Assembly: GCA_946965045.2 (NCBI GenBank)
Contig: OX337235.1
Span: forward strand, 2,170,001 to 2,234,000
Direction: 5' to 3'
Source: Epithemia pelagica
Lineage: Eukaryota; Protista; Bacillariophyta
DNA: 64,000 nucleotides
This document shows, piece by piece, positions 1-64,000 of this stretch. The notes beneath the pieces were generated by a model. The model was not told the origin of the DNA. It saw only the letters and a program-made list of their open reading frames with translations, and searched no databases. Position 1 is the stretch's first letter. The number at the start of each line of letters is the position of its first letter. The translations under genes were made by a program, and so were the position numbers.

Positions 1-232
1 TGCGCTGCTCAACACAGCTTGGGTGCTGGACGGAAGCAAGATGCAGATTTATGACAAAACGAAGATGGGGTACAAGGACGACGATTCAATATTCTTGGGT
101 GGTTATGAGCAACGTGAAGCAGTGGTTGGAGCTGAGATTACAGTGACGCATCCAATGACAGAGACCTCTCCCTCGGACCTACCTCGAACGTCGCCCTCGT
201 TCCTTTCATCGAAGAAGTCGGATCCTGTTTGA
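1..232 (+). CDS. 3' end of a possible gene entering from the left edge, product unknown
   Basis: Frame is open from the window edge to a stop at 232; no recognisable motif. Confidence 0.3.
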   Translation, partial: ALLNTAWVLDGSKMQIYDKTKMGYKDDDSIFLGGYEQREAVVGAEITVTHPMTETSPSDLPRTSPSFLSSKKSDPV

Positions 233-562
233 TAGGTTGCTCGTTGGTTCTAAATTCATGATTTATGTGGCTTTCTGTCTGACCGTGAACCTGTGAAAGA
301 ATTTGTTCTTTTGTCATATCTTCAAGAAAAAGTCTTTGTAGGTGTTTCAGTTTGCGAGAACTCCAATGATCTGAGCTCATTAACCTTCATTCGATTGCGA
401 GAAAGCATATTACCTATTCCTAGCAAGAATCATGAGATCTCTGAGTTGACAGCAAGGATGTCAGACAAGGCCATATCCCCTTCATCATTGCTCCCGTTGG
501 CGCCTTTATGTCATGCTTATCTCATCATGTCAGTCTCAGAAGTCTATGTTGTGTGTGTGGTA

Positions 563-1158
563 AGGGCTGGGTAAGCCGATCCATGTTCGGCTAAGTAGGC
601 TCAGTACATTAAGCTACGTAGTACTATTTTCATCACTGTAACAAGTGGGGCGAATGGTCCCACAAATCGAAAACTTGCTGCCACGAGAAACAATGCAATC
701 CGGAAACCATCACTCGACAATGGTCGAAGAAATCACCCCCATGGCAATAACTTCATGGATAATTGAGCCTAACTGAATCACTTTTAGAATAATACTCTTG
801 AATACTAGAGCAACTATGGTTTCAATTTGATTCAGTCACCGTTGAGAAATGAATGAGTTAGGAAGGTTTTTGGATTACATCACCAGTATACCTTTTGATC
901 CAACGCGACAAATCTTCTGTAGCTGCAGAACACAGTAATACAAGCAAACTCAAACAACTTACAGTAGTAGGATGTTGATGCGATGCATCGGTAAATGCAT
1001 GCGGCATCAACGGATCTCGCCGTCATCGTGGAGTGTTTTTGCATTTTTTCGGACTTCCCACCATTTCAGGTATGACGTGTACTATGGGATTTTATGTACG
1101 CTACGTAGCTTTTGTACTGAACCTACTTAGCCGAACATGGATCGGCTTACCCAGCCCT
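563..1158. mobile_element. MITE family A, copy 1 (596 bp, ~58-bp TIRs, TA-flanked)
   Basis: Left end AGGGCTGGGTAAGCCGATCCATGTTCGGCTAAGTAGG is the reverse complement of the right end; TA at 561-562 and 1159-1160; no coding capacity; second copy at 25863-26468. Confidence 0.9.
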
Positions 1159-1451
1159 TAGTGGGGAGATTTCGCAATTCGCGACTGAAAACCGGTTGAA
1201 GTTCCGTCGCGAGCTTGTAGGGACAATGATTACTTTTTTTAATTAAATGCGCTAGAGATACTCCTACCATTTATCTGATGCTACCATAGCCCTCTACTAG
1301 TACTGGGGGTACAAGCTATCCAAACAAAATTCGGGGGTGGTGGGTGGTGGTACAAGTCCTCGTCCTGATGAGTTGGTCGTCATTCGGCATCAACTTTTCC
1401 TCGGCAATGTCTGACACAATATCAAGTTGTTTGCACGCTCTGTCAAAGACG

Positions 1452-2343
1452 ATGAGGCCTCTGGTTGTAGCGGCAATCTGCTTTGCCGCACCACTTGTAG
1501 TCCATGCGTTACAATCTCTGCGTCGACCAGGCTTCAAAGGTTTGCACGGGTCGCGGGGTTTCCACAACAGCCATCAGCTTCCTGCACTTTTCTCAAGTGG
1601 CAATGTATGCGATGAGCCATCGAGTGTGGATTCACTTTTGTCCGATCTAGGAAACCAGCCTGATTCTGGAAAACTCCTTCGAGAGCTTTCCCTAACCGAT
1701 GCGGACGGTAAGAGTGTTCGTCTGGGTGACAAAATGGGCATGGAAAGGGCCATGGTGGTATTTCTTCGACATCTTGGGTGACGTAAGTTCTGGTTTCACG
1801 AAATGGCATCGCTGCATCGGGTGTTGTTTATAAATAACCAAAACATGTCTAACAGCCTTGTTTTCAGCCTACTGCTGGAGCTTTGCTAAGGAATGTTGCG
1901 AGCTCCAGCCCGAACTGTCGTCCCTTGGTGTTACAGGGCCAATTTTCATTTCCCTTGGAGACGCAGAGAAACTCAACAAATTCTTGGAAATCAACACCTT
2001 TGTTCCAAGAGACGTGATGTTCGTAGACGATTATGAATTTGGGGCGTATAAGGCTGCCGGATTTTCAAAAAGTCTCAAAATTGGCTTGGATGTGCCCGAA
2101 GGGTTTTCCCTTCAGGCTCCATCACTAGGTTTTGGTGAGTGGTGGAAGTATCTGTCGAATGTAATCAAGGTTTCACCCATGCCTTCCGAATCTGTGACGG
2201 ATGAACAAGTTTTGGCTGTGGTTTCGAAATTGGGTGGAACACTTGTTGTTGATGGCGAAGACGTCATCTATCAATGGACCGATTCCATCCCCGGTGATCA
2301 CCCAGATCTCGAGGACATTCTCCAAGTGGTCCGAAACTCTTAA
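1452..2343 (+). CDS. Selenoprotein of the AhpC/TSA-like (SelU/PRXL2-type) thioredoxin-fold family with a UxxC motif; probably plastid-targeted; 2 exons (1452-1782, 1868-2343)
   Basis: VVFLRHLG-TGA(1779-1781)-C, then GTAAGT intron 1783-1867 (CTAAC branch, TTTTCAG acceptor), joins in frame to give FLRHLG-U-P-Y-C-WSFAKE. Downstream FVDD and GG-LVV..WTD..PGDHP are typical of the family. N-terminal signal peptide MRPLVVAAICFAAPLVVHA. Confidence 0.85.
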
Positions 2344-2429
2344 GGCCACTTTGGTTGTTTCTACACACACAACCCAGGTCCATCATTTGCAAGGTTTTCG
2401 TGTGGCGACAACGGCTTTGAATGCTTCCC

Positions 2430-2515
2430 AACGTGAATGACGCTTGTACTCTGGCTCATTTATCAATGACACAAGCCGATAATAACCAATTGATGTGGAG
2501 CATTTTGAAGCTGCT
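2430..2515 (+). promoter_or_regulatory. Candidate SECIS element in the selenoprotein 3' UTR (two overlapping alternatives)
   Basis: (a) ATGAC 2437, GCTTGT/ACAAGC helix, CGAT 2477-2480, but no canonical apical AA. (b) ATGA 2466, 11 nt, AA 2481-2482, GA 2498-2499, with a weaker helix. Not folded computationally. Confidence 0.4.
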
Positions 2516-2912
2516 GTATATGCGATAAACATTGCTTATGGAACTTTCTTAGCCCTTTTCTTGTAGTTCATCAGATGGTTGTAAAACTAGGACGGGCAAA
2601 AGTTGCCTCCAACCTCTGTGTGGCGCTCGCACTCGCATGACCTATGACCTACTCCTACACCTATGACGAGTAAGCACGTCAGGAACTCTGGACGCTGAAG
2701 AGTCGCGTAAGGTTGTGGATCTTCCGACAAAATGACGAGAGTACCATCTGCTCCACGCCCACATCGCTGCGACAAAGACCACAAAGATAAACGACGCCAT
2801 CCAAAAGATTCATTGGTGTGTTTCGGATTAGTAGGCGTTCGACGCGAAGCATCGGGCTACTACTTCATTGTATCATTATCTTTGGGCCGGAGTCGACAAA
2901 ACTTCCAAGAAA

Positions 2913-4202
2913 ATGATTCGATCCGTTGATTTCTTGATTCTCCTATGCTCCGTCTTGCAGCCGTCATGGGCATTTGTACCTCTTGCCTCGAATAGAGATT
3001 TCCCACTCCTTTCTTGGACCAGTAGCTATGATGGCCGACCGCAAGCGAGCGATAAGTTTCCAGCTGTTGGACACGTTCGTCGTCTGGGTGGCGCGAAAGT
3101 ATATGCTGAAGTTGTGGCTGGTCGTTATGAGGATGCCGATGAAAATATGGTAACAGAAGAACAGCCAAACGCAAATGATGAAGCACCTGTAGTGACGAAT
3201 GTCATCTCGACAAGTGATGATATTGCCTCTACGAGCAAGCCATCTTTTCCAGTGGTACTATGGAAGTTTACTCGGCCGCACACAATTATTGGATCGGCTT
3301 TTGCCATTCCGTCCTTACATATTCTGGCTGCTCCAACGCTTGGAGCTGCCTTTTCCTCAAAAGCTTTGATGGTAATGTTTTATGCAATGGCTCCAGCGCT
3401 CTTGATGAACTTGTATATCACTGGATTAAACCAGATTACGGATGTTGAGATTGATAAGGTTAACAAACCCAATCTCCCAATTCCTGCGGGGATGCTAAGT
3501 GTTCGGAATGCCTCCATCACTGTTCTGGTTTCCCTGATCGCTTCGTTGTGGATGGGATACGCTCATCCTGTATACGGAACGGAAGGCCTTAATGTGGCAC
3601 TTTGGGGATCAGGAATTCTGGGAACGCTGTACAGCTTGTCTCCTTTCCGCTTGAAACGATTCCCGGTGCTGGCCGCTTTCTGTATTGTCGCTGTTCGTGG
3701 AGCAATCATCAATGCATCTTTCTTTGCTCATTCCGCTGCAGCAGCGTATGGTGGCATTGCTGCGAACGCAGGGTCTTCAATTCTTTATTGCCTCAAGAAC
3801 AACCGTGCATGCTTTCTATCCAGCATGTTCTTTGCAGTGTTTGGCCTCGTCATTGCCCTTATGAAAGATGTCCCGGACGTGGCGGGCGATCGACGAGCCA
3901 ACGTCAGAACCTTCTCGGTTCGGATTGGACAAAAGAGAGTGTTTCATGGTATGCGATGGCTACTGTCAGGGTTGTTCTTTGCTGTCGGAGCGTCGTTTCT
4001 TCGCTCTGCACTCGTAGCACCGACATGGGCACTCATTGCAGGCAGGGTCATCACCGGCTGCTCATCTGTATGGGCTGGCTTTTCGGTGCGAAAGGAAGCC
4101 CAAGATGTAGATCCTGAAAACAGTCAACAAGTGTATGACTTCTACATGCACCTGTGGAAGCTGTTCTACCTCTCCTACTTTGCTTTGCCATTCGCTAGGT
4201 AG
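2913..4202 (+). CDS. HPT: Homogentisate prenyltransferase (UbiA family; HPT/VTE2-like, HST not excluded), plastid-targeted
   Basis: WKFTRPHTIIGS, NQITDVEIDKVNKPNLP and KDVPDVAGD motifs; multiple TM segments; signal peptide ending SWA-F. Confidence 0.85.
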   Translation: MIRSVDFLILLCSVLQPSWAFVPLASNRDFPLLSWTSSYDGRPQASDKFPAVGHVRRLGGAKVYAEVVAGRYEDADENMVTEEQPNANDEAPVVTNVISTSDDIASTSKPSFPVVLWKFTRPHTIIGSAFAIPSLHILAAPTLGAAFSSKALMVMFYAMAPALLMNLYITGLNQITDVEIDKVNKPNLPIPAGMLSVRNASITVLVSLIASLWMGYAHPVYGTEGLNVALWGSGILGTLYSLSPFRLKRFPVLAAFCIVAVRGAIINASFFAHSAAAAYGGIAANAGSSILYCLKNNRACFLSSMFFAVFGLVIALMKDVPDVAGDRRANVRTFSVRIGQKRVFHGMRWLLSGLFFAVGASFLRSALVAPTWALIAGRVITGCSSVWAGFSVRKEAQDVDPENSQQVYDFYMHLWKLFYLSYFALPFAR

Positions 4203-4417
4203 CTAAACAATCACACTCTTGAGCATGGCGACGCTATCCTTAATCCGTAAATACACCTCCTAGCTTTGGTACCGCGCTATCGCATTCCTGTCGCATCTCA
4301 TGGTGGTCGCGGATCACGCGGAAGAAGGATCTTTGATGACCCCTTCTCATTCTCATGCCTTTTTTACGCGAAGATATATGGCCAATGGCCACTACCAAAT
4401 ATTCACCGGGGGACAAC

Positions 4418-5701
4418 ATGTTCATACGACATCATATCACATCCATCTGGTTTTGTATTGCGGCCTTTCAATCACAAGCTCTGGGGTTCGTTCCTAGTGG
4501 TTCTGTGTCGCTGCAGTCCCAAAGTCCACAAAAATGTAGCCCCAGAGATTCGGAAACTTCGCTTATGGCGTTGGAGAAGAAGTCTTCGCTCTCACGCCGC
4601 TGCGTCTTATCGACGGCAGCAAGTTGCCTGTCGTCCTTGGCCTGTCGAGCTGTGTCGCCCGTGGCGGCATCAGAATCGGGATTGGTGGCGGATTTGCCCA
4701 TGATCCGTCTACGACTACCACAAGGTGGTTTTGGTCGGGAATACGTTGTTATTAAATTACAGATCAAAGGGCAAGGGCCCTACGATTTCATGGTTGACAC
4801 TGGACTCACCGCCGAATTCATAACGCCTCATCTTCAGCAATTGCTGGGGATCGGCGGTGGACGATCCTCTAAAATCACATGTCTCGCAGCTGGTGGGTCC
4901 TCCGAGCAAAATCTGATAGAGCTTGAAGGTGCGTCACTTTGCTGTGGTGACATTAAAGGAGGGAGTGGTGGTGAGTTGTCGCTTCCTACTCTTCATGCAA
5001 TCATCACGGATTTTCCACAAGAACATATGGATCCTGCCCACGACCCCGTGGAGGGTATGCTGGGGATGGAAGTGCTGTCTTTGTACGATGTAGATTTTGA
5101 TTTTGCTGCAGGTCGGCTACGTCTCTGGAGACCTGGCACAGCTGCTACCGTCGCTGTTGCAAGTGGTATGGTTTCGATCCCAGCTGTTGTGATAAACGAG
5201 ACAGGTTTGATTGGAATCCGAGTTTCTAGCGTACCAACGGATCCCTCCAGACCACAACAACCAATCTTGGGATTTCTAGACTGTGGATCAAGCTTCTCGG
5301 CTGTTAATTGGGCAGCAGCCAAGTATCTTGGACTTCCAGAACGAGGTGATTCAGTATATTCCAAAGGACCTGTCGTTGCGGCGATGGGCATAGACGGTCG
5401 GCCTTTGCAATTACCTACTCTTTCACAACGCCTCACTTTCACAGGAGACGTGTTGAGAGATCAACAGACGGGTCGTCCAATCGGATTTGCTCCGCCTCCA
5501 TCCAACTGGAAGCTTTGGGACGAGACCCGTCTTGCTATTGGGGACCTTCCCGCATTTGAGACTGTTCTTGGTGATGGAAAGACTGCATATAGAGGACCTG
5601 CTGCCTTGATTGGTCTCGATGTCCTCGCACAGCGTCGTGTCATCATAGAAACTGGTGCATTTGGTACACGTCAGAGACGAGTGTTTGTTGGTGCCAACTA
5701 G
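4418..5701 (+). CDS. Clan AA (retropepsin-like) aspartyl protease with two domains, probably plastid-targeted
   Basis: FMVDTG and FLDCGSS catalytic-type motifs, each followed by a G-(M/L)-(L/I)-G-x-(E/D)-V-L motif; presequence ending LG-F-VP. Confidence 0.7.
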   Translation: MFIRHHITSIWFCIAAFQSQALGFVPSGSVSLQSQSPQKCSPRDSETSLMALEKKSSLSRRCVLSTAASCLSSLACRAVSPVAASESGLVADLPMIRLRLPQGGFGREYVVIKLQIKGQGPYDFMVDTGLTAEFITPHLQQLLGIGGGRSSKITCLAAGGSSEQNLIELEGASLCCGDIKGGSGGELSLPTLHAIITDFPQEHMDPAHDPVEGMLGMEVLSLYDVDFDFAAGRLRLWRPGTAATVAVASGMVSIPAVVINETGLIGIRVSSVPTDPSRPQQPILGFLDCGSSFSAVNWAAAKYLGLPERGDSVYSKGPVVAAMGIDGRPLQLPTLSQRLTFTGDVLRDQQTGRPIGFAPPPSNWKLWDETRLAIGDLPAFETVLGDGKTAYRGPAALIGLDVLAQRRVIIETGAFGTRQRRVFVGAN

Positions 5702-5950
5702 GTCGGAAGAACTGTTGTCCACATTGCAAATGGTCATGCCTACCTTAGTTACCCGCTCCTTATGCGTCGGGATTTTCTTCCGGATCTGTCGTAGGAGTCC
5801 AGTCATTGATAGATAACGGCGACTGAATTGATTCCAATTCTTTCATCCGCGTCTGGGGAATCTTTCACCTGGCATTTCTTGAGTCCTGTGATGTCTCCAT
5901 TTTTCTGAAACGGCGTGACCGATCGCTCTACTGTCGGAAGGAAGAACACC

Positions 5951-7058
5951 ATGTCGACGCCGACACCTGAAAAGCCTCGTATCCTAGCCTTATTCGATGT
6001 GGATGGTACTCTGACCGTCCCTCGTGGCGAGATCACCCCCGAAATGCTTAGTTTTATGAAAGATTTGAGCAAGAAGGTGACGGTCGGAATCGTTGGAGGT
6101 GGGTGACGCCAATTGTACGCCGATACAATGGAAGTGCTGGGTATACCGCGAATATCTCATCATTTTCAATCCTTCTTGTTGTGTTTCTGCTCTTTCAGGA
6201 AGTGATCTTCCCAAGCAGGAGGAGCAACTCGGCGAAGGAATCGTAAATGTGTTTCCCTGGAATTTCTCACAGAATGGATTGGTGGCGTATAAGAATGGTG
6301 AAATCTTGGAAGTCCAAACCATTGGTACGTCGATATGGCTGCGCTTGTCTCACTGCTATTTGATCTCATGGAATTGTTATGTTCGCCCGACTCCTAACAG
6401 CGAAGCACCTTGGCGAGGAAAATGTGAAGCGTTTCGTCAACTGGGTGATGAAATACATGAGTGAGCTGGATATCCCTATCAAGGTACGTGTACTGAAGTA
6501 TGTTTCCTATTCGGGTCTTGTCATTTCATAAACTGACTGGTGATCCTTTTGACATGGATTGATAGCGTGGTACGTTCGTTGAATTCCGTTCGGGGATGTT
6601 CAATGTCTCTCCAATTGGTCGAAACTGTTCCCGTGCGGAACGCAATGACTACGAAAAGTTTGATCTTGAACACAACATTCGAAAAAACATGGTTGAAGCC
6701 ATGAAAAAGGAGTTTGCCGATCTAGACTTGTCGTTCTCCATCGGGGGCCAGATCAGCTTTGACGTCTTCCCTAAGGGCTGGGACAAGACCTACTGTCTCC
6801 GATTTCTGTCCAGTGATGACTTCGACGAGATCCACTTTTTTGGAGACAAAACTTTTGACGGTGGGAATGATTATGGTAAGTGCTTCATAAGGAAATTACG
6901 GATGTTGATCGTATCCTATACTTTTGTGCTCACAGCTTCGTCGTCGTGTGAACCTTTCCTCTCTTCCAGAAATCTTTACTCATGAACGAACTATTGGGCA
7001 CACTGTCACATCGCCAGATGACACGAAACAGCAATGTACTACCCTTTTCATGAGCTGA
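5951..7058 (+). CDS. PMM: Phosphomannomutase (HAD superfamily); exons 5951-6098, 6199-6324, 6401-6483, 6566-6875, 6970-7058
   Basis: [53 protein letters not shown] and FFGDKT..GGNDYEI motifs; four GT-AG introns restore one frame. Confidence 0.95.
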
Positions 7059-7271
7059 GCAGAGTTCCATGTGACCCCCTTTCAACAGTGAACCCTTGAC
7101 CCTTGATGCTGGTGTAAGAAAGTGTTCATCTTCCTATATATATCTATAATGCGCCCTCATCAATTCTACCTAGGAGTATGTGCTTTGTAGTCCCTCATCG
7201 TGTATCATCCACTTTCTTCGCTCAACAAGGAGGCGGCATTTTGGATTCAGAAACTAGGGGATGGGACGAAA

Positions 7272-10200
7272 TCACGTCGCTTTCTTAGATCCGCAGGCAG
7301 AGCATTTTCGTTTTGATGCAGCGTTTAATAAAGTGCATGCGGCACACTGCCATTCCGATCGTTTGTTTTTCTCGTTGATGTCAGTTGAAGTCTGCGAGCT
7401 GTGTGGACGCTTCCTGGGGCTGTCATCGTCGTCGGAACTGTCAGAGAATATGGATCGCTTACCTAGTGTTGCCTGCGTCGAAGGTTTCAAGTTAGATTTC
7501 GATGTCACCTCTTCATCATCTTCGCACTCGATGATTTCTATCACTGAGTCTTCCTCATCAAGCGTATCCGTTGTTTGTGAGCTCGACCCATTCTCTTGTG
7601 GTGGAAGGTCTTTTTGATCCTGACAAGGGAGTTGTTCGCCTCGAGGAAGGGAAGAACCTGAATCAATTTCCTCCTCTTCGTCAGAACTACTCCAATCGCC
7701 CTGGTCTTCGATTGGTTTTCGAGATGCACTTTCAGTATCCTTGGATGATGAGACAGGGTTGTGGCCATCTTCCTTCGATTCAGCCTCAGAGACATGTCCC
7801 TCCGACCGCGCACAATTTTCAAGGGCCTCCATGGCTAAGCGTTCTTCCTCCTCTTGTTGTCTCTGTTGGATCAAGCTCCATGTGACTTCAAGACCAAACA
7901 CGAACGAAACAGCATCGTATCCCCTCATGGCGGCACGGAAAACGGGATCATCAACTGTATCAGTGGAATGGTGATGTGACCAGTGGCGCATGTTCTCTTC
8001 ATCCGGCATTCCAATTTGCTCTTGGTAGTCATCGCCTCGTTCATTGGTGACAGCACAGGTAGGGATACAGGTTTCCTCGCCACTCACTGTTTTGGTGTCA
8101 TCACCTCCTTTCATTGACATCAGTACAGGGACAAGACCACCCCATCTTTCCGTCCACCACGTCTGCAGTCGACGAGCAGCGTCGGCAATCTCTTGTCCTG
8201 CGTCCCAAACTTTAAGGACATTGGCAAATACTCGATTGACGTCCTTGGAGAAACTTGAAACGCTGTGGTACGCAGAAGGCTGGTCCGGAGATTTTTTCAA
8301 TGCTGAACGAATGGCTCCAAAGTCCATTGGCTGTTTTACTAGTTTTTCGTAATTCTCTTTGCTGCAGCCATGCTCTGTAGGATCAAGAGCACAAAGAAAA
8401 TATTTGGCATCTGGTTGCTGCTCCATTTCGTTCAAAACTTCTTCGCATTTGGCCAGTTTCTCGGGTAGTATCTTTGCAGCTTCCATTTCAGCATTGTCAT
8501 GAATAATCGCACACCGATCACAACGAAGCTTATCGTGAGTATCAGATGGGGTTCCAACTCGTAGTTTAAACAGATTCCGCAGGTCCTTTGTGCTCAGGGC
8601 GTTTACTTGTTCTTTGTCATCGACAACCGACTGGAGGCCTTCCTTTGAAAGCTGTCGCTGAAAAATCTTTTCTTCCACCGTCCCTGTAGCAAGAAACCGA
8701 TACGTGAAACATCTCTTCTTCTGACCGTCTCGCCAGCACCGTGCCGCTGCCTGTTTGTCGACTGCAGGGTTCCAATCCGGGTCAAATAGGACCAATCGGT
8801 TTCCTCCAATCAAGTTGAGTCCACTTCAAGTAGCATTGAGAGTAAGGGACAGACGAATTCTCGGTCTGGCAAGGGGAAACACGTTAGGGACTTACCAACC
8901 TCCTGCTTTGGAGGAAAGAAGAAAAGCTATGAGACCCGAACTGGGGTCATTGAATTCATCTACCATTTTTTGGCGTTTTTTCATGTTAATGCTTCCGTCC
9001 AAACGACAGAAACCCCACGAGTTTTCCCTGCACATACGTCCAATCAAATCGAGCGTCTGGGTGTAGTTCGAAACAATGACAATCTTGTCGCCTCCATTTC
9101 CAGGTTTGCGCATCTCCTTCATGAGGCGATACAAAACAAACATTTTCCCAGACAACTCTGGACATACAGGTCCTTGTCCACTACGTCCGCCCCCAGCAAT
9201 GTTCGGCATGTACTTGGAAACTCCGTCTGCTCCAGGGGCTGCTGTACTCTCCTTTTCTTCATTGTATTTTACATTTTTTGTTGATCGTCGATTGTTGGCG
9301 GCGACAGGCCCAGTTCTGTCCTCATCAACAATCAGGCTCGGGTGGTTACAGAGCTTCATTAGCATCTGAATGGACGAAAGGCAATTCACTTGTTTACCAT
9401 CGAGGACATGTTGCATGTCTTTGCTATTTACTAGATGTTGGTACATATTTTGCTGGATATTGGTAAGATTGCAACAAACCACTTGAACAAGTTTCGGTGG
9501 TAAGTGCTGGGCGTTGAGCGTATTGACGCGCCGTAAAATGAAGTCGTTCACTGTCCGACTCATTTCGTTTTGAATATCCATCATTTTCGTCTTTTGAGAG
9601 GACGTGGCATCTGGTTCGCGACCCCGTAAGATCGGAAAGAGCATATTCTTGCGGAATTCTTCAGGGGTCCCAAGAATCCCGTGGTTGGTGAAATCTACCA
9701 TCGCAAAAAACCTGCAAAGCAACCGCAAAAACTTGTAAGGAGCACGAGCAAGGCAACAAAGTGAAATCCACAGCCAATATCACATGGAAAACGTACTCTT
9801 GAAGATCATTTTGCATTGGAGTGCCTGTAAGGAGTACACGCCTTTTGACTGGTATGGAATCCAAGGCTCGGCTAGTTTGGTTGTCGCTGTTTTTAAGCCG
9901 ATGAGCTTCGTCGCATACAAGTAAATCGCAGCACGCCGGATTCTTTGTCAGTCTTTTGACGTGCGTTCTAATGCACTCATAGCTGGCGATCAGAATCTGG
10001 AACATGTTGGTTTTGACGAAAGTGTCGATATCCTTTTCAATAGTTCTTCGATCGGCTTCTGCCAGTGCCAGAGCTCGGACACCTCCTTTTCCTAGCCACT
10101 TTGTAAATTCATTGTCCCAGTTTTTGACCAAGGAACAGGGACAGACAACAATCACACGCTTGCATGTAGGTTCTGCCTTTGCCGTTATATGTGTTTTGAT

Positions 10201-11263
10201 GAGAGTGTAAATCAAAGCTGTCTCAGGAAAGGTCAGACCACGATTCAAGGTCATTTTGAATACAGCATGGTACTCTTCGACTTACTGACAGATTGCAGAG
10301 TTTTCCCCAAACCCATATCATCTATGAATATTGACGACAAGCAAAGAATTAAAAAACGTTTTGTGAGGCTCATATCCATTTCTCCAATGAGAACCTGGGT
10401 GTATTTCCGGCACTGGAAGTTTCCATGACATACCTGCAAGAATGCTGCCCAGAAAGAAGTCAAATATGTGAGAACAATTTGGAAAAGTTCCTAGCATCAT
10501 GCGGCTGACGTGACACATACCATCCGTTTCCTTCAAAGTCTTTCAACCCCATCACACACTCATACATGAACTTGACTCCTTCTCTCTGACTGTGAAAACG
10601 TGAAAGATGTGAGATACGCGAAATTATTGTTAATTGGGTTGACTCTTGTGTTTCCGTTTCTTACTGGGGACGCAGAAATTTGGCAAGGATGGGGGGAACA
10701 TATACACTTTGTTTGGAATATGCTTCGATCGGAGCTGGTTGTAGTACAGTCACTGTCTCTTCAACACCAAATTCATCAGGCCTAACAACAGAAGTCAACC
10801 TCGGTGGTAGCCCCTTGGCGACAATATCAGTCTCTCCTTGTTCTTTCTGCTCGTGCGGGCTGATCCAAAGACAGAGTGGTTCAAATGGTCGATCCTCAAT
10901 GTTCTCTTCTGTTTCATCCTCCGAACATGATTCTTGGTCTGTGTCGGCATCAGTTTTTGGTTGTGCAGGAAGTTTGAATGCAAGTCCACGCCCCGCCCTT
11001 GCCATCAATTTGGCCATGCCATCCATCCGACGTCGCTGTCCCAAACTACTATGTCTCAAAGCGTCATCTGCTTGTTTGTTATATGCACGACGCTTGGTCA
11101 TGGGCCGCTGGAATTTCTTGCCACCCAAAATTGTCAACCCTGGCATGATGGGAGCACGTTGTACTTTGAGTTTCACCGCCGAAGGCCGCTTCCAAAGAGG
11201 AAGGGATGATGTATGCGCCCCACATTTCCCAGATGAGGATCCAAGTAGCTTCTTGTGCAACAT
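7272..11263 (-). CDS. RAD54: RAD54-like SNF2 DNA translocase with a C-terminal bromodomain-like region and RanBP2-type zinc finger; multi-exon
   Basis: After splicing: [120 protein letters not shown]-terminal WQCAAC..N..C..C. Confidence 0.9.
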
Positions 11264-12386
11264 TGTTGAGCTTGAAAACAGAATCCTGGAGCATGGGGAA
11301 TCGATCGAAATGGAACAAGCTTCCACAAAAAGCTTGTTGTTGGTGGGCGTTGATGAATTTCGGGGCGAGTGGAGAGGACGGACGAAATCTGAGTGACGAG
11401 GCGGGCGCTCAGGGAGAGCTCGGAGCGCGCACTCTTGAAACCCGGTCCATCCATGTTTTGTGGCGCACGCTATCGCATCTGTTGCTCCTAGCTACTCCTC
11501 TCCATAGCTACTCCTAGAGAGTAAAATACGGATAGAGCTCCTAGCGGTGCAAAACATTAGCGCCAGCAGTGACTATTATTACCTCCAAGTAGGAGTACCT
11601 ACTACTCTACTAGTAGAGAGTAGAGTCTCTAGCTAGAGAGAATTCCTAATTCTTCTTTCCATTGGTCGATACAAGAAGATCGAGAGCGGACGATGATGGA
11701 GGGGATAGATCTCCAATAGGAAGTGATGATCGTAGGCCGGAGGTTGCGCTTTTTCTCTTTTTTGTGCTCCCATCCCCCATTCCCATTTCCCATGCTGTAA
11801 TCTTCGTTCATTTTTCTTGTCTTCAATAAGAACGGTCGACAGACGACAGTCGGTCACATCCGTGCGATTGTCCAACCCGGAAGCTATGTACTCGCTCGCG
11901 ATCCAATGTCAACACGAATCCGATAGGTAGTTTGTATGTGGCGCGTTTTTCTCTACAACTCGTAAGCGATCATTTGCATAATAGAGTAGACGAAATAGAG
12001 GGAAAATTTCATACGCCTCGTACAGGTACAGACAGACAGTCAGTTTGACCTTGGGGGATTCGTGTGGAGGATCAATGCGTTGGATCTTGCGAGCCAGTCG
12101 GCATGCTCTCCACAAACTAAAAACTGATCATCGCGTGAGTACACGGGAAAGGACGCAAGACTGCACCAGTGCGATTTTGTTGATCAAAATCGTCCAACCT
12201 TGGAAGGGGACGATAACCGCACGGGAAGCCAACTGTGCTGCTGGCCAAAGCAACAGAGCAACCATCAAGTCGTCTGTTACAGACGCAGCGTAGGCGCTCC
12301 TCATATCGTGTAGCTTTACTCTCTCCTCTTGACCTTGGAAGCCAATAGATTTCTGAGATCGTGCTTCTCGTACTGTGGCTCAAGCA

Positions 12387-15300
12387 ATGGGGATTTTACG
12401 TCGCAAGAAGGATGAGTCTGGCAAATCCCTCTTGGACTCCAACAAACGCGGATTCTTAAGTTTCCGCAAAAGTTCCGTCGATCGGCGTTCCGACAATCCA
12501 GGAGAGACGAAATTAGGCTTGTCATCTGCGCCACACTGGGGAAAGGTTCGATCTCCTGCTACTCCTCCCTTGACTCCGCGATCTCCGGTGGAGGACAATG
12601 AAATTCCCCGAAATGCTCCCGTTGCAGACGTGACGCTCGTCAAGGGGAGATCCAAAATAAAAGAAGGTGACAGTCCTAAGAAAAACTCAAAGATGCCAGT
12701 TTCGGATGACCACAGCGAGTATTCGGACCTAACGGACAACCGAACACAGCAGCGTCTGATTGAACAAAAGGCTGTTTATGAGCGAATTTTGGAGGAACGG
12801 AAAATACGAGAGAAGGCCTTGTTTGATACTCCTCCTCGCTCAGGATCGGGTGGATCTTCCTTACCTAGCAAAGACAAAAGCATGCAACATCGCACTAATG
12901 CGCCTCCCAAGGAGAATGACGAGCCTCCTGCCGAGAGTAACTTCTTTACAGACCTTTTCGGTCTGATGGATATTGCCTGCAAACCATCTGAGCCGAAAAG
13001 GGATGAGTTTGATAACAAAAGCTTTGCTCCTGAGTGGGGAGTAGCACCGACGTACGATGACAGTGAGTTTGGCCAACGACCACCGAAACAACCTTCCACG
13101 ACGAAAAGCAGCAACGCGAGCAACAACAGCCAACTGGACCCCTCCACTGCCGTGTCGGGTGCTTCCTTAGTAGACACTGTGTCCGATACAGCTGACACGC
13201 CAGCAGAAGCTGCAACAGCTATTGAAGTGGATGGATCCGAGTCAAACGATAACGATGACATGTACACCGATGGCGACCAATCGCACCCATCTTCTCGATA
13301 CGATCGCAGTATCCCCCACTCGCCTAAAAGCACGCATGAAAATTTTGAAATGGTTCTAGAAGAGCTCCAGGAAGAAGAGTTTAGTCCTAAACGTCGTTCC
13401 TGGATGAAAAATCCGTTTAATCGGAAAAAGGCGGAACAGGAAACGGTGAATCAGAGGAACGATACTGTTGATGTTGCAACAGAACACCGGGAGATTACGA
13501 TTGCTCCTGACAAGAAACACCAAGCCATGATCAAGCAGGCACTTTTCCCTGATTATGATAGTCCTGCCAATGAACAAGCTGATTCTACCACCCGAGATGT
13601 TCCACGAGTGCTCGAAACCTACCAACCAACCTCAATAGTTGCGCCAGATCAAGTTCACTCACATGACCAGACTCAAGGAATCGAAATACCTCCACCAAAG
13701 GAACAAAGTTACGGTTCATACAAAGACAAACGTGGATCTGCCTCGGCCGATCGCCAGGACTCTGACGACGGAGAGGAAAAGAAGGAAGAAGCCCCGGACC
13801 CCGGTCTTGAATTACCTGACACTAGCAGCGCTTCCACAGGGAGGACGAAGCAGCGCCCCGGAAAACGCATATTTGCATCTTTCCGCCGCCGTACTAAGCA
13901 GAAGAGCGTGGCAACATTGGAACCAGTACAAGAGGGCAAGCCTTCGACTCCCACATCAGAGGTCGAAAACTCGAATGTGTCGCGTCCAAATCCGCTCAAG
14001 GCCGCGCGTAAGAGTCTTCGTCGAAACCGCTCCCGTACTTCTGCTGACGGTTCAAGGAGCTCTGGAGAAAGTGACAATTCGTCTGGAAGCAGGTCTCAAG
14101 AAAAGCCCAACGACAACAATGGAGTTCAAGACTCGGCAGAAGAGGGTCGACTGACGCCTTTAGTAGAGGTGGCTGATACGAAGGACCACGGAGATGACGA
14201 GGACCCTGGCTTTGTGGGTGGTTTTATGGCGATGATATCGGAGACAGTGGCGGCTGTGCAAGCCGGTCAACCAGTCCCCGAAGAAGTCGCAAATATTCCT
14301 GAAAAGAGCCAGAGTAACATTCCACAAAGCAAGACTTGGAAAGAAGACAATGATGAGGAACTTGGGTCGCCCAACGTGGATAGTCCTCCAGATCTCCGCC
14401 GGTCCAAGTCCGCACCTCAGAAGGTTGGTGATAAGCAATTCAAACGACGGAAACAAGTATGGAAGGAAGTGAAAGATCCAAACTCTGGTCGCTCTTACTA
14501 CTACCATCGAATAACCAGACAGACAACATGGACCAGGCCCAAAGAACTGGATGCAATCCAGGAGGAAGAAGAAATTCGTCCTTCTTCAGGTGAAGCCGAG
14601 CCTGCCACTGGGAACGAATCGAATATACGTAATAAGAGCGCAGAAGAAAAGCTCCAACAACTGAGACAAAGCAGAGCAAGTACCGACGATAACGATACCG
14701 GTAAAGAGTCTGTGCGAAAGACGTCTGCACGTGATTTCGATCCCGATGTTTGGAATCAAAAACAAAAAATTGTTGAACTCCTTCAATCCATGGCCCCTCC
14801 GGACGGCACTAGCATTGATAGTCTCATGGCGCAGTACGAGGGAAGAGAGAATGAGTTATTGGCGCATGTCCGCCGGATGAAAGATTCTCGTCCATTTGAC
14901 GAGCCTCTGGGTGCGGAAAACGAAGGTCTGCAAGGAGGAGGGGAATCAACGGTTCAAGGAGTCAACGATTCTATGCGGACAAGAGATTCACACAACTCCT
15001 TCCCTCGTACAACAAGTGGTATTACAAGCAGACAGTCGGAGTCTACTCAACTGATCAAGAACACTAAGAGGAGTCCGCGAAGGAGAGAAGAAAGCACTGT
15101 TGGAGGCACAACTCTTTCAAGTAGCTATGCGATGGGACCACAACCACACGAAAACCAACCTCACCCTGTTCAACGAATTCCAAGTAAGATACCGGCCCCT
15201 CGTGTGCGTACCCGTGAACTGATGGTCGAGGAATTCTCGAATGAAAGATTCAAATCTGAGACGTTCAACAATGACTTAGGCAAGGAGCCGGCCCCAGTAA

Positions 15301-16058
15301 GGCATAGGCCTTTCACCACCCCTTACGGACAATCAACAATCGAAGAGGAAGAAGAACTGAATGATGCTGATTCATCACATGCAAACGATACGGTTTCGGC
15401 GTTAAGCGTAAATGAGATGGAGTTTGTTCATCCATCAAGTTCTCCAGAAGGATCAGACGACTCCAAGCGACGGGCATTGGATGAGGCGATTCGAAGAGAA
15501 GACTGGGACATGGCAGCTTTGATTTCGGAGAGAATGCGCGGGGGTAAGAACAAGGATGGGGGCAGGTCCCGGAACAAGTCTGGTGAATGGAAGCAAAGTG
15601 AATTGGACAAATTCATATCTGAGAACGACTGGGAGGCTGTATCAGAATACATAGCTCGCCTCCGCTCGAAAAGCAGGGCAGAATACAGTGGGACAAGAGG
15701 CACATCGGATTCCCGTAGATCATCACAACGTAAGGGAAAATATTCCGAGATGATTTCATCAGGAAAGCCTCCTTCAAGCAGCTCCAAGTCACGCCGTTCT
15801 TCCGGATATATGGACGACGAGTCGAACAGAGGCAGTTCGATGAAAAAGAGATTTGGAGCTCGATCACAGCTTCAACACACTTCAATTGGATCAGTTGACA
15901 GGAGCTCCTCAAGTGAAGTCTCCGAATCTGATGAATCTGCCTTTTTTAGCTCAGAATCATCTTCGAGTGCTCCTCCCCGCCATCAGCGTTACGATCGTCG
16001 TCGTCCTAGTGGAATGCATAGCAAACCGAGCGGTCGAAAAGGTCAGTCGAGATACTGA
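12387..16058 (+). CDS. Large, mostly disordered protein with one WW domain
   Basis: Single ORF of over 1200 codons; WKEVKDPNSGRSYYYHRITRQTTWTRP is a canonical WW domain; remainder is S/E/R-rich low complexity. Confidence 0.8.
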   Translation: MGILRRKKDESGKSLLDSNKRGFLSFRKSSVDRRSDNPGETKLGLSSAPHWGKVRSPATPPLTPRSPVEDNEIPRNAPVADVTLVKGRSKIKEGDSPKKNSKMPVSDDHSEYSDLTDNRTQQRLIEQKAVYERILEERKIREKALFDTPPRSGSGGSSLPSKDKSMQHRTNAPPKENDEPPAESNFFTDLFGLMDIACKPSEPKRDEFDNKSFAPEWGVAPTYDDSEFGQRPPKQPSTTKSSNASNNSQLDPSTAVSGASLVDTVSDTADTPAEAATAIEVDGSESNDNDDMYTDGDQSHPSSRYDRSIPHSPKSTHENFEMVLEELQEEEFSPKRRSWMKNPFNRKKAEQETVNQRNDTVDVATEHREITIAPDKKHQAMIKQALFPDYDSPANEQADSTTRDVPRVLETYQPTSIVAPDQVHSHDQTQGIEIPPPKEQSYGSYKDKRGSASADRQDSDDGEEKKEEAPDPGLELPDTSSASTGRTKQRPGKRIFASFRRRTKQKSVATLEPVQEGKPSTPTSEVENSNVSRPNPLKAARKSLRRNRSRTSADGSRSSGESDNSSGSRSQEKPNDNNGVQDSAEEGRLTPLVEVADTKDHGDDEDPGFVGGFMAMISETVAAVQAGQPVPEEVANIPEKSQSNIPQSKTWKEDNDEELGSPNVDSPPDLRRSKSAPQKVGDKQFKRRKQVWKEVKDPNSGRSYYYHRITRQTTWTRPKELDAIQEEEEIRPSSGEAEPATGNESNIRNKSAEEKLQQLRQSRASTDDNDTGKESVRKTSARDFDPDVWNQKQKIVELLQSMAPPDGTSIDSLMAQYEGRENELLAHVRRMKDSRPFDEPLGAENEGLQGGGESTVQGVNDSMRTRDSHNSFPRTTSGITSRQSESTQLIKNTKRSPRRREESTVGGTTLSSSYAMGPQPHENQPHPVQRIPSKIPAPRVRTRELMVEEFSNERFKSETFNNDLGKEPAPVRHRPFTTPYGQSTIEEEEELNDADSSHANDTVSALSVNEMEFVHPSSSPEGSDDSKRRALDEAIRREDWDMAALISERMRGGKNKDGGRSRNKSGEWKQSELDKFISENDWEAVSEYIARLRSKSRAEYSGTRGTSDSRRSSQRKGKYSEMISSGKPPSSSSKSRRSSGYMDDESNRGSSMKKRFGARSQLQHTSIGSVDRSSSSEVSESDESAFFSSESSSSAPPRHQRYDRRRPSGMHSKPSGRKGQSRY

Positions 16059-16218
16059 AAAGGATATTTGTGTAAAAAGCCTTATTGATACAGTTAATGT
16101 AGAAGTTAAGTTCCAACCCCACACATGTTAAACAGTGCAATGTTTCTTGTGACTATGCGGAAGAAAACTACACATCTATCGCTGCCTATAAAAGTTGCAT
16201 GCTATGCGAAAGTCTACT

Positions 16219-18162
16219 TTACTCTGGTCTGTACACCAGGAGAATCCCACTGAGTCCATTTCGATCACGGCCCATCGCATATTCGTACCCTTGTTCATTT
16301 AGCCAACTGATGACTGCAGTTTCCAAGGCTCCCCCTCCCTTTTGGTGTGTTCTGCTGCCAACGTGGTGACCTGTCCCCGTAACAATCCACACCTGACCAT
16401 GGCGCTCAAATTTCAATGGCAACACGTTAGAGAGGACGTGACTGAACGTCTTTGTGGACTGAAAATGGAGGTCAACGACGTTCTCTCTTCGCGGTCCTGC
16501 CGACTGTTCCGATACAACTCTATACCGTTCCATCGGGTCAGCAATGTAGAAGGCTGATGCATCCCGATTCTCGTGAGCGCTCCAAAGCTCTTGTGGGATA
16601 TCCACCTTTTTCGGCTTGTATTTTGTGCGGGCATTTAACCGGGAGTTCGTGCTTTGATCTGTGAATTGGGGTGATTTGGATGAGTATCCCTGTGAAGCAA
16701 CGTTTGCAAAAGTAGAGGAAGCTAGTTTCTTTGGAACCGAATGGTTGCTGCTCCAAACTGAAGGAGTACCACCCAGCGCCAGCAGTGAAGGCGTGTGGTG
16801 TTTGCTGCTTTTGTTGGTGCTTGATCCTTGCGTCGGAGCTTGGTACGAAGTTTTAGCTGTAGTCTGACTTCCTAGTGACGGAAAATCAGCCTGTTGATAC
16901 TCTTGCTGTTGTTGTGCGAGGCCTTCCAATAGCCGAGGGTTAAATCCATGCAAAAAGCGACAAGTTGGGCCTTTTCCACATCTCCCTCGTAGCCAGAACA
17001 TGCATGTACTGCCACCAATGTCATGCGAGAACTGGCAGTCACTCCGATAACAGCCATTCTGTAAAAAGTGACGGCAAATCGGAGGAGCATTTAAAACAGA
17101 ATCAATCAAAAACTGGGCTACGTTGACATCTGCTTGGGCCATTTGCGAAGCAGCCACTGCGGCTTCCTCTGAAACGTCAACGTTCATGGAAAGCAGAATC
17201 TCCGTTGCAGTTCCGTACTGTTGCTCCTCTAGATAAAAGTCTCCTAGACCGGCTCCCTCCGAGACATTTGATAATGTGGAGTCAGGTTGGATGGGCACGA
17301 GAGTAGGTGATGCTTGTTGGGCACTGAATGCCTCGTCAATGCTGCTTTGCCTTGATCTACTGGCAGGCACAAACAAAGTACTTGCAAGGTCCTTCGCCTC
17401 ATGGGTTTTGACACCACTACTTCTTTTTGGTGCTTTTTTCTTGTTAGACGTTGAAGACTCTGTGGATAATGCACCCAGAGGTGGAAATGCGTTTTCATCT
17501 GCTGCCGAGTTGCTCATACTATAGGTTTGCGTTGGACTGTGCGCACTTGATTCCGAAATTGATGCGGATAGGTTCCGACCTACCCTGGGTGTAGCTGGGT
17601 CGTCCAGGGCCCCCAAAAGATCCACAGGAATTAAATCATCTGCATGCAGTGGAGATGCCAATGTCGTCTTCTTTTCCTCAATGGGCGTTCCATAGGTATC
17701 GCCGTGTACAAACATGGATTGTTGTGGATTGTCCTCCAACAGTTCAGGTACGGGTCTCTTTGCATTATCAGTCACATTGGCCAGTGAATCTAAAAGACTT
17801 GAAGCACTACCGCCCTCGATACTTCTCCACGGAATCTTATTGGTTCGAACTGCATGTCCAATTGTGTCAAGAGATTCGATTGCTTCTTTCTCCGTACAGG
17901 CACAATGCTCTTGCACGAGCTCAACCAAACTTTCATAATCCGGAATATCCTTAATGCTTTCATAATCCTCTCCCGCGCTTCGAAGCGAGGAGGTCACGTA
18001 GGATCCCAAGCTCTCATCGGGAGGCGGTAGGTTTGTTTTGACACGAGATTCTAGCACTTTTTGTGCATATTCATCAACGTCTTCTGGAGAACAGGCTCGC
18101 CCATTATCTCTGGGCTCGAAAGGGTCACTGTCCCCTATTCTCTTCCAAGATGTGTGGGACAT
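16219..18162 (-). CDS. Tandem CCCH zinc finger plus C-terminal Smr (MutS2-type nuclease) domain protein
   Basis: CRHFLQNGCYRSDCQFSH and CMFWLRGRCGKGPTCRFLH; Smr motifs VVDLHFQ and VWIVTGTGHH. Confidence 0.85.
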   Translation of the reverse strand: MSHTSWKRIGDSDPFEPRDNGRACSPEDVDEYAQKVLESRVKTNLPPPDESLGSYVTSSLRSAGEDYESIKDIPDYESLVELVQEHCACTEKEAIESLDTIGHAVRTNKIPWRSIEGGSASSLLDSLANVTDNAKRPVPELLEDNPQQSMFVHGDTYGTPIEEKKTTLASPLHADDLIPVDLLGALDDPATPRVGRNLSASISESSAHSPTQTYSMSNSAADENAFPPLGALSTESSTSNKKKAPKRSSGVKTHEAKDLASTLFVPASRSRQSSIDEAFSAQQASPTLVPIQPDSTLSNVSEGAGLGDFYLEEQQYGTATEILLSMNVDVSEEAAVAASQMAQADVNVAQFLIDSVLNAPPICRHFLQNGCYRSDCQFSHDIGGSTCMFWLRGRCGKGPTCRFLHGFNPRLLEGLAQQQQEYQQADFPSLGSQTTAKTSYQAPTQGSSTNKSSKHHTPSLLALGGTPSVWSSNHSVPKKLASSTFANVASQGYSSKSPQFTDQSTNSRLNARTKYKPKKVDIPQELWSAHENRDASAFYIADPMERYRVVSEQSAGPRRENVVDLHFQSTKTFSHVLSNVLPLKFERHGQVWIVTGTGHHVGSRTHQKGGGALETAVISWLNEQGYEYAMGRDRNGLSGILLVYRPE

Positions 18163-20075
18163 TCGTGCCAAGACAACAAAAAAGAGTTTTGCGTGTACCA
18201 CGATCGTTGTGTGATTGATCAATGCGGATTCGGGAGATTCAAGTCAGCCTTCAAACAGCGTCAACCATTTCCAGCTTGGCTTCTTGGGCGTCCTCACGCG
18301 TTCCACCGATTCAACCTCGTTACTGCTTCTAACTATCTGTTTCCCTGTGGGATCTTCAGATAACAACCGGTTCTTTGTAATGTTGTGATACTGATGCAAT
18401 GATGCCTCTGCCCATTGCCACTATGGCCACCTGATTCGTTGGATGAGTAATGAGTGCTAACACGCAGTTAACTAAAAGTTCCAGAGAAAGCTTTATTATA
18501 CTTAATTTCGATTAATACACTTCAATTGTTATACTTTACAGCATAGCAGCTTGATGTCACTTCGCTGGGATGACATCACTATAACAATTTTTTGTACGAA
18601 TGTCGATGTGAGACACGAAAAGGACATAAGACACTTTTCTTGAGGACAAAAGGGAAGAATCGAGGCGAGCTACCCATGCTATTCAAATAAGGATGGTAGG
18701 AATTCTCAACCTCTAGTGTGAAGTGTAAAGTTATTTCCCCATCGAGGGAAAGCAGACAGAAAGAGTATGATCAGACTCAAAGTCAATCTCCATTCATTGT
18801 GGAAATGGTTGATCAACAGAGATCCAAAGTTGATTCATGAGGTGATGAAAGCCTATCGCTTCAATGCGATTGCAGAGAATACACTAGGACATTGCCGATT
18901 GGAGTGACCTTGACATCTAGGTACTGTAGTCATGAAGATACATCATACATCATGCGTGGACCTAACAAGTGCTCCCAGAGGCAACAACAGTGCAAGATAC
19001 GAAGCTACAATTTCTAGGAGTAGTTTCTGGAGTTCGCCACGGACCCACGTAACAACGAAATCTGGGCATCGTCAGGGGCGGATTGTGGATGTGGGAACAA
19101 GAAAGGTTGCGCCTAACGCCTCTTCCACGGAACAACGGCTACATGGCAATTGGCAATTCGCTCCACTATTATGTCTCACCTCTCACCCCATTACAACGAA
19201 TTACTCCTATGACCACATCTCTTTTGCTAAATCTAGCCAATAAAGGATTCACCAAAATATGTTAGTGTGATGGAAGATGGAATCCATAAGAGTCATGTCA
19301 GTTTGCGAATCAGAAGGAAGGGTTAACTCCAAATAATTGACTTAGAGTAGCACATGCTCCGAATAACACGACGAAATAGCTCTGTTCGCAAAATATGTTG
19401 AGGAAGTTTCCTTTAGCAAATCCATTAGACCGTCATGGTGAAACTGGGGTATCCTGCATATCCGCTTCCATTTCTCGTCTTCTTTTGTAACGAAGAAATA
19501 AGAAACTCAAAACCTACGGGCAAAAGCTACTGCCGGTACCCCTGTGATCAGTTCTTCTTTGCTGGGGGGGTGTTTGGGGTTTGGGGGTGAAGTGGGGATC
19601 CTTGTATTTCATTCCTGCTTCATTCACGCAACCGAGCCCAAACTGTGCAAACGCAGCAATGGTCCGCTATGACGGTTTTTGTTCCTCATTCTTTACATGT
19701 TTGGTAGTTGGCGATGGGGTGGGGCCATGTTCATGATTCAGGGGGGCGCGATGCGCGCTGGGCGTTGGCGGGTCCACGGTCCCCCAACCGAAAACGCGCA
19801 GTCCAACCGAACGCCCCAAAAGTGTGCGTCCGATGAGACTCCAACCGTCCAATCGTATGGCGACCAACGACCGATGGCATGCTTTTTTGCGGGACTTGAG
19901 CAGCCAGCCAGATCATAGACCTCCGATAATTATTGGAACAGTCTGTTAGCGCATGTACGGCCAAAATCCACACCATCCCATTGCTCCTACCTCTACACAA
20001 AAAGTCAATTGGGCATCCATCCAACAAGAGCAACAAGGAGATTGCTGACCCATTACAGCCTTGTGGGAGTGGACC

Positions 20076-22459
20076 ATGAAGTTTGGGATTGAATCCTCTC
20101 TGTTCTGTTTTTTCTCAGCCACTCTGTTGGTCGAATTATGTCAGGTTGCTGCCAATGATTGGAATCAACTTTCAACAAACCACCGCAGACCATGTTCAAC
20201 CTTCACTATGGAATCCAAAGGTAGGTGCGGGACATGCACGAGAGATCCAATCTCTCATGTGTTATCACGCCTTGGGAGCTCCTCTCACAGGAAGTCTTTT
20301 ACGTGATTTTGGCATGCTGTCACAGTCGATAGTGGACGTAATATCCAATGTATCTGTCGAAGCGGAGACCACGTACTTGTCGAACGCAGTGTTCATTCGT
20401 GTTTGGAGATGATAAACGACCCTCTCCTTGTCAATGAGAAAACTAGCATATCCATGAACGTTGATCATGGCTTCCAAGAGATATTATCACAACAAATACA
20501 CATGTCCGACGTTATCAAAGATCAAGGTAGGGCGACGTCAGATGCTCAGTTGGTATCTGGATTATCACGAGACAGCAGCAATCGACGACGTATGAGACAC
20601 AGGAGACTGAATGACCCTGGAAGCCCCACACCTGTCACGCCTCCACCTACTCCCACTCCACCGCCTCCTCCAACCAACCCACCAACACCTGCTCCTACCC
20701 CGCAACCAACGCCAGGTCCTACGGCAGCACCTTCGAGCAGACCGTCGAGCGACCCTACCAGCTCGCCATCGAGCAGACCGTCGCGACAACCCACTCCACA
20801 ACCTACACCCTCACCAACGGCGGCTCCTACAGATTCCCCTTCGTCGCGTCCTTCGTCCTCTCCGTCTGCTTCACCTCAAGCAAGTCCTTCGTCACAACCG
20901 TCGGGTGGACCAACACGAAATCCAACTCCAGGTCCCACGGTCGCTCCAACCGTGTCGGCGCAACCCTCGTCGAGCCCGTCCGTTTCGCCCACCGATGTGC
21001 CTTCTGTCACCCCATCCTTCTCCCCAACTGGAACGGTAGGTTATCCAGGTACCTCAAATGTACTGCGACTCTGCCCCTCTTGAGTGTCTCACATGTGCGA
21101 TTGCGTGTTCAGCCATCGGTAGCTCCCTCCGCTGCGCCGTCGTCACTTCCATCCGCGAGTCCTTCTCTACCAGAACAACAGTTTGACATTAATGTGTCGA
21201 TTGAAATGCAACTGCCTGGCCTCATGTCGGAGGGGGCTCAGGGAGAGGTATTTGATTTTCAGTTGGGAGTGGCTCAGACGATTGACGAATCTATCAAGAA
21301 TGGAGACTATGGGGAACCCTTGTTCGATCTGAAAGTTTTTGCCAACTTTATCACGCAGGAACGAACGAAACAAACACCGCCCGCTGGAACTCGGCGTTTG
21401 GAGGTTTCAGGCGTCCGAATCATTTTGGTGGTTCGGATTTTGTTTCGGTCCATTGACAAACGGGAAAAGTCCGAGGTCGAAATCATGATTGGTGATGCGT
21501 TCAACAACGAGCTTGAGCGTGAGACGTTCGTTGGACGTTTGAGCACACAAAATAGCTTCTTTGAGCAAGCAGCTGTTGACAAGGTCGAAGTAGAGGGTGT
21601 CGAGCCGGAAGAAGAAAAGCCTGAGGGAAATGATGGATCAGGAGGCGGTGCAACCACTTTAATCATCATTGCTTGTGCGGCTGGAGGTGTCTGTTTGGCT
21701 CTCATGGCACTTGGAGTCCTCGCGGTAAGGAGATCTTCGAGCTTCAAGTCTTTGGGGACGCCTGAGGAGGATGAAATGATTGGCGAAGAACAAAGTCAAA
21801 GTCAAACACCGACAGAATCAAAGCTGGCGGTATCAACCGAAATTCTTGTGGAACGGCAAGACGACATTAGTACCCTTGGGGACCCAGTCTTTGGATTGGG
21901 TGGGATGATGACTGGTAATGCCGAAAGGGATGAACAAACCGCAAGCGTGGGCAATGATTACGATTACACGAAACAATACCTCAGAGCACAAGGATTAGCC
22001 TCTCTCGAAGAAAGTCGCGAGTTGTCGCGGGATCGCTTAGGATCTGGAGGTTCCTTTGAGCAAACACGTAGCAACTCCAACAATTCGGGGGCCTTCTCCA
22101 AGCTGAACAATCCTGTGACTCCTTCGGTGTTTTCGGACGAGGCCTCTTTTGAACTCAAGTTTGGCGAAGGAGCTGTGGAAAATCGGTTTGAAGTCACTGT
22201 TCCACCAGGAAAACTTGGCATGGTGATTGACACTCCGAACGGAGGGGTACCTGCTGTTCGTGCCATCAAACCGGAAAGCGTTCTTGCGTCCAAGGTTCAA
22301 GTTGGGGATCGATTGGTTGCCGTGGACGGAGACGATGTGACGGCCATGACAACCGTGCAGGTTTCCAAACTGATTAGTCTCAAGTCAGACCAACAACGTG
22401 TTTTGGCGTTTTTGACTTCTCGAGACATTCGGTTGAATGATTCAACCGATGGAGCCTGA
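20076..22459 (+). CDS. Single-pass membrane protein A: signal peptide, P/S/T mucin-like repeats, extracellular domain, TM helix, cytoplasmic PDZ-like domain
   Basis: PTPAPT/PSSxPS repeats; intron 21036-21112 joins ORFs 20403-21083 and 21080-22459; TM LIIIACAAGGVCLALMALGVLAV; PPGKLGMVID..V+AIKPES..VGDRLVAVDG. The 5' exon structure is only partly resolved. Confidence 0.75.
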
Positions 22460-22918
22460 AACAAAAGGAACAAGCATTGCTGACCATGGGACCCGTGGGT
22501 TGTTGGAAACTCACAAACATCCCAAACTCACAACTTGGTTCGTCGTCTCGAAAACGCACGATTATGGGTTCAAATAATCATGGCATTCACACATCATGGA
22601 TCCATACGCCCTGTGTTGTTGCTATGTACTACTCATTGAGGGATGCAGAATTCTCTGCTATCTATGGCCTCAGAAATTTTAATGTGAGATTAGATGTCTT
22701 TTTCTACTTGCGATATCTTTGGTAGTTAAGAATGGATTGTTCTCTCCTCTCAGTAATAGGTTATTAATAATTCGCACCCCCAAAACAAACATGTCACCAA
22801 AAGCCTTTAGATGGTTTTTTTGTCCGAAGGATGGATTTAGCGTTTCAAGACAAGAACTGAAATCACGCACAAACAATTGAAAGATCTACAGAAACCACGA
22901 CATGGTTTGCGCTGATAT

Positions 22919-25300
22919 TTAATATGCTTCCTCGTCGATGTCATCTATCTGTTCATTTAGCAACTCGGACGCTCCAAATCTCGCAAAAGTCAAAGCCCGA
23001 GTTTGGTCGGATTTCAAACTGATCAACTTTGAAACTTGTACCGCCGTCATTGCGGTGACATCATCTCCATCAACCGCTAACAGACGATCCCCCACAAGAA
23101 CCTTATTGGCAAGAACGCTTTCAGGTTTGACTGCATGAACAATTGGTGAACTTCCATTGGGTGTATCGATGACCATCCCAAGTTTACCGGGTGGTACCTC
23201 CAATTCAAATTGTTCTTCCATTGATTCCGGTACATATTCCTGGTCGTCGTTCGAGACGTCGTCCGAGAATACATAAGCGCCGACAGGGCCTACAAACTTC
23301 CCATGTGAACCCGAATGACTCGAGGGAGTGGGTGAAGTCCCTGATTCCCTATACTGTCTTGACACATCGCCGCTGTCTCCAAGGGAGGAGAGCCCCTGTG
23401 CTTTGAGGTATTGCTTTGTATAGTCGTAGTCATTTCCTACGCTTGCAGTTTGTTCATCTCTTTCAGCGTTGGACCCAATCAGTCCACCACCAACTCCAAA
23501 GACAGGATCACCAAGGGTACTGATGTCGTCCTGCCGTTCGACCAAGACTTCTGAACCAACATCAAGCCTCCTGTCAGGTGTTTGCTGACTTCCCCCGCCT
23601 TCCATATCTTCAGGTGAACCAACGGATATGAAGCTGGATCTTCTTCGAAAGGAAAGGAGGCCCAATGCCACCAACGCCGCAAAGCCTCCCCCGGAAGCAC
23701 CCAGTACAATATAAAGAAAGTTGCTGTTGGTTGAAGGAGGTATGTCGCTGACGAGCTGCTCTTCCTGTGGTTGAACACCTTCCACCTCAACCATTTCTAC
23801 AGTGGAACCAGAAAAGAAAGATGGGTTCCTCTGTACAAGCCGATCAATAAAAAGCTGGCGCTCGTTTTCGTTGTTTAAGGAATCGCCAATAAGCAGCTCA
23901 ATGTCGTCATTGTCTCTTGTTTCCGCCGATTTAAACAGTATCCGAATCACCAGAAATATTTTAAATGTTGACTGCTGGAGACGACGAACGTCTGGCGGAA
24001 CGAAAGTTGTGTTCACTTGATTCGACACATCTGCGATAACTGTTAGATCCATCAATGGAGCATCTTCAAAATCGGTATTTTGTATTGAATCGAGAATGTG
24101 TTCTGCAAGGGCCAGCTCATAGTCGAAGATTTGATTAACCATTCTGTCGGTAAGTTGCATTTCAATTGCAAGGTTGACGTTGAAGCGCTGCTCTGGAAGA
24201 GAAGGACTGGCAGAGGGCAGTGAAGAAGGCGAAGCTGATGGACTAGAGGATGGCTAAGGAGCAGCAAAGTTCATTTAGCGAATAAGACTGTTCGGCCCAT
24301 GCTCTCGGGGAAAATTTGGTTACTTACCACATCGGACGGGCTTGCAGAGGGCGATGTCGATGGTGCGCTTGTGGGGGAAAGAGAAGGCGAAGACGATGGA
24401 TATGAAGATATGCTGGGAGAAGTAGATGGTGTCGACGACGGTGCAGCGGATGGCATTGACGATGGTGTCGACGACGGCGCAGAGGATGGTGGAGATGATG
24501 GATTTGTCGAAGGGATCGAACTAGGTAAACTCGATGGTTGAGAGGATGGCCCGGCCGAGGGTCTTTCGCTCGGAGACGACGAAGGCCGAAGGGACGGTGA
24601 CCCTGAAGGACTTGTTGTCGGGTGAAACGACGGACTAGCGCTCGGGGTGGATGTCGGAGAGAAAGAAGGAGATTGAGACGGTGAAGTGGACGGATTGGAT
24701 GATGGCCTGTTCGTCGGTGAAGAAGATGGCCTTGAGGAAGGCGTTGCTGATGGCTGGGGAGATGGTTGCTTTGACGGAATGGATGATGGCCTATGTGAAG
24801 GTTGTTGAGTGGGTCTCAATGTTGGTAAAAAGGTTGGAGAGACTGTTGGAGACGACGTTGGTACCGGTGTTGGGGCAAGAGTGGGAAACGGGGTGGGAAC
24901 TAAGGTGGGCGACACTGTCGGGGCAGTAGAGGGTTGCGGTGTTGGTAAAGGTGTGGGTGCTGGTGTTGGCGCTGCGGTTGTCGGAGGGGGCGTTGGCTGA
25001 GGGGTAGGAAAGAACGTTGGAGCTGATACTGGAGAAGCAGTCGGTTCTGTCGGACAAGAAAAAGTTAGAGCAATCTTGCGAAATAATGGCATGGCAATGA
25101 GCGGACAATCATAATGACTTACGGGCGTTTGTTTGCGGCGACCAAACACATAGGAGGAGATGAAGTGCGATCCATGTTGGTCTCTTTATGCAGAAATGAA
25201 CATGTTTGGACTTTGCTTTTTGTTCGTCGGTTGGGCCTTCCTTGTCCGAGGTGACCTGAGAAGATTGTTGAAGGGATCGTTTTCGAGTTCGTTCCATCAT
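22919..25300 (-). CDS. Single-pass membrane protein B, convergent paralogue of A; exons 25300-25123, 25046-24328, 24253-22919
   Basis: Same architecture and near-identical cytoplasmic motifs (ERQDDISTLGDPVFG, ERDEQTASVGNDYDYTKQYL, PDZ-like end); GT-AG introns 25047-25122 and 24254-24327. The start codon is uncertain. Confidence 0.75.
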
Positions 25301-25862
25301 TGTCAAGTACACTGAACAAGCTTTGTTCTAGAAACAATGTCGGAGCAAGTTGTATAGAAGAACCACCGTGTTGGGCAACAAAGAACAGAGAGATGATGGA
25401 TTTGAACTAGCCGACCGAGACACAAGAATCAAACAGGGTTCGCCCGTCAAACTCCACTTAGAGGTGCACAATGTGAAGCGTGGATGAGGATGAGGATGAT
25501 CTCATCAATTATCCATGAATGGGAAAGCTTCTTTCGTTGGGTCCCCGTCAATCGTAGACTTGTATAGCATGGCCCCGGTTGGATGCAACGGATCTCGTTG
25601 TTCGGTTGCTGCACGCGTCACGAGTGGTCCGGGATACGGTGTCATTTAATGAGACGAGTTCAAAATTCGAACGGCTTCTAAGCACGACTTAGATGATACT
25701 CTTTCAATCATTGTAATGAATATAGCCCCATCTCAGTACTCGGACCAAAGTCCCGACATCGAACGAGTCGTACGAACCACGGATGGGGCATAGATCGAGA
25801 AAGGAAGTAGGACAAGGAGTACTCGCACAGAAATATCCGGCATGCGACATCCATGACTTGTA

Positions 25863-26468
25863 AGGGCTGGGTAAGCCGATCCATGTTCGGCTAAGTAGGC
25901 TCAGTACATTAATCTACGTAGAGTACATAAAATCAGATAGTACACGTCACGCCGGAAATGGTCGGAATTTCAAAAAAATGCAAAAACGCTCGACAATGAT
26001 GGCGAGATCCGGTGACGCCGTATGCATTCACTCATGCATCGCATAAACATCCAACCACCGTAAGTCCTTTGCCTTTACCTTTGAAATGGTTGTCTGAAAT
26101 TACAGAAGATTTGCCAAGTTGGCTGAAAAGGTACGCTCATTTTTCTGCAGTGATGAAATCGAACGACCGCCCTAACTCATTCATTTTTCAAGGGTGCCTG
26201 AATCAAAGTGAAAGCAAAGTTGCTCTAGTAGTAAAGATTCTTATTGTAAAAGTGATTCAGGCAGGCTCAATTGCTCAGGAAGTTATTGCCATGGGGGTGA
26301 TGATTTCCATCATTGTCGAGCGATGGCTTCCAATTTGCATTGTTTCTCGTGGCAGCAAGTTTTCAATTTGAGACCATCCGCCCCACTTGTTACACTCATG
26401 AAAATAGTACTACGTAGATTAATGTACTGAGCCTACTTAGCCGAACATGGATCGGCTTACCCAGCCCT
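25863..26468. mobile_element. MITE family A, copy 2 (606 bp, opposite orientation to copy 1)
   Basis: Perfect ~58-bp TIRs; TA at 25861-25862 and 26469-26470; interior aligns as a diverged reverse complement of 563-1158. Confidence 0.9.
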
Positions 26469-27102
26469 TAATGGGGTCGCACTTGGACGACTTTGTGCGC
26501 ACCCCGAAATGTATTGTACTTGTATGTCACGATGATATGTATTCGCTAAGTATCCTTGGTCAACGGAAACACCAAGTTGTCCCGGATGTCGCACAATATC
26601 TCAACGCATTTGCATCTTATTGTAGATTAAAAGGCGAAACCTTCTCCTATTAGGTGGCTCGGCACGCGCCCACGTATTTCCAAGCACGTACGCCAACCAA
26701 TATTCGTAATTCGTAGAAGGACTAAGGTATGAATCGCTGACGGGCGCGACACGAAACAAACAGAGGAGAGTGTGTAACCCTGGTGTCACAACTCACAACA
26801 CCACAAAGACGGCGACTCGGCAATGGAACAAAGATAAGGCCAATCTTTCGACCCTAGCAACAACTCTGGAAATAAGTTGCTTTCTTCACGAAACGAAGTA
26901 AACACGCAACAATCTATTTCGCTGATCGATGCCATTTTTGCAACAATAGGGGCATCTATCACAGTAACGAACTGGTTCGTTGTTCGTCGTCATTGCCAAC
27001 CACAACCACCGTGTCACACAACCCGACACTCTTACACCGCTGACCTACTCCTAGTAACAAAGGTGGACGCCTTCTGCTTGTGCAAAATTCACTTGAGCAA
27101 CG

Positions 27103-28060
27103 ATGGCCAATGGAGATGATGACGTTGTTTACATAAATGGTGGAGCCGACAATGAATATTGCAAGATATACGACAAGAATGATTTCTTTACAGTCCTTGT
27201 GCAGATATTTCTAGCTTTGTTTGCGCTTTGTTCGCTATGGATCAAAAGAATGCAAGAGGTTCCGAGAAGAACCTTTTGGACATGGTTCATGGATGTGTTC
27301 AAACAAGGTCTAGGCGCCTGCTATGCTCATGTTCTCAATATGGTGCGTGTCACAATCCCATGCTTGGTCAGACGTGAATACTGTGTGTTCACAAAGCTAC
27401 GAGCGGGAATCAGGAGAAAGATTGAAGCCTGAGAATGCTAACTTGTGTCCGTCCCGTTTCTTTTCATCATCGATGGAACAATAGGTGATTGCTGCTGTTC
27501 TTTCTGAAAACATGAGAGGAGAAGCTGAATTGAAGGACCAATGTGCTTGGTACGGGATAAGCTTCCTCATTGATACTACTTTGGGTCTGTTGCTGGCCAT
27601 TATTTTCCTTCAGGTGCTTGACCGTATTGCCAACGAGTGGGACTGGGCTCATCTCAAACATTCTGGGGTATACGTTGGCCCAGATGGTTGGAAGCATTGG
27701 ATCAGTCAAGTCGCGGCATGGATGGGAATTCTTACGATCGTGAAAATTATCATGTATCTGGTGATGTGGATTTTCTCCGAGCCGCTTGCGTTGATAGGGC
27801 AAGCTCTTTTTGCTCCACTACAAGGAAGTATTCGAATAGAGCTGATATTCGTGATGATTCTTTTCCCTGGCATCATGAATATTATCTATTTCTGGATTGC
27901 TGATCATCACTTAAAAGCCAAAGGTGACCATGCAGGTGCTCACGAGCAACCCGAAGCAACAATTACACCCGACACAAAGCAAGACGCCCTTCTGGCATCA
28001 TCAACGCAGAAACAAGACGAGCAACCCAAGCCACCTAGTCACGACGCTGTCGTAGTCTAG
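27103..28060 (+). CDS. STIMATE/TMEM110-family multi-pass membrane protein; intron 27343-27484
   Basis: L..KR..E.PRR....WFMDVFKQGLGA..AH.LN, CAWY.I.FLIDTTLG, W..Q...W.GI...VK and N.IYFWI.DH.LK match my recollection of the family pattern. Confidence 0.75.
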
Positions 28061-28594
28061 TTCAAGCTAGCCTTTGGAAGCGATAATAGATCATCGATCA
28101 TACTGGAATTAAAGACGCGAGGAATACGGATAGTCAGAATAGTATGGGTTCCATATCTGGAATGTGTGGCCAAGGGTGCATCAAACGTTTTTCGACTTTG
28201 ATCCAATTGTGCTCTTGTTTCCTTTGTCGGGGTGAACGTGTCGGTCGGCTTTTCGAAGCGAGGAAGCACACCAACTATCCGTTAATCGATCCGTACGAGT
28301 CCGAGCCATATCAAAAGACAGTCTGTTTTGCAACTATGCGCTATCCACTATAAAGTAGCCTGTGCGTTGGACTGACCAATTCGTGCGAGTGCGTGCGCTC
28401 TCCATCGGCTTGCGCGGGTCGGATCATCAAGACACCGTAGAATAATGGAAGCAAGAGTGGAACGAACAAACAAAGTCGCATGGAAGCGACCATGATGATT
28501 TGAATCGGACCTTTGATCTCGCCTTCAGAACAGATTGAAACAAGCTTAGTTCAAGTCATCTTTGTATCCTTCGTTTCAAATCATAGAGTCTAAA

Positions 28595-29280
28595 ATGTTG
28601 TCGCAATATACCACATACTTGGCAGAAAATTTGTGTGGAGGATCTTCTCGCAAGCTCATTGCAGGATGGTGGTGCGTTTCGCTTTGAGGCCGAGAATGAA
28701 ACACCTTGCTCCTCTCATATTTGGATTGTTATCTGCAGGTATTCCATCCTTGTGATGACTTTAATACTGACGCTAATGAGTTTTCTGGTACTTGGCTCAC
28801 GGCAGTTTTCCGAGGGCTTTGCCTCGTTTTGGTCCGGAATAATGTTGATAGGGTTATGCGTTGGAGGGACAATGATTATGCGAAGGTTTCATAATTCAAT
28901 GGCTGTTGGATTTTTCATGGGATCTGTGGTCGCTATGGGTCAAATGTTCTTGCTCCTTTGCCTGATGTAAGTTTACGGGGTCTGGCTACGAGCTCTTGGA
29001 TGTACCTATGCACAACCTGATCCATTGTGTCTTGTCTATTGTTCTTTCTAGATATGCCGGATACAAGTTTGATCAAGACAAAGGTGCTGATTCTTCAGGG
29101 GTCGAAGAGTTCTGGATGTCATTGTTCTCTCTGATTCAAGCCCTTCTCCTTGGAAGCTTTGCTGCAATTCTGGCCGCTCACAGATCCGAAATTCTTGAGA
29201 AACCAGGAAGCGTTGTGATGGAAATGATGGATGAGATGCATGGCATAAAACCGGGTGGTGAACAAGGTGCAACAATATAG
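28595..29280 (+). CDS. Small multi-pass membrane protein of unknown function, 2 introns
   Basis: ATG 28595; GT-AG introns join hydrophobic ORF segments (WYSILVMTLIL..., GFFMGSVVAMGQMFLLL, YAGYKF..FWMSLFSLIQALL). Confidence 0.55.
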
Positions 29281-29719
29281 TCGTCAAACTCCACTCGTAC
29301 TCCTTGCTTTGTTTCACGTCTGCTTCATTTTTATGCAGAGTTCGTTTGGTTCTGTGTTCACGATTCCTTGCCAGATCTTTCCATTTATGATGCATCACCG
29401 TTGATGGCTTTGTTAGAGATGTCAGATTATGATGCGTCGACGTGAGTTTGCATGGTATACTACTGCTAGAGGAATTTCGCCCGACTCGTAGGAGTAGACA
29501 GCTCCTAGATGGAGTAGCGAGTTAGTGCTAGGAGTAGATACTCCTCTACGGACGTAGCCAGAGAGGAGTAGGAGTAACGATTCCATTAGGATTAGGGATT
29601 ATGGAATCGTCCTTTAGTCGCACCGATGTGTCCTTCGTGCGTGTGTCAGCAATCCCAAGTCAGCGCAACAGGGCATGTCACGATGATCCTAGTCCTTCCA
29701 TAATAAACCGAGCGGCAGA

Positions 29720-30182
29720 ATGATCTCTCTTCGCGTATTGCTCTTACTGGCCCTGTTCCTATCGCAGACTACGGCTTTCGTCCCGCTTACACCTCGTCAG
29801 CCGTTGGCAGTCTCTGGTGCAAGGTATCACCCGACATCAGGCTCCGCGTTGGCGGAACGACGATGGAATTTCAATGAAGGGCAGAGCCCTTGGGGGCTGA
29901 AGAAGAATGCTGAAATATGGAACGGTAGAGTAGCGCAGGTAAGTTTGGTTGCGTATTGGAATGCCGCAGAAGATATGTTTGCTAACATGTGTTATGTCAT
30001 ACAAGATGGCCTTTGTTGTCGTCTTTTTGCAAGAGTTGATCCAGGGAAAAGGTGTTATCCAAGGAATCCAAGAAGGTGATGCTGTCAATATTGTTGCAGC
30101 CGCAGCTTTCTTTATTGTTACCTTGGGCTTGACTGGATTTCTTGCTTTGAAAGGTGACGACGATTACGTAAATCCAACTTAA
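29720..30182 (+). CDS. LHC-like (LIL: OHP/SEP-type) chlorophyll-binding stress protein, plastid-targeted; intron 29939-30005
   Basis: AEIWNGRVAQMAF is the ExxNGRxA chlorophyll-binding helix; a second hydrophobic helix follows; presequence TTA-F-VP. Confidence 0.85.
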
Positions 30183-30303
30183 GCATTTCACATACATTGA
30201 CGCAAGACCTAGAGGGCGCAGAAAGCACATGCCATTTAATTGAGTGGAGAGATTAAGTTTGATATATGGCTTATGTCCTCAAAGCGTGACATCTTTTCCA
30301 GAT

Positions 30304-32406
30304 CTATTGGTCCACTTTAGTGACTCGGTTAAAACGTTCTCTGTCCTTCCTGCTATTCCTGAGTTCATCTGCAAGTCTTCGAGACTCTTCCGCAGCACGC
30401 AAAACAGCTTCTCTTGTTTGTTCCACATTCATCATCCATTCTCTGTCGACACCCTCTGGTGTTGAGTATTCACGTTTTCCACCCGATGTCACGTTTTCCC
30501 TGTGATAACATGATTCGAATATATCGTTCTCGACGGTATCGGTTAAATCGATAACTTCTTCCGTAGGAGGTTCTTGAATAGAGAGTCGCTCTGCTGAAGG
30601 ATCACGCTTTGTTCTCGTTCTTGCATTGTGGCCCCCGAATTCTGGTGCCTCACGGGATTCCTTGCGACTTCTTTTCAACATGGCGTTCTCTGGACCACCA
30701 AACCCTGAGGAACGACTGGGAAGATTTGAGGACTTTTTCTTCTTCTTTTTCTTTTTCTTTCTCTTCTCTTCTTTTGCCCTTGTAGTTGGGGAACGTGGAC
30801 TTGACGCATGAACTGGAGACTCAGATTCACTGTGACTGATCTTTACTACAGGAGCCTGTTGGATCACACCAGACTGCGTCATTCCCTCATATGGTCTAAC
30901 TCGGACATGGTGTATTGGAGACGAGAAATTTCCTTTTGGGCTAGAATTCTTGTCCTCCGAAAAAAGAGAAGTCCCAGACGTTCCGAAATTTCCAGTAGAC
31001 TCGGCCGACTTGATCCAAGTATTTGAAAGCAAATCTTCCTGGTCCTGTGTATCGTTGCCAGATTTTAATTTTCTTTCATTGTTGCAATGAAAATTAGTTT
31101 CAAATCATCTTTATCGAACATTAGATAACACCACGTACCTTTTCTCGGATACACCTTCGGTATCGACATGAGGATTCGGAGCATGCAGAGCTCCATCCGA
31201 CAGCACATTGTACTTGCCGCTAGGTGATTCATCTATAGGACTGCGACGTGGCAGCATCGGAGGGTCTCGTGAGGTTCTCCTTTTTTCCGAGTTTACGTCC
31301 TCATCACAAGACTCAGGTGGAATCCTGTGAGGTCCTAGTTTGGAAGACAATGGAGGGTGATCGTTAGGATCAACTTCGTTGGCACTGCTTAATCCACCCT
31401 GTGCTGTCGAGCTCGAATCGCAAACATGCTTCAATGGGATCACAGGTTTGGGACTCGGTAACTCGTCTCCTACTTTGGGCTTCGCCTTTTCGCCACCATT
31501 GCTCACTGCCCCTTTGATCTCCATAACTTCCACATGGTCTTGGGAATTTCCAGTTACCTCGCCCCGTACGTTTTTTCCTTCTTTTAGGCTGTTTCCGTTT
31601 ACGGAGGTGGATCGGGTAGATTCAACTTGTGGCTCTTTCTCTTTCGTACTTGGTGCTTCGGGTTTATCAAGAACAGAGCCTTCTGTTTGTGTATCATTGT
31701 CGTTCTTTGCATGACTGATTCCATTTTCGTGCTCATTCTGGGAAACCATCAAGTGGCTCTCTGCAATACCTCGGAGACCCGATAAAAGTGAGGATTTATG
31801 AAATGGTTGGGCTTCCAGTATCTTTTGATCCTTTGAAAATAATGTAGATTGTTGAAAGTCATTTCCGAAGAAATGTGACTGGCCCAGTCCACAGTCATAT
31901 CCTTCTATCCAGGCACATCCATGATCCAGCATCTGCACAACTTTGGGCATAAATTTGGATTCATATTTTGCCGATGTGCCGGTCGTGGTGAAGTCTGACT
32001 CAAGGTTGGATACCACCGAAGCTTTTGGTGATTCTGATTCTGCTTCTTCAATCATCCGAAATCTGTCTACATCTGACCGAACTGATGCTGTGTTTTGATG
32101 GTCCTCTTCGACCTCGCTGCTAAGACTGCTTTCCGTGGCACGCAACTTGCTGCCTTTCCTTCGTGGAATAAGAATTTCGGGTAAGGGATGCTCACCATAA
32201 CCCGTCAAATTGTCGTCCTCAGTGATTTCTCGTTCTTTCTTTTGTTCTCCCTCCGTGTCGTTGTCTGATGTCATGGTGAAGTTGAGTTGGTCCAGGTTGG
32301 TCAAGTCAATGGGAGTATCATCGTTGCTCGTTGAGGTGGAATCAACTTTGAAGAAAGGTGAACTTGGATCTTTCGAGCTATCATGCATGTCCCATTCATC
32401 GATCAT
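30304..32406 (-). CDS. Disordered protein, GCAW-motif family member 1 (probably two exons)
   Basis: ORFs 31111-32406 and 30304-~31080 with a GTACGT donor at 31138 (acceptor not resolved); MLDHGCAWIEGYDCG motif; poly-Lys tract. Confidence 0.6.
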
Positions 32407-33108
32407 TGTCTCACAAAAGTTGCAATATGATTTCTAGTTTGACCAAGGTTGAATATGTCCAGTTATTAGCGCGCTTGTAATCTTTGCTATGGTCTCTGGT
32501 CACGTCCGGAACAGATCTTGGTTGTCGCAGTGTCGATGATGATGATGATCGATTGCGAGAATCCAGAATCCAGACGCACCCCCTACAATAAAAACGTCCC
32601 GAATTACACTAATATAGAATTTTCTCAACCGATGCCAATCATATCTTCAATAAGCAAAACCGATGCGCATCCGTTGAGCTTCTTCGGAAATTTAACTACT
32701 GGACACTGCGCATGCTTCCGCTACCGTTGGAAATGGAGAACGCCGGGGGACCCTCTATTCCGTAATTAGCAAGCAACTTCACCTTTTATAGCTCCGAATT
32801 CCCAACAGTATCGTTCCCAGATCCAAAAGCCTGGCTGAAACCCTGCTTCCTAATAGGTGTAAATAGTTTACGATCAATTCCTCACAGTTCTGAAAATCCT
32901 GCTCAAGGGTTTCGCAATCATCTGTGTCGGAGATGAGTCTTCCATGTGGATGTGGGAAAAAAGATCGACAATAGTATCGTTTCTATTATGGTTCATTGTC
33001 ATTGAATGATCTCCTGCATCTCATGACTGTCGGAAAAAAGAAAAACAAGGAACACCACCCATGTACTTTTGAATCTTGTACGTGACAGAACTCTGGGCGC
33101 GAAAAGTT

Positions 33109-35193
33109 TCATGAACTGCCTTGTACAGTCCCTGTTGAGAAACCAGTTTTTCCAGACGTGTGCTTCAACCTTTCTTTCTTGTGCTTCAGTTCCGAGGCAC
33201 GCTCCCTTAATTTCTCCAAAAATTCGATTGCCTCTATCCTTTGTTCTTCTGAGAAACTCACGAGAAGATCAAGGTCTTGATCGGCGTCCCATTTTTTGTT
33301 CAACCATTGTTGTCGTTCGGCACGAACTTCTTTCTGCCCAGCGACAAAAGCTTCCATAGCGGAGGAGCGGTGTTCTGATGCACTTTCCATATGGGAAATC
33401 AACTTCTCGCCTACTCCTTCATTTAGGTCACCCGAAGAACCACTGTATACAAGATCGTCGTCGTTTATTAAATCTGGCCGAATCTCTTCTGGATCCATCG
33501 TTTTCCTCATAAATAGGCCTTCTTGAAGAGCTGAGTTGTCTGCATGGTGGCTGCTGCGAAAATGTTGTTGCCTTTCCTCCGGGGGGTCAAGCACACCTTT
33601 CGCCTCGTTTGATTCCACGTACTCGGATCCACTCTTCTCATCACCTTGGTGTACTCTTTGTCGTTCTTCATCACTCACGGAGTTATGAATTTCATTGTAT
33701 TCCATTGTTTCATTATCTATCTCCAATCCCGTCACTTCTTGTTGCAACTGATCGTCTTCGGCATTTCCATGAATACTGTTTGGTACAGAGCTGTCCAGAG
33801 TTTGTTGCACCACGTCTTTGTGTAAAGTTTCTGAAAGGTGCTCATTTCGGTTATACAACTTGGATTCTTCGTCTTGATCGACAACATGCATTGCCGACAA
33901 CTCTGTCTCCTTCGTATCTTCAGAACGCATCGAGGTGAGAACGCCAAACTCTTCCCCAGACACTGGGGGTGAAGTGTCCGCATGTGCTAAATCACTACGA
34001 ACAACGTGGGTTGTCCCTCCCTCTATGTTAATTCCTCCCTCAACGCTCATGGTGTATTCCACATTCTCTTCCTGCTCTTGCTCACCATTGATTTTGTCTT
34101 GTTCCTGTTGTGTATCGTCCATATTTTCTACATCTTTGTCTCCCAAATCCTCGTCTCTTCTAATCAGAATTGACTTCAACGTCCGTGCCCCAGACAAATC
34201 AGTGTCCTTCATCCCATTCCTTGATTTTTCCTGGTAGCGATTATCCCCCATCACGTACGGAAACGTTGGAAATTCCCCTCTTCCCAATACCTCTGCAGCG
34301 TCGTGTCGAGCACTGCCACTTTCAGTTTTTCGATGGCTGAACTCTCGAGTATGATAATCTCGATCAAGATGCTCTTGAAGCTCCATCCCCCTTTGGCTTT
34401 GTTCGAGATCTCTATGAGCATCTGACCTCCCTCGAGTCCCTTGTCTGCGTGCCCTCATCGCACCCTGTTGCTTCTTCGGTGTTTTAATAATCCCTGGGTA
34501 AATTTCTTCCGAGCGAGAGTCCATGCGATCGCGGGCTGTTTGCGTTGGCAAGGATGTACACATTTCCATCAGGGGTGTTTTCTTTTTCATATTTATTGCA
34601 GAAAACTGATTACAGAATTGAAGAGTGCCACTTCCATTCGACCGTGAAGATCTGCCTTGACCAGAGCTGAAGCCACAATTTTGACCTTCAAGCCAAGCGC
34701 AGCCCCTGTCAAGCATCTTGACAATCATTGGCACTGTGGTCGACTGGAAGTTTTTGTGTAAATATGAATCTTCTGATCCCAAATAGGAAACAAGCGAGAT
34801 CTTTGAATCTGTATCCTCTCTGGTATCCGTATCTTCTCTGGTATCGGTATCCCGCCCATCGCTTTCAACTTCAGCAAAATCAATCTCCGTCTTTCTGAAG
34901 TCAAAGGTCACCTTACGAGGGACAAAGGAATTGATTTCTGACGGAGGAGCGTCTTTTGACTCACGTTTAGGAGCAGAATATGTTTCACCATCATCTCCGA
35001 CGTTAGGCTCAAGTTTGTACCGATTCAATAGTTCCTGCGAATTGGACAAGCTCTGCGACGACGAAGAAGCCTGTGACAATTTCAATTGAAGCTGTTCGAC
35101 GATCTGGGAAGGCTCTGGGTTGCTCCTGTTGCTTTGATAGATCTCATTCGAGAATTCTGTTGATTGAATGGTTTCCTGTTCGAACGAGGTCAT
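33109..35193 (-). CDS. Disordered protein, GCAW-motif family member 2
   Basis: 694-aa ORF; SLVSYLGSED..VPMIVKMLDRGCAWLEGQNCG; C-terminal helix EEQRIEAIEFLEKLRERA. Confidence 0.7.
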   Translation of the reverse strand: MTSFEQETIQSTEFSNEIYQSNRSNPEPSQIVEQLQLKLSQASSSSQSLSNSQELLNRYKLEPNVGDDGETYSAPKRESKDAPPSEINSFVPRKVTFDFRKTEIDFAEVESDGRDTDTREDTDTREDTDSKISLVSYLGSEDSYLHKNFQSTTVPMIVKMLDRGCAWLEGQNCGFSSGQGRSSRSNGSGTLQFCNQFSAINMKKKTPLMEMCTSLPTQTARDRMDSRSEEIYPGIIKTPKKQQGAMRARRQGTRGRSDAHRDLEQSQRGMELQEHLDRDYHTREFSHRKTESGSARHDAAEVLGRGEFPTFPYVMGDNRYQEKSRNGMKDTDLSGARTLKSILIRRDEDLGDKDVENMDDTQQEQDKINGEQEQEENVEYTMSVEGGINIEGGTTHVVRSDLAHADTSPPVSGEEFGVLTSMRSEDTKETELSAMHVVDQDEESKLYNRNEHLSETLHKDVVQQTLDSSVPNSIHGNAEDDQLQQEVTGLEIDNETMEYNEIHNSVSDEERQRVHQGDEKSGSEYVESNEAKGVLDPPEERQQHFRSSHHADNSALQEGLFMRKTMDPEEIRPDLINDDDLVYSGSSGDLNEGVGEKLISHMESASEHRSSAMEAFVAGQKEVRAERQQWLNKKWDADQDLDLLVSFSEEQRIEAIEFLEKLRERASELKHKKERLKHTSGKTGFSTGTVQGSS

Positions 35194-35280
35194 CCTCTCG
35201 AGAATTTCCTTATGAAGATTCGAAACTTTCTCACTTTAGCGCATTGGCCATGTACACAGCAATCTCTTGCATTAGAGATA

Positions 35281-35320
35281 GTCGATGGTCGATGGTCGAT
35301 GGTCGATGGTCGATGGTCGA
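35281..35320. repeat. Heptamer tandem repeat (GTCGATG)x5.7
   Basis: Read directly from the sequence; lies ~90 bp upstream of the 35193 start. Confidence 0.95.
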
Positions 35321-35795
35321 CAGGAGGGGCTCTTGTTCAATACACGAGAATTATCGAAGAGAGGTAACTTGTAATTTGCTCTGGCATTCTTGTTTCTGGG
35401 GTTGCACTCGTCGCAACTGACATGAGAAGGCCCGTGCACGTGTCGATCGCGAAGGCGGCCTCGCTCAGACGGGAATCACATTTAACATCTTAGGAATACA
35501 ATAGTCCGACGTCAATCATGCATCCGTTGGAGCGCTCGCTCTTTCTGTATGTATTTTCCCATACAACGACTAGTTAGTAAACCTGTTGCGCACTTAGAAG
35601 TATTGGAAATTATTTAATGTATTTAGGCCCTATCCCTATTGATCTATCTATTGTAGGTATTCTTCGAGGTAGCCTAGGTAGGAGTAGCTACTGGGGATTC
35701 GGATTGGGTAGTCTCCTCCATCCAAAGTGAGGGTCGAACCTGATCCGTTTACTCCACCAATTACACACTAATTAGCATATACGTCAAAGTGATTG

Positions 35796-35954
35796 TGTCT
35801 TGTTCCAGTCGATACCTTATTCAACGTGCAAATTAAAAGATATTATAAGGCTAAACCACTAATGTAAGGATCCCCAAAATAGTAACCATGTAAACGGTAA
35901 AACCCCCAAAGATTTCCCATATCCGGGTTTTGTTCCCACGACCCGAATAAGACA
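35796..35954 (-). repeat. 3' LTR of Copia 1
   Basis: Identical by eye to 42008-42166; terminal inverted repeat TGTCTT/AAGACA. Confidence 0.95.
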
Positions 35955-35985
35955 GTCCCCGCAAAGTGTAGCTCACCCCGAGAAT

Positions 35986-38900
35986 TCACTTTGTTGTCCC
36001 CCGCGGTTGTGAGGGAGGTCCCCGGTCCCCAAATGCCGATGAATATGTGAACTGTGAGATCAAGTTATTTCTTCGACTCTGGGGAAGCATCTTGGTAAAC
36101 AAGTCAGCAATGTTGGTCTCCGTGTCTTCCTTGCCGACTCTGACGATTCCTGCGGCTGCCGCTTCACGGACCGAATGATAGTTGATGGCGTTGTGTCGCT
36201 TGCTCAGGATGGATGAAGGTATGCTGGTATTTTTGACAACGCCTCGATTGTCACAGAGAATATTGGCCGGACCGACAACCGGAACACCGAACATTCGCAA
36301 CTTATACCGCATCCCAACAATCAACTCTTTGGCGATTCTCATCGCCACGAATTCGCTCCCGAAACTGGATGTTTCCACGGTATTTTGGCGTTTTGAGAAC
36401 CAAAGGATCGGAGCGTTCTGCAAGAACACCAATATGCCTGTGTGGGATCGACGCGTGACGACATTCCCAGCATGATCTGCGTCCACGAAGCACGTGATTT
36501 CCACCGGATTCCCAAGCGGTGTCGGCATGTCTGCTGGTACTTCTTCCGCTACGTCCCCGTAAAACTCTTTCCACTCTTCGATCGGTGTCTGCGCGAAACA
36601 ACTCTCGTCTAGCTTCACTGTGACAGGGTCGAATACCATCTTGAGCTTCGGGTGAGATTTGAGGAATGAAAACACGCAATACACAGCTTCAAGATGTCCC
36701 TTCCGCGGATTTGCTAGATACTGTGACATGATCGAAACTTCCAAGTAGATATCCACGCGGCCAATCTCGACCGCCCATCTCAACACACCAATCAGCTGTT
36801 GGTACCGAGCTCTCATCTTATCATCCAGCTCCTCAGAAGTATCAAGCTCGGGCTTGTACGAAGTTTCGATTGGTACCCGCGCAGTTGTTTTGAGATGTTT
36901 TCCGTCCCCGTCTTCCAGCAACAATTGCTCCACCACTTTGATCGCGTTATTTACGTACTTCTCGCTGGACATACCCCATGCCGTTCCCCCTGTGGGCAGG
37001 TTGTGTTGGTACACCTGCGCCCCCAGGTACGTGGTCGGTGGTCCGATACTCCCTTTCTTTATCTTGTAATGGCGGTCTATCTCCTCAAACACTGGTTCAG
37101 GCTTGTGGCTGACAAGCAAGATGTCATCAACGTAAACTAAAATCAGCTCATAGTACGGTTCCCCATTGTCACGCTTTCGTTCCCGTCGTAGGACACATGG
37201 ATCCGCCTTGGTATCAACATATCCCATGTCATAGAGAGTGCTCACCAGCGTCGCTCGCCAACTGGCTCCCGAGGATTTTAGCCCGTAAAGCGCTCTTGTC
37301 ATCACGCACACCTTCCCTTGAAACTCTGAACCCACTTCCGCTCCACCTAGGAACCAAATCTTCTCGCGACATGGCGCATTAAGGTAGGCATTTCCAATGT
37401 CACAAGCCAGTACGTCTAGGTCATTCAAGGCTGCGATTAGAAACGCTATCCGAATTGAATCGCGACTCACAACGCTCGAATAAGTAAGACTTGATGGGGC
37501 ATCTGTCATGTGCCCACCAGCCACCAATCTGGCTTTTCTCGTCAGGTCCATCTTCACATCGAAAACCATGTGGCACTTGATTTCCGTGTACCCTATTAGC
37601 TGTCGCCCTGCTCGCACCTCCGCAAGCACGAGATCGTCGCGAGCCTCCCAGGCCACCTTCACGACTCCTAGTTCCTTCGCGATCGCGTCCCGCCAGAACG
37701 TCGTCCCCGTCTCTTTGTCAAACTGTAACGCCTCTTCCACGGAATGTGGCAGTCGCACCCCATACTTGTGTGTCAGTTTCCAATACTTTTTCTGCTTCTT
37801 CTTTTTCCCAACGACCTTGTTTATGATCCTTCGTTTGTGATTCATGACACGTGGCACCCACCAGTGGAATGCCGGTTCCTGCTCTAACCCTTGTGCGACT
37901 ATATATTCTGCTAACTCTATGGGGTATCCGTCCTTTGCTTCCCGAAGCGGTATCCATGACTGACTCCCATCCTTCCATTCAATCGCAATTTCCCACCCTT
38001 TCGTCGTTCTTCTTGGTACCTTGTTCCCATTCTTGGACACTATGAAACCGTCGTCCTTCCCAACGGCGTCCCCGTTTTTCCTGTGCCCAATGATCTCGCT
38101 CATGATTGCGAACTGTCGACCTTGATCATCCAGCTGCGAATACAGCGACTCCGCAATGACATTGGCGGTGTATTCCTGGATGACACCTCCAGGGAAACTC
38201 ACATCGTAAGCTCTACTGTCAAAGAGTGGATTCTTGTGCCTCGTTCCGATTGGTTTGCCATCTAACCCTTTCTTCCTCTTCACTACCGTCCCGAGCAACG
38301 TTTCACCGCCAACGTCTAACTGGATTTGCGCCCCCAAGTAGTTGTCATACTCCTCGCCAAGGTCGTCCGCTTCTGGCTTCGGTTCCTGGATCATCTTCCC
38401 GTATTCTTCATCCGTCGGAATTACACCTTTTACTTGAGTGTCGTCCTCGACCGGTTCCTCTACGTCCTCCAAAAATCCTGGTCCCTTGCTCTCCCAATCC
38501 ACAAAATTCGTATCGTCGAGGCGCTGCTCAACAATCAACCGGAACTCTTGAATCTTTGCCGTGATGGCTGGTTCCGCCTGTTCCTGCTCCGTCACATGTT
38601 GCACGGTTGTCCTTGCCAACACTTTTCCTGCTTTAGTGAGAATCCAATAACAAAGGTCGCTGCCAATTCGATGCGCTATCCCCAGCCAGAACCCAAGGTG
38701 ACGATGTTCATCCGACGTATCGGCTTTGGTGTTGTCATGATACCAGACAATATCGAAAAACTGGAAATCGATCCACTCCGAGATGTCGGGTGTCTCGCCT
38801 GTAAGTCGTTCTATGCCGCTGCGGCTGTCATGTCCCCGGGCGACGCGACTAAGTACACCCGACTCATGAACCAACCCATAATCCCACAGACGACGAGGAA

Positions 38901-40046
38901 CCCGACAATCAACCATGCGGCGAAGCGGCTTAATTTCGTGAACTGCGTGGCGGCCCCCGTTTGCTCGCCGGCCAAATCCGCCGTCAGACCATCCGGAACC
39001 CCAACTTCATCAATAAAACGGGCCAATGCTTGGCCGACATGTGCCTTGGAAGCGAGTGGGTAAACGGCCGTGTACTGTCCGTCCGTGAATATTTGCGCAC
39101 ATTTGTGTCCCGAAAGTGATGTCGTCCGAGCGAAAAGCGTATCCGTATAGAACCGACTATTCAATCTATTCCGATGCAATGCCAAGTTGTCAACACGATA
39201 TCGTCGCGTTATAGGCGTGACAGCTGTCCGGATACCCTGTTGGGTGGTGACGCGGAGGGTTTTCCGCGCGGTTTCCAACCCAATCTTCCATTTCTTGCTG
39301 AGATTTTCCGGTGAAACGGTCGAGTGACGGTCCGAGCCGAGACCGCCGACCGATCTGAGACTGTCGAGTCGCTGCCCCACGGCCACAGGATCGCATGCGC
39401 TAGAGACCGCGCCAATTTCGAGTGAGATCGCTTCACGTGCATCATCTAGCGGGCTACGATTGTGTAAGCTCAAATCCACACTTTTTGGGTCCCATAACTC
39501 TTGACGCGTCAAAGTCACCGCAGGTAAAGTTTCAATTTCATGCTTGGTAGGCGCGCGGGACTCAAAGTAAATAGTCGTCCCCTGTATCTCGAAGGGAATA
39601 TATAACCCGTCGGCCGTGATGCCAAATCCTTCGTCCTCCTTCCTTGTGGGGTCATCGCGAACCACATGCCCACAATACCGAATTTGATTTTGATTCAAGA
39701 GAGTCTTCTTTAGTGCGCTACCAAACCACAACATTTGGTGGCCGATTAAGATGTATTCTACTCCTGTACTTTTCTCTCGGATGCATGTGGCACATGTCGC
39801 TATCGGTACGTATTGACCTCCTACCTGTTGTCCCATAAAGTCACTAACCTTGCATTCCATTCCTGTTGTTTCCATGAGTGTCCAATTGACACCAGCGCAG
39901 GAGGTGTCTGCCATCGTATCCATTTCGTTGCATGCAACATCATTCCCATTCCCAGTGCTGATTCCCATGTTTCCTATGCTACAATCCACCGTCTTGTCAG
40001 TGGTCACCTCACGCCTGGCCCCACAAGTAACCACTGATGCCTGGCG
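35986..40046 (-). pseudogene. pol: Copia 1 pol (PR-IN-RT-RNase H), frameshifted by a deletion in the integrase core
   Basis: PR MDTMADTSC; IN HHCC-like region and FYTDTLF..GVPD..TAD; break at ~38920; RT KARLVAGG, DIGNAYLN, LYGLKSSG, YVDDIL; RH FVDADHAG..RRSHTG, CDNRG, NIADLFTK. Confidence 0.9.
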
Positions 40047-41951
40047 TCACTCATATGCGCCGGCTCCGAATCTGCGTCCGTTGGTGCTGCCACGGTCGTT
40101 GCTACCGGGATTCTCGGTTCCCGCCGCACTACCAGCGGCATGTCCATTGGTACCTCCGCCGACAGACGGGTCTGTGATGACCGATGGTGGCTCATTATTC
40201 TCATTCACGTCGACATTGCCGATGCCGCGTCCACTGGCAGCAGAACCGCGCCCCCAATCACCACCGCGCCCCCAATCACCACGTCCCCGCCCGTAGCCAC
40301 GGCCGCGGCCACCACCACGGCCGCCACGATCACCTGAGCTGCGGAGCCGAGCTCGTTCTTGATGGATGTACGCCTGTCCGGCGGGCCCAAGAGTGGCCAT
40401 CTCCTGGGAAGTGAATCGGCGGCTGACTTCCGTGACGTCAACGCCGTAGAAGGTGAAAATACCGTTGTGCTGTTGGAGGCCCGCAAAATTCCGTGGACGG
40501 GAAGCGGGTGACTGTTCGCCCGTGTGTGTTTCCGAGATAAACCAGTGCCGAGTGCCAGGACGTGTGCCACTGCCTCCGATGACATTCGGGTACAGTTCCG
40601 AGACTTCACGCGAGATATAGGCGATGGCGTCATCTAAATTAGACCTGTAGTTGCTTCGCACGGTGCTTTTTATGACGGCAAACTCGGCCGTTGCAATTCG
40701 GATGTTGTCCAGCAAGATCTTGACCTGATTTGCATTCGAGCGTCGATTAGGTGTCTCTTCGAGCGTGCGGAATGCACGTAGAAGCTTGGTAGAATAGGCG
40801 TCGAAGCTAAACGCTCTCTCGTTGTGATAAAATACGGAACTAAGGATAGCTTCAGCCTTGTTGATACGTTTCTCTTTCTGGCCGCCGCCATCGTAGTGTG
40901 CTACCAAGGCTAACCAAGCCGCTCGACCGTTCTGGGATGCCTGGTAGGGTTGAATCCACGTTGCGGGTTGGTCGCGTACACGGTCACTAAGCAACCGGTA
41001 CACTGCCTTGTTGTCTTCGTGAAAGAATGGTCCAGTCAGAGGGTAAGTGTACAATTCTTGCTCTCGGAGAGTTTGAAAGACGTGTCCAGGTTGAATTTCA
41101 GGCCTAATTACATAGTCGAGTGGGGCTTGTTGCTTCCCAATTATGTGGGACAAATAGGTAGGGAATTCGCGAGACCAATCTTCCCATATCTCTTCCTTGA
41201 GGATTTCGGGCTTAATTTCCGGTGCCTTGTCAGTTTCTGCTTTAATTTCCATCTCGTCGAGGGCATCCGAGAGTACCACTTGGTCGAAGTCGGCAGCAGT
41301 GATGTCACGCCTCTGTCTACGGGCCTTGGAAGCCCAAAAACACAGCCCTTGAAGATTCTTTACGACGCTTGTTGGAAGGCTTATATTGTTCGGTCCAGGG
41401 CGTTTCTCCAACCTTGAAGCTAAGGACGTGACATCATCCTTACTCATTCGTCCGAAGGCGTGTAACGAATTAAGACGTTCTATGTTTTCTAGTACTTGAA
41501 TTTCGTTTGCGTTTGCCCCGCACACGGTCAATACCAGCCCGACTTGCGAAAGCGCGGGTGGTGGTCCTGCAGGCGGGTGCGGTATCGGGGGAGGTGGTGC
41601 ACCACCATCGCCATCATCGCCGTGTCCACCACCACCACCGCCTCCTCCAGCGCCGCCGTCTCCTCCAGCGCCGCCAGCGGGTGCACCTCCAGCGGTTTCG
41701 CCCTGTGTCGACACGCTTCTTGTTCCTCTCGTTCCACTACTTGAACTCCCGGCTCTATTACTAGAGCCGCCAGTACTTCCACCAGTGCCACCACCACTGG
41801 GGTTCCGTTCCGTTCCTGTTTTCCTCGCGGGCATCTTTCTACTACCCGTATCCGTACTGGCTCCCCCCGCTGGGACAGCGGTTCCCGTTCCTTGCCCCTC
41901 GGGGCTTGTTTCCGGTGGATTCTTCGTCGTAGCTCTAGTACTCGTTACCAT
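40047..41951 (-). CDS. gag: Copia 1 gag (Gly-rich N-terminus, RGG-rich C-terminus, no CCHC knuckle)
   Basis: Long open ORF ending in TGA, in frame with pol; PLDYVIR, GRAAW.AL..HY.G and FD.Y motifs typical of this Copia group. Confidence 0.85.
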   Translation of the reverse strand: MVTSTRATTKNPPETSPEGQGTGTAVPAGGASTDTGSRKMPARKTGTERNPSGGGTGGSTGGSSNRAGSSSSGTRGTRSVSTQGETAGGAPAGGAGGDGGAGGGGGGGGHGDDGDGGAPPPPIPHPPAGPPPALSQVGLVLTVCGANANEIQVLENIERLNSLHAFGRMSKDDVTSLASRLEKRPGPNNISLPTSVVKNLQGLCFWASKARRQRRDITAADFDQVVLSDALDEMEIKAETDKAPEIKPEILKEEIWEDWSREFPTYLSHIIGKQQAPLDYVIRPEIQPGHVFQTLREQELYTYPLTGPFFHEDNKAVYRLLSDRVRDQPATWIQPYQASQNGRAAWLALVAHYDGGGQKEKRINKAEAILSSVFYHNERAFSFDAYSTKLLRAFRTLEETPNRRSNANQVKILLDNIRIATAEFAVIKSTVRSNYRSNLDDAIAYISREVSELYPNVIGGSGTRPGTRHWFISETHTGEQSPASRPRNFAGLQQHNGIFTFYGVDVTEVSRRFTSQEMATLGPAGQAYIHQERARLRSSGDRGGRGGGRGRGYGRGRGDWGRGGDWGRGSAASGRGIGNVDVNENNEPPSVITDPSVGGGTNGHAAGSAAGTENPGSNDRGSTNGRRFGAGAYE

Positions 41952-41993
41952 ATTCCTGTAGTTCACTTCGTTTACTTCCTCTCAATACCGCAG

Positions 41994-42007
41994 TGGGTCT
42001 GATAAAC
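41994..42007 (-). promoter_or_regulatory. Primer-binding site of Copia 1 (GTTTATCAGACCCA)
   Basis: Immediately 3' of the 5' LTR; identical 14-mer in Copia 2 at 62392-62405. Confidence 0.85.
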
Positions 42008-42166
42008 TGTCTTGTTCCAGTCGATACCTTATTCAACGTGCAAATTAAAAGATATTATAAGGCTAAACCACTAATGTAAGGATCCCCAAAATAGTAACCA
42101 TGTAAACGGTAAAACCCCCAAAGATTTCCCATATCCGGGTTTTGTTCCCACGACCCGAATAAGACA
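42008..42166 (-). repeat. 5' LTR of Copia 1
   Basis: Direct repeat of 35796-35954. Confidence 0.95.
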
Positions 42167-42356
42167 ATTGTTCCAACATCTGACATCAGACCTTGACTGG
42201 GTTTGTGATATTCGTCCGTCGACATAGATACTATTCCATGACACCCACAACATCAGGAGAATCACAAGTGTTGGTAGAAATACATCATTCTTAATGATTA
42301 AGCTACCAATCTTATTTACACTTCCCGCAGCTTCCGCTCCTTGTCCCAGAGGGTGA

Positions 42357-45300
42357 TCAGCTCCCAAAAGAAGTGGCATGTTGCAGCTTGAATCGTTTTT
42401 CTCTTTTCTTCCGTCTTTTCTTTAGTTTTTGAGCTCTGCTTCGAAGTCGCTCTGCAAGCTCCAGTGCGGCAAGTCGTTCTTCTTCCGTAAGATTCCTAAA
42501 GACTGTAGCGTCGATTTGTGTTGTTATCTTGTGGCTTTTCTTTGCAGATTTGTGGGATTTCTTCGACACTTTGGACGAGCTACTTCGTAAGTTCGGCTCC
42601 TCACGACCAGCGAAATCTCCACCTATTTCCTCCAAGCTTGCCATGATAGGGTTGAAACCACTGATCTCTTCTTCTGGATCTACTGAAAACCCTCTGCGGT
42701 GCACCTCCCCGTTGTAATCCGATCTAGAATGCATCTGGTGAATGGCGTCATGGTGTTGAGATTCTCTGGGGTCTTCCTTCGGCCTTCGAATTGGGGATCT
42801 TCGTCCTCTGCTGTCTCCTGAAGTATCTTCAGGTGGGTCAGAAGACTCCTCTACGTCTACTGTCAGACCATTTCTGTTGTCTGTACTCTGTTCATATCTG
42901 GTCCCTGCATGTCCTCCTTCGCCCGAGTTTTCAGATTCTGACAGAACAAACAGTTCATCCCCATCATCGACCACATGTACTCCCGTATTGTCATCAACGA
43001 GAAACTCATGTCCAATTTGAGGCGTTGCCCCAATCAAGTACACGTCATGTGTCCCATCCATTCCCTGTATGGAGGAGCGCCATGCGACATCATCTTTACC
43101 ACCAGGGGTGCTAACAGCGGAACCGTTTCTTGCTTCGCTCACGGCTGGGACTCCAGCATTAAAGCGCTCTCGGATGTGCCCCCCGACTCTGGCTGGTTCA
43201 CGACGGTCGCGCCCAGAGCTTCGGCGTTCCTCGCCATGAAAATATTTTGTAAATTCGCTGGGATCTGCTTCTTGAATCATCTCGGTCGGTAATCCGTCTA
43301 AGCTAAGCAAATTTATTGTAGATTCGCCCTCACTTCTCGAAAGGACAACGGGAGGATCAACAGGGCTTCTGGTTCTGTGGTCTTCAACTGTTTCGACATC
43401 AATTGGGTGCAAGATAGAAGTCCCCGAAGTCTGTTTGTCTGTGTTGTCACTCTCTAAGTTTCCGTTGTTCGCATCAAATTCGGCCTGCACAAGGATGACA
43501 TCATCGGAGCGCACGTTTAAACTTTCCGCGATATCACGTTTCTCCTGGACCATGGTTCCGTGATTGTCATTTGTTGTGTTTGTCTTTCGATTCGATGAAG
43601 AGTCCCGAGTATCGGGTACTTCTCCGTCATTAGAATTATCAAGTTGCTCATTCGCAACATCAACACTGATGACGTTCACTCCCCCTTGTGCGTCACTTTT
43701 GGACACAGGGGATGCTGATGCGTTGGTCGCGTTATTCGTCTTCTTGACGGAAGGTCGGGGCTTTAGTTCTGTTGATCCAGTAATTCGCTTTGTCGCCAGA
43801 CGTCCCGACGCATACTTGTTGACAAGGGGAGCCTTCTTTTTCAGATTCTTGCTTGAAAAATTGCTCGAATGTGGGAGAAGACCGGTTCCACCACCTTGCG
43901 CTTTAGATTTGCTCTCCTTAAGTAGTGACGGAGATTCAAACCCGCAGTTATGACCTTCAAGCCAGGCGCATCCCTTATCCAGCATCCGTACGATCATCGG
44001 CACTGTGGAAGACTCAAAATTCGTGTCCAAATCAGAATCTTCCGACCCCAGGTACGAAACAAGCGAAAGTTTCGAATCGGTGTCTTCCCGTGTCTCATTA
44101 TCACGATCATTGCTGTCGGACTCATCAGCTCCTCTTTCCCCTTTTGGCTCAACCATTGAGAGTATACGGGCACCGTTGTGATGGAGCGGAGTGTTCCGAT
44201 TAGAAGAAGGCTTCAATGACATGGCTCTTGTCGGTTTCTCCTGGGTCAATTTATGACTGTTCAATGATATCCCAGGTGGACCAAGCGGGGTCGAAGATTT
44301 TTGAGACACACCATCAGATGATCCTGGTTTCTTCACTGAATTCCTTTCCTGACTCTTTTGTAATAGACTTATTGATTCTTCATTTTGAGCTGATTTTCCC
44401 GAGCTTTCCATTGGTCTTGCCGCCTCTTCATCGTTGTGTCTTCTAAAAATGTTGAAACCAATATCTCTTGCAGGCATTGGGCTGTTGTCGTTCTTCCCGA
44501 TTCTCGCGGATGAGCCGTAGATGGGTTCGTGACTGAAACTGCTAAGAGCGGCGTCAATGGAAGGCATCTCTATTCTTTGCGGACCTTTCAGCGGGGTCGC
44601 GTTGGTATCATGGTTACCATGATGGTCATCACTGGAAGACACCGCAATATTTGCTTCGTCTGGGACATCGAGTTTCATTATCGTTGCTCGCAGATGATCG
44701 AATGCTGTTTCAGGTTCAATTCTTGCCGGATAGTTTCCACTCCGTGCGAATGTCCTCGGTAGCGACGATGATCGCTTTTTCGACCACATCACCTCCCTTC
44801 TGTAAGGATGATGGGGACTTCCATATGGGTTTAGTCGGCCATCGATGCTGACTAGCTCGCTCTCACTGTGTGACAGCTCTTGTCGTGAGCCAACGTCATA
44901 TTCTGGAGGTGGAGGTGCCACTGGTTTCGATTCTTGTTCGTCATTCGTATCATGAGTTGGGAGTACCGGGGAAGGAGGCATTCCAGGAGTTTCCTGATTT
45001 CCGCTTGCCCCGGATGGAAGTTGTTCTACATCCTTCGAAATTTCTCCGTTAATAGTTTCATCGGGCGTATGCTCCAACAGAAAGGAGTGAGCTTGTCCCT
45101 CGGTGCTACTTTGTGTTGGAGGTTGATCCAAACTCGAAGGTGCAGCTTTTTGACTCATTGAAATAACGTTAGCGTCAACAGGGCTCTTGTTCTCAGTCAC
45201 GAAACGAACTGCCTCCGGCTGTTCTGTCGTAGTTGTTGTTTCGACCTCATGATTCGAAGTTGTTTCGTTCCCAGATGAGTCCACTCGTCTGCTCTCTACA

Positions 45301-47672
45301 CTATCTGAGGCTTCCACATTTTCGGTTTTGGTTCGCTCAGAGTTCGTTGTATCAAGTGCTGTCACCGCCGCTGTAGGCTCCGTCGTTCCGTTAACTTCCA
45401 TTCCGTTGAGAGCAGCGACTATACGGCGCGTGGCCTCTGAATCAAACGCAGCTTTCTCCTCGACGGAGGGGGTCTCACTATGAACAGGCTGTATCTCAAG
45501 AGAAGTCGACATTTCTGTATCGTCCAATAATTCCCGTGAAATCTTTTGGCTCAACTCTTCTGAACGATCGATACTATTGAAGCTTTCCAACACGGATTCC
45601 TGTGAGTTCTCAGCTTTCATTCTCTCGTTTGGTTTATCCACACTTGTTTCACTTGTTATTGTGTTTTCATCAAATGGCAGACTCGGGTCCCAGGGAATAT
45701 TTCTATCTCCGCTGTCCTTTTTCTGATGTTTTGAACCATTTATTTCGTGTCGCATAGAATCCTTCTCCGTTCCTTCAGTTGCCTGAAGCCCGACGTCGTC
45801 AAGTTGACCTTCACTTTCAAATCCTCCTTCGGAACTTTCGCGGTGCCCCTCGTCCGAGAAATCATTGCTTTTGCGCTTGATCTCTTTCGTTTTTGGTGAT
45901 GCTAGGAGTGCCCGAGCCTTTTCGAGGACACGAGATCGTCGCTCGGTCAACATTTGTCTCTCCTTCTCCATTTCTCTTGAGATCGAAGAAGGGGTTGAAA
46001 TAGATGCTTCGTTTCCATCGCCAATAACAACTTGAACCATGGATCCTTTGCTTTTCAAGTTTTCCACCAGTCTAGGTTCATCTTCTCTTGTTTCTGAAAG
46101 TTCTGTTCGCATTTGATCTGTCTTCAAGGGGCCGTCCATCCCTGCTTTCAGATTATGGTTAAGATCTTCAGTACGTCTACCAGTTATCCATGGTCTGCTC
46201 CAGAGCATGTTCGCACGAGATGCCTTGGTCCTCTCTTCTGTCGGTGAACGCTTAGGACTTTCCAGGGAACTAGTATTTTGACCCAACTCTGAACTGTCAG
46301 ATCGATCTTTTGTGTCATCGAAGTCCGCGGAAGGACTTTCAAATGGAACGTCCATGACTGCTGAGAATTTATCATCAGTATCTGTTTTTGGAGAGGTGAC
46401 AATCTTCTGTGGACGAGTCCACAACGTTCGCTTCCTGTGTAGCTCTGTTCTTGGGGAGCTTGTTTCTGACTGTCGGCTCTCGAACGAGTCCGTAGCGACT
46501 TGATTGTTTTTGCTTGCTGAAATAGGGGATTGATGACGGTTTGTCGTCTTCATATTACTGGAATGATATAATGACAACACATCAGTATGCACGGGTGTGC
46601 TTCCACCTATGCTATTGCTGTTTCCTTGTTGATCCGTGCCTTCTGGGGCAATGACTGGATCGACCGATCTTCCAGGGTTGATACCAAGCGAGGGTGACTC
46701 GCTCTGGAAGCGCACGCTTCGGCGATACTTCGTACCGTTCGCACGGGGTGATGACAAGTATCGTTCCTCAGTTGCTTCCCTTTTAGGACTCAAGGTACCT
46801 CGGTCTTTGACCAGCTTATTCGAGTACCTCTTCACAACTGATTCTGAGTACTGATTGTCAAACAGGGAGTCCTTTTGCTGTCTAGCGTACTCTTCCTCGG
46901 CCTCGATCACCGATGTCACGGACGTAGTAGCGGTGGGAACGGACGACGGATTACTTTGCTTTGTAGTCTCTGCTCCATGGCTTGATGACGTGGATCGATG
47001 GCCGGGTGAAGGAGGACTCTTGGGATGCGATGATCGAATGGGAGACAGGTTTCCTGAAACTTTCAGGTCAAAGTTTCTTATGGGAGAGGAACCACCAGCT
47101 GGAGATCTAGGGCTTGATTCTCGTCTTCTATTTTTGTCCACAGAAGTCTCCATTCTTCTGGATTCCACAACATCGTCGAATTCTTCCATGACCATGACTC
47201 CATCCATTTTGCGATCCATGTTGAGAGGTTGTTCCGACGTTCCGTTCGCACGATAGAGATGCCTTGTTGCACCCATTTTGTCATAATCGTTATTTCGATA
47301 TCGAGACGTATGCTTTGGCGAAAATGATTCATATTCGGCAGACTCCTCTCGGTAAGCAGTTCCTGATGAAAAATTCCCATTTCCCCTTCTAACAGGACTA
47401 TGACTGCCTCCTCTGGTTGCATTTGTTGAATGATCGTCTGAGAATCCATGCTTTCTTTCTCCCCCTTGATAGCCCCCCTGGTAATCGACTAGCGTTAAAT
47501 CAATAACATCATCATCCCGTTGATCGTCAACAGCATCATCCAGCACAATGGGATGAGGAGTTCCTCTCGATTCATACATGTCAGGATGAAGCGGCGGTTT
47601 TCCATTCCTCCACATGGTGATTGAAACCTCAGAGCTTTGTTGTGCCCTTACGCTGTTATCTCTTGCATACAT
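42357..47672 (-). CDS. Very large disordered protein (1771 aa), GCAW-motif family member 3
   Basis: Single ORF; SLVSYLGSED..VPMIVRMLDKGCAWLEGHNCG; C-terminal helix EEERLAALELAERLRSRA followed by a basic tail. Confidence 0.75.
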   Translation of the reverse strand: MYARDNSVRAQQSSEVSITMWRNGKPPLHPDMYESRGTPHPIVLDDAVDDQRDDDVIDLTLVDYQGGYQGGERKHGFSDDHSTNATRGGSHSPVRRGNGNFSSGTAYREESAEYESFSPKHTSRYRNNDYDKMGATRHLYRANGTSEQPLNMDRKMDGVMVMEEFDDVVESRRMETSVDKNRRRESSPRSPAGGSSPIRNFDLKVSGNLSPIRSSHPKSPPSPGHRSTSSSHGAETTKQSNPSSVPTATTSVTSVIEAEEEYARQQKDSLFDNQYSESVVKRYSNKLVKDRGTLSPKREATEERYLSSPRANGTKYRRSVRFQSESPSLGINPGRSVDPVIAPEGTDQQGNSNSIGGSTPVHTDVLSLYHSSNMKTTNRHQSPISASKNNQVATDSFESRQSETSSPRTELHRKRTLWTRPQKIVTSPKTDTDDKFSAVMDVPFESPSADFDDTKDRSDSSELGQNTSSLESPKRSPTEERTKASRANMLWSRPWITGRRTEDLNHNLKAGMDGPLKTDQMRTELSETREDEPRLVENLKSKGSMVQVVIGDGNEASISTPSSISREMEKERQMLTERRSRVLEKARALLASPKTKEIKRKSNDFSDEGHRESSEGGFESEGQLDDVGLQATEGTEKDSMRHEINGSKHQKKDSGDRNIPWDPSLPFDENTITSETSVDKPNERMKAENSQESVLESFNSIDRSEELSQKISRELLDDTEMSTSLEIQPVHSETPSVEEKAAFDSEATRRIVAALNGMEVNGTTEPTAAVTALDTTNSERTKTENVEASDSVESRRVDSSGNETTSNHEVETTTTTEQPEAVRFVTENKSPVDANVISMSQKAAPSSLDQPPTQSSTEGQAHSFLLEHTPDETINGEISKDVEQLPSGASGNQETPGMPPSPVLPTHDTNDEQESKPVAPPPPEYDVGSRQELSHSESELVSIDGRLNPYGSPHHPYRREVMWSKKRSSSLPRTFARSGNYPARIEPETAFDHLRATIMKLDVPDEANIAVSSSDDHHGNHDTNATPLKGPQRIEMPSIDAALSSFSHEPIYGSSARIGKNDNSPMPARDIGFNIFRRHNDEEAARPMESSGKSAQNEESISLLQKSQERNSVKKPGSSDGVSQKSSTPLGPPGISLNSHKLTQEKPTRAMSLKPSSNRNTPLHHNGARILSMVEPKGERGADESDSNDRDNETREDTDSKLSLVSYLGSEDSDLDTNFESSTVPMIVRMLDKGCAWLEGHNCGFESPSLLKESKSKAQGGGTGLLPHSSNFSSKNLKKKAPLVNKYASGRLATKRITGSTELKPRPSVKKTNNATNASASPVSKSDAQGGVNVISVDVANEQLDNSNDGEVPDTRDSSSNRKTNTTNDNHGTMVQEKRDIAESLNVRSDDVILVQAEFDANNGNLESDNTDKQTSGTSILHPIDVETVEDHRTRSPVDPPVVLSRSEGESTINLLSLDGLPTEMIQEADPSEFTKYFHGEERRSSGRDRREPARVGGHIRERFNAGVPAVSEARNGSAVSTPGGKDDVAWRSSIQGMDGTHDVYLIGATPQIGHEFLVDDNTGVHVVDDGDELFVLSESENSGEGGHAGTRYEQSTDNRNGLTVDVEESSDPPEDTSGDSRGRRSPIRRPKEDPRESQHHDAIHQMHSRSDYNGEVHRRGFSVDPEEEISGFNPIMASLEEIGGDFAGREEPNLRSSSSKVSKKSHKSAKKSHKITTQIDATVFRNLTEEERLAALELAERLRSRAQKLKKRRKKREKRFKLQHATSFGS

Positions 47673-48875
47673 TTAGTCAAGTTTCAAGCAGCACGAAAGT
47701 TGGAGCTTTCACAACAACATGAACAACATCTCTTTTGGTTGCTTCCATGGCATGGATCCGGATCGCTTTTTGCTTCCTCGTCCGCCATAAAGCGATGATG
47801 TGCGTTTGGCGACGGTGCGGATAATAATAAAGACGGATAAATAGGGAGCATGCTTGTTTCCAAGCACCCGTTGGGTCCGTTGTGGTGTAAACGGTTCTGG
47901 AAAATACATCTACTTAGGGGAACATCATGCATTCCCCCAGGGAGCCGGCCGACCGAGTTTTCAACCGGACACTGGAAAATGGGGGGAAACAACCCTGTCT
48001 GTGCCAAGTCGGTATTCGTACTTAACATGAAAAGAGATTGAAATAATATTATGATCTCTGCCTTCCTTTCTACGATCGGGCCATTCCATGTAGACGAACA
48101 GGTGTCCCAACTGTTTTGAACATTGGAAGGAAAATGACGAACTGGAGCCAAGAATCATGTCCCTAAAACAAACTCGAATATCAACACTACCGTGGAAATG
48201 TGCTCCTTTCATCACCGAGCGACATAGAAAGGATCAGGTGGATTCTGACTATGTAACACGTTTTATGCTCTGGTCTCACGGGCATCGAGATACAAGTCTC
48301 CCATGATAAACACAAGAGGCCCTGTCGTCAACCTCAACCTGGTTATCTGTCCTACTATCGTGGGTAGAAGGAAGCGCTGGTCTCTAAAAATCAGATTTCG
48401 TTTCATATCAATGCTGGACATTTCTGGATATTCTTTGCACATCGAAATCACTGTAGGTATGATTGTTTCATTTCCCTTTTCCCTGCGCAAGTGCGTTCGC
48501 ATTGTGTATTGTTTGGGAGAAGCCTGACCATGATTATTTTCGACTCGTGCTTTGTGTTTTGTGTTTTGTACTCCTCTTGATGATCTAAAATCCAAAACAT
48601 TTTTGATTTTGGACAATGGCATGTCCCGCGTGTGGCGTGACTTGAAGTTAACGGCTGGAGTTTGATTGATCATAGCGTGCGTGTTCGATCTTGGCGGGAT
48701 TTCGTTACAATAAGATTTATAGTAGGACGATGATCTTCTGCATCATGCATGGACTGGCTGCGGCAATTACTAAAAATGCGGGAGAAAATTACCAAAAACT
48801 TGCTCACAATCGTCAATCTTGCCAATTGTCAATTGGAGCAACGCTAGTCGGGCCGTCTTCTCAAAAGCTGTGAAA

Positions 48876-50120
48876 ATGACGCTAATGCAACGCGTCTCAG
48901 CCTACGACCAGGATGATTCGGTGAATGGTTCTGTTGGAGGCAAGCAACAAATTTCTCCATCAAGCCAGGGCAGCAATGACGCAGGCGATTCATCACGCAA
49001 CGAGAAAGTCAATAATCAAGCTAGTTCGGACGACGGCAATGCTTTGAAAATGAATTCGTGGTTCAGTTCTACATCCTATGATCCAGAACTAATGACCCCA
49101 ATGCTTAACAACAACGGCTCTGGCGGAAATCCTAACATGGCGAACATGAGGCCAAGTAGCTCCACCAAGAAGCGCCGAGTTGTCCGGTTGTTGCGAGCCG
49201 CTGTATCATCTCAAAGAGTCAGATGGTGTGTCATGACGGTTCTGGTCGTGTTGGTGTTTCTTTTTTCATTAGTGGGATTGCCGTTCCCCGATCGACGATT
49301 GCCAGAACTTCCTCCGTTGCCTGCCAACCCTCGTCGTGCGTTTGCTTCACTTCACTCCGACTCGAATCCATGCTATGATATGCTTCTTTTCGTGTGCCTT
49401 TCGACATGGCAGTCGACAAAGTCGAAATATCCAATGTTGGTGCTTCATTCAATACCATTGCCGGAGAAGGTACAAGCTTTGATTGATGCGCAACCGCCTT
49501 TGGCCGATTCGAAACAATCATCGCAAGCAGGAAGAATTATTCCTGTTTCTATTCCAGTCGTCAAAAACTTTTTTGTCCTCAAGGACCGAGTTCGTACCGC
49601 CGCGGCAAAATTCGCTGTGTGGGACCAAACCGAATATGACCAAGTGGCTTACTTTGATAGCGACTCCATCTTTTTCGATTCGGGTGACTCCATCTTTGAT
49701 TGTCCTGTGGACCACACTGGAAATTTGTGGCTGTATGCACGACCTTATGCCAAGTACTGGGCACGTGGAATTCGTATATTTAACAGTGGTAATTTCTTGA
49801 TCCGTCCCAGTGTGGCTGTATACCACAAGATTCTGGAACTCTTTGAACGACGCTTTTGGATCTTGTCCCTTCAGCAATTTTTCAAAACGGCCGATCAAGG
49901 TTTTCTGAACGCTGTCTTTTCGCCCTACGGAAAGTCGTGGGACTTTTTGGAGTCGCCACCCGCTCGTGCCAAGCACGTCAAACTCTGGCTGGCAGTGGAT
50001 GGTGAAAGTCGGTGGAATGTTACAGCGCAAGACCAGAAAGACGCTGTGCAAATAGTCAAGGACCTTGCTCTGGAACAGGATATGGAAACCTGCCGAAACC
50101 ACAGAAGGTACTCTGATTAG
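48876..50120 (+). CDS. Glycosyltransferase family 8 (glycogenin-like fold), type II membrane protein
   Basis: TM WCVMTVLVVLVFLFSLVGL; KFAVWDQTEYDQVAYFDSD (DxD), FNSG..LIRPS, DQGFLN and terminal H motifs. Confidence 0.8.
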   Translation: MTLMQRVSAYDQDDSVNGSVGGKQQISPSSQGSNDAGDSSRNEKVNNQASSDDGNALKMNSWFSSTSYDPELMTPMLNNNGSGGNPNMANMRPSSSTKKRRVVRLLRAAVSSQRVRWCVMTVLVVLVFLFSLVGLPFPDRRLPELPPLPANPRRAFASLHSDSNPCYDMLLFVCLSTWQSTKSKYPMLVLHSIPLPEKVQALIDAQPPLADSKQSSQAGRIIPVSIPVVKNFFVLKDRVRTAAAKFAVWDQTEYDQVAYFDSDSIFFDSGDSIFDCPVDHTGNLWLYARPYAKYWARGIRIFNSGNFLIRPSVAVYHKILELFERRFWILSLQQFFKTADQGFLNAVFSPYGKSWDFLESPPARAKHVKLWLAVDGESRWNVTAQDQKDAVQIVKDLALEQDMETCRNHRRYSD

Positions 50121-50318
50121 TTTCTTTGATGAAAGGAACAAAAGGATCCATCGTTTCGTCGTATGTGCCTTTCTTTCCTTCAGTTAAGCGATATATTATG
50201 GATAAAGAACACTCAGTTGATAACTCAATGAACAGATTGAATTTAAATTAGCATTACGTTACCCATGTCGCCTTGAAATCGTGAAATATAACGTGCACGT
50301 CAACCTACATCAAACGGC

Positions 50319-51503
50319 TCAAGACGAGGGAACACATTGGTCACATTGACAGTCAAATTGGTATGCATCTCGAAGAACTGCTCTTTGGCGCTTCTGCTGC
50401 TGCTTTCTGTTTGATGACATTGATGGATTCTGACTGTCAGGATCCATGTAGGAAATAGTAATCTCTTGACCCGACAAAATCGTTCCAACATGGGAGGTCA
50501 AAACAAGATGCGGAAATTCACCCACATTGCCCAGCTCGAACGTTTGTAACGCGTTCGGCTTACAGGAATGATTCACCAAGTAGGCGGGAGACTCAAACAG
50601 TGCCGTTCCAAGAATACCATCATCTACTGTTGTATTTGTATTGCTTCGGTTGGCAGTAGTGACGGAGAATGCGTTGGCCTTGACGCGTGAAAGAGCCTGT
50701 TGAATCAATTGAGGATTGGGCATGACACCTTCCCATTGCTCTAATGCCGCCTGTGCAAGCATAAAGACGGTGAAGATGAACGCTTGTTCATGAATTTGAG
50801 CATTGTCGTTGCTTGCTACACGTCTGTCGTCATTCGCCTGAGGTACCATATCCATTACATCCTCCCAATTATTTAACGCAATGACCGATTTTTTCTCCTC
50901 TATTCCAACCTTCTTGATTCTGAGCTTTGATCCTTTGAAGCTGTAGTAAAGCAATCGGTATACAAGAAGAGCCGTCGGAAAAAGTTTGGGGATCCGACCT
51001 TGCTGTAAAACCCGGACAATCGCATTCTGCTCTTCATACAATCCCAATTGTGTGGCTGTTTTACGGCATTCTCCCGAACAAAGTAGCATTGGATACAACG
51101 ACGATCCCGACGATGAACTCTCTGTTGTTTTTTCTCGGCAGGGACGAAAACAAATGGCACAATGTGTTTGGCGTCGAGACTCGAGCAGCACTGGAGGTAC
51201 CAGGGCCCGAGCCCCTCGGAACAGAGTTTGGTTTCGCCGAATTGGATCATCATTCATGCTTCCATCCACTGCTTTTCCTTTCCTCTGTTCCACGATTTCT
51301 GGCTCTGGATCATGACAACTAGACGACGCAGTAACAGTTGCCCCTTTGTTCTGCTGCTTCTGGCTGCCCACAACCAACAGACTTGGTCCTCCCATGCATT
51401 CTCCCACGGCAATGTCTCGAACAGCACACAGGCCGCGTCCCTTGGAACGCGTCACATGTCGCACAGCGTAGCATGAATCGTTCTGTTGGTAGCCGTCGTC
51501 CAT
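50319..51503 (-). CDS. SET/MYND (SMYD-type) lysine methyltransferase
   Basis: KGRGLCAVRDIAVGE, MYND-like CAIC..CSGEC, VNHSCKPN, EITISY, post-SET YQFDCQCDQC. Confidence 0.85.
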   Translation of the reverse strand: MDDGYQQNDSCYAVRHVTRSKGRGLCAVRDIAVGECMGGPSLLVVGSQKQQNKGATVTASSSCHDPEPEIVEQRKGKAVDGSMNDDPIRRNQTLFRGARALVPPVLLESRRQTHCAICFRPCREKTTESSSSGSSLYPMLLCSGECRKTATQLGLYEEQNAIVRVLQQGRIPKLFPTALLVYRLLYYSFKGSKLRIKKVGIEEKKSVIALNNWEDVMDMVPQANDDRRVASNDNAQIHEQAFIFTVFMLAQAALEQWEGVMPNPQLIQQALSRVKANAFSVTTANRSNTNTTVDDGILGTALFESPAYLVNHSCKPNALQTFELGNVGEFPHLVLTSHVGTILSGQEITISYMDPDSQNPSMSSNRKQQQKRQRAVLRDAYQFDCQCDQCVPSS

Positions 51504-53098
51504 GTCATGGCGGAAGTGTCATGCTCAATCAGCTACCATAGCTATTGTTACCTCTAGAGAGAGATCTCGTCGTCGTCGTCAACGCGTTCTTCTTGCTCTT
51601 TGGCAGCTGTTATTCAGTATGATGTTTTGAGTACAATCCTACTATGAATTCTTTGCAGTTCTTGGAAAATGAATGGCTGTCTGGCTCTCATGAGACGGAA
51701 GACGGAATGACCTCTCCACTTATCGAAGTGGGGCTGAAAGATTTTCTACTATGAATATTCAAACGAAGCGTTTTACATATATCCCCACAAACGTAGGCTA
51801 TTCGATCGGCCGTTTGATTCTGGCTATTCTGTGATGAGGCTGAATTGAATGAGGCCTACAGAGACAGAGGCTCAAGGCCAACCAGAATTCCAATATCTGG
51901 AATCTACAATCTGGTAGATCAACACAAGAGCAAGATTTGTACGGACCCATTGGCATTCGGCAATGAGGGTCTTCCGCAATGAGTTTCAGAGAACGATATC
52001 CGTGCGACACAGTTCTATTACTGCCATTCAGGGTATCCATGCAAAATGCAGCAATAGGGTTTCGTGCTTTCCTGACAACCGTTGTTCGCCACGAGATTCT
52101 ACTATTCTCGTACTGCCAGAGTGTGACGTGTTGAAACAGTTTCTGCCCATCATGAGGAAACCTTGAAATAATGTGTTCAGTCGGAACTGACCATTTTCTT
52201 TCAGGGTTTACTCGTGGTCAGTGGAAACATCCAGAACGACGATGTGACATTATGAAAGGTCATTCCAAGTTCCTGGATGCGACAAGCCATCGACTCCTCT
52301 GAACCGGAAGTGGAACAAGTCCACGTACACTGACAAAAATATGCCCTTGTGCTATTGGTCAGAATCCTCAGGTTGAAGGTAGGCTTTTGCTTTCTTCATC
52401 ATGGGTCCCAATCAAGTTCAATAACGGCTAGAACAAAACCACCACCACCACCCATCATGTTCCTGTGACGATGCACGAGGAACTAGAAGCACCACACTAC
52501 TACTGCAAGCAGCAACATGCGTTGGCTTCACACAGCAGGTAAGCAGGCCATTAGCTACGCTCAACGCCATCCTTTTGACTCGTTGACAATGAATGCCCCT
52601 CCCCTACTGGTGTTTCATCATGGCTCACTGATCTGGGTCCCAGATCCATGGGTTCCAGAACTGTCCATCCGTTCAGTGAATGTAAGTTGCATTCTGGAAG
52701 CTTGTTTGCCCTCAAAGAGGAAACTCTCAGTGGATTGGATCTTTGTTGTCTCAGACGTAAATCAACGTCGTTTGCTTCAGCACAGCCATGAGCTCGATTC
52801 GGATACTTTCTCTTCCATAAACAAGCAGATCTTTAATCCTCTACATCCATCATTGGCATCACAGAGGATAGCTCGTTGTCTGCTGGCTTCTACTGCTGAC
52901 CAAAATGCTGGTGATGAGAGGCAGCCTCGAACGACGGCCAATGTGAACATCCTTATACATTGCAAGGGGTGCCCTGATTTCTGAGGATCTAGATGATTGC
53001 ATCAAAGGCATCGTAAGAGGTAGGTCAGGGGAATTCAAACTCGCTGATACTATCTACTGCTACAAGCTCGGATCGAAGAAATGGGGGAACAAGAGGGT

Positions 53099-53535
53099 TC
53101 TTGAGGATTTTGAACGAAGACATGAGTTGTGGCGACAACCTATTTGTTATTCGTTTTTTTTCGGTCTTTTGAGCCGAATGAGGTTTGTTTGCTCTCAATC
53201 AGCGGAATCAGGAAGATGTCGCTCAAGCTCAGGTATTGGGCGGGTTCTTTTCGTCGTCTACAATGAGTGATAGTGCGTTGATGTACTTTATCTGCGAAAC
53301 CTGTAACGCTTGAATGGCTCTTGAGGATTTTTGAACGAAGACATGAGTTGTGGTGACTACCTATTTGTTATTCGTTTGGTTTTTTTTCGGTCTTTTGAGC
53401 CAAATGAGGTTTGTTGTGCTCTCAATCAGAGGAATAAGGAAAATGTCGCTCAAGCTCAGGTATTTGGCGGGTTCTTTTCGTCGTCTACAATGAGTGATAG
53501 CGCTTTATCTGCGAAACCTGTAACGCTTGAATGGC
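53099..53535. repeat. Tandem duplication of an ~220-bp unit (53099-53318, 53319-53535)
   Basis: Two adjacent copies starting TCTTGAGGATTTT and ending ACGCTTGAATGGC, differing by scattered substitutions and small indels. Confidence 0.9.
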
Positions 53536-53750
53536 CGGGCACCAAGTTACTGTTCAGTTTCCAGGCTAGTTCTCATTTTCATCTAAAGTATCATGATATG
53601 CTTACGACAACTAACGTGCACCACCGTGATTTTTAATGATGTTTACATGTTTGGAATGTTAACTACGGAAAGATCGGTTTTTAAAATCTTCAAGTATACG
53701 GTATCGGTGGTCTTTTCATCGAACACAACTATTCATTCTTTTTGCATAAA

Positions 53751-55024
53751 TCAGGCTTCATCATGGTGCTCACCTTCTCCCTCCTCGTGGTGCTCAGCCT
53801 CTTCATCACTGTGAGCTTCGCAATGGCCGTGTTTCAAGAGCACAAGACCAATGGGAACTGTACCAAGGATGAAGCACGACAGGAATATAGCAGTGTCGCG
53901 CAGTGATGCGACCGCGTTTTGTGCACGAGGAATACACTCTACTCCACTGATATAGACGTACACACCTGCCGAAATGGCTAAAATTACCCCTTGTGCCATT
54001 TCACTAATATCGGAAGCAAGGATAACAATGGTACCAAGGAAAATGGAAAATCCTGCAACGAAATTAAGGATGAGCGCACCGGGTACCGTGAGACCACAAT
54101 GCTGGGTCAAGAGAGAGTAATCAGCAATTTCCTGAGCCAATTCATGGTAAATAGTCGTGGCCATGACAGTGTATCCAACTTCATTTCCGCACAACATGAA
54201 GCTGGTTCCGATGAAAACACCATCGGTAAAGTTATGGAAGAAGTCTCCAACAAGGATGCTGGTCGCAAGGCCCCAATTCTTTTCCTTATTCTTCTGCATT
54301 GGCACTTGTTCAGCGGGTGCTTCTTTGACCACTTCCGGTTTCACAAAAGCACTTTCATCATTAATGACTTCTTCTATCTTGTCAGGAGCCTCGGGCTGTT
54401 CTTCATTTTCTTCGGATTTTTCCAGGATGTGTTCTTGAGATCCGCTCGTGATGTTGAGTCTGAGGCCTTCTCCTCGCCAATGTCTTCGGAGCTCTCGATT
54501 TGTCTGGAAGGAATGATAGCATGGAGAATGGCAGGCAGGAGAAAACCACCTAGCAAAGAAGCCCCAAACTTCCAGGCTGTATCATTATGCTGTTCAAGTT
54601 CGCCTTCTTCCAACATCCTGTGGCGCCGCGCTTCTCCGCCTTCGTCTTCATTGTGTTCTCCCTCACCTTCGTCCTCGTGATGTTCTTCTGCGTGTGCTTC
54701 GTCACCGTGAGCACTGTGTCCACCACCAATCAATTCAAAGGCTTCGGGGACCAGCAAGAAGACCACTGTTGCAAGCAACGCGCCTCCTGCAAAGCTGGGG
54801 ATGATGATGTCGTGCACCATTGCCCACACGCTGGATCTTCCTCGTTCCATGCGTTTCTTGTTGTAAGCGCCTACCATCAAAGAAACGAATACACCTACTA
54901 GCGTTACCATTTGTACGATGAGCGAAGCTGCGAACACATGCCCCCAGGGCTTGTCCTCGTCACCATGATCTTCTTCATCGTGATGTGTTTCGAACTCCTC
55001 GCCTTCGTCTAAGAAACGATACAT
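53751..55024 (-). pseudogene. ZIP (Zrt/Irt-like) metal transporter with a frameshift in the cytosolic loop (pseudogene or assembly error)
   Basis: His/Glu-rich N-terminus; FAGGALLA..FLLVPEA; GDFFHNFTDG and HELAQEIAD metal-site helices. The frame changes near 54440 with no GT-AG intron available. Confidence 0.75.
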
Positions 55025-55157
55025 CTTTTCAATTTCGCAGCAATCTTTTATGAGATCGAAGTATGAGCGGTAATTTTGCTTCGGGTTCAATGTTGAACAC
55101 CAAATACCAAAGTTTATTGTGTCTGTTGCAAGTGAAAGTGCCACGAAGCCGCTCTAA

Positions 55158-55945
55158 GGGCCTGTGTCCAGGGAATGTGTTTTTGAGTTCTGAAATCGAG
55201 TTTCGAGTTTCGAGGTTGAGCCAATAGGTTATGGTCCCCTTGAAAACTCGAAAACACAACCTCGAATCCCCCAAATCTTGGCAATCCCCCAACGACCTTG
55301 CCAAGATTCTGAAATCGAGTTTCGAGTTTCGAGGTTTGCAAAGAGCCCCACGCGCTCCTACAAAACCCACCTTTCAGCCGCCGGGCTCTCTGTTTCTCAT
55401 TTCGATCTCTCCGACAACAACAACGAGGCAATCTCTCTTGTCCATCATAGACAATAGTACTCCTAGCACAATGATTGATGTGATATAAGTAGGAGCTTCT
55501 CTAGAAAATAAGCAAGTATTATTAACCTGTCGCTGCCATGGAAGTAATGGTCACAACCACTGTCAATGGTCAAAAGTAAATAGTTCTCATCTCTCCATAG
55601 ATGACATGGTTACGGAACAAAGCCCGCATCCTGCTCCATGGACGGGCTCTACAAATATTCTGCCTTCTCCCGTTATGCAATGTGATATTAGGAATTAGGA
55701 GTACTCAAGCGACATTTGTTTGTCGTCATTGTCAATTGCCGTTGTGCTCGTTCATGCGCCGGTAGGGGGGAAGCATGGGAGTGCACGAGTATTGAAAAAT
55801 AAAACTCGAAACTCGAAACTCGAAAATACAGTTTTTACCTGGACACGTACATCCAGATCGTTGTTTCAAGGTAGGGACAGAGCCCCACCTCAAAACTCGA
55901 AACTCGATTTCAGACCTCGAAAACACATTCCCTGGACACAGGGCC
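55158..55945. mobile_element. PIF/Harbinger-like MITE (788 bp) with TAA TSD and subterminal AAACTCG repeats
   Basis: TIR GG(G/C)CCTGTGTCCAGGGAATGTGTTTT..GAAATCGAGTTTCGAGTTT (~50 bp); TAA at 55155-55157 and 55946-55948. Confidence 0.88.
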
Positions 55946-56098
55946 TAAGAAAACCCGTCCGTTGGGCATACGGAGCACCGTCATGGGTGCACGGGTACAA
56001 AAGACATTCCAAACAAAGAAGTGAACTAAAATATAGGTTACAGAGTCACTACTCCCTATCTTCTCGATTTTCATACGTACGACATACATACTTTCTTA
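55946..56098 (-). repeat. 3' LTR of Copia 2
   Basis: Direct repeat of 62406-62558; ends TAAGAAA/TTTCTTA. Confidence 0.95.
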
Positions 56099-56227
56099 GT
56101 CCCCTCAAACAGTACTCGATCCCATTGAGAGCTGTTTGCCATCCCAGTAGTAAGTGTATTCGGGCCAACTAGCCCAGGAAACCTCAAGACCTGCACAAAA
56201 CCTCATAAACGAAGATGAGGAAAGGAC

Positions 56228-59200
56228 TCACTCTGGGGATCCATGATCATCAGTAATATCCCAAAGGACCAGACTCAACAAATGATTGCGTTTCTGTCCT
56301 CCTGGAATCACCTTGGTGGCCAAATCGGCTGGATTATGCTGCGTGGGAATATGTGTAGTCAACAATTCACCCATGGCAACGGCTTCTCTGACAGCATGAT
56401 AACAAATAGAATTGGACTTCTTCTTCAGCGATGATTCCGGCTTCGATGTGTTATGAATCACGGACATATTATCGCCATAAACATAGGTAGGACCAGACAA
56501 CGGCACTCCCATCATCCGTAATTTGTAGCGTAGTCCCCTGACGGCCTCCATGCCCGTCTTCATTGCAACAAACTCAGCTCCAAAAACGGATGTTTCGATG
56601 GTTGCTTGTCGCTTGGTATACCACATGATAGGTGCCATATTCATTAAGACGAAGAATCCAGTTCTAGATCGCCGTACCATCTTGTCACCAGCATGATCCG
56701 AGTCAACATACAGCCGCAGATCCACCTCTTTACCACGTGCCTTTGGTGCATTCGGTGGAACTGCCTCCTTTACATCACCGTAGAACTCCTTCCAATCGCA
56801 ATCTTCACGAAATTCTCGGAGATCTATCTTGGGATAGGTCGGATCAAATGCCATTCTGGCATTGTGCTTGATTTTCAAATAGGAATACATATTTAACACT
56901 GCTTCCAAATGTCCTTGTCGTGGACATGCCACTTGGGATGCTAACAATGATGTTTCGGTCATGATATCCACCCTTCCCAGTTCAACCATCCATCTAAGGA
57001 CGCCAATCTGGGACTGGTAGAACGACACCTCGTCTTCATTCAGTTGATCCGTCACGTCCAGAACTGGGTCATATTCTGATGGGAACGGAGTTGCCGCGCG
57101 TTTCGCAAGCTTGCGGCCGCCACACTCGCGTTCCAAATACGTCTCAACATTCGAAACAGCTTCTTGTACATACTTGCTCGAACTCATGGCCCAACTGACA
57201 ACGGAATTGGGCATGGTCATGGGCTTAAGCTTCGCTCCTTCCGATCGAGCCCGGCTTCATAGGGAAGAAATGATCTAACTCGTGTAACATCGCAGTCGCA
57301 TCGTGCGATATGGCCAAGACATCGTCTACGTACAGCAATACATAGGCGTAGTACTTGTGACCGTCACTCGGACGTGTCATAGGCTTCATCCACAAGTCTC
57401 GATCAGCACCCAAGCACGGATCGTACCCAAGAGTTCTCATACAACTCGCAAGGTGGTTGCGGAAACTCGCACCGGCACTCTTTAACCCATACAGTGCTCG
57501 TACAATATATGCACACTTCCCAGCGTTGGACCCGAACTCGGGGCCCAGTACAGTCCAGATTTTCTCACTGTTCGGCGCAGTTAAATAAGCATTCTTGATG
57601 TCAGACGTTTTGACCTCTAGGTCGTTGAGAGCGGCAATAGTGAGGGCAATACGAACACTTTCTCGAGATACAACACTGGCATAAGTCAATGGTGCTGGTG
57701 CCTCTGTTGCGTGTCCACCCGCTACAAACCGTGCTTTTCTCCTGAAATCTTCCATTTTTACGTCGAAAACCATGTGGCATCGGATCTCCTGGAAGCCAGG
57801 AGCTGGTTTCTCGTCGTCTTCCATCAACTTGAACGCCACTCGAACAGCTTCCATCTCTTTTTCGATGGCCTTTCGCCACAAGTCGTTGCCGTTCCTTCTG
57901 TCCAGTTCATATGCTTCGGCAACATTCTTGGGGATTTCGATCCCAAACTTGTGCGTCCGCTTGTGATAGCGGCTGTTGACGGCGGCGAGTATCCGGTCTC
58001 GTCGTCGGAGGAACTTACTCACCCACCAATCAAACGCTGGCTCGTTTTCAATCTGCTTTGCGACGGCGTACTCCGCCACTTCAATCGGATTTGATTCCTT
58101 CAGTCCGGCCAGGCGCTCCCAGGACGTTGATCCGTCGCGCCACTGGACGCACAACTCCCACCCTTTCGTCGTCTTCTTCTTGTGCTTCCGTCCTCGGACA
58201 ACAACGTGGCGGTTATCGTGGTCGACAGCGGCTTTGGTCTTGCGATGATCAACAATGCTGTCCAACAGCAAGAATTGGTTTCCTTCGGCATCGCACTGCG
58301 CATACATATTTTCCGCGATGACATTCGCAGCATACTCAGACGTCTCGCCGTCTGGAAACTCAACAACATAAACTCTCGAGTCTAGAATCGGGTTGTGAGA
58401 CGACGTCCCCTTGAGACGGCCATCGCTGGTCTTGGACCGTCTTTTCACCTTGCCCGTCACCATTGCATCACCCTTTGGCAACAAGACGTCAGCTCCAACG
58501 TAGTTGTCGTAGGTGTCTGGTGTGATTGGGGTCATCATCGTCTTCATACGCCTCGTAGGTCGGCGTTTCCACATCAACTAGACCATCGTAGTCTTCGACT
58601 TTAGCTACACTGCCTAACTTCTCGTTGACCTTGCTCGTGTAGTCTTTTCTCTTCTCTATTTCAGTCGGGTCACGGATTTCGTCGTCCGTCAGATGTCGGT
58701 AGGTCGAGCGAATCTTGATCATTCCTGACTCGGCTAAAATCTTAATTGCATGTGCGGGTCCCATGTCCGTCGCAGGACCTAGGTACCTACCCAATTTCTC
58801 CTTGTCTTCCGGGTAGTTGGCCGCTGAGTCGTAGTAGTAAACCCAGTCGTACCACCCATATCCAGCCAAGAGTGAAATGTCGAAGGTCTCCCCGTACATT
58901 GCCGTTTCCGGGACTTGACCTGACAGCTCGAAATTACTATGACATGTAGCCGATCTGATATAGGCTTCCAACTCGAGGCAATGATCCCACAACACCTTGG
59001 GAGATTTAGTAGAGACCATTTTCCGTCCGGTACCACGCTTCAACTCCCTAATTGCACTCTCAGCCGCATTTGCCCATGGAGTATAGGGCTCCAACTGTTT
59101 CACTCGACAACCAGCCTCTCTAGACTTCTTCCTGAACTTGCCCTTGACCTGTTCCGCGGCACCATCCATGATTAGTTCCGGTGGACGGCCTTCCCTCTGG

Positions 59201-61536
59201 AGCAACAGCGACAAAGCTTCGTGTGCATCGCCTTTCGAGGCCAGAGGGTACGCTCTAGTCCATCCATTCCTTGCCGTGAAGACTTGAGCACAAGTATTAC
59301 CCAGCCTAGACTTCACCTTCGAAAACATAGTGTCCGTGAATAAGGCATGAGGCAATGGCCGGTATCGGTGGAATCGGTCGTTCGTCGTGAACCTCTTGGT
59401 CAGAGGGTTCAATGTGGTACGTAGACCACGTTGCGTCGTCACTCGAAGGGTATCCGCAGCACGTTCCAATCCACATCCCCATCGACGTGCCAAAGTCTTG
59501 GCATCGATAGCTTTTCCAGAAGGGGTAGTTTGTGTAACGGAAAGAGTCGCCACGCGTGCTTGCAGAGCAGTCGCGAAGCATGCGCTTTCCGACGGTCGTG
59601 AATCGGAAAGCAAAGTCGTGAAAGGGTCATTGGGTCCCCTCGAGCGAACGGTGGAAATCGATCGTTGGAGGGCCGCTCGGGCCGACATTTCATCCCGAGC
59701 GAAAGAGTCATCTTGGGGGTCCCACGGCGGGTCGGGACTAGTCAAATCAAAGCGACGACATGAAGCATATTCGTCGGAAGTGGGGGTCCTTGTAGGGAAA
59801 TAGGAAGTGACACCACATAAATCAAGGGGTATCACAAAATCCTCATCGTCCTGATCTTTCAGGACCAGTGCGTGTGTCTTATTGTCGGGATTATCGGTCA
59901 AGAATTTCGGTTGGTCCGAAACTTGCACGTCATTCATCCACAACTGCATAGGACACAGGAGGTTGTGAGTAAGCAATGGTATATAAATGGCCTGGTTCAC
60001 GATTAGGATCAATACTTCACCGGTATCGGGGCAATCGTAAGCTAGAGCTGCAATTATAGTCTTGCAACTCTTGTGAACCACACCCTGAGAAGAATCATAT
60101 CCCTTGACATCCACAGGGCGGCCGTAGTCCTGTACAACCATCGCAGACCTTCCAACAACACACGTGTCCGCATGACTATCAAGCTCGGTACGAGACTCGC
60201 CCTCGTCGGACGTGTCGACCGCACCGACACGCACTGAGCGGACCACCGCTCATTTCCGTGACTTCTTCTGGCGGGTTAGCGCCGGATTGTCGCGATTCGA
60301 CTCGGACTTGCGCTTTGCCGCAGGCTTGGCATCATCATCGGAACTATCGGACGATGAGTCATTGCCGCTGGCTCGAGGTGGATCGCGCAATGGGGGCAAG
60401 CTCACCATTGAATTCTTCGCGAGAACGGACAGGGCAGCGATGTTCCTCTGAAACTTCTTGGAAAAGAACTTCATCTCTTTGGGCTTGCTGGAATCACCCT
60501 TGCCCGTGCGATTCTCCCGCATTTCCTTCAACTTCTTGCGCTGGGCGTGAGAAAGCTTCTGATATTCGTCTTTCTTATAATATCGGTCTTCTACGCCGCC
60601 ACTAGCCTTCCCCCCCAGACTTAGTCTTACCAGAATTAGAATCAGTCTTGGTACTGATACTCGATACTTGAGACTGACTAGCCGATGGACGCTGTGCTAA
60701 GAAATTCTTAAACAAGGAGACGGCACGAGTGAAATCGGCTTGTAGAGAATCATCCGACATGATTCATGTCTTCACCGCTTGAAATTGGTCGGTCTTGATT
60801 CCGTCCATCAGATGCCGAACCTTAGAATGGTCATCGATGCCAGGATGGACGCCCTGCTGGCGTAATCCTTCTAAGATCGCGTGCTGATTCACGTGGATCT
60901 TACAGTATTTCTCGAAGTTGAACCGTTTATGTTCACCGTTGTAACTCGTGTTCATAAGTTTCCGTTCAGCTTCGTTGGCCAAATTGTTCGCGTTGTTCGG
61001 CCCTAAGTAATGGTCAAACAAGGCTTGATAAGCCGCTCGCCCGTCGCGATTTCGGCTCGCCTTGCGGATGTAGGTCGAGCAATCCATCCGTTCACACATA
61101 GCGGACAAACGGATCCAAACCTTGGCCCGATCCTGCAAGTACTGACGGGTAAAACCGTCGTTCGGTCCGTTTCCAACACGGTGACGAGCGCGTGCAATCA
61201 TCTCGGCCTCGTCGGACTCAAATCCACCTTGCGGGTCAGCTCCGGGGAATTCGTCCGTCCGGATCACGTCTTGAGATTCATCTCGGCTAGGATAGAAACC
61301 TCAAAGCCTGGATTAGGGACAGGCGGCGGAGCTGCAACTCCTGCCGCAGCGGCAGGAGGAGCTTGGACACCACCGGGGCGACGGACGGCCTTGCAGAGAT
61401 TGGTGACGCCGTCGTCGTCCAAGTCGCGGAGGTCTTCGATCGAGGAGAGTCCTTGGCGGTCCACAACGTACTGGGATGCCGGGTTGGAGAACTGGAGGCG
61501 GATGAACGCCTGACGCATTGCAGCTGGAGCGGCCAT
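56228..61536 (-). pseudogene. Copia 2 gag-pol, broken by several deletions, one nonsense codon and a homopolymer frameshift
   Basis: PR ELDSHADTCV; IN FTDTMF..MDG..EPYTPWANAAESAIRELK; RT KARFVAGG, DIKNAYL, LYGLKSAG, YVDDVL; RH YVDSDHAG, GDNMS, NPADLATK. Breaks near 61265, 60765, 60612, 58550 and 57240. Confidence 0.9.
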
Positions 61537-62391
61537 GGTAGTCAAAACAACAATCAACTCGTAACTTCTTGAAACACTTCCTCAAAAGTGAGCTTTCCAA
61601 GACGAGTTTTGCCATGATTTTAATCCATTCCCTACGTAGAACCACTACTGGGTTGCACACAATCCTTGATTGTTGCTCAAAATCGGTCGTGCCAGACCTA
61701 ACCCACATGATCTTGGCCCTAATTGGCTAGATCCACGTAGGAGCCCGGAAAAGTCTTTTCGTTGGTTCCACAAGACACCCGAACCACGTCTAGGTATATT
61801 TTGTCCTGCAGTGGAAGGCCTCACATAGAGCTAAGCTCATGTGCTCCCGGCCAGAGGGATAACAAACCGCAAAATGTGAGACAAGTCCCAAACGGTTGCG
61901 GTGCGACACTGTACTTATTCCAAAATTCAGCACTGTGCAACAATGAGTACCCCCCCCCCCTCCGTTGAGAAGGCTGTTTCGGACACATGCCCCCATTTCA
62001 TCCACATGAAAAGTGGTCCCAGGAATATTCTCTGGACCATTTTCCCAGGGTAAAATGCGAATCACACATATAACTGGTTTTGGGATGCGTTCTGATTTCG
62101 AATTCCGCAACCATGGCGGATCTGGTTCACTGGGATGGATCCAGTAGGGAAGACCGTCGCCATTCCCCCAATCTGCGCACCTTTTCGCAGACAACGGTAG
62201 CGCCAAACGATAGTAACGTACCATTATCATTGTGCCTGCACGAGCCCATTCACAGGTGCAATCGGTCAACCAATGAGCCCCAACAGTTGGGTTATATCTG
62301 TCGGTTTGCCTTACCGGCTTGGGCATGACGCCAACGATCGCAGCCATCTGTCCAGGCATTGGACCGTCTACTTCCATGTTGTCGGCCAGTT

Positions 62392-62405
62392 TGGGTCTGA
62401 TAAAC
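62392..62405 (-). promoter_or_regulatory. Primer-binding site of Copia 2 (GTTTATCAGACCCA)
   Basis: Abuts the 5' LTR; identical to the Copia 1 PBS. Confidence 0.85.
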
Positions 62406-62558
62406 TAAGAAAACCCGTCCGTTGGGCATACGGAGCACCGTCATGGGTGCACGGGTACAAATGTCATTCCAAACAAAGAAGTGAACTAAAATATAGGTTA
62501 CAGAGTCACTACTCCCTATCTTCTCGATTTTCATACGTACGACATACATACTTTCTTA
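62406..62558 (-). repeat. 5' LTR of Copia 2
   Basis: Direct repeat of 55946-56098. Confidence 0.95.
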
Positions 62559-62857
62559 GCTCAGCTGCACGTGTGCCGCCGTTGGATGAACTTCGTTTTC
62601 GGGAGCTTACCTCCATACCCCATACCCGACTTACTTATTTATTTGGCCTGTTGTTGAGACCTTCTGGCAAGACGGCAGTTCGCAGCCTCTGGTTCTGGTA
62701 GTCGAAGAGCCTATCGCTATGAGTGGGTATTGTAGATTGAAAAAAAAAACTGGAAATCTATTATAACGCTGCCGCACGCACCACGCATGATGACGCCGAC
62801 CGACGCGCCGGGCCTAGAAAACTAGGCAAGGACTAAATAGGGTAGCTTGAGAGGAGC

Positions 62858-64000
62858 TCAAGCTAGTCCAGCATAATGAAGGATGACGGGACGCCATGTG
62901 TTGAGCCAGGTATGTAGTTGTGTGGATGTGGTTTCGTAAGGGAAATGTGTTGCTGTGGAATCATAAAAGAAGGTGCGGTCAGCCGGAGGAACAGACGGTT
63001 GTAAAAGATACAACTCGACAATCTCGCGGCGGGCCTGGTTAAGAGCGGCGGCTTCTCGGGTGGGAGCATTATGGCCATGAACATCAAGGTTACGACGTGT
63101 CCACAGGTTGTGTACATGTTGCCATATGATTTTGATAGTACCGCAAATAGAACGGTGACCAGAAAACTTGATAGGATTCAGTTCATGGGTAGAAACGAAA
63201 GCATCTTGGAGACGGATCCAGTCTTTAACAAAACGACCAAAGAATACTTGATCCCAGCCAACGAGTGTTTGGCGGGTAATCAAGACCTGATATTGAGGAG
63301 GTACAGTTGGGAGAACAATTGGGGTATCAGCTAGCCAAAGGCGCATAACTTCACGGAGAATGGTAGCAAGGCATGGATCAAATGAGTTCTCAGTCCAGAA
63401 CGAATTGAGTTCATCAAACATTGGACCGGTCCAATTCCGTCTAGATGGGCAACGAAGAAAGTGGGAGCGGTTTTCTGGAATGGTTGGACAATTAGGGCAC
63501 ATACACGTGTAGTGGGTTGCGTAGTGTTGTTTGAGGGTACCGACTGGCAGCCAGTTGTGAACATACTTGGTGAGAAAGTGGCGGCGGTGGAAGTTGGCGC
63601 GTATAACGGAACCGTGTGTATCCCAGCAAATCAAATCAAAGACTGCTGGTGACCAATGATGTTTTGTTTGCAGGTACTCGGTAATCACCGGATCGCTTGA
63701 GAGACGGCGTAGAGTGCTTCTGTAGTTAGAAGTGATGGTCCCAGAAGGGCCATGTAACGCGGCAACAGTGCCAGTAATAAGTGGGCAGAACCGTGACGAG
63801 AGGGTCGAGGGGTAACAGTAATCGCCAGCTAAGCGGTCGGCTTGTACATTCAACTGGGCTTCGAGAGAGAGTGTCTCATATGGATGATAACGATCTTGAT
63901 GTGCTTTGACATGACTGAGCGGAGGAATCGAAGGAAACTGACGCAACGTGTAAATGATCGACTGGTGCAAGTCCCAGTCAGGATCCATTGTTGAGTAGGG
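62858..64000 (-). mobile_element. 3' part of a non-LTR retrotransposon ORF (RNase H end plus C-terminal zinc motif), truncated by the window edge
   Basis: LSHVKAHQD..EAQLNVQADRLA (RNase H-like), CPNC....ENRSHFLRC, GWDQVFFGRF...W and W..RN..VH motifs; frame open to the edge. Confidence 0.75.

What the first reader, a model, noticed from the sequence alone, without database searches (positions are those of the whole stretch)
39997..40052. gag-pol joined by a single in-frame UGA followed by a 13-bp stem or pseudoknot (Copia 1)
Seen: gag ends GAG-TGA (40049-40047) and pol continues in the same frame (CGC CAG GCA TCA GTG...). Nine nt after the stop lies a 13-bp stem, UCAGUGGUUACUU/AGGUGACCACUGA (2 G-U pairs, 15-nt loop). 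The loop (GCCAGGCGU) can also pair back with ACGCCAGGC at the stop, giving an H-type pseudoknot. Established: UGA-C is a leaky context, and 3' stems or pseudoknots about 8-12 nt downstream stimulate readthrough in gammaretroviruses (MuLV) and alphaviruses. Most Copia elements instead use one ORF, a frameshift or splicing. Inference: programmed stop-codon readthrough sets the Gag:Gag-Pol ratio in this diatom Copia lineage.
Basis: partly seen in the sequence, partly recalled or inferred. Interest (0 to 1): 0.8.

Follow-up and report, generated by a model that had tools for sequence, protein, structure and literature searches.

The report
Leaky UGA between copia gag/pol
A young copia-type jumping gene, likely from a diatom, has its coat gene and its enzyme gene in one reading frame split by a single UGA stop with a predicted RNA hairpin just behind it, and most sampled relatives keep that UGA, so the enzymes are likely made when ribosomes now and then read through the stop, a trick known from some viruses and yeast retroelements.

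Summary
Confirmed: gag ends in UGA (40049-40047), pol follows in frame, and a 13-bp stem starts 9 nt behind the stop; it is the longest stem in the element (1 of 2000 shuffles match it). The stop is not private. Sister copies keep it. Of 79 related loci, 58 have an in-frame stop at the gag end, all UGA, mostly UGA-C; 10 are single-ORF. A stem at +7 to +17 is predicted in 14 of 22 families and covaries in two relative groups, though not testably in this family. The pseudoknot is not supported: its extra helix uses the stop and spacer, which the ribosome covers, and relatives lack it. This copy has a 94-nt integrase deletion; sisters are intact. Best reading: alphavirus-like (type II) programmed readthrough, inferred, not measured. 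Precedents: Tca2, Tj1/Tosmo, MuLV. I found no paper on it in diatoms. This scan noted the same layout before on other genomes. On a protease tree the stop is gained or lost at least six times.

The parts
42008..42166 (-). 5' LTR of element 1 (159 nt, TG...CA)
   Evidence: identical to the 3' LTR
35796..35954 (-). 3' LTR of element 1
   Evidence: 4-bp target duplication ATTG at 35792-35795 and 42167-42170
40047..41951 (-). gag, from first ATG to the UGA; ends in the conserved NGxxFGxGAY motif
   Evidence: 21 of 45 gag homologues end just after this motif
40047..40049 (-). in-frame UGA, followed by C (UGA-CGC)
   Evidence: kept in sister copies
40038..40046 (-). 9-nt spacer
40025..40037 (-). 5' arm of the 13-bp stem
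40010..40024 (-). 15-nt loop; 40019-40011 can pair with 40047-40039 (8 of 9 pairs), not conserved in relatives
39997..40009 (-). 3' arm of the 13-bp stem
38924..40046 (-). pol, first part: protease motif (DTMADT from codon 43 after the stop) and start of integrase
   Evidence: domain names from motifs (recalled), no Pfam hit
38922..38924 (-). site of a 94-nt deletion in the integrase core of this copy, with frameshift
   Evidence: contigs run on here and one holds 94 extra nt; sister Pol proteins hold the missing stretch
35986..38922 (-). pol, second part: rest of integrase, reverse transcriptase (RVT_2), RNase H; ends in UGA-A
60250..60252 (-). in-frame UGA (UGA-G) between gag and pol of a second, decayed and distant copia element (LTRs 55945-56099, 62405-62559)

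Best explanation
This copia element has gag and pol in one frame split by a single UGA, and it likely makes Gag-Pol by programmed readthrough of that stop, predicted to be helped by the C after it and by the hairpin 9 nt behind it. Most ribosomes would stop and release Gag. A minority would insert an amino acid by a near-cognate tRNA (Trp, Arg or Cys, as reported for UGA) while the stem sits at the mRNA entry channel, and go on into protease, integrase, reverse transcriptase and RNase H. Shown: layout, conservation of UGA and +4 C, open frame behind the stop, a stem at a fixed distance, paired changes in two relative groups. Inferred: readthrough itself, its rate, the role of the stem. The extra spacer-loop helix is likely not the stimulator. 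This copy cannot make an intact Pol (integrase deletion); intact sisters exist.
For: (1) Sisters keep the stop: contigs of X1-X3 show no change at stop or stem (may be the window's own source); one depth-2 contig of another study keeps both, with an in-frame 12-nt insertion behind the stem; 11 of 15 listed members of the Pol cluster start just after the stop, 8 of them full length, none fused; 4 of 5 Gag members end at it. (2) 58 of 79 loci have an in-frame stop at the gag end, all UGA; with the two window elements 60 of 60 UGA and 51 of 60 UGA-C, in 22 families at 80% protease identity; L080 adds one. Control, stops at the end of pol: 12 UGA, 6 UAA, 5 UAG; C follows in 4 of 23; family-level Fisher p about 0.002 for each (families are not independent). 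(3) From UGA to the protease motif the pol frame is open in 58 of 60, the other frames in 6 and 3; 881 codons before the first Met in 22 representatives hold no stop, 46 expected. (4) 10 of 22 families have no in-frame AUG before the catalytic Asp. (5) Folding z averages -1.4 just behind the stop against -0.43 to +0.37 in 18 other windows; +7..+17 is paired in 14 of 22 families against 9% of 176 controls. (6) Covariation: 20 sequences, 99.1% of cells paired, 4 of 11 pairs with two-sided changes, 0 of 500 shuffles reach the score; a second group, 3 of 14 pairs in 6 sequences. (7) The nearest separately called family (P0001) can keep 10 of 10 stem pairs, with a loop one codon shorter, by back-translation; eight single-ORF sisters reach 7-9; controls 12 of 200 (weak). 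(8) Matches type II signals: UGA-CUA/CGG plus a stem 7-12 nt behind (PMC3159437, passages).
Against: No measurement of readthrough; no RNA-level data. Tca2's UGA-plus-pseudoknot junction gave 0.3%, no more than a control stop, in S. cerevisiae (PMC2194720, discussion). This element's own stem has no covariation data, and its folding z alone is -1.3 to -1.5. 8 of 22 families score low for the stem, among them L006, L007 and L010, near relatives, and the second window element. Single-ORF loci L011 and L051 also fold long hairpins over the junction. The covariance model of the largest group hits 26 junctions but not this element, so the stems are alike in place, not in sequence. The covariation shuffle ignores relatedness, and changes are limited by coding. 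This family does have an in-frame Met 27 codons after the stop. 5 of 22 families are not uniformly UGA-C.
Confidence: 0.82

Rival explanations
1. Pol is made apart from Gag, by reinitiation or from a short transcript that starts at the junction.
For: Tca2 has a weak junction promoter. This family has an in-frame Met 27 codons after the stop. L063-type elements do have gag about 1.2 kb from pol.
Against: 10 of 22 families have no AUG before the catalytic Asp; the stretch before the first Met is free of stops (0 in 881 codons, 46 expected); nothing in this model asks for frame 0, UGA or +4 C.
Confidence: 0.06
2. Readthrough occurs but is driven by the proposed H-type pseudoknot, or the spacer-loop helix acts as a switch.
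For: 8 of 9 pairs, -12.0 kcal/mol alone; 10 of 2120 12-mers pair with the loop as well.
Against: It uses the stop's last base and +1..+8, inside the 11-12 nt held in the entry channel. Linkers of 1 nt would have to span 13 and 9 bp (my reasoning). Stop-to-loop pairing in 34 families equals shuffles. In MuLV, stabilising spacer-loop pairs lowers readthrough.
Confidence: 0.05
3. An inefficient intron removes the stop from a share of transcripts.
For: Here GAG-UGA holds a GU across the codon border; Drosophila copia uses splicing.
Against: Only 2 of 60 junctions have G before the stop; an intron would not need frame 0, an open frame or UGA-C.
Confidence: 0.03
4. UGA is decoded as selenocysteine.
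For: The stop is UGA in 60 of 60; stems behind UGA occur at some Sec codons (recalled).
Against: No Rfam match in this element (E up to 5) and no SECIS in 10 loci; single-ORF relatives have no Cys at the position; pol ends in UGA in 12 of 23. Rfam may miss diatom SECIS forms.
Confidence: 0.02
5. RNA editing turns UGA into a sense codon in some transcripts.
For: A double-stranded region lies next to the stop.
Against: Edited genomes would be copied back into Trp-codon copies; none was seen in the stop-bearing families, and fused relatives show no Trp at the junction.
Confidence: 0.015
6. A private nonsense mutation in a dead copy.
For: This copy is broken in integrase; the eight nearest other rows on the tree are single-ORF.
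Against: Eight full-length sister Pol proteins start after the stop; 58 of 79 loci have UGA at the same place.
Confidence: 0.005

Closest known systems
Tca2 (pCal) of Candida albicans, Ty1/copia (PMC2194720; abstract, background, discussion read)
   Same: Copia element with gag and pol in frame, split by UGA, with a 3' structure about 8 nt behind.
   Different: Tca2 has a purine-rich spacer and a putative pseudoknot, and its junction gave no readthrough in S. cerevisiae. Here a simple stem, UGA-C, and conservation over 22 families with covariation in two groups.
Type II readthrough signals of alphaviruses, tobra-, peclu-, furo- and pomoviruses, coltiviruses (PMC3159437; passages read)
   Same: UGA-CUA/CGG-like context (UGA-CGC is cited there for one pomovirus), stem of about 10-13 bp 7-12 nt behind the stop, variable loop, stop sometimes lost.
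   Different: Those are RNA virus replicases or coat extensions, tested in reporters. Here a retrotransposon gag-pol, untested; spacer is mostly 6 nt in relatives, 9 nt here.
Tj1, Tosmo1-3, Tcry1 of fission yeasts, Ty3/gypsy (10.1101/2022.12.06.519325; passages read)
   Same: In-frame UGA between gag and pol in a GAA-UGA-CU context; single-ORF relatives (Tf1, Tf2) exist; the paper says Tj1's stop is needed for transposition.
   Different: Gypsy superfamily; no 3' stem is mentioned in the passages seen.
Moloney murine leukaemia virus gag-pol readthrough (PMC3159437, PMC13517186; passages read)
   Same: Readthrough sets the Gag to Gag-Pol ratio; structure 8 nt behind the stop.
   Different: UAG-G and an H-type pseudoknot wholly 3' of the spacer; here UGA-C, and the only pseudoknot candidate uses the spacer.
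CoDi Ty1/copia elements of diatoms (PMC2806351; passages and section 18 read, supplement unavailable)
   Same: [quoted passage not shown]
   Different: The paper does not name the stop, its context or a mechanism in the passages seen; I could not place this element in a CoDi group.

Membership tests
Ty1/copia LTR retrotransposon | Direct LTRs with TG...CA ends and target duplication | tested here: met
   159-nt identical LTRs, 4-bp duplication
Ty1/copia LTR retrotransposon | Copia-type reverse transcriptase, with integrase before it | tested here: met
   RVT_2 E 5e-19; protease and integrase placed by motifs upstream (motif names recalled, no Pfam hit)
CoDi (diatom copia) groups | Clusters with named CoDi elements on an RT tree | not testable with these tools
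   no CoDi reference sequence was returned by any search
CoDi (diatom copia) groups | Diatom host | tested here: inconclusive
   named relatives are from Epithemia clementina (gag 64%) and Fragilaria crotonensis (pol 43%); no genome held
Type II programmed readthrough | UGA followed by C (CUA or CGG) | tested here: met
   UGA-CGC here; 51 of 60 UGA-C, 14 CUA, 19 CUC, 1 CGG
Type II programmed readthrough | 3' stem 7-12 nt behind the stop | tested here: met
   9-nt spacer and 13 bp here; relatives mostly 6-nt spacer; 14 of 22 families
Type II programmed readthrough | Stem supported by compensatory changes | tested here: inconclusive
   met in two relative groups; no variation available for this family's own stem; back-translation only
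Type II programmed readthrough | Measured readthrough that depends on context and stem | not testable with these tools
   needs reporter or ribosome profiling
Gammaretrovirus (type III) readthrough | UAG-G stop | tested here: not met
   60 of 60 UGA
Gammaretrovirus (type III) readthrough | H-type pseudoknot wholly 3' of an 8-nt spacer | tested here: not met
   second helix uses the spacer; best downstream partner of the loop is weaker and broken; not conserved
Selenocysteine recoding | SECIS element | tested here: not met
   no Rfam match; divergent forms could be missed

The most novel reading that the evidence does not exclude
A broad copia lineage of diatoms switches repeatedly between a single ORF and an alphavirus-like UGA-C-plus-stem readthrough signal at one fixed spot, and this element's family re-invented the stop and a new stem inside a single-ORF clade. 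It sits in a 100/99 clade whose eight other full rows are fused, its stem shares no sequence with the stems of other groups, and fused and stop-bearing families appear on the same large contigs. That would be convergent, repeated birth of a recoding signal, and the first programmed readthrough in diatoms that I could find.
Probability: 0.3. Interest if true: 0.7.

Novelty: new variant of a known kind. Interest (0 to 1): 0.5.

Why it matters
Readthrough is rare among copia elements, and the one studied case (Tca2) is unresolved. Here are at least 22 families with a UGA, a leaky context and in most a fixed-distance stem, beside close single-ORF relatives. That gives natural pairs for testing what makes a UGA leaky and how elements move between expression strategies. 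It would also show that diatom ribosomes support programmed readthrough, and it warns annotators that a UGA at this spot does not mark a dead element.

Tried and rejected
Two viral-contig scans found no relative; genome contigs gave one locus. No RNA holder listed; this says nothing on expression. X5, X6 and X8 laid nothing on the junction. Rfam: nothing in the element. PDB search with the protease alignment: two weak, unrelated hits. The protein atlas gave no answer. Gao et al. 2003, the survey of gag-pol recoding, is not held, and the supplement of Maumus et al. 2009 could not be read; either may bear on novelty. First back-translation test in fixed register gave 7 of 10 pairs for P0001, no better than single-ORF rows; 10 of 10 came only after allowing three registers for all rows and controls. 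The helix-start table has no control and was replaced. No pseudoknot-aware folding was available; helices were scored apart. Row P0244 was left out of the tree (motif not matched). Search of scan notes by sequence found nothing. Rejected: private nonsense mutation, MuLV-type pseudoknot, altered nuclear code (pol itself ends in UGA).

Full report
The element. The window holds a 6.4-kb copia-type element on the minus strand, with identical 159-nt LTRs at 42008-42166 and 35796-35954 and a 4-bp target duplication. Gag runs to UGA at 40049-40047 and pol follows in frame. A copia-type reverse transcriptase lies further on (RVT_2). Protease and integrase are named from motifs that I recall; Pfam does not hit them. 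Pol of this copy is split by a frameshift. Contigs of other runs continue past 38923, one with 94 extra bases, and sister proteins hold the missing integrase stretch. So this copy is young but defective. The host is likely a diatom: the named relatives come from Epithemia clementina and Fragilaria crotonensis. No genome is held.

The stem. Nine bases behind the stop a 13-bp stem with two G-U pairs and a 15-nt loop is predicted. Folding energy of the region alone is unremarkable (z -1.46 and -1.30). The uninterrupted length is not: 1 of 2000 shuffles reach 13 bp, and it is the longest stem among 632 windows of the element. It stays at 0.96-0.97 pair probability when the stop and up to 12 bases behind are kept unpaired.

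The pseudoknot. The loop can pair with the stop's last base and the spacer in 8 of 9 positions, with an A-A mismatch; 10 of 2120 12-mers of the element do as well. A review passage puts 11-12 nt behind the A-site codon inside the entry channel, and says that stronger spacer-loop pairing lowers readthrough in MuLV (PMC13517186). In 34 families stop-to-loop pairing equals shuffled controls. I therefore do not take it as the stimulator. A role as an alternative fold is not excluded.

Is the stop private? No. Contigs of X1-X3 bridge the junction without change at stop or stem; these may be the window's own source. One depth-2 contig from another study keeps both and has an in-frame 12-nt insertion behind the stem. 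In the protein collection 11 of 15 listed members of the 17-member Pol cluster begin just after the stop, 8 at full length, none fused to Gag; 4 of 5 Gag members end at the stop.

The lineage. A metagenome scan confirmed 354 relatives and returned the best 80, 79 distinct loci. An automatic rule anchored on the gag C-terminal motif called 52 in-frame stops; I added six by hand (L013, L055, L057, L058, L061, L079) and moved the stop of L033. Result: 58 in-frame stops, all UGA; 10 single-ORF junctions in two families (four with a nearby frameshift); one UAA with a shifted frame (L003); 10 without gag at the junction. Of these 10, L063 and L076 have a long ORF ending 0.8-1.2 kb upstream, L074 and L075 belong to L063's family, and six are cut short or rearranged. 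With the two window elements, 60 of 60 are UGA and 51 UGA-C, in 22 families at 80% protease identity. Terminal pol stops, as control, are 12 UGA, 6 UAA and 5 UAG, with C next in 4 of 23. The second, distant and decayed element in the window also has an in-frame UGA, followed by G and without a stem at this distance.

Is the stretch behind the stop translated? From UGA to the protease motif (23-93 codons) the pol frame is open in 58 of 60 junctions, the other frames in 6 and 3. For the eight hand-placed stops this holds by construction. In 22 representatives, 881 codons before the first Met hold no stop where 46 are expected. Ten families have no AUG before the catalytic Asp. Length differences in the largest group's stem-loop are multiples of three in the alignment. 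Reinitiation and splicing explain none of this; only 2 of 60 junctions have a GU across the stop.

Is the stem a lineage feature? Over 22 families folding z dips to -1.4 just behind the stop, against -0.43 to +0.37 in 18 windows further off. Positions +7 to +17 are paired in 14 of 22 families and 9% of 176 control anchors. In 20 junctions of the largest group an 11-bp bulged stem from +7 keeps 99.1% of cells paired, with two-sided changes in 4 pairs; 0 of 500 shuffles reach the score, and slid controls fall to 27-65% paired. This shuffle ignores relatedness. A second group of six shows the same build with a 50-column loop and 3 of 14 pairs changed on both sides. Against: eight families score low, including near relatives L006, L007 and L010; two single-ORF loci also fold long hairpins here; and a covariance model of the largest group finds 26 junctions but not this element. 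For this family's own stem there is no DNA variation. By back-translation the P0001 family allows 10 of 10 pairs with a loop one codon shorter, eight single-ORF sisters 7-9, random controls 10 in 12 of 200; in fixed register there was no difference.

History. On a protease tree of 51 rows (154 columns; P0244 left out) the UGA state needs 8 changes, at least 6 forced by well-supported branches. This element and P0001 sit in a 100/99 clade whose other eight rows are fused Gag-Pol. The branch that would nest them is weak (90/71) and the tree has no true root, so one loss in the sisters and a re-gain here are both open.

Mechanism. Most likely is type II readthrough: a near-cognate tRNA decodes UGA-C while a stem at the entry channel delays termination. 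Layout, context, open frame and stem position are shown; readthrough, its rate and the stem's role are inferred. Selenocysteine is unlikely: no SECIS by Rfam and no Cys in fused relatives. The main caution is Tca2, whose similar junction gave no readthrough in a yeast reporter.

What is known. In-frame stops between gag and pol are known from Tca2 (PMC2194720: abstract, background, discussion), Tj1 and Tosmo (10.1101/2022.12.06.519325: passages) and MuLV. UGA-C with a 3' stem is known from alphaviruses and plant viruses (PMC3159437: passages). Maumus et al. 2009 (PMC2806351: passages, section 18) mention one or no stop or frameshift between gag and pol of diatom elements, without detail; its supplement could not be read. 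PMC2774666 (passages) says nothing on stops. Searches listed no paper on readthrough in diatom copia elements. Gao et al. 2003 is not held, and Repbase and GyDB could not be searched. Earlier notes of this scan report the same layout on other genomes; I saw them after forming my reading and did not use them as support.

Verdict. Real, conserved and likely programmed; a known strategy in a lineage where I found it undescribed, with an alphavirus-like rather than MuLV-like signal. Interest 0.5.

Noticed in passing
loci L005, L015, L020, L021, L033, L036, L039, L055, L071, L077, just behind the UGA: 10 of 22 stop-bearing families encode a hydrophobic 17-residue stretch (Kyte-Doolittle mean 1.75 or more) right after the stop, often followed by basic residues; it overlaps the stem. 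A membrane anchor of Gag-Pol or a by-product of U-rich loops. This element lacks it (my notebook says 9, the table gives 10).
   Followed up: partly
L063, L074, L075, upstream of pol: An antisense ORF of 214-298 codons lies between gag and pol; in L063 the gag-like ORF ends 1246 nt before the protease motif. A third layout in this lineage.
   Followed up: no
L003:129-135: Gag ends in UAA and pol lies in another frame; a decayed copy or a different signal.
   Followed up: no
window 55945-62559: Second copia element, decayed by several stops and frameshifts, with in-frame UGA-G at 60252-60250; the stop can pair with the bases just behind it; long stretch (about 850 nt) between 5' LTR and gag start.
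   Followed up: partly
window 41994-42007 and 62391-62404: Both elements share a near-identical 13-14-nt primer-site sequence after the 5' LTR that is not the usual initiator-Met 3'-end type; it may match an internal part of a tRNA (recalled, untested).
   Followed up: no
L002:6586-7027: The element's contig ends in the start of a eukaryotic small-subunit rRNA gene; perhaps an insertion in the rDNA spacer.
   Followed up: no
window 33109-35235 and 42357-47672: Long host ORFs on both sides of element 1 share a 164-nt stretch at 74% identity, suggesting an insertion between duplicated genes.
   Followed up: no
L080 and P0150: Elements of this lineage occur in bacterial metagenome bins, most likely as eukaryotic contamination.
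   Followed up: no
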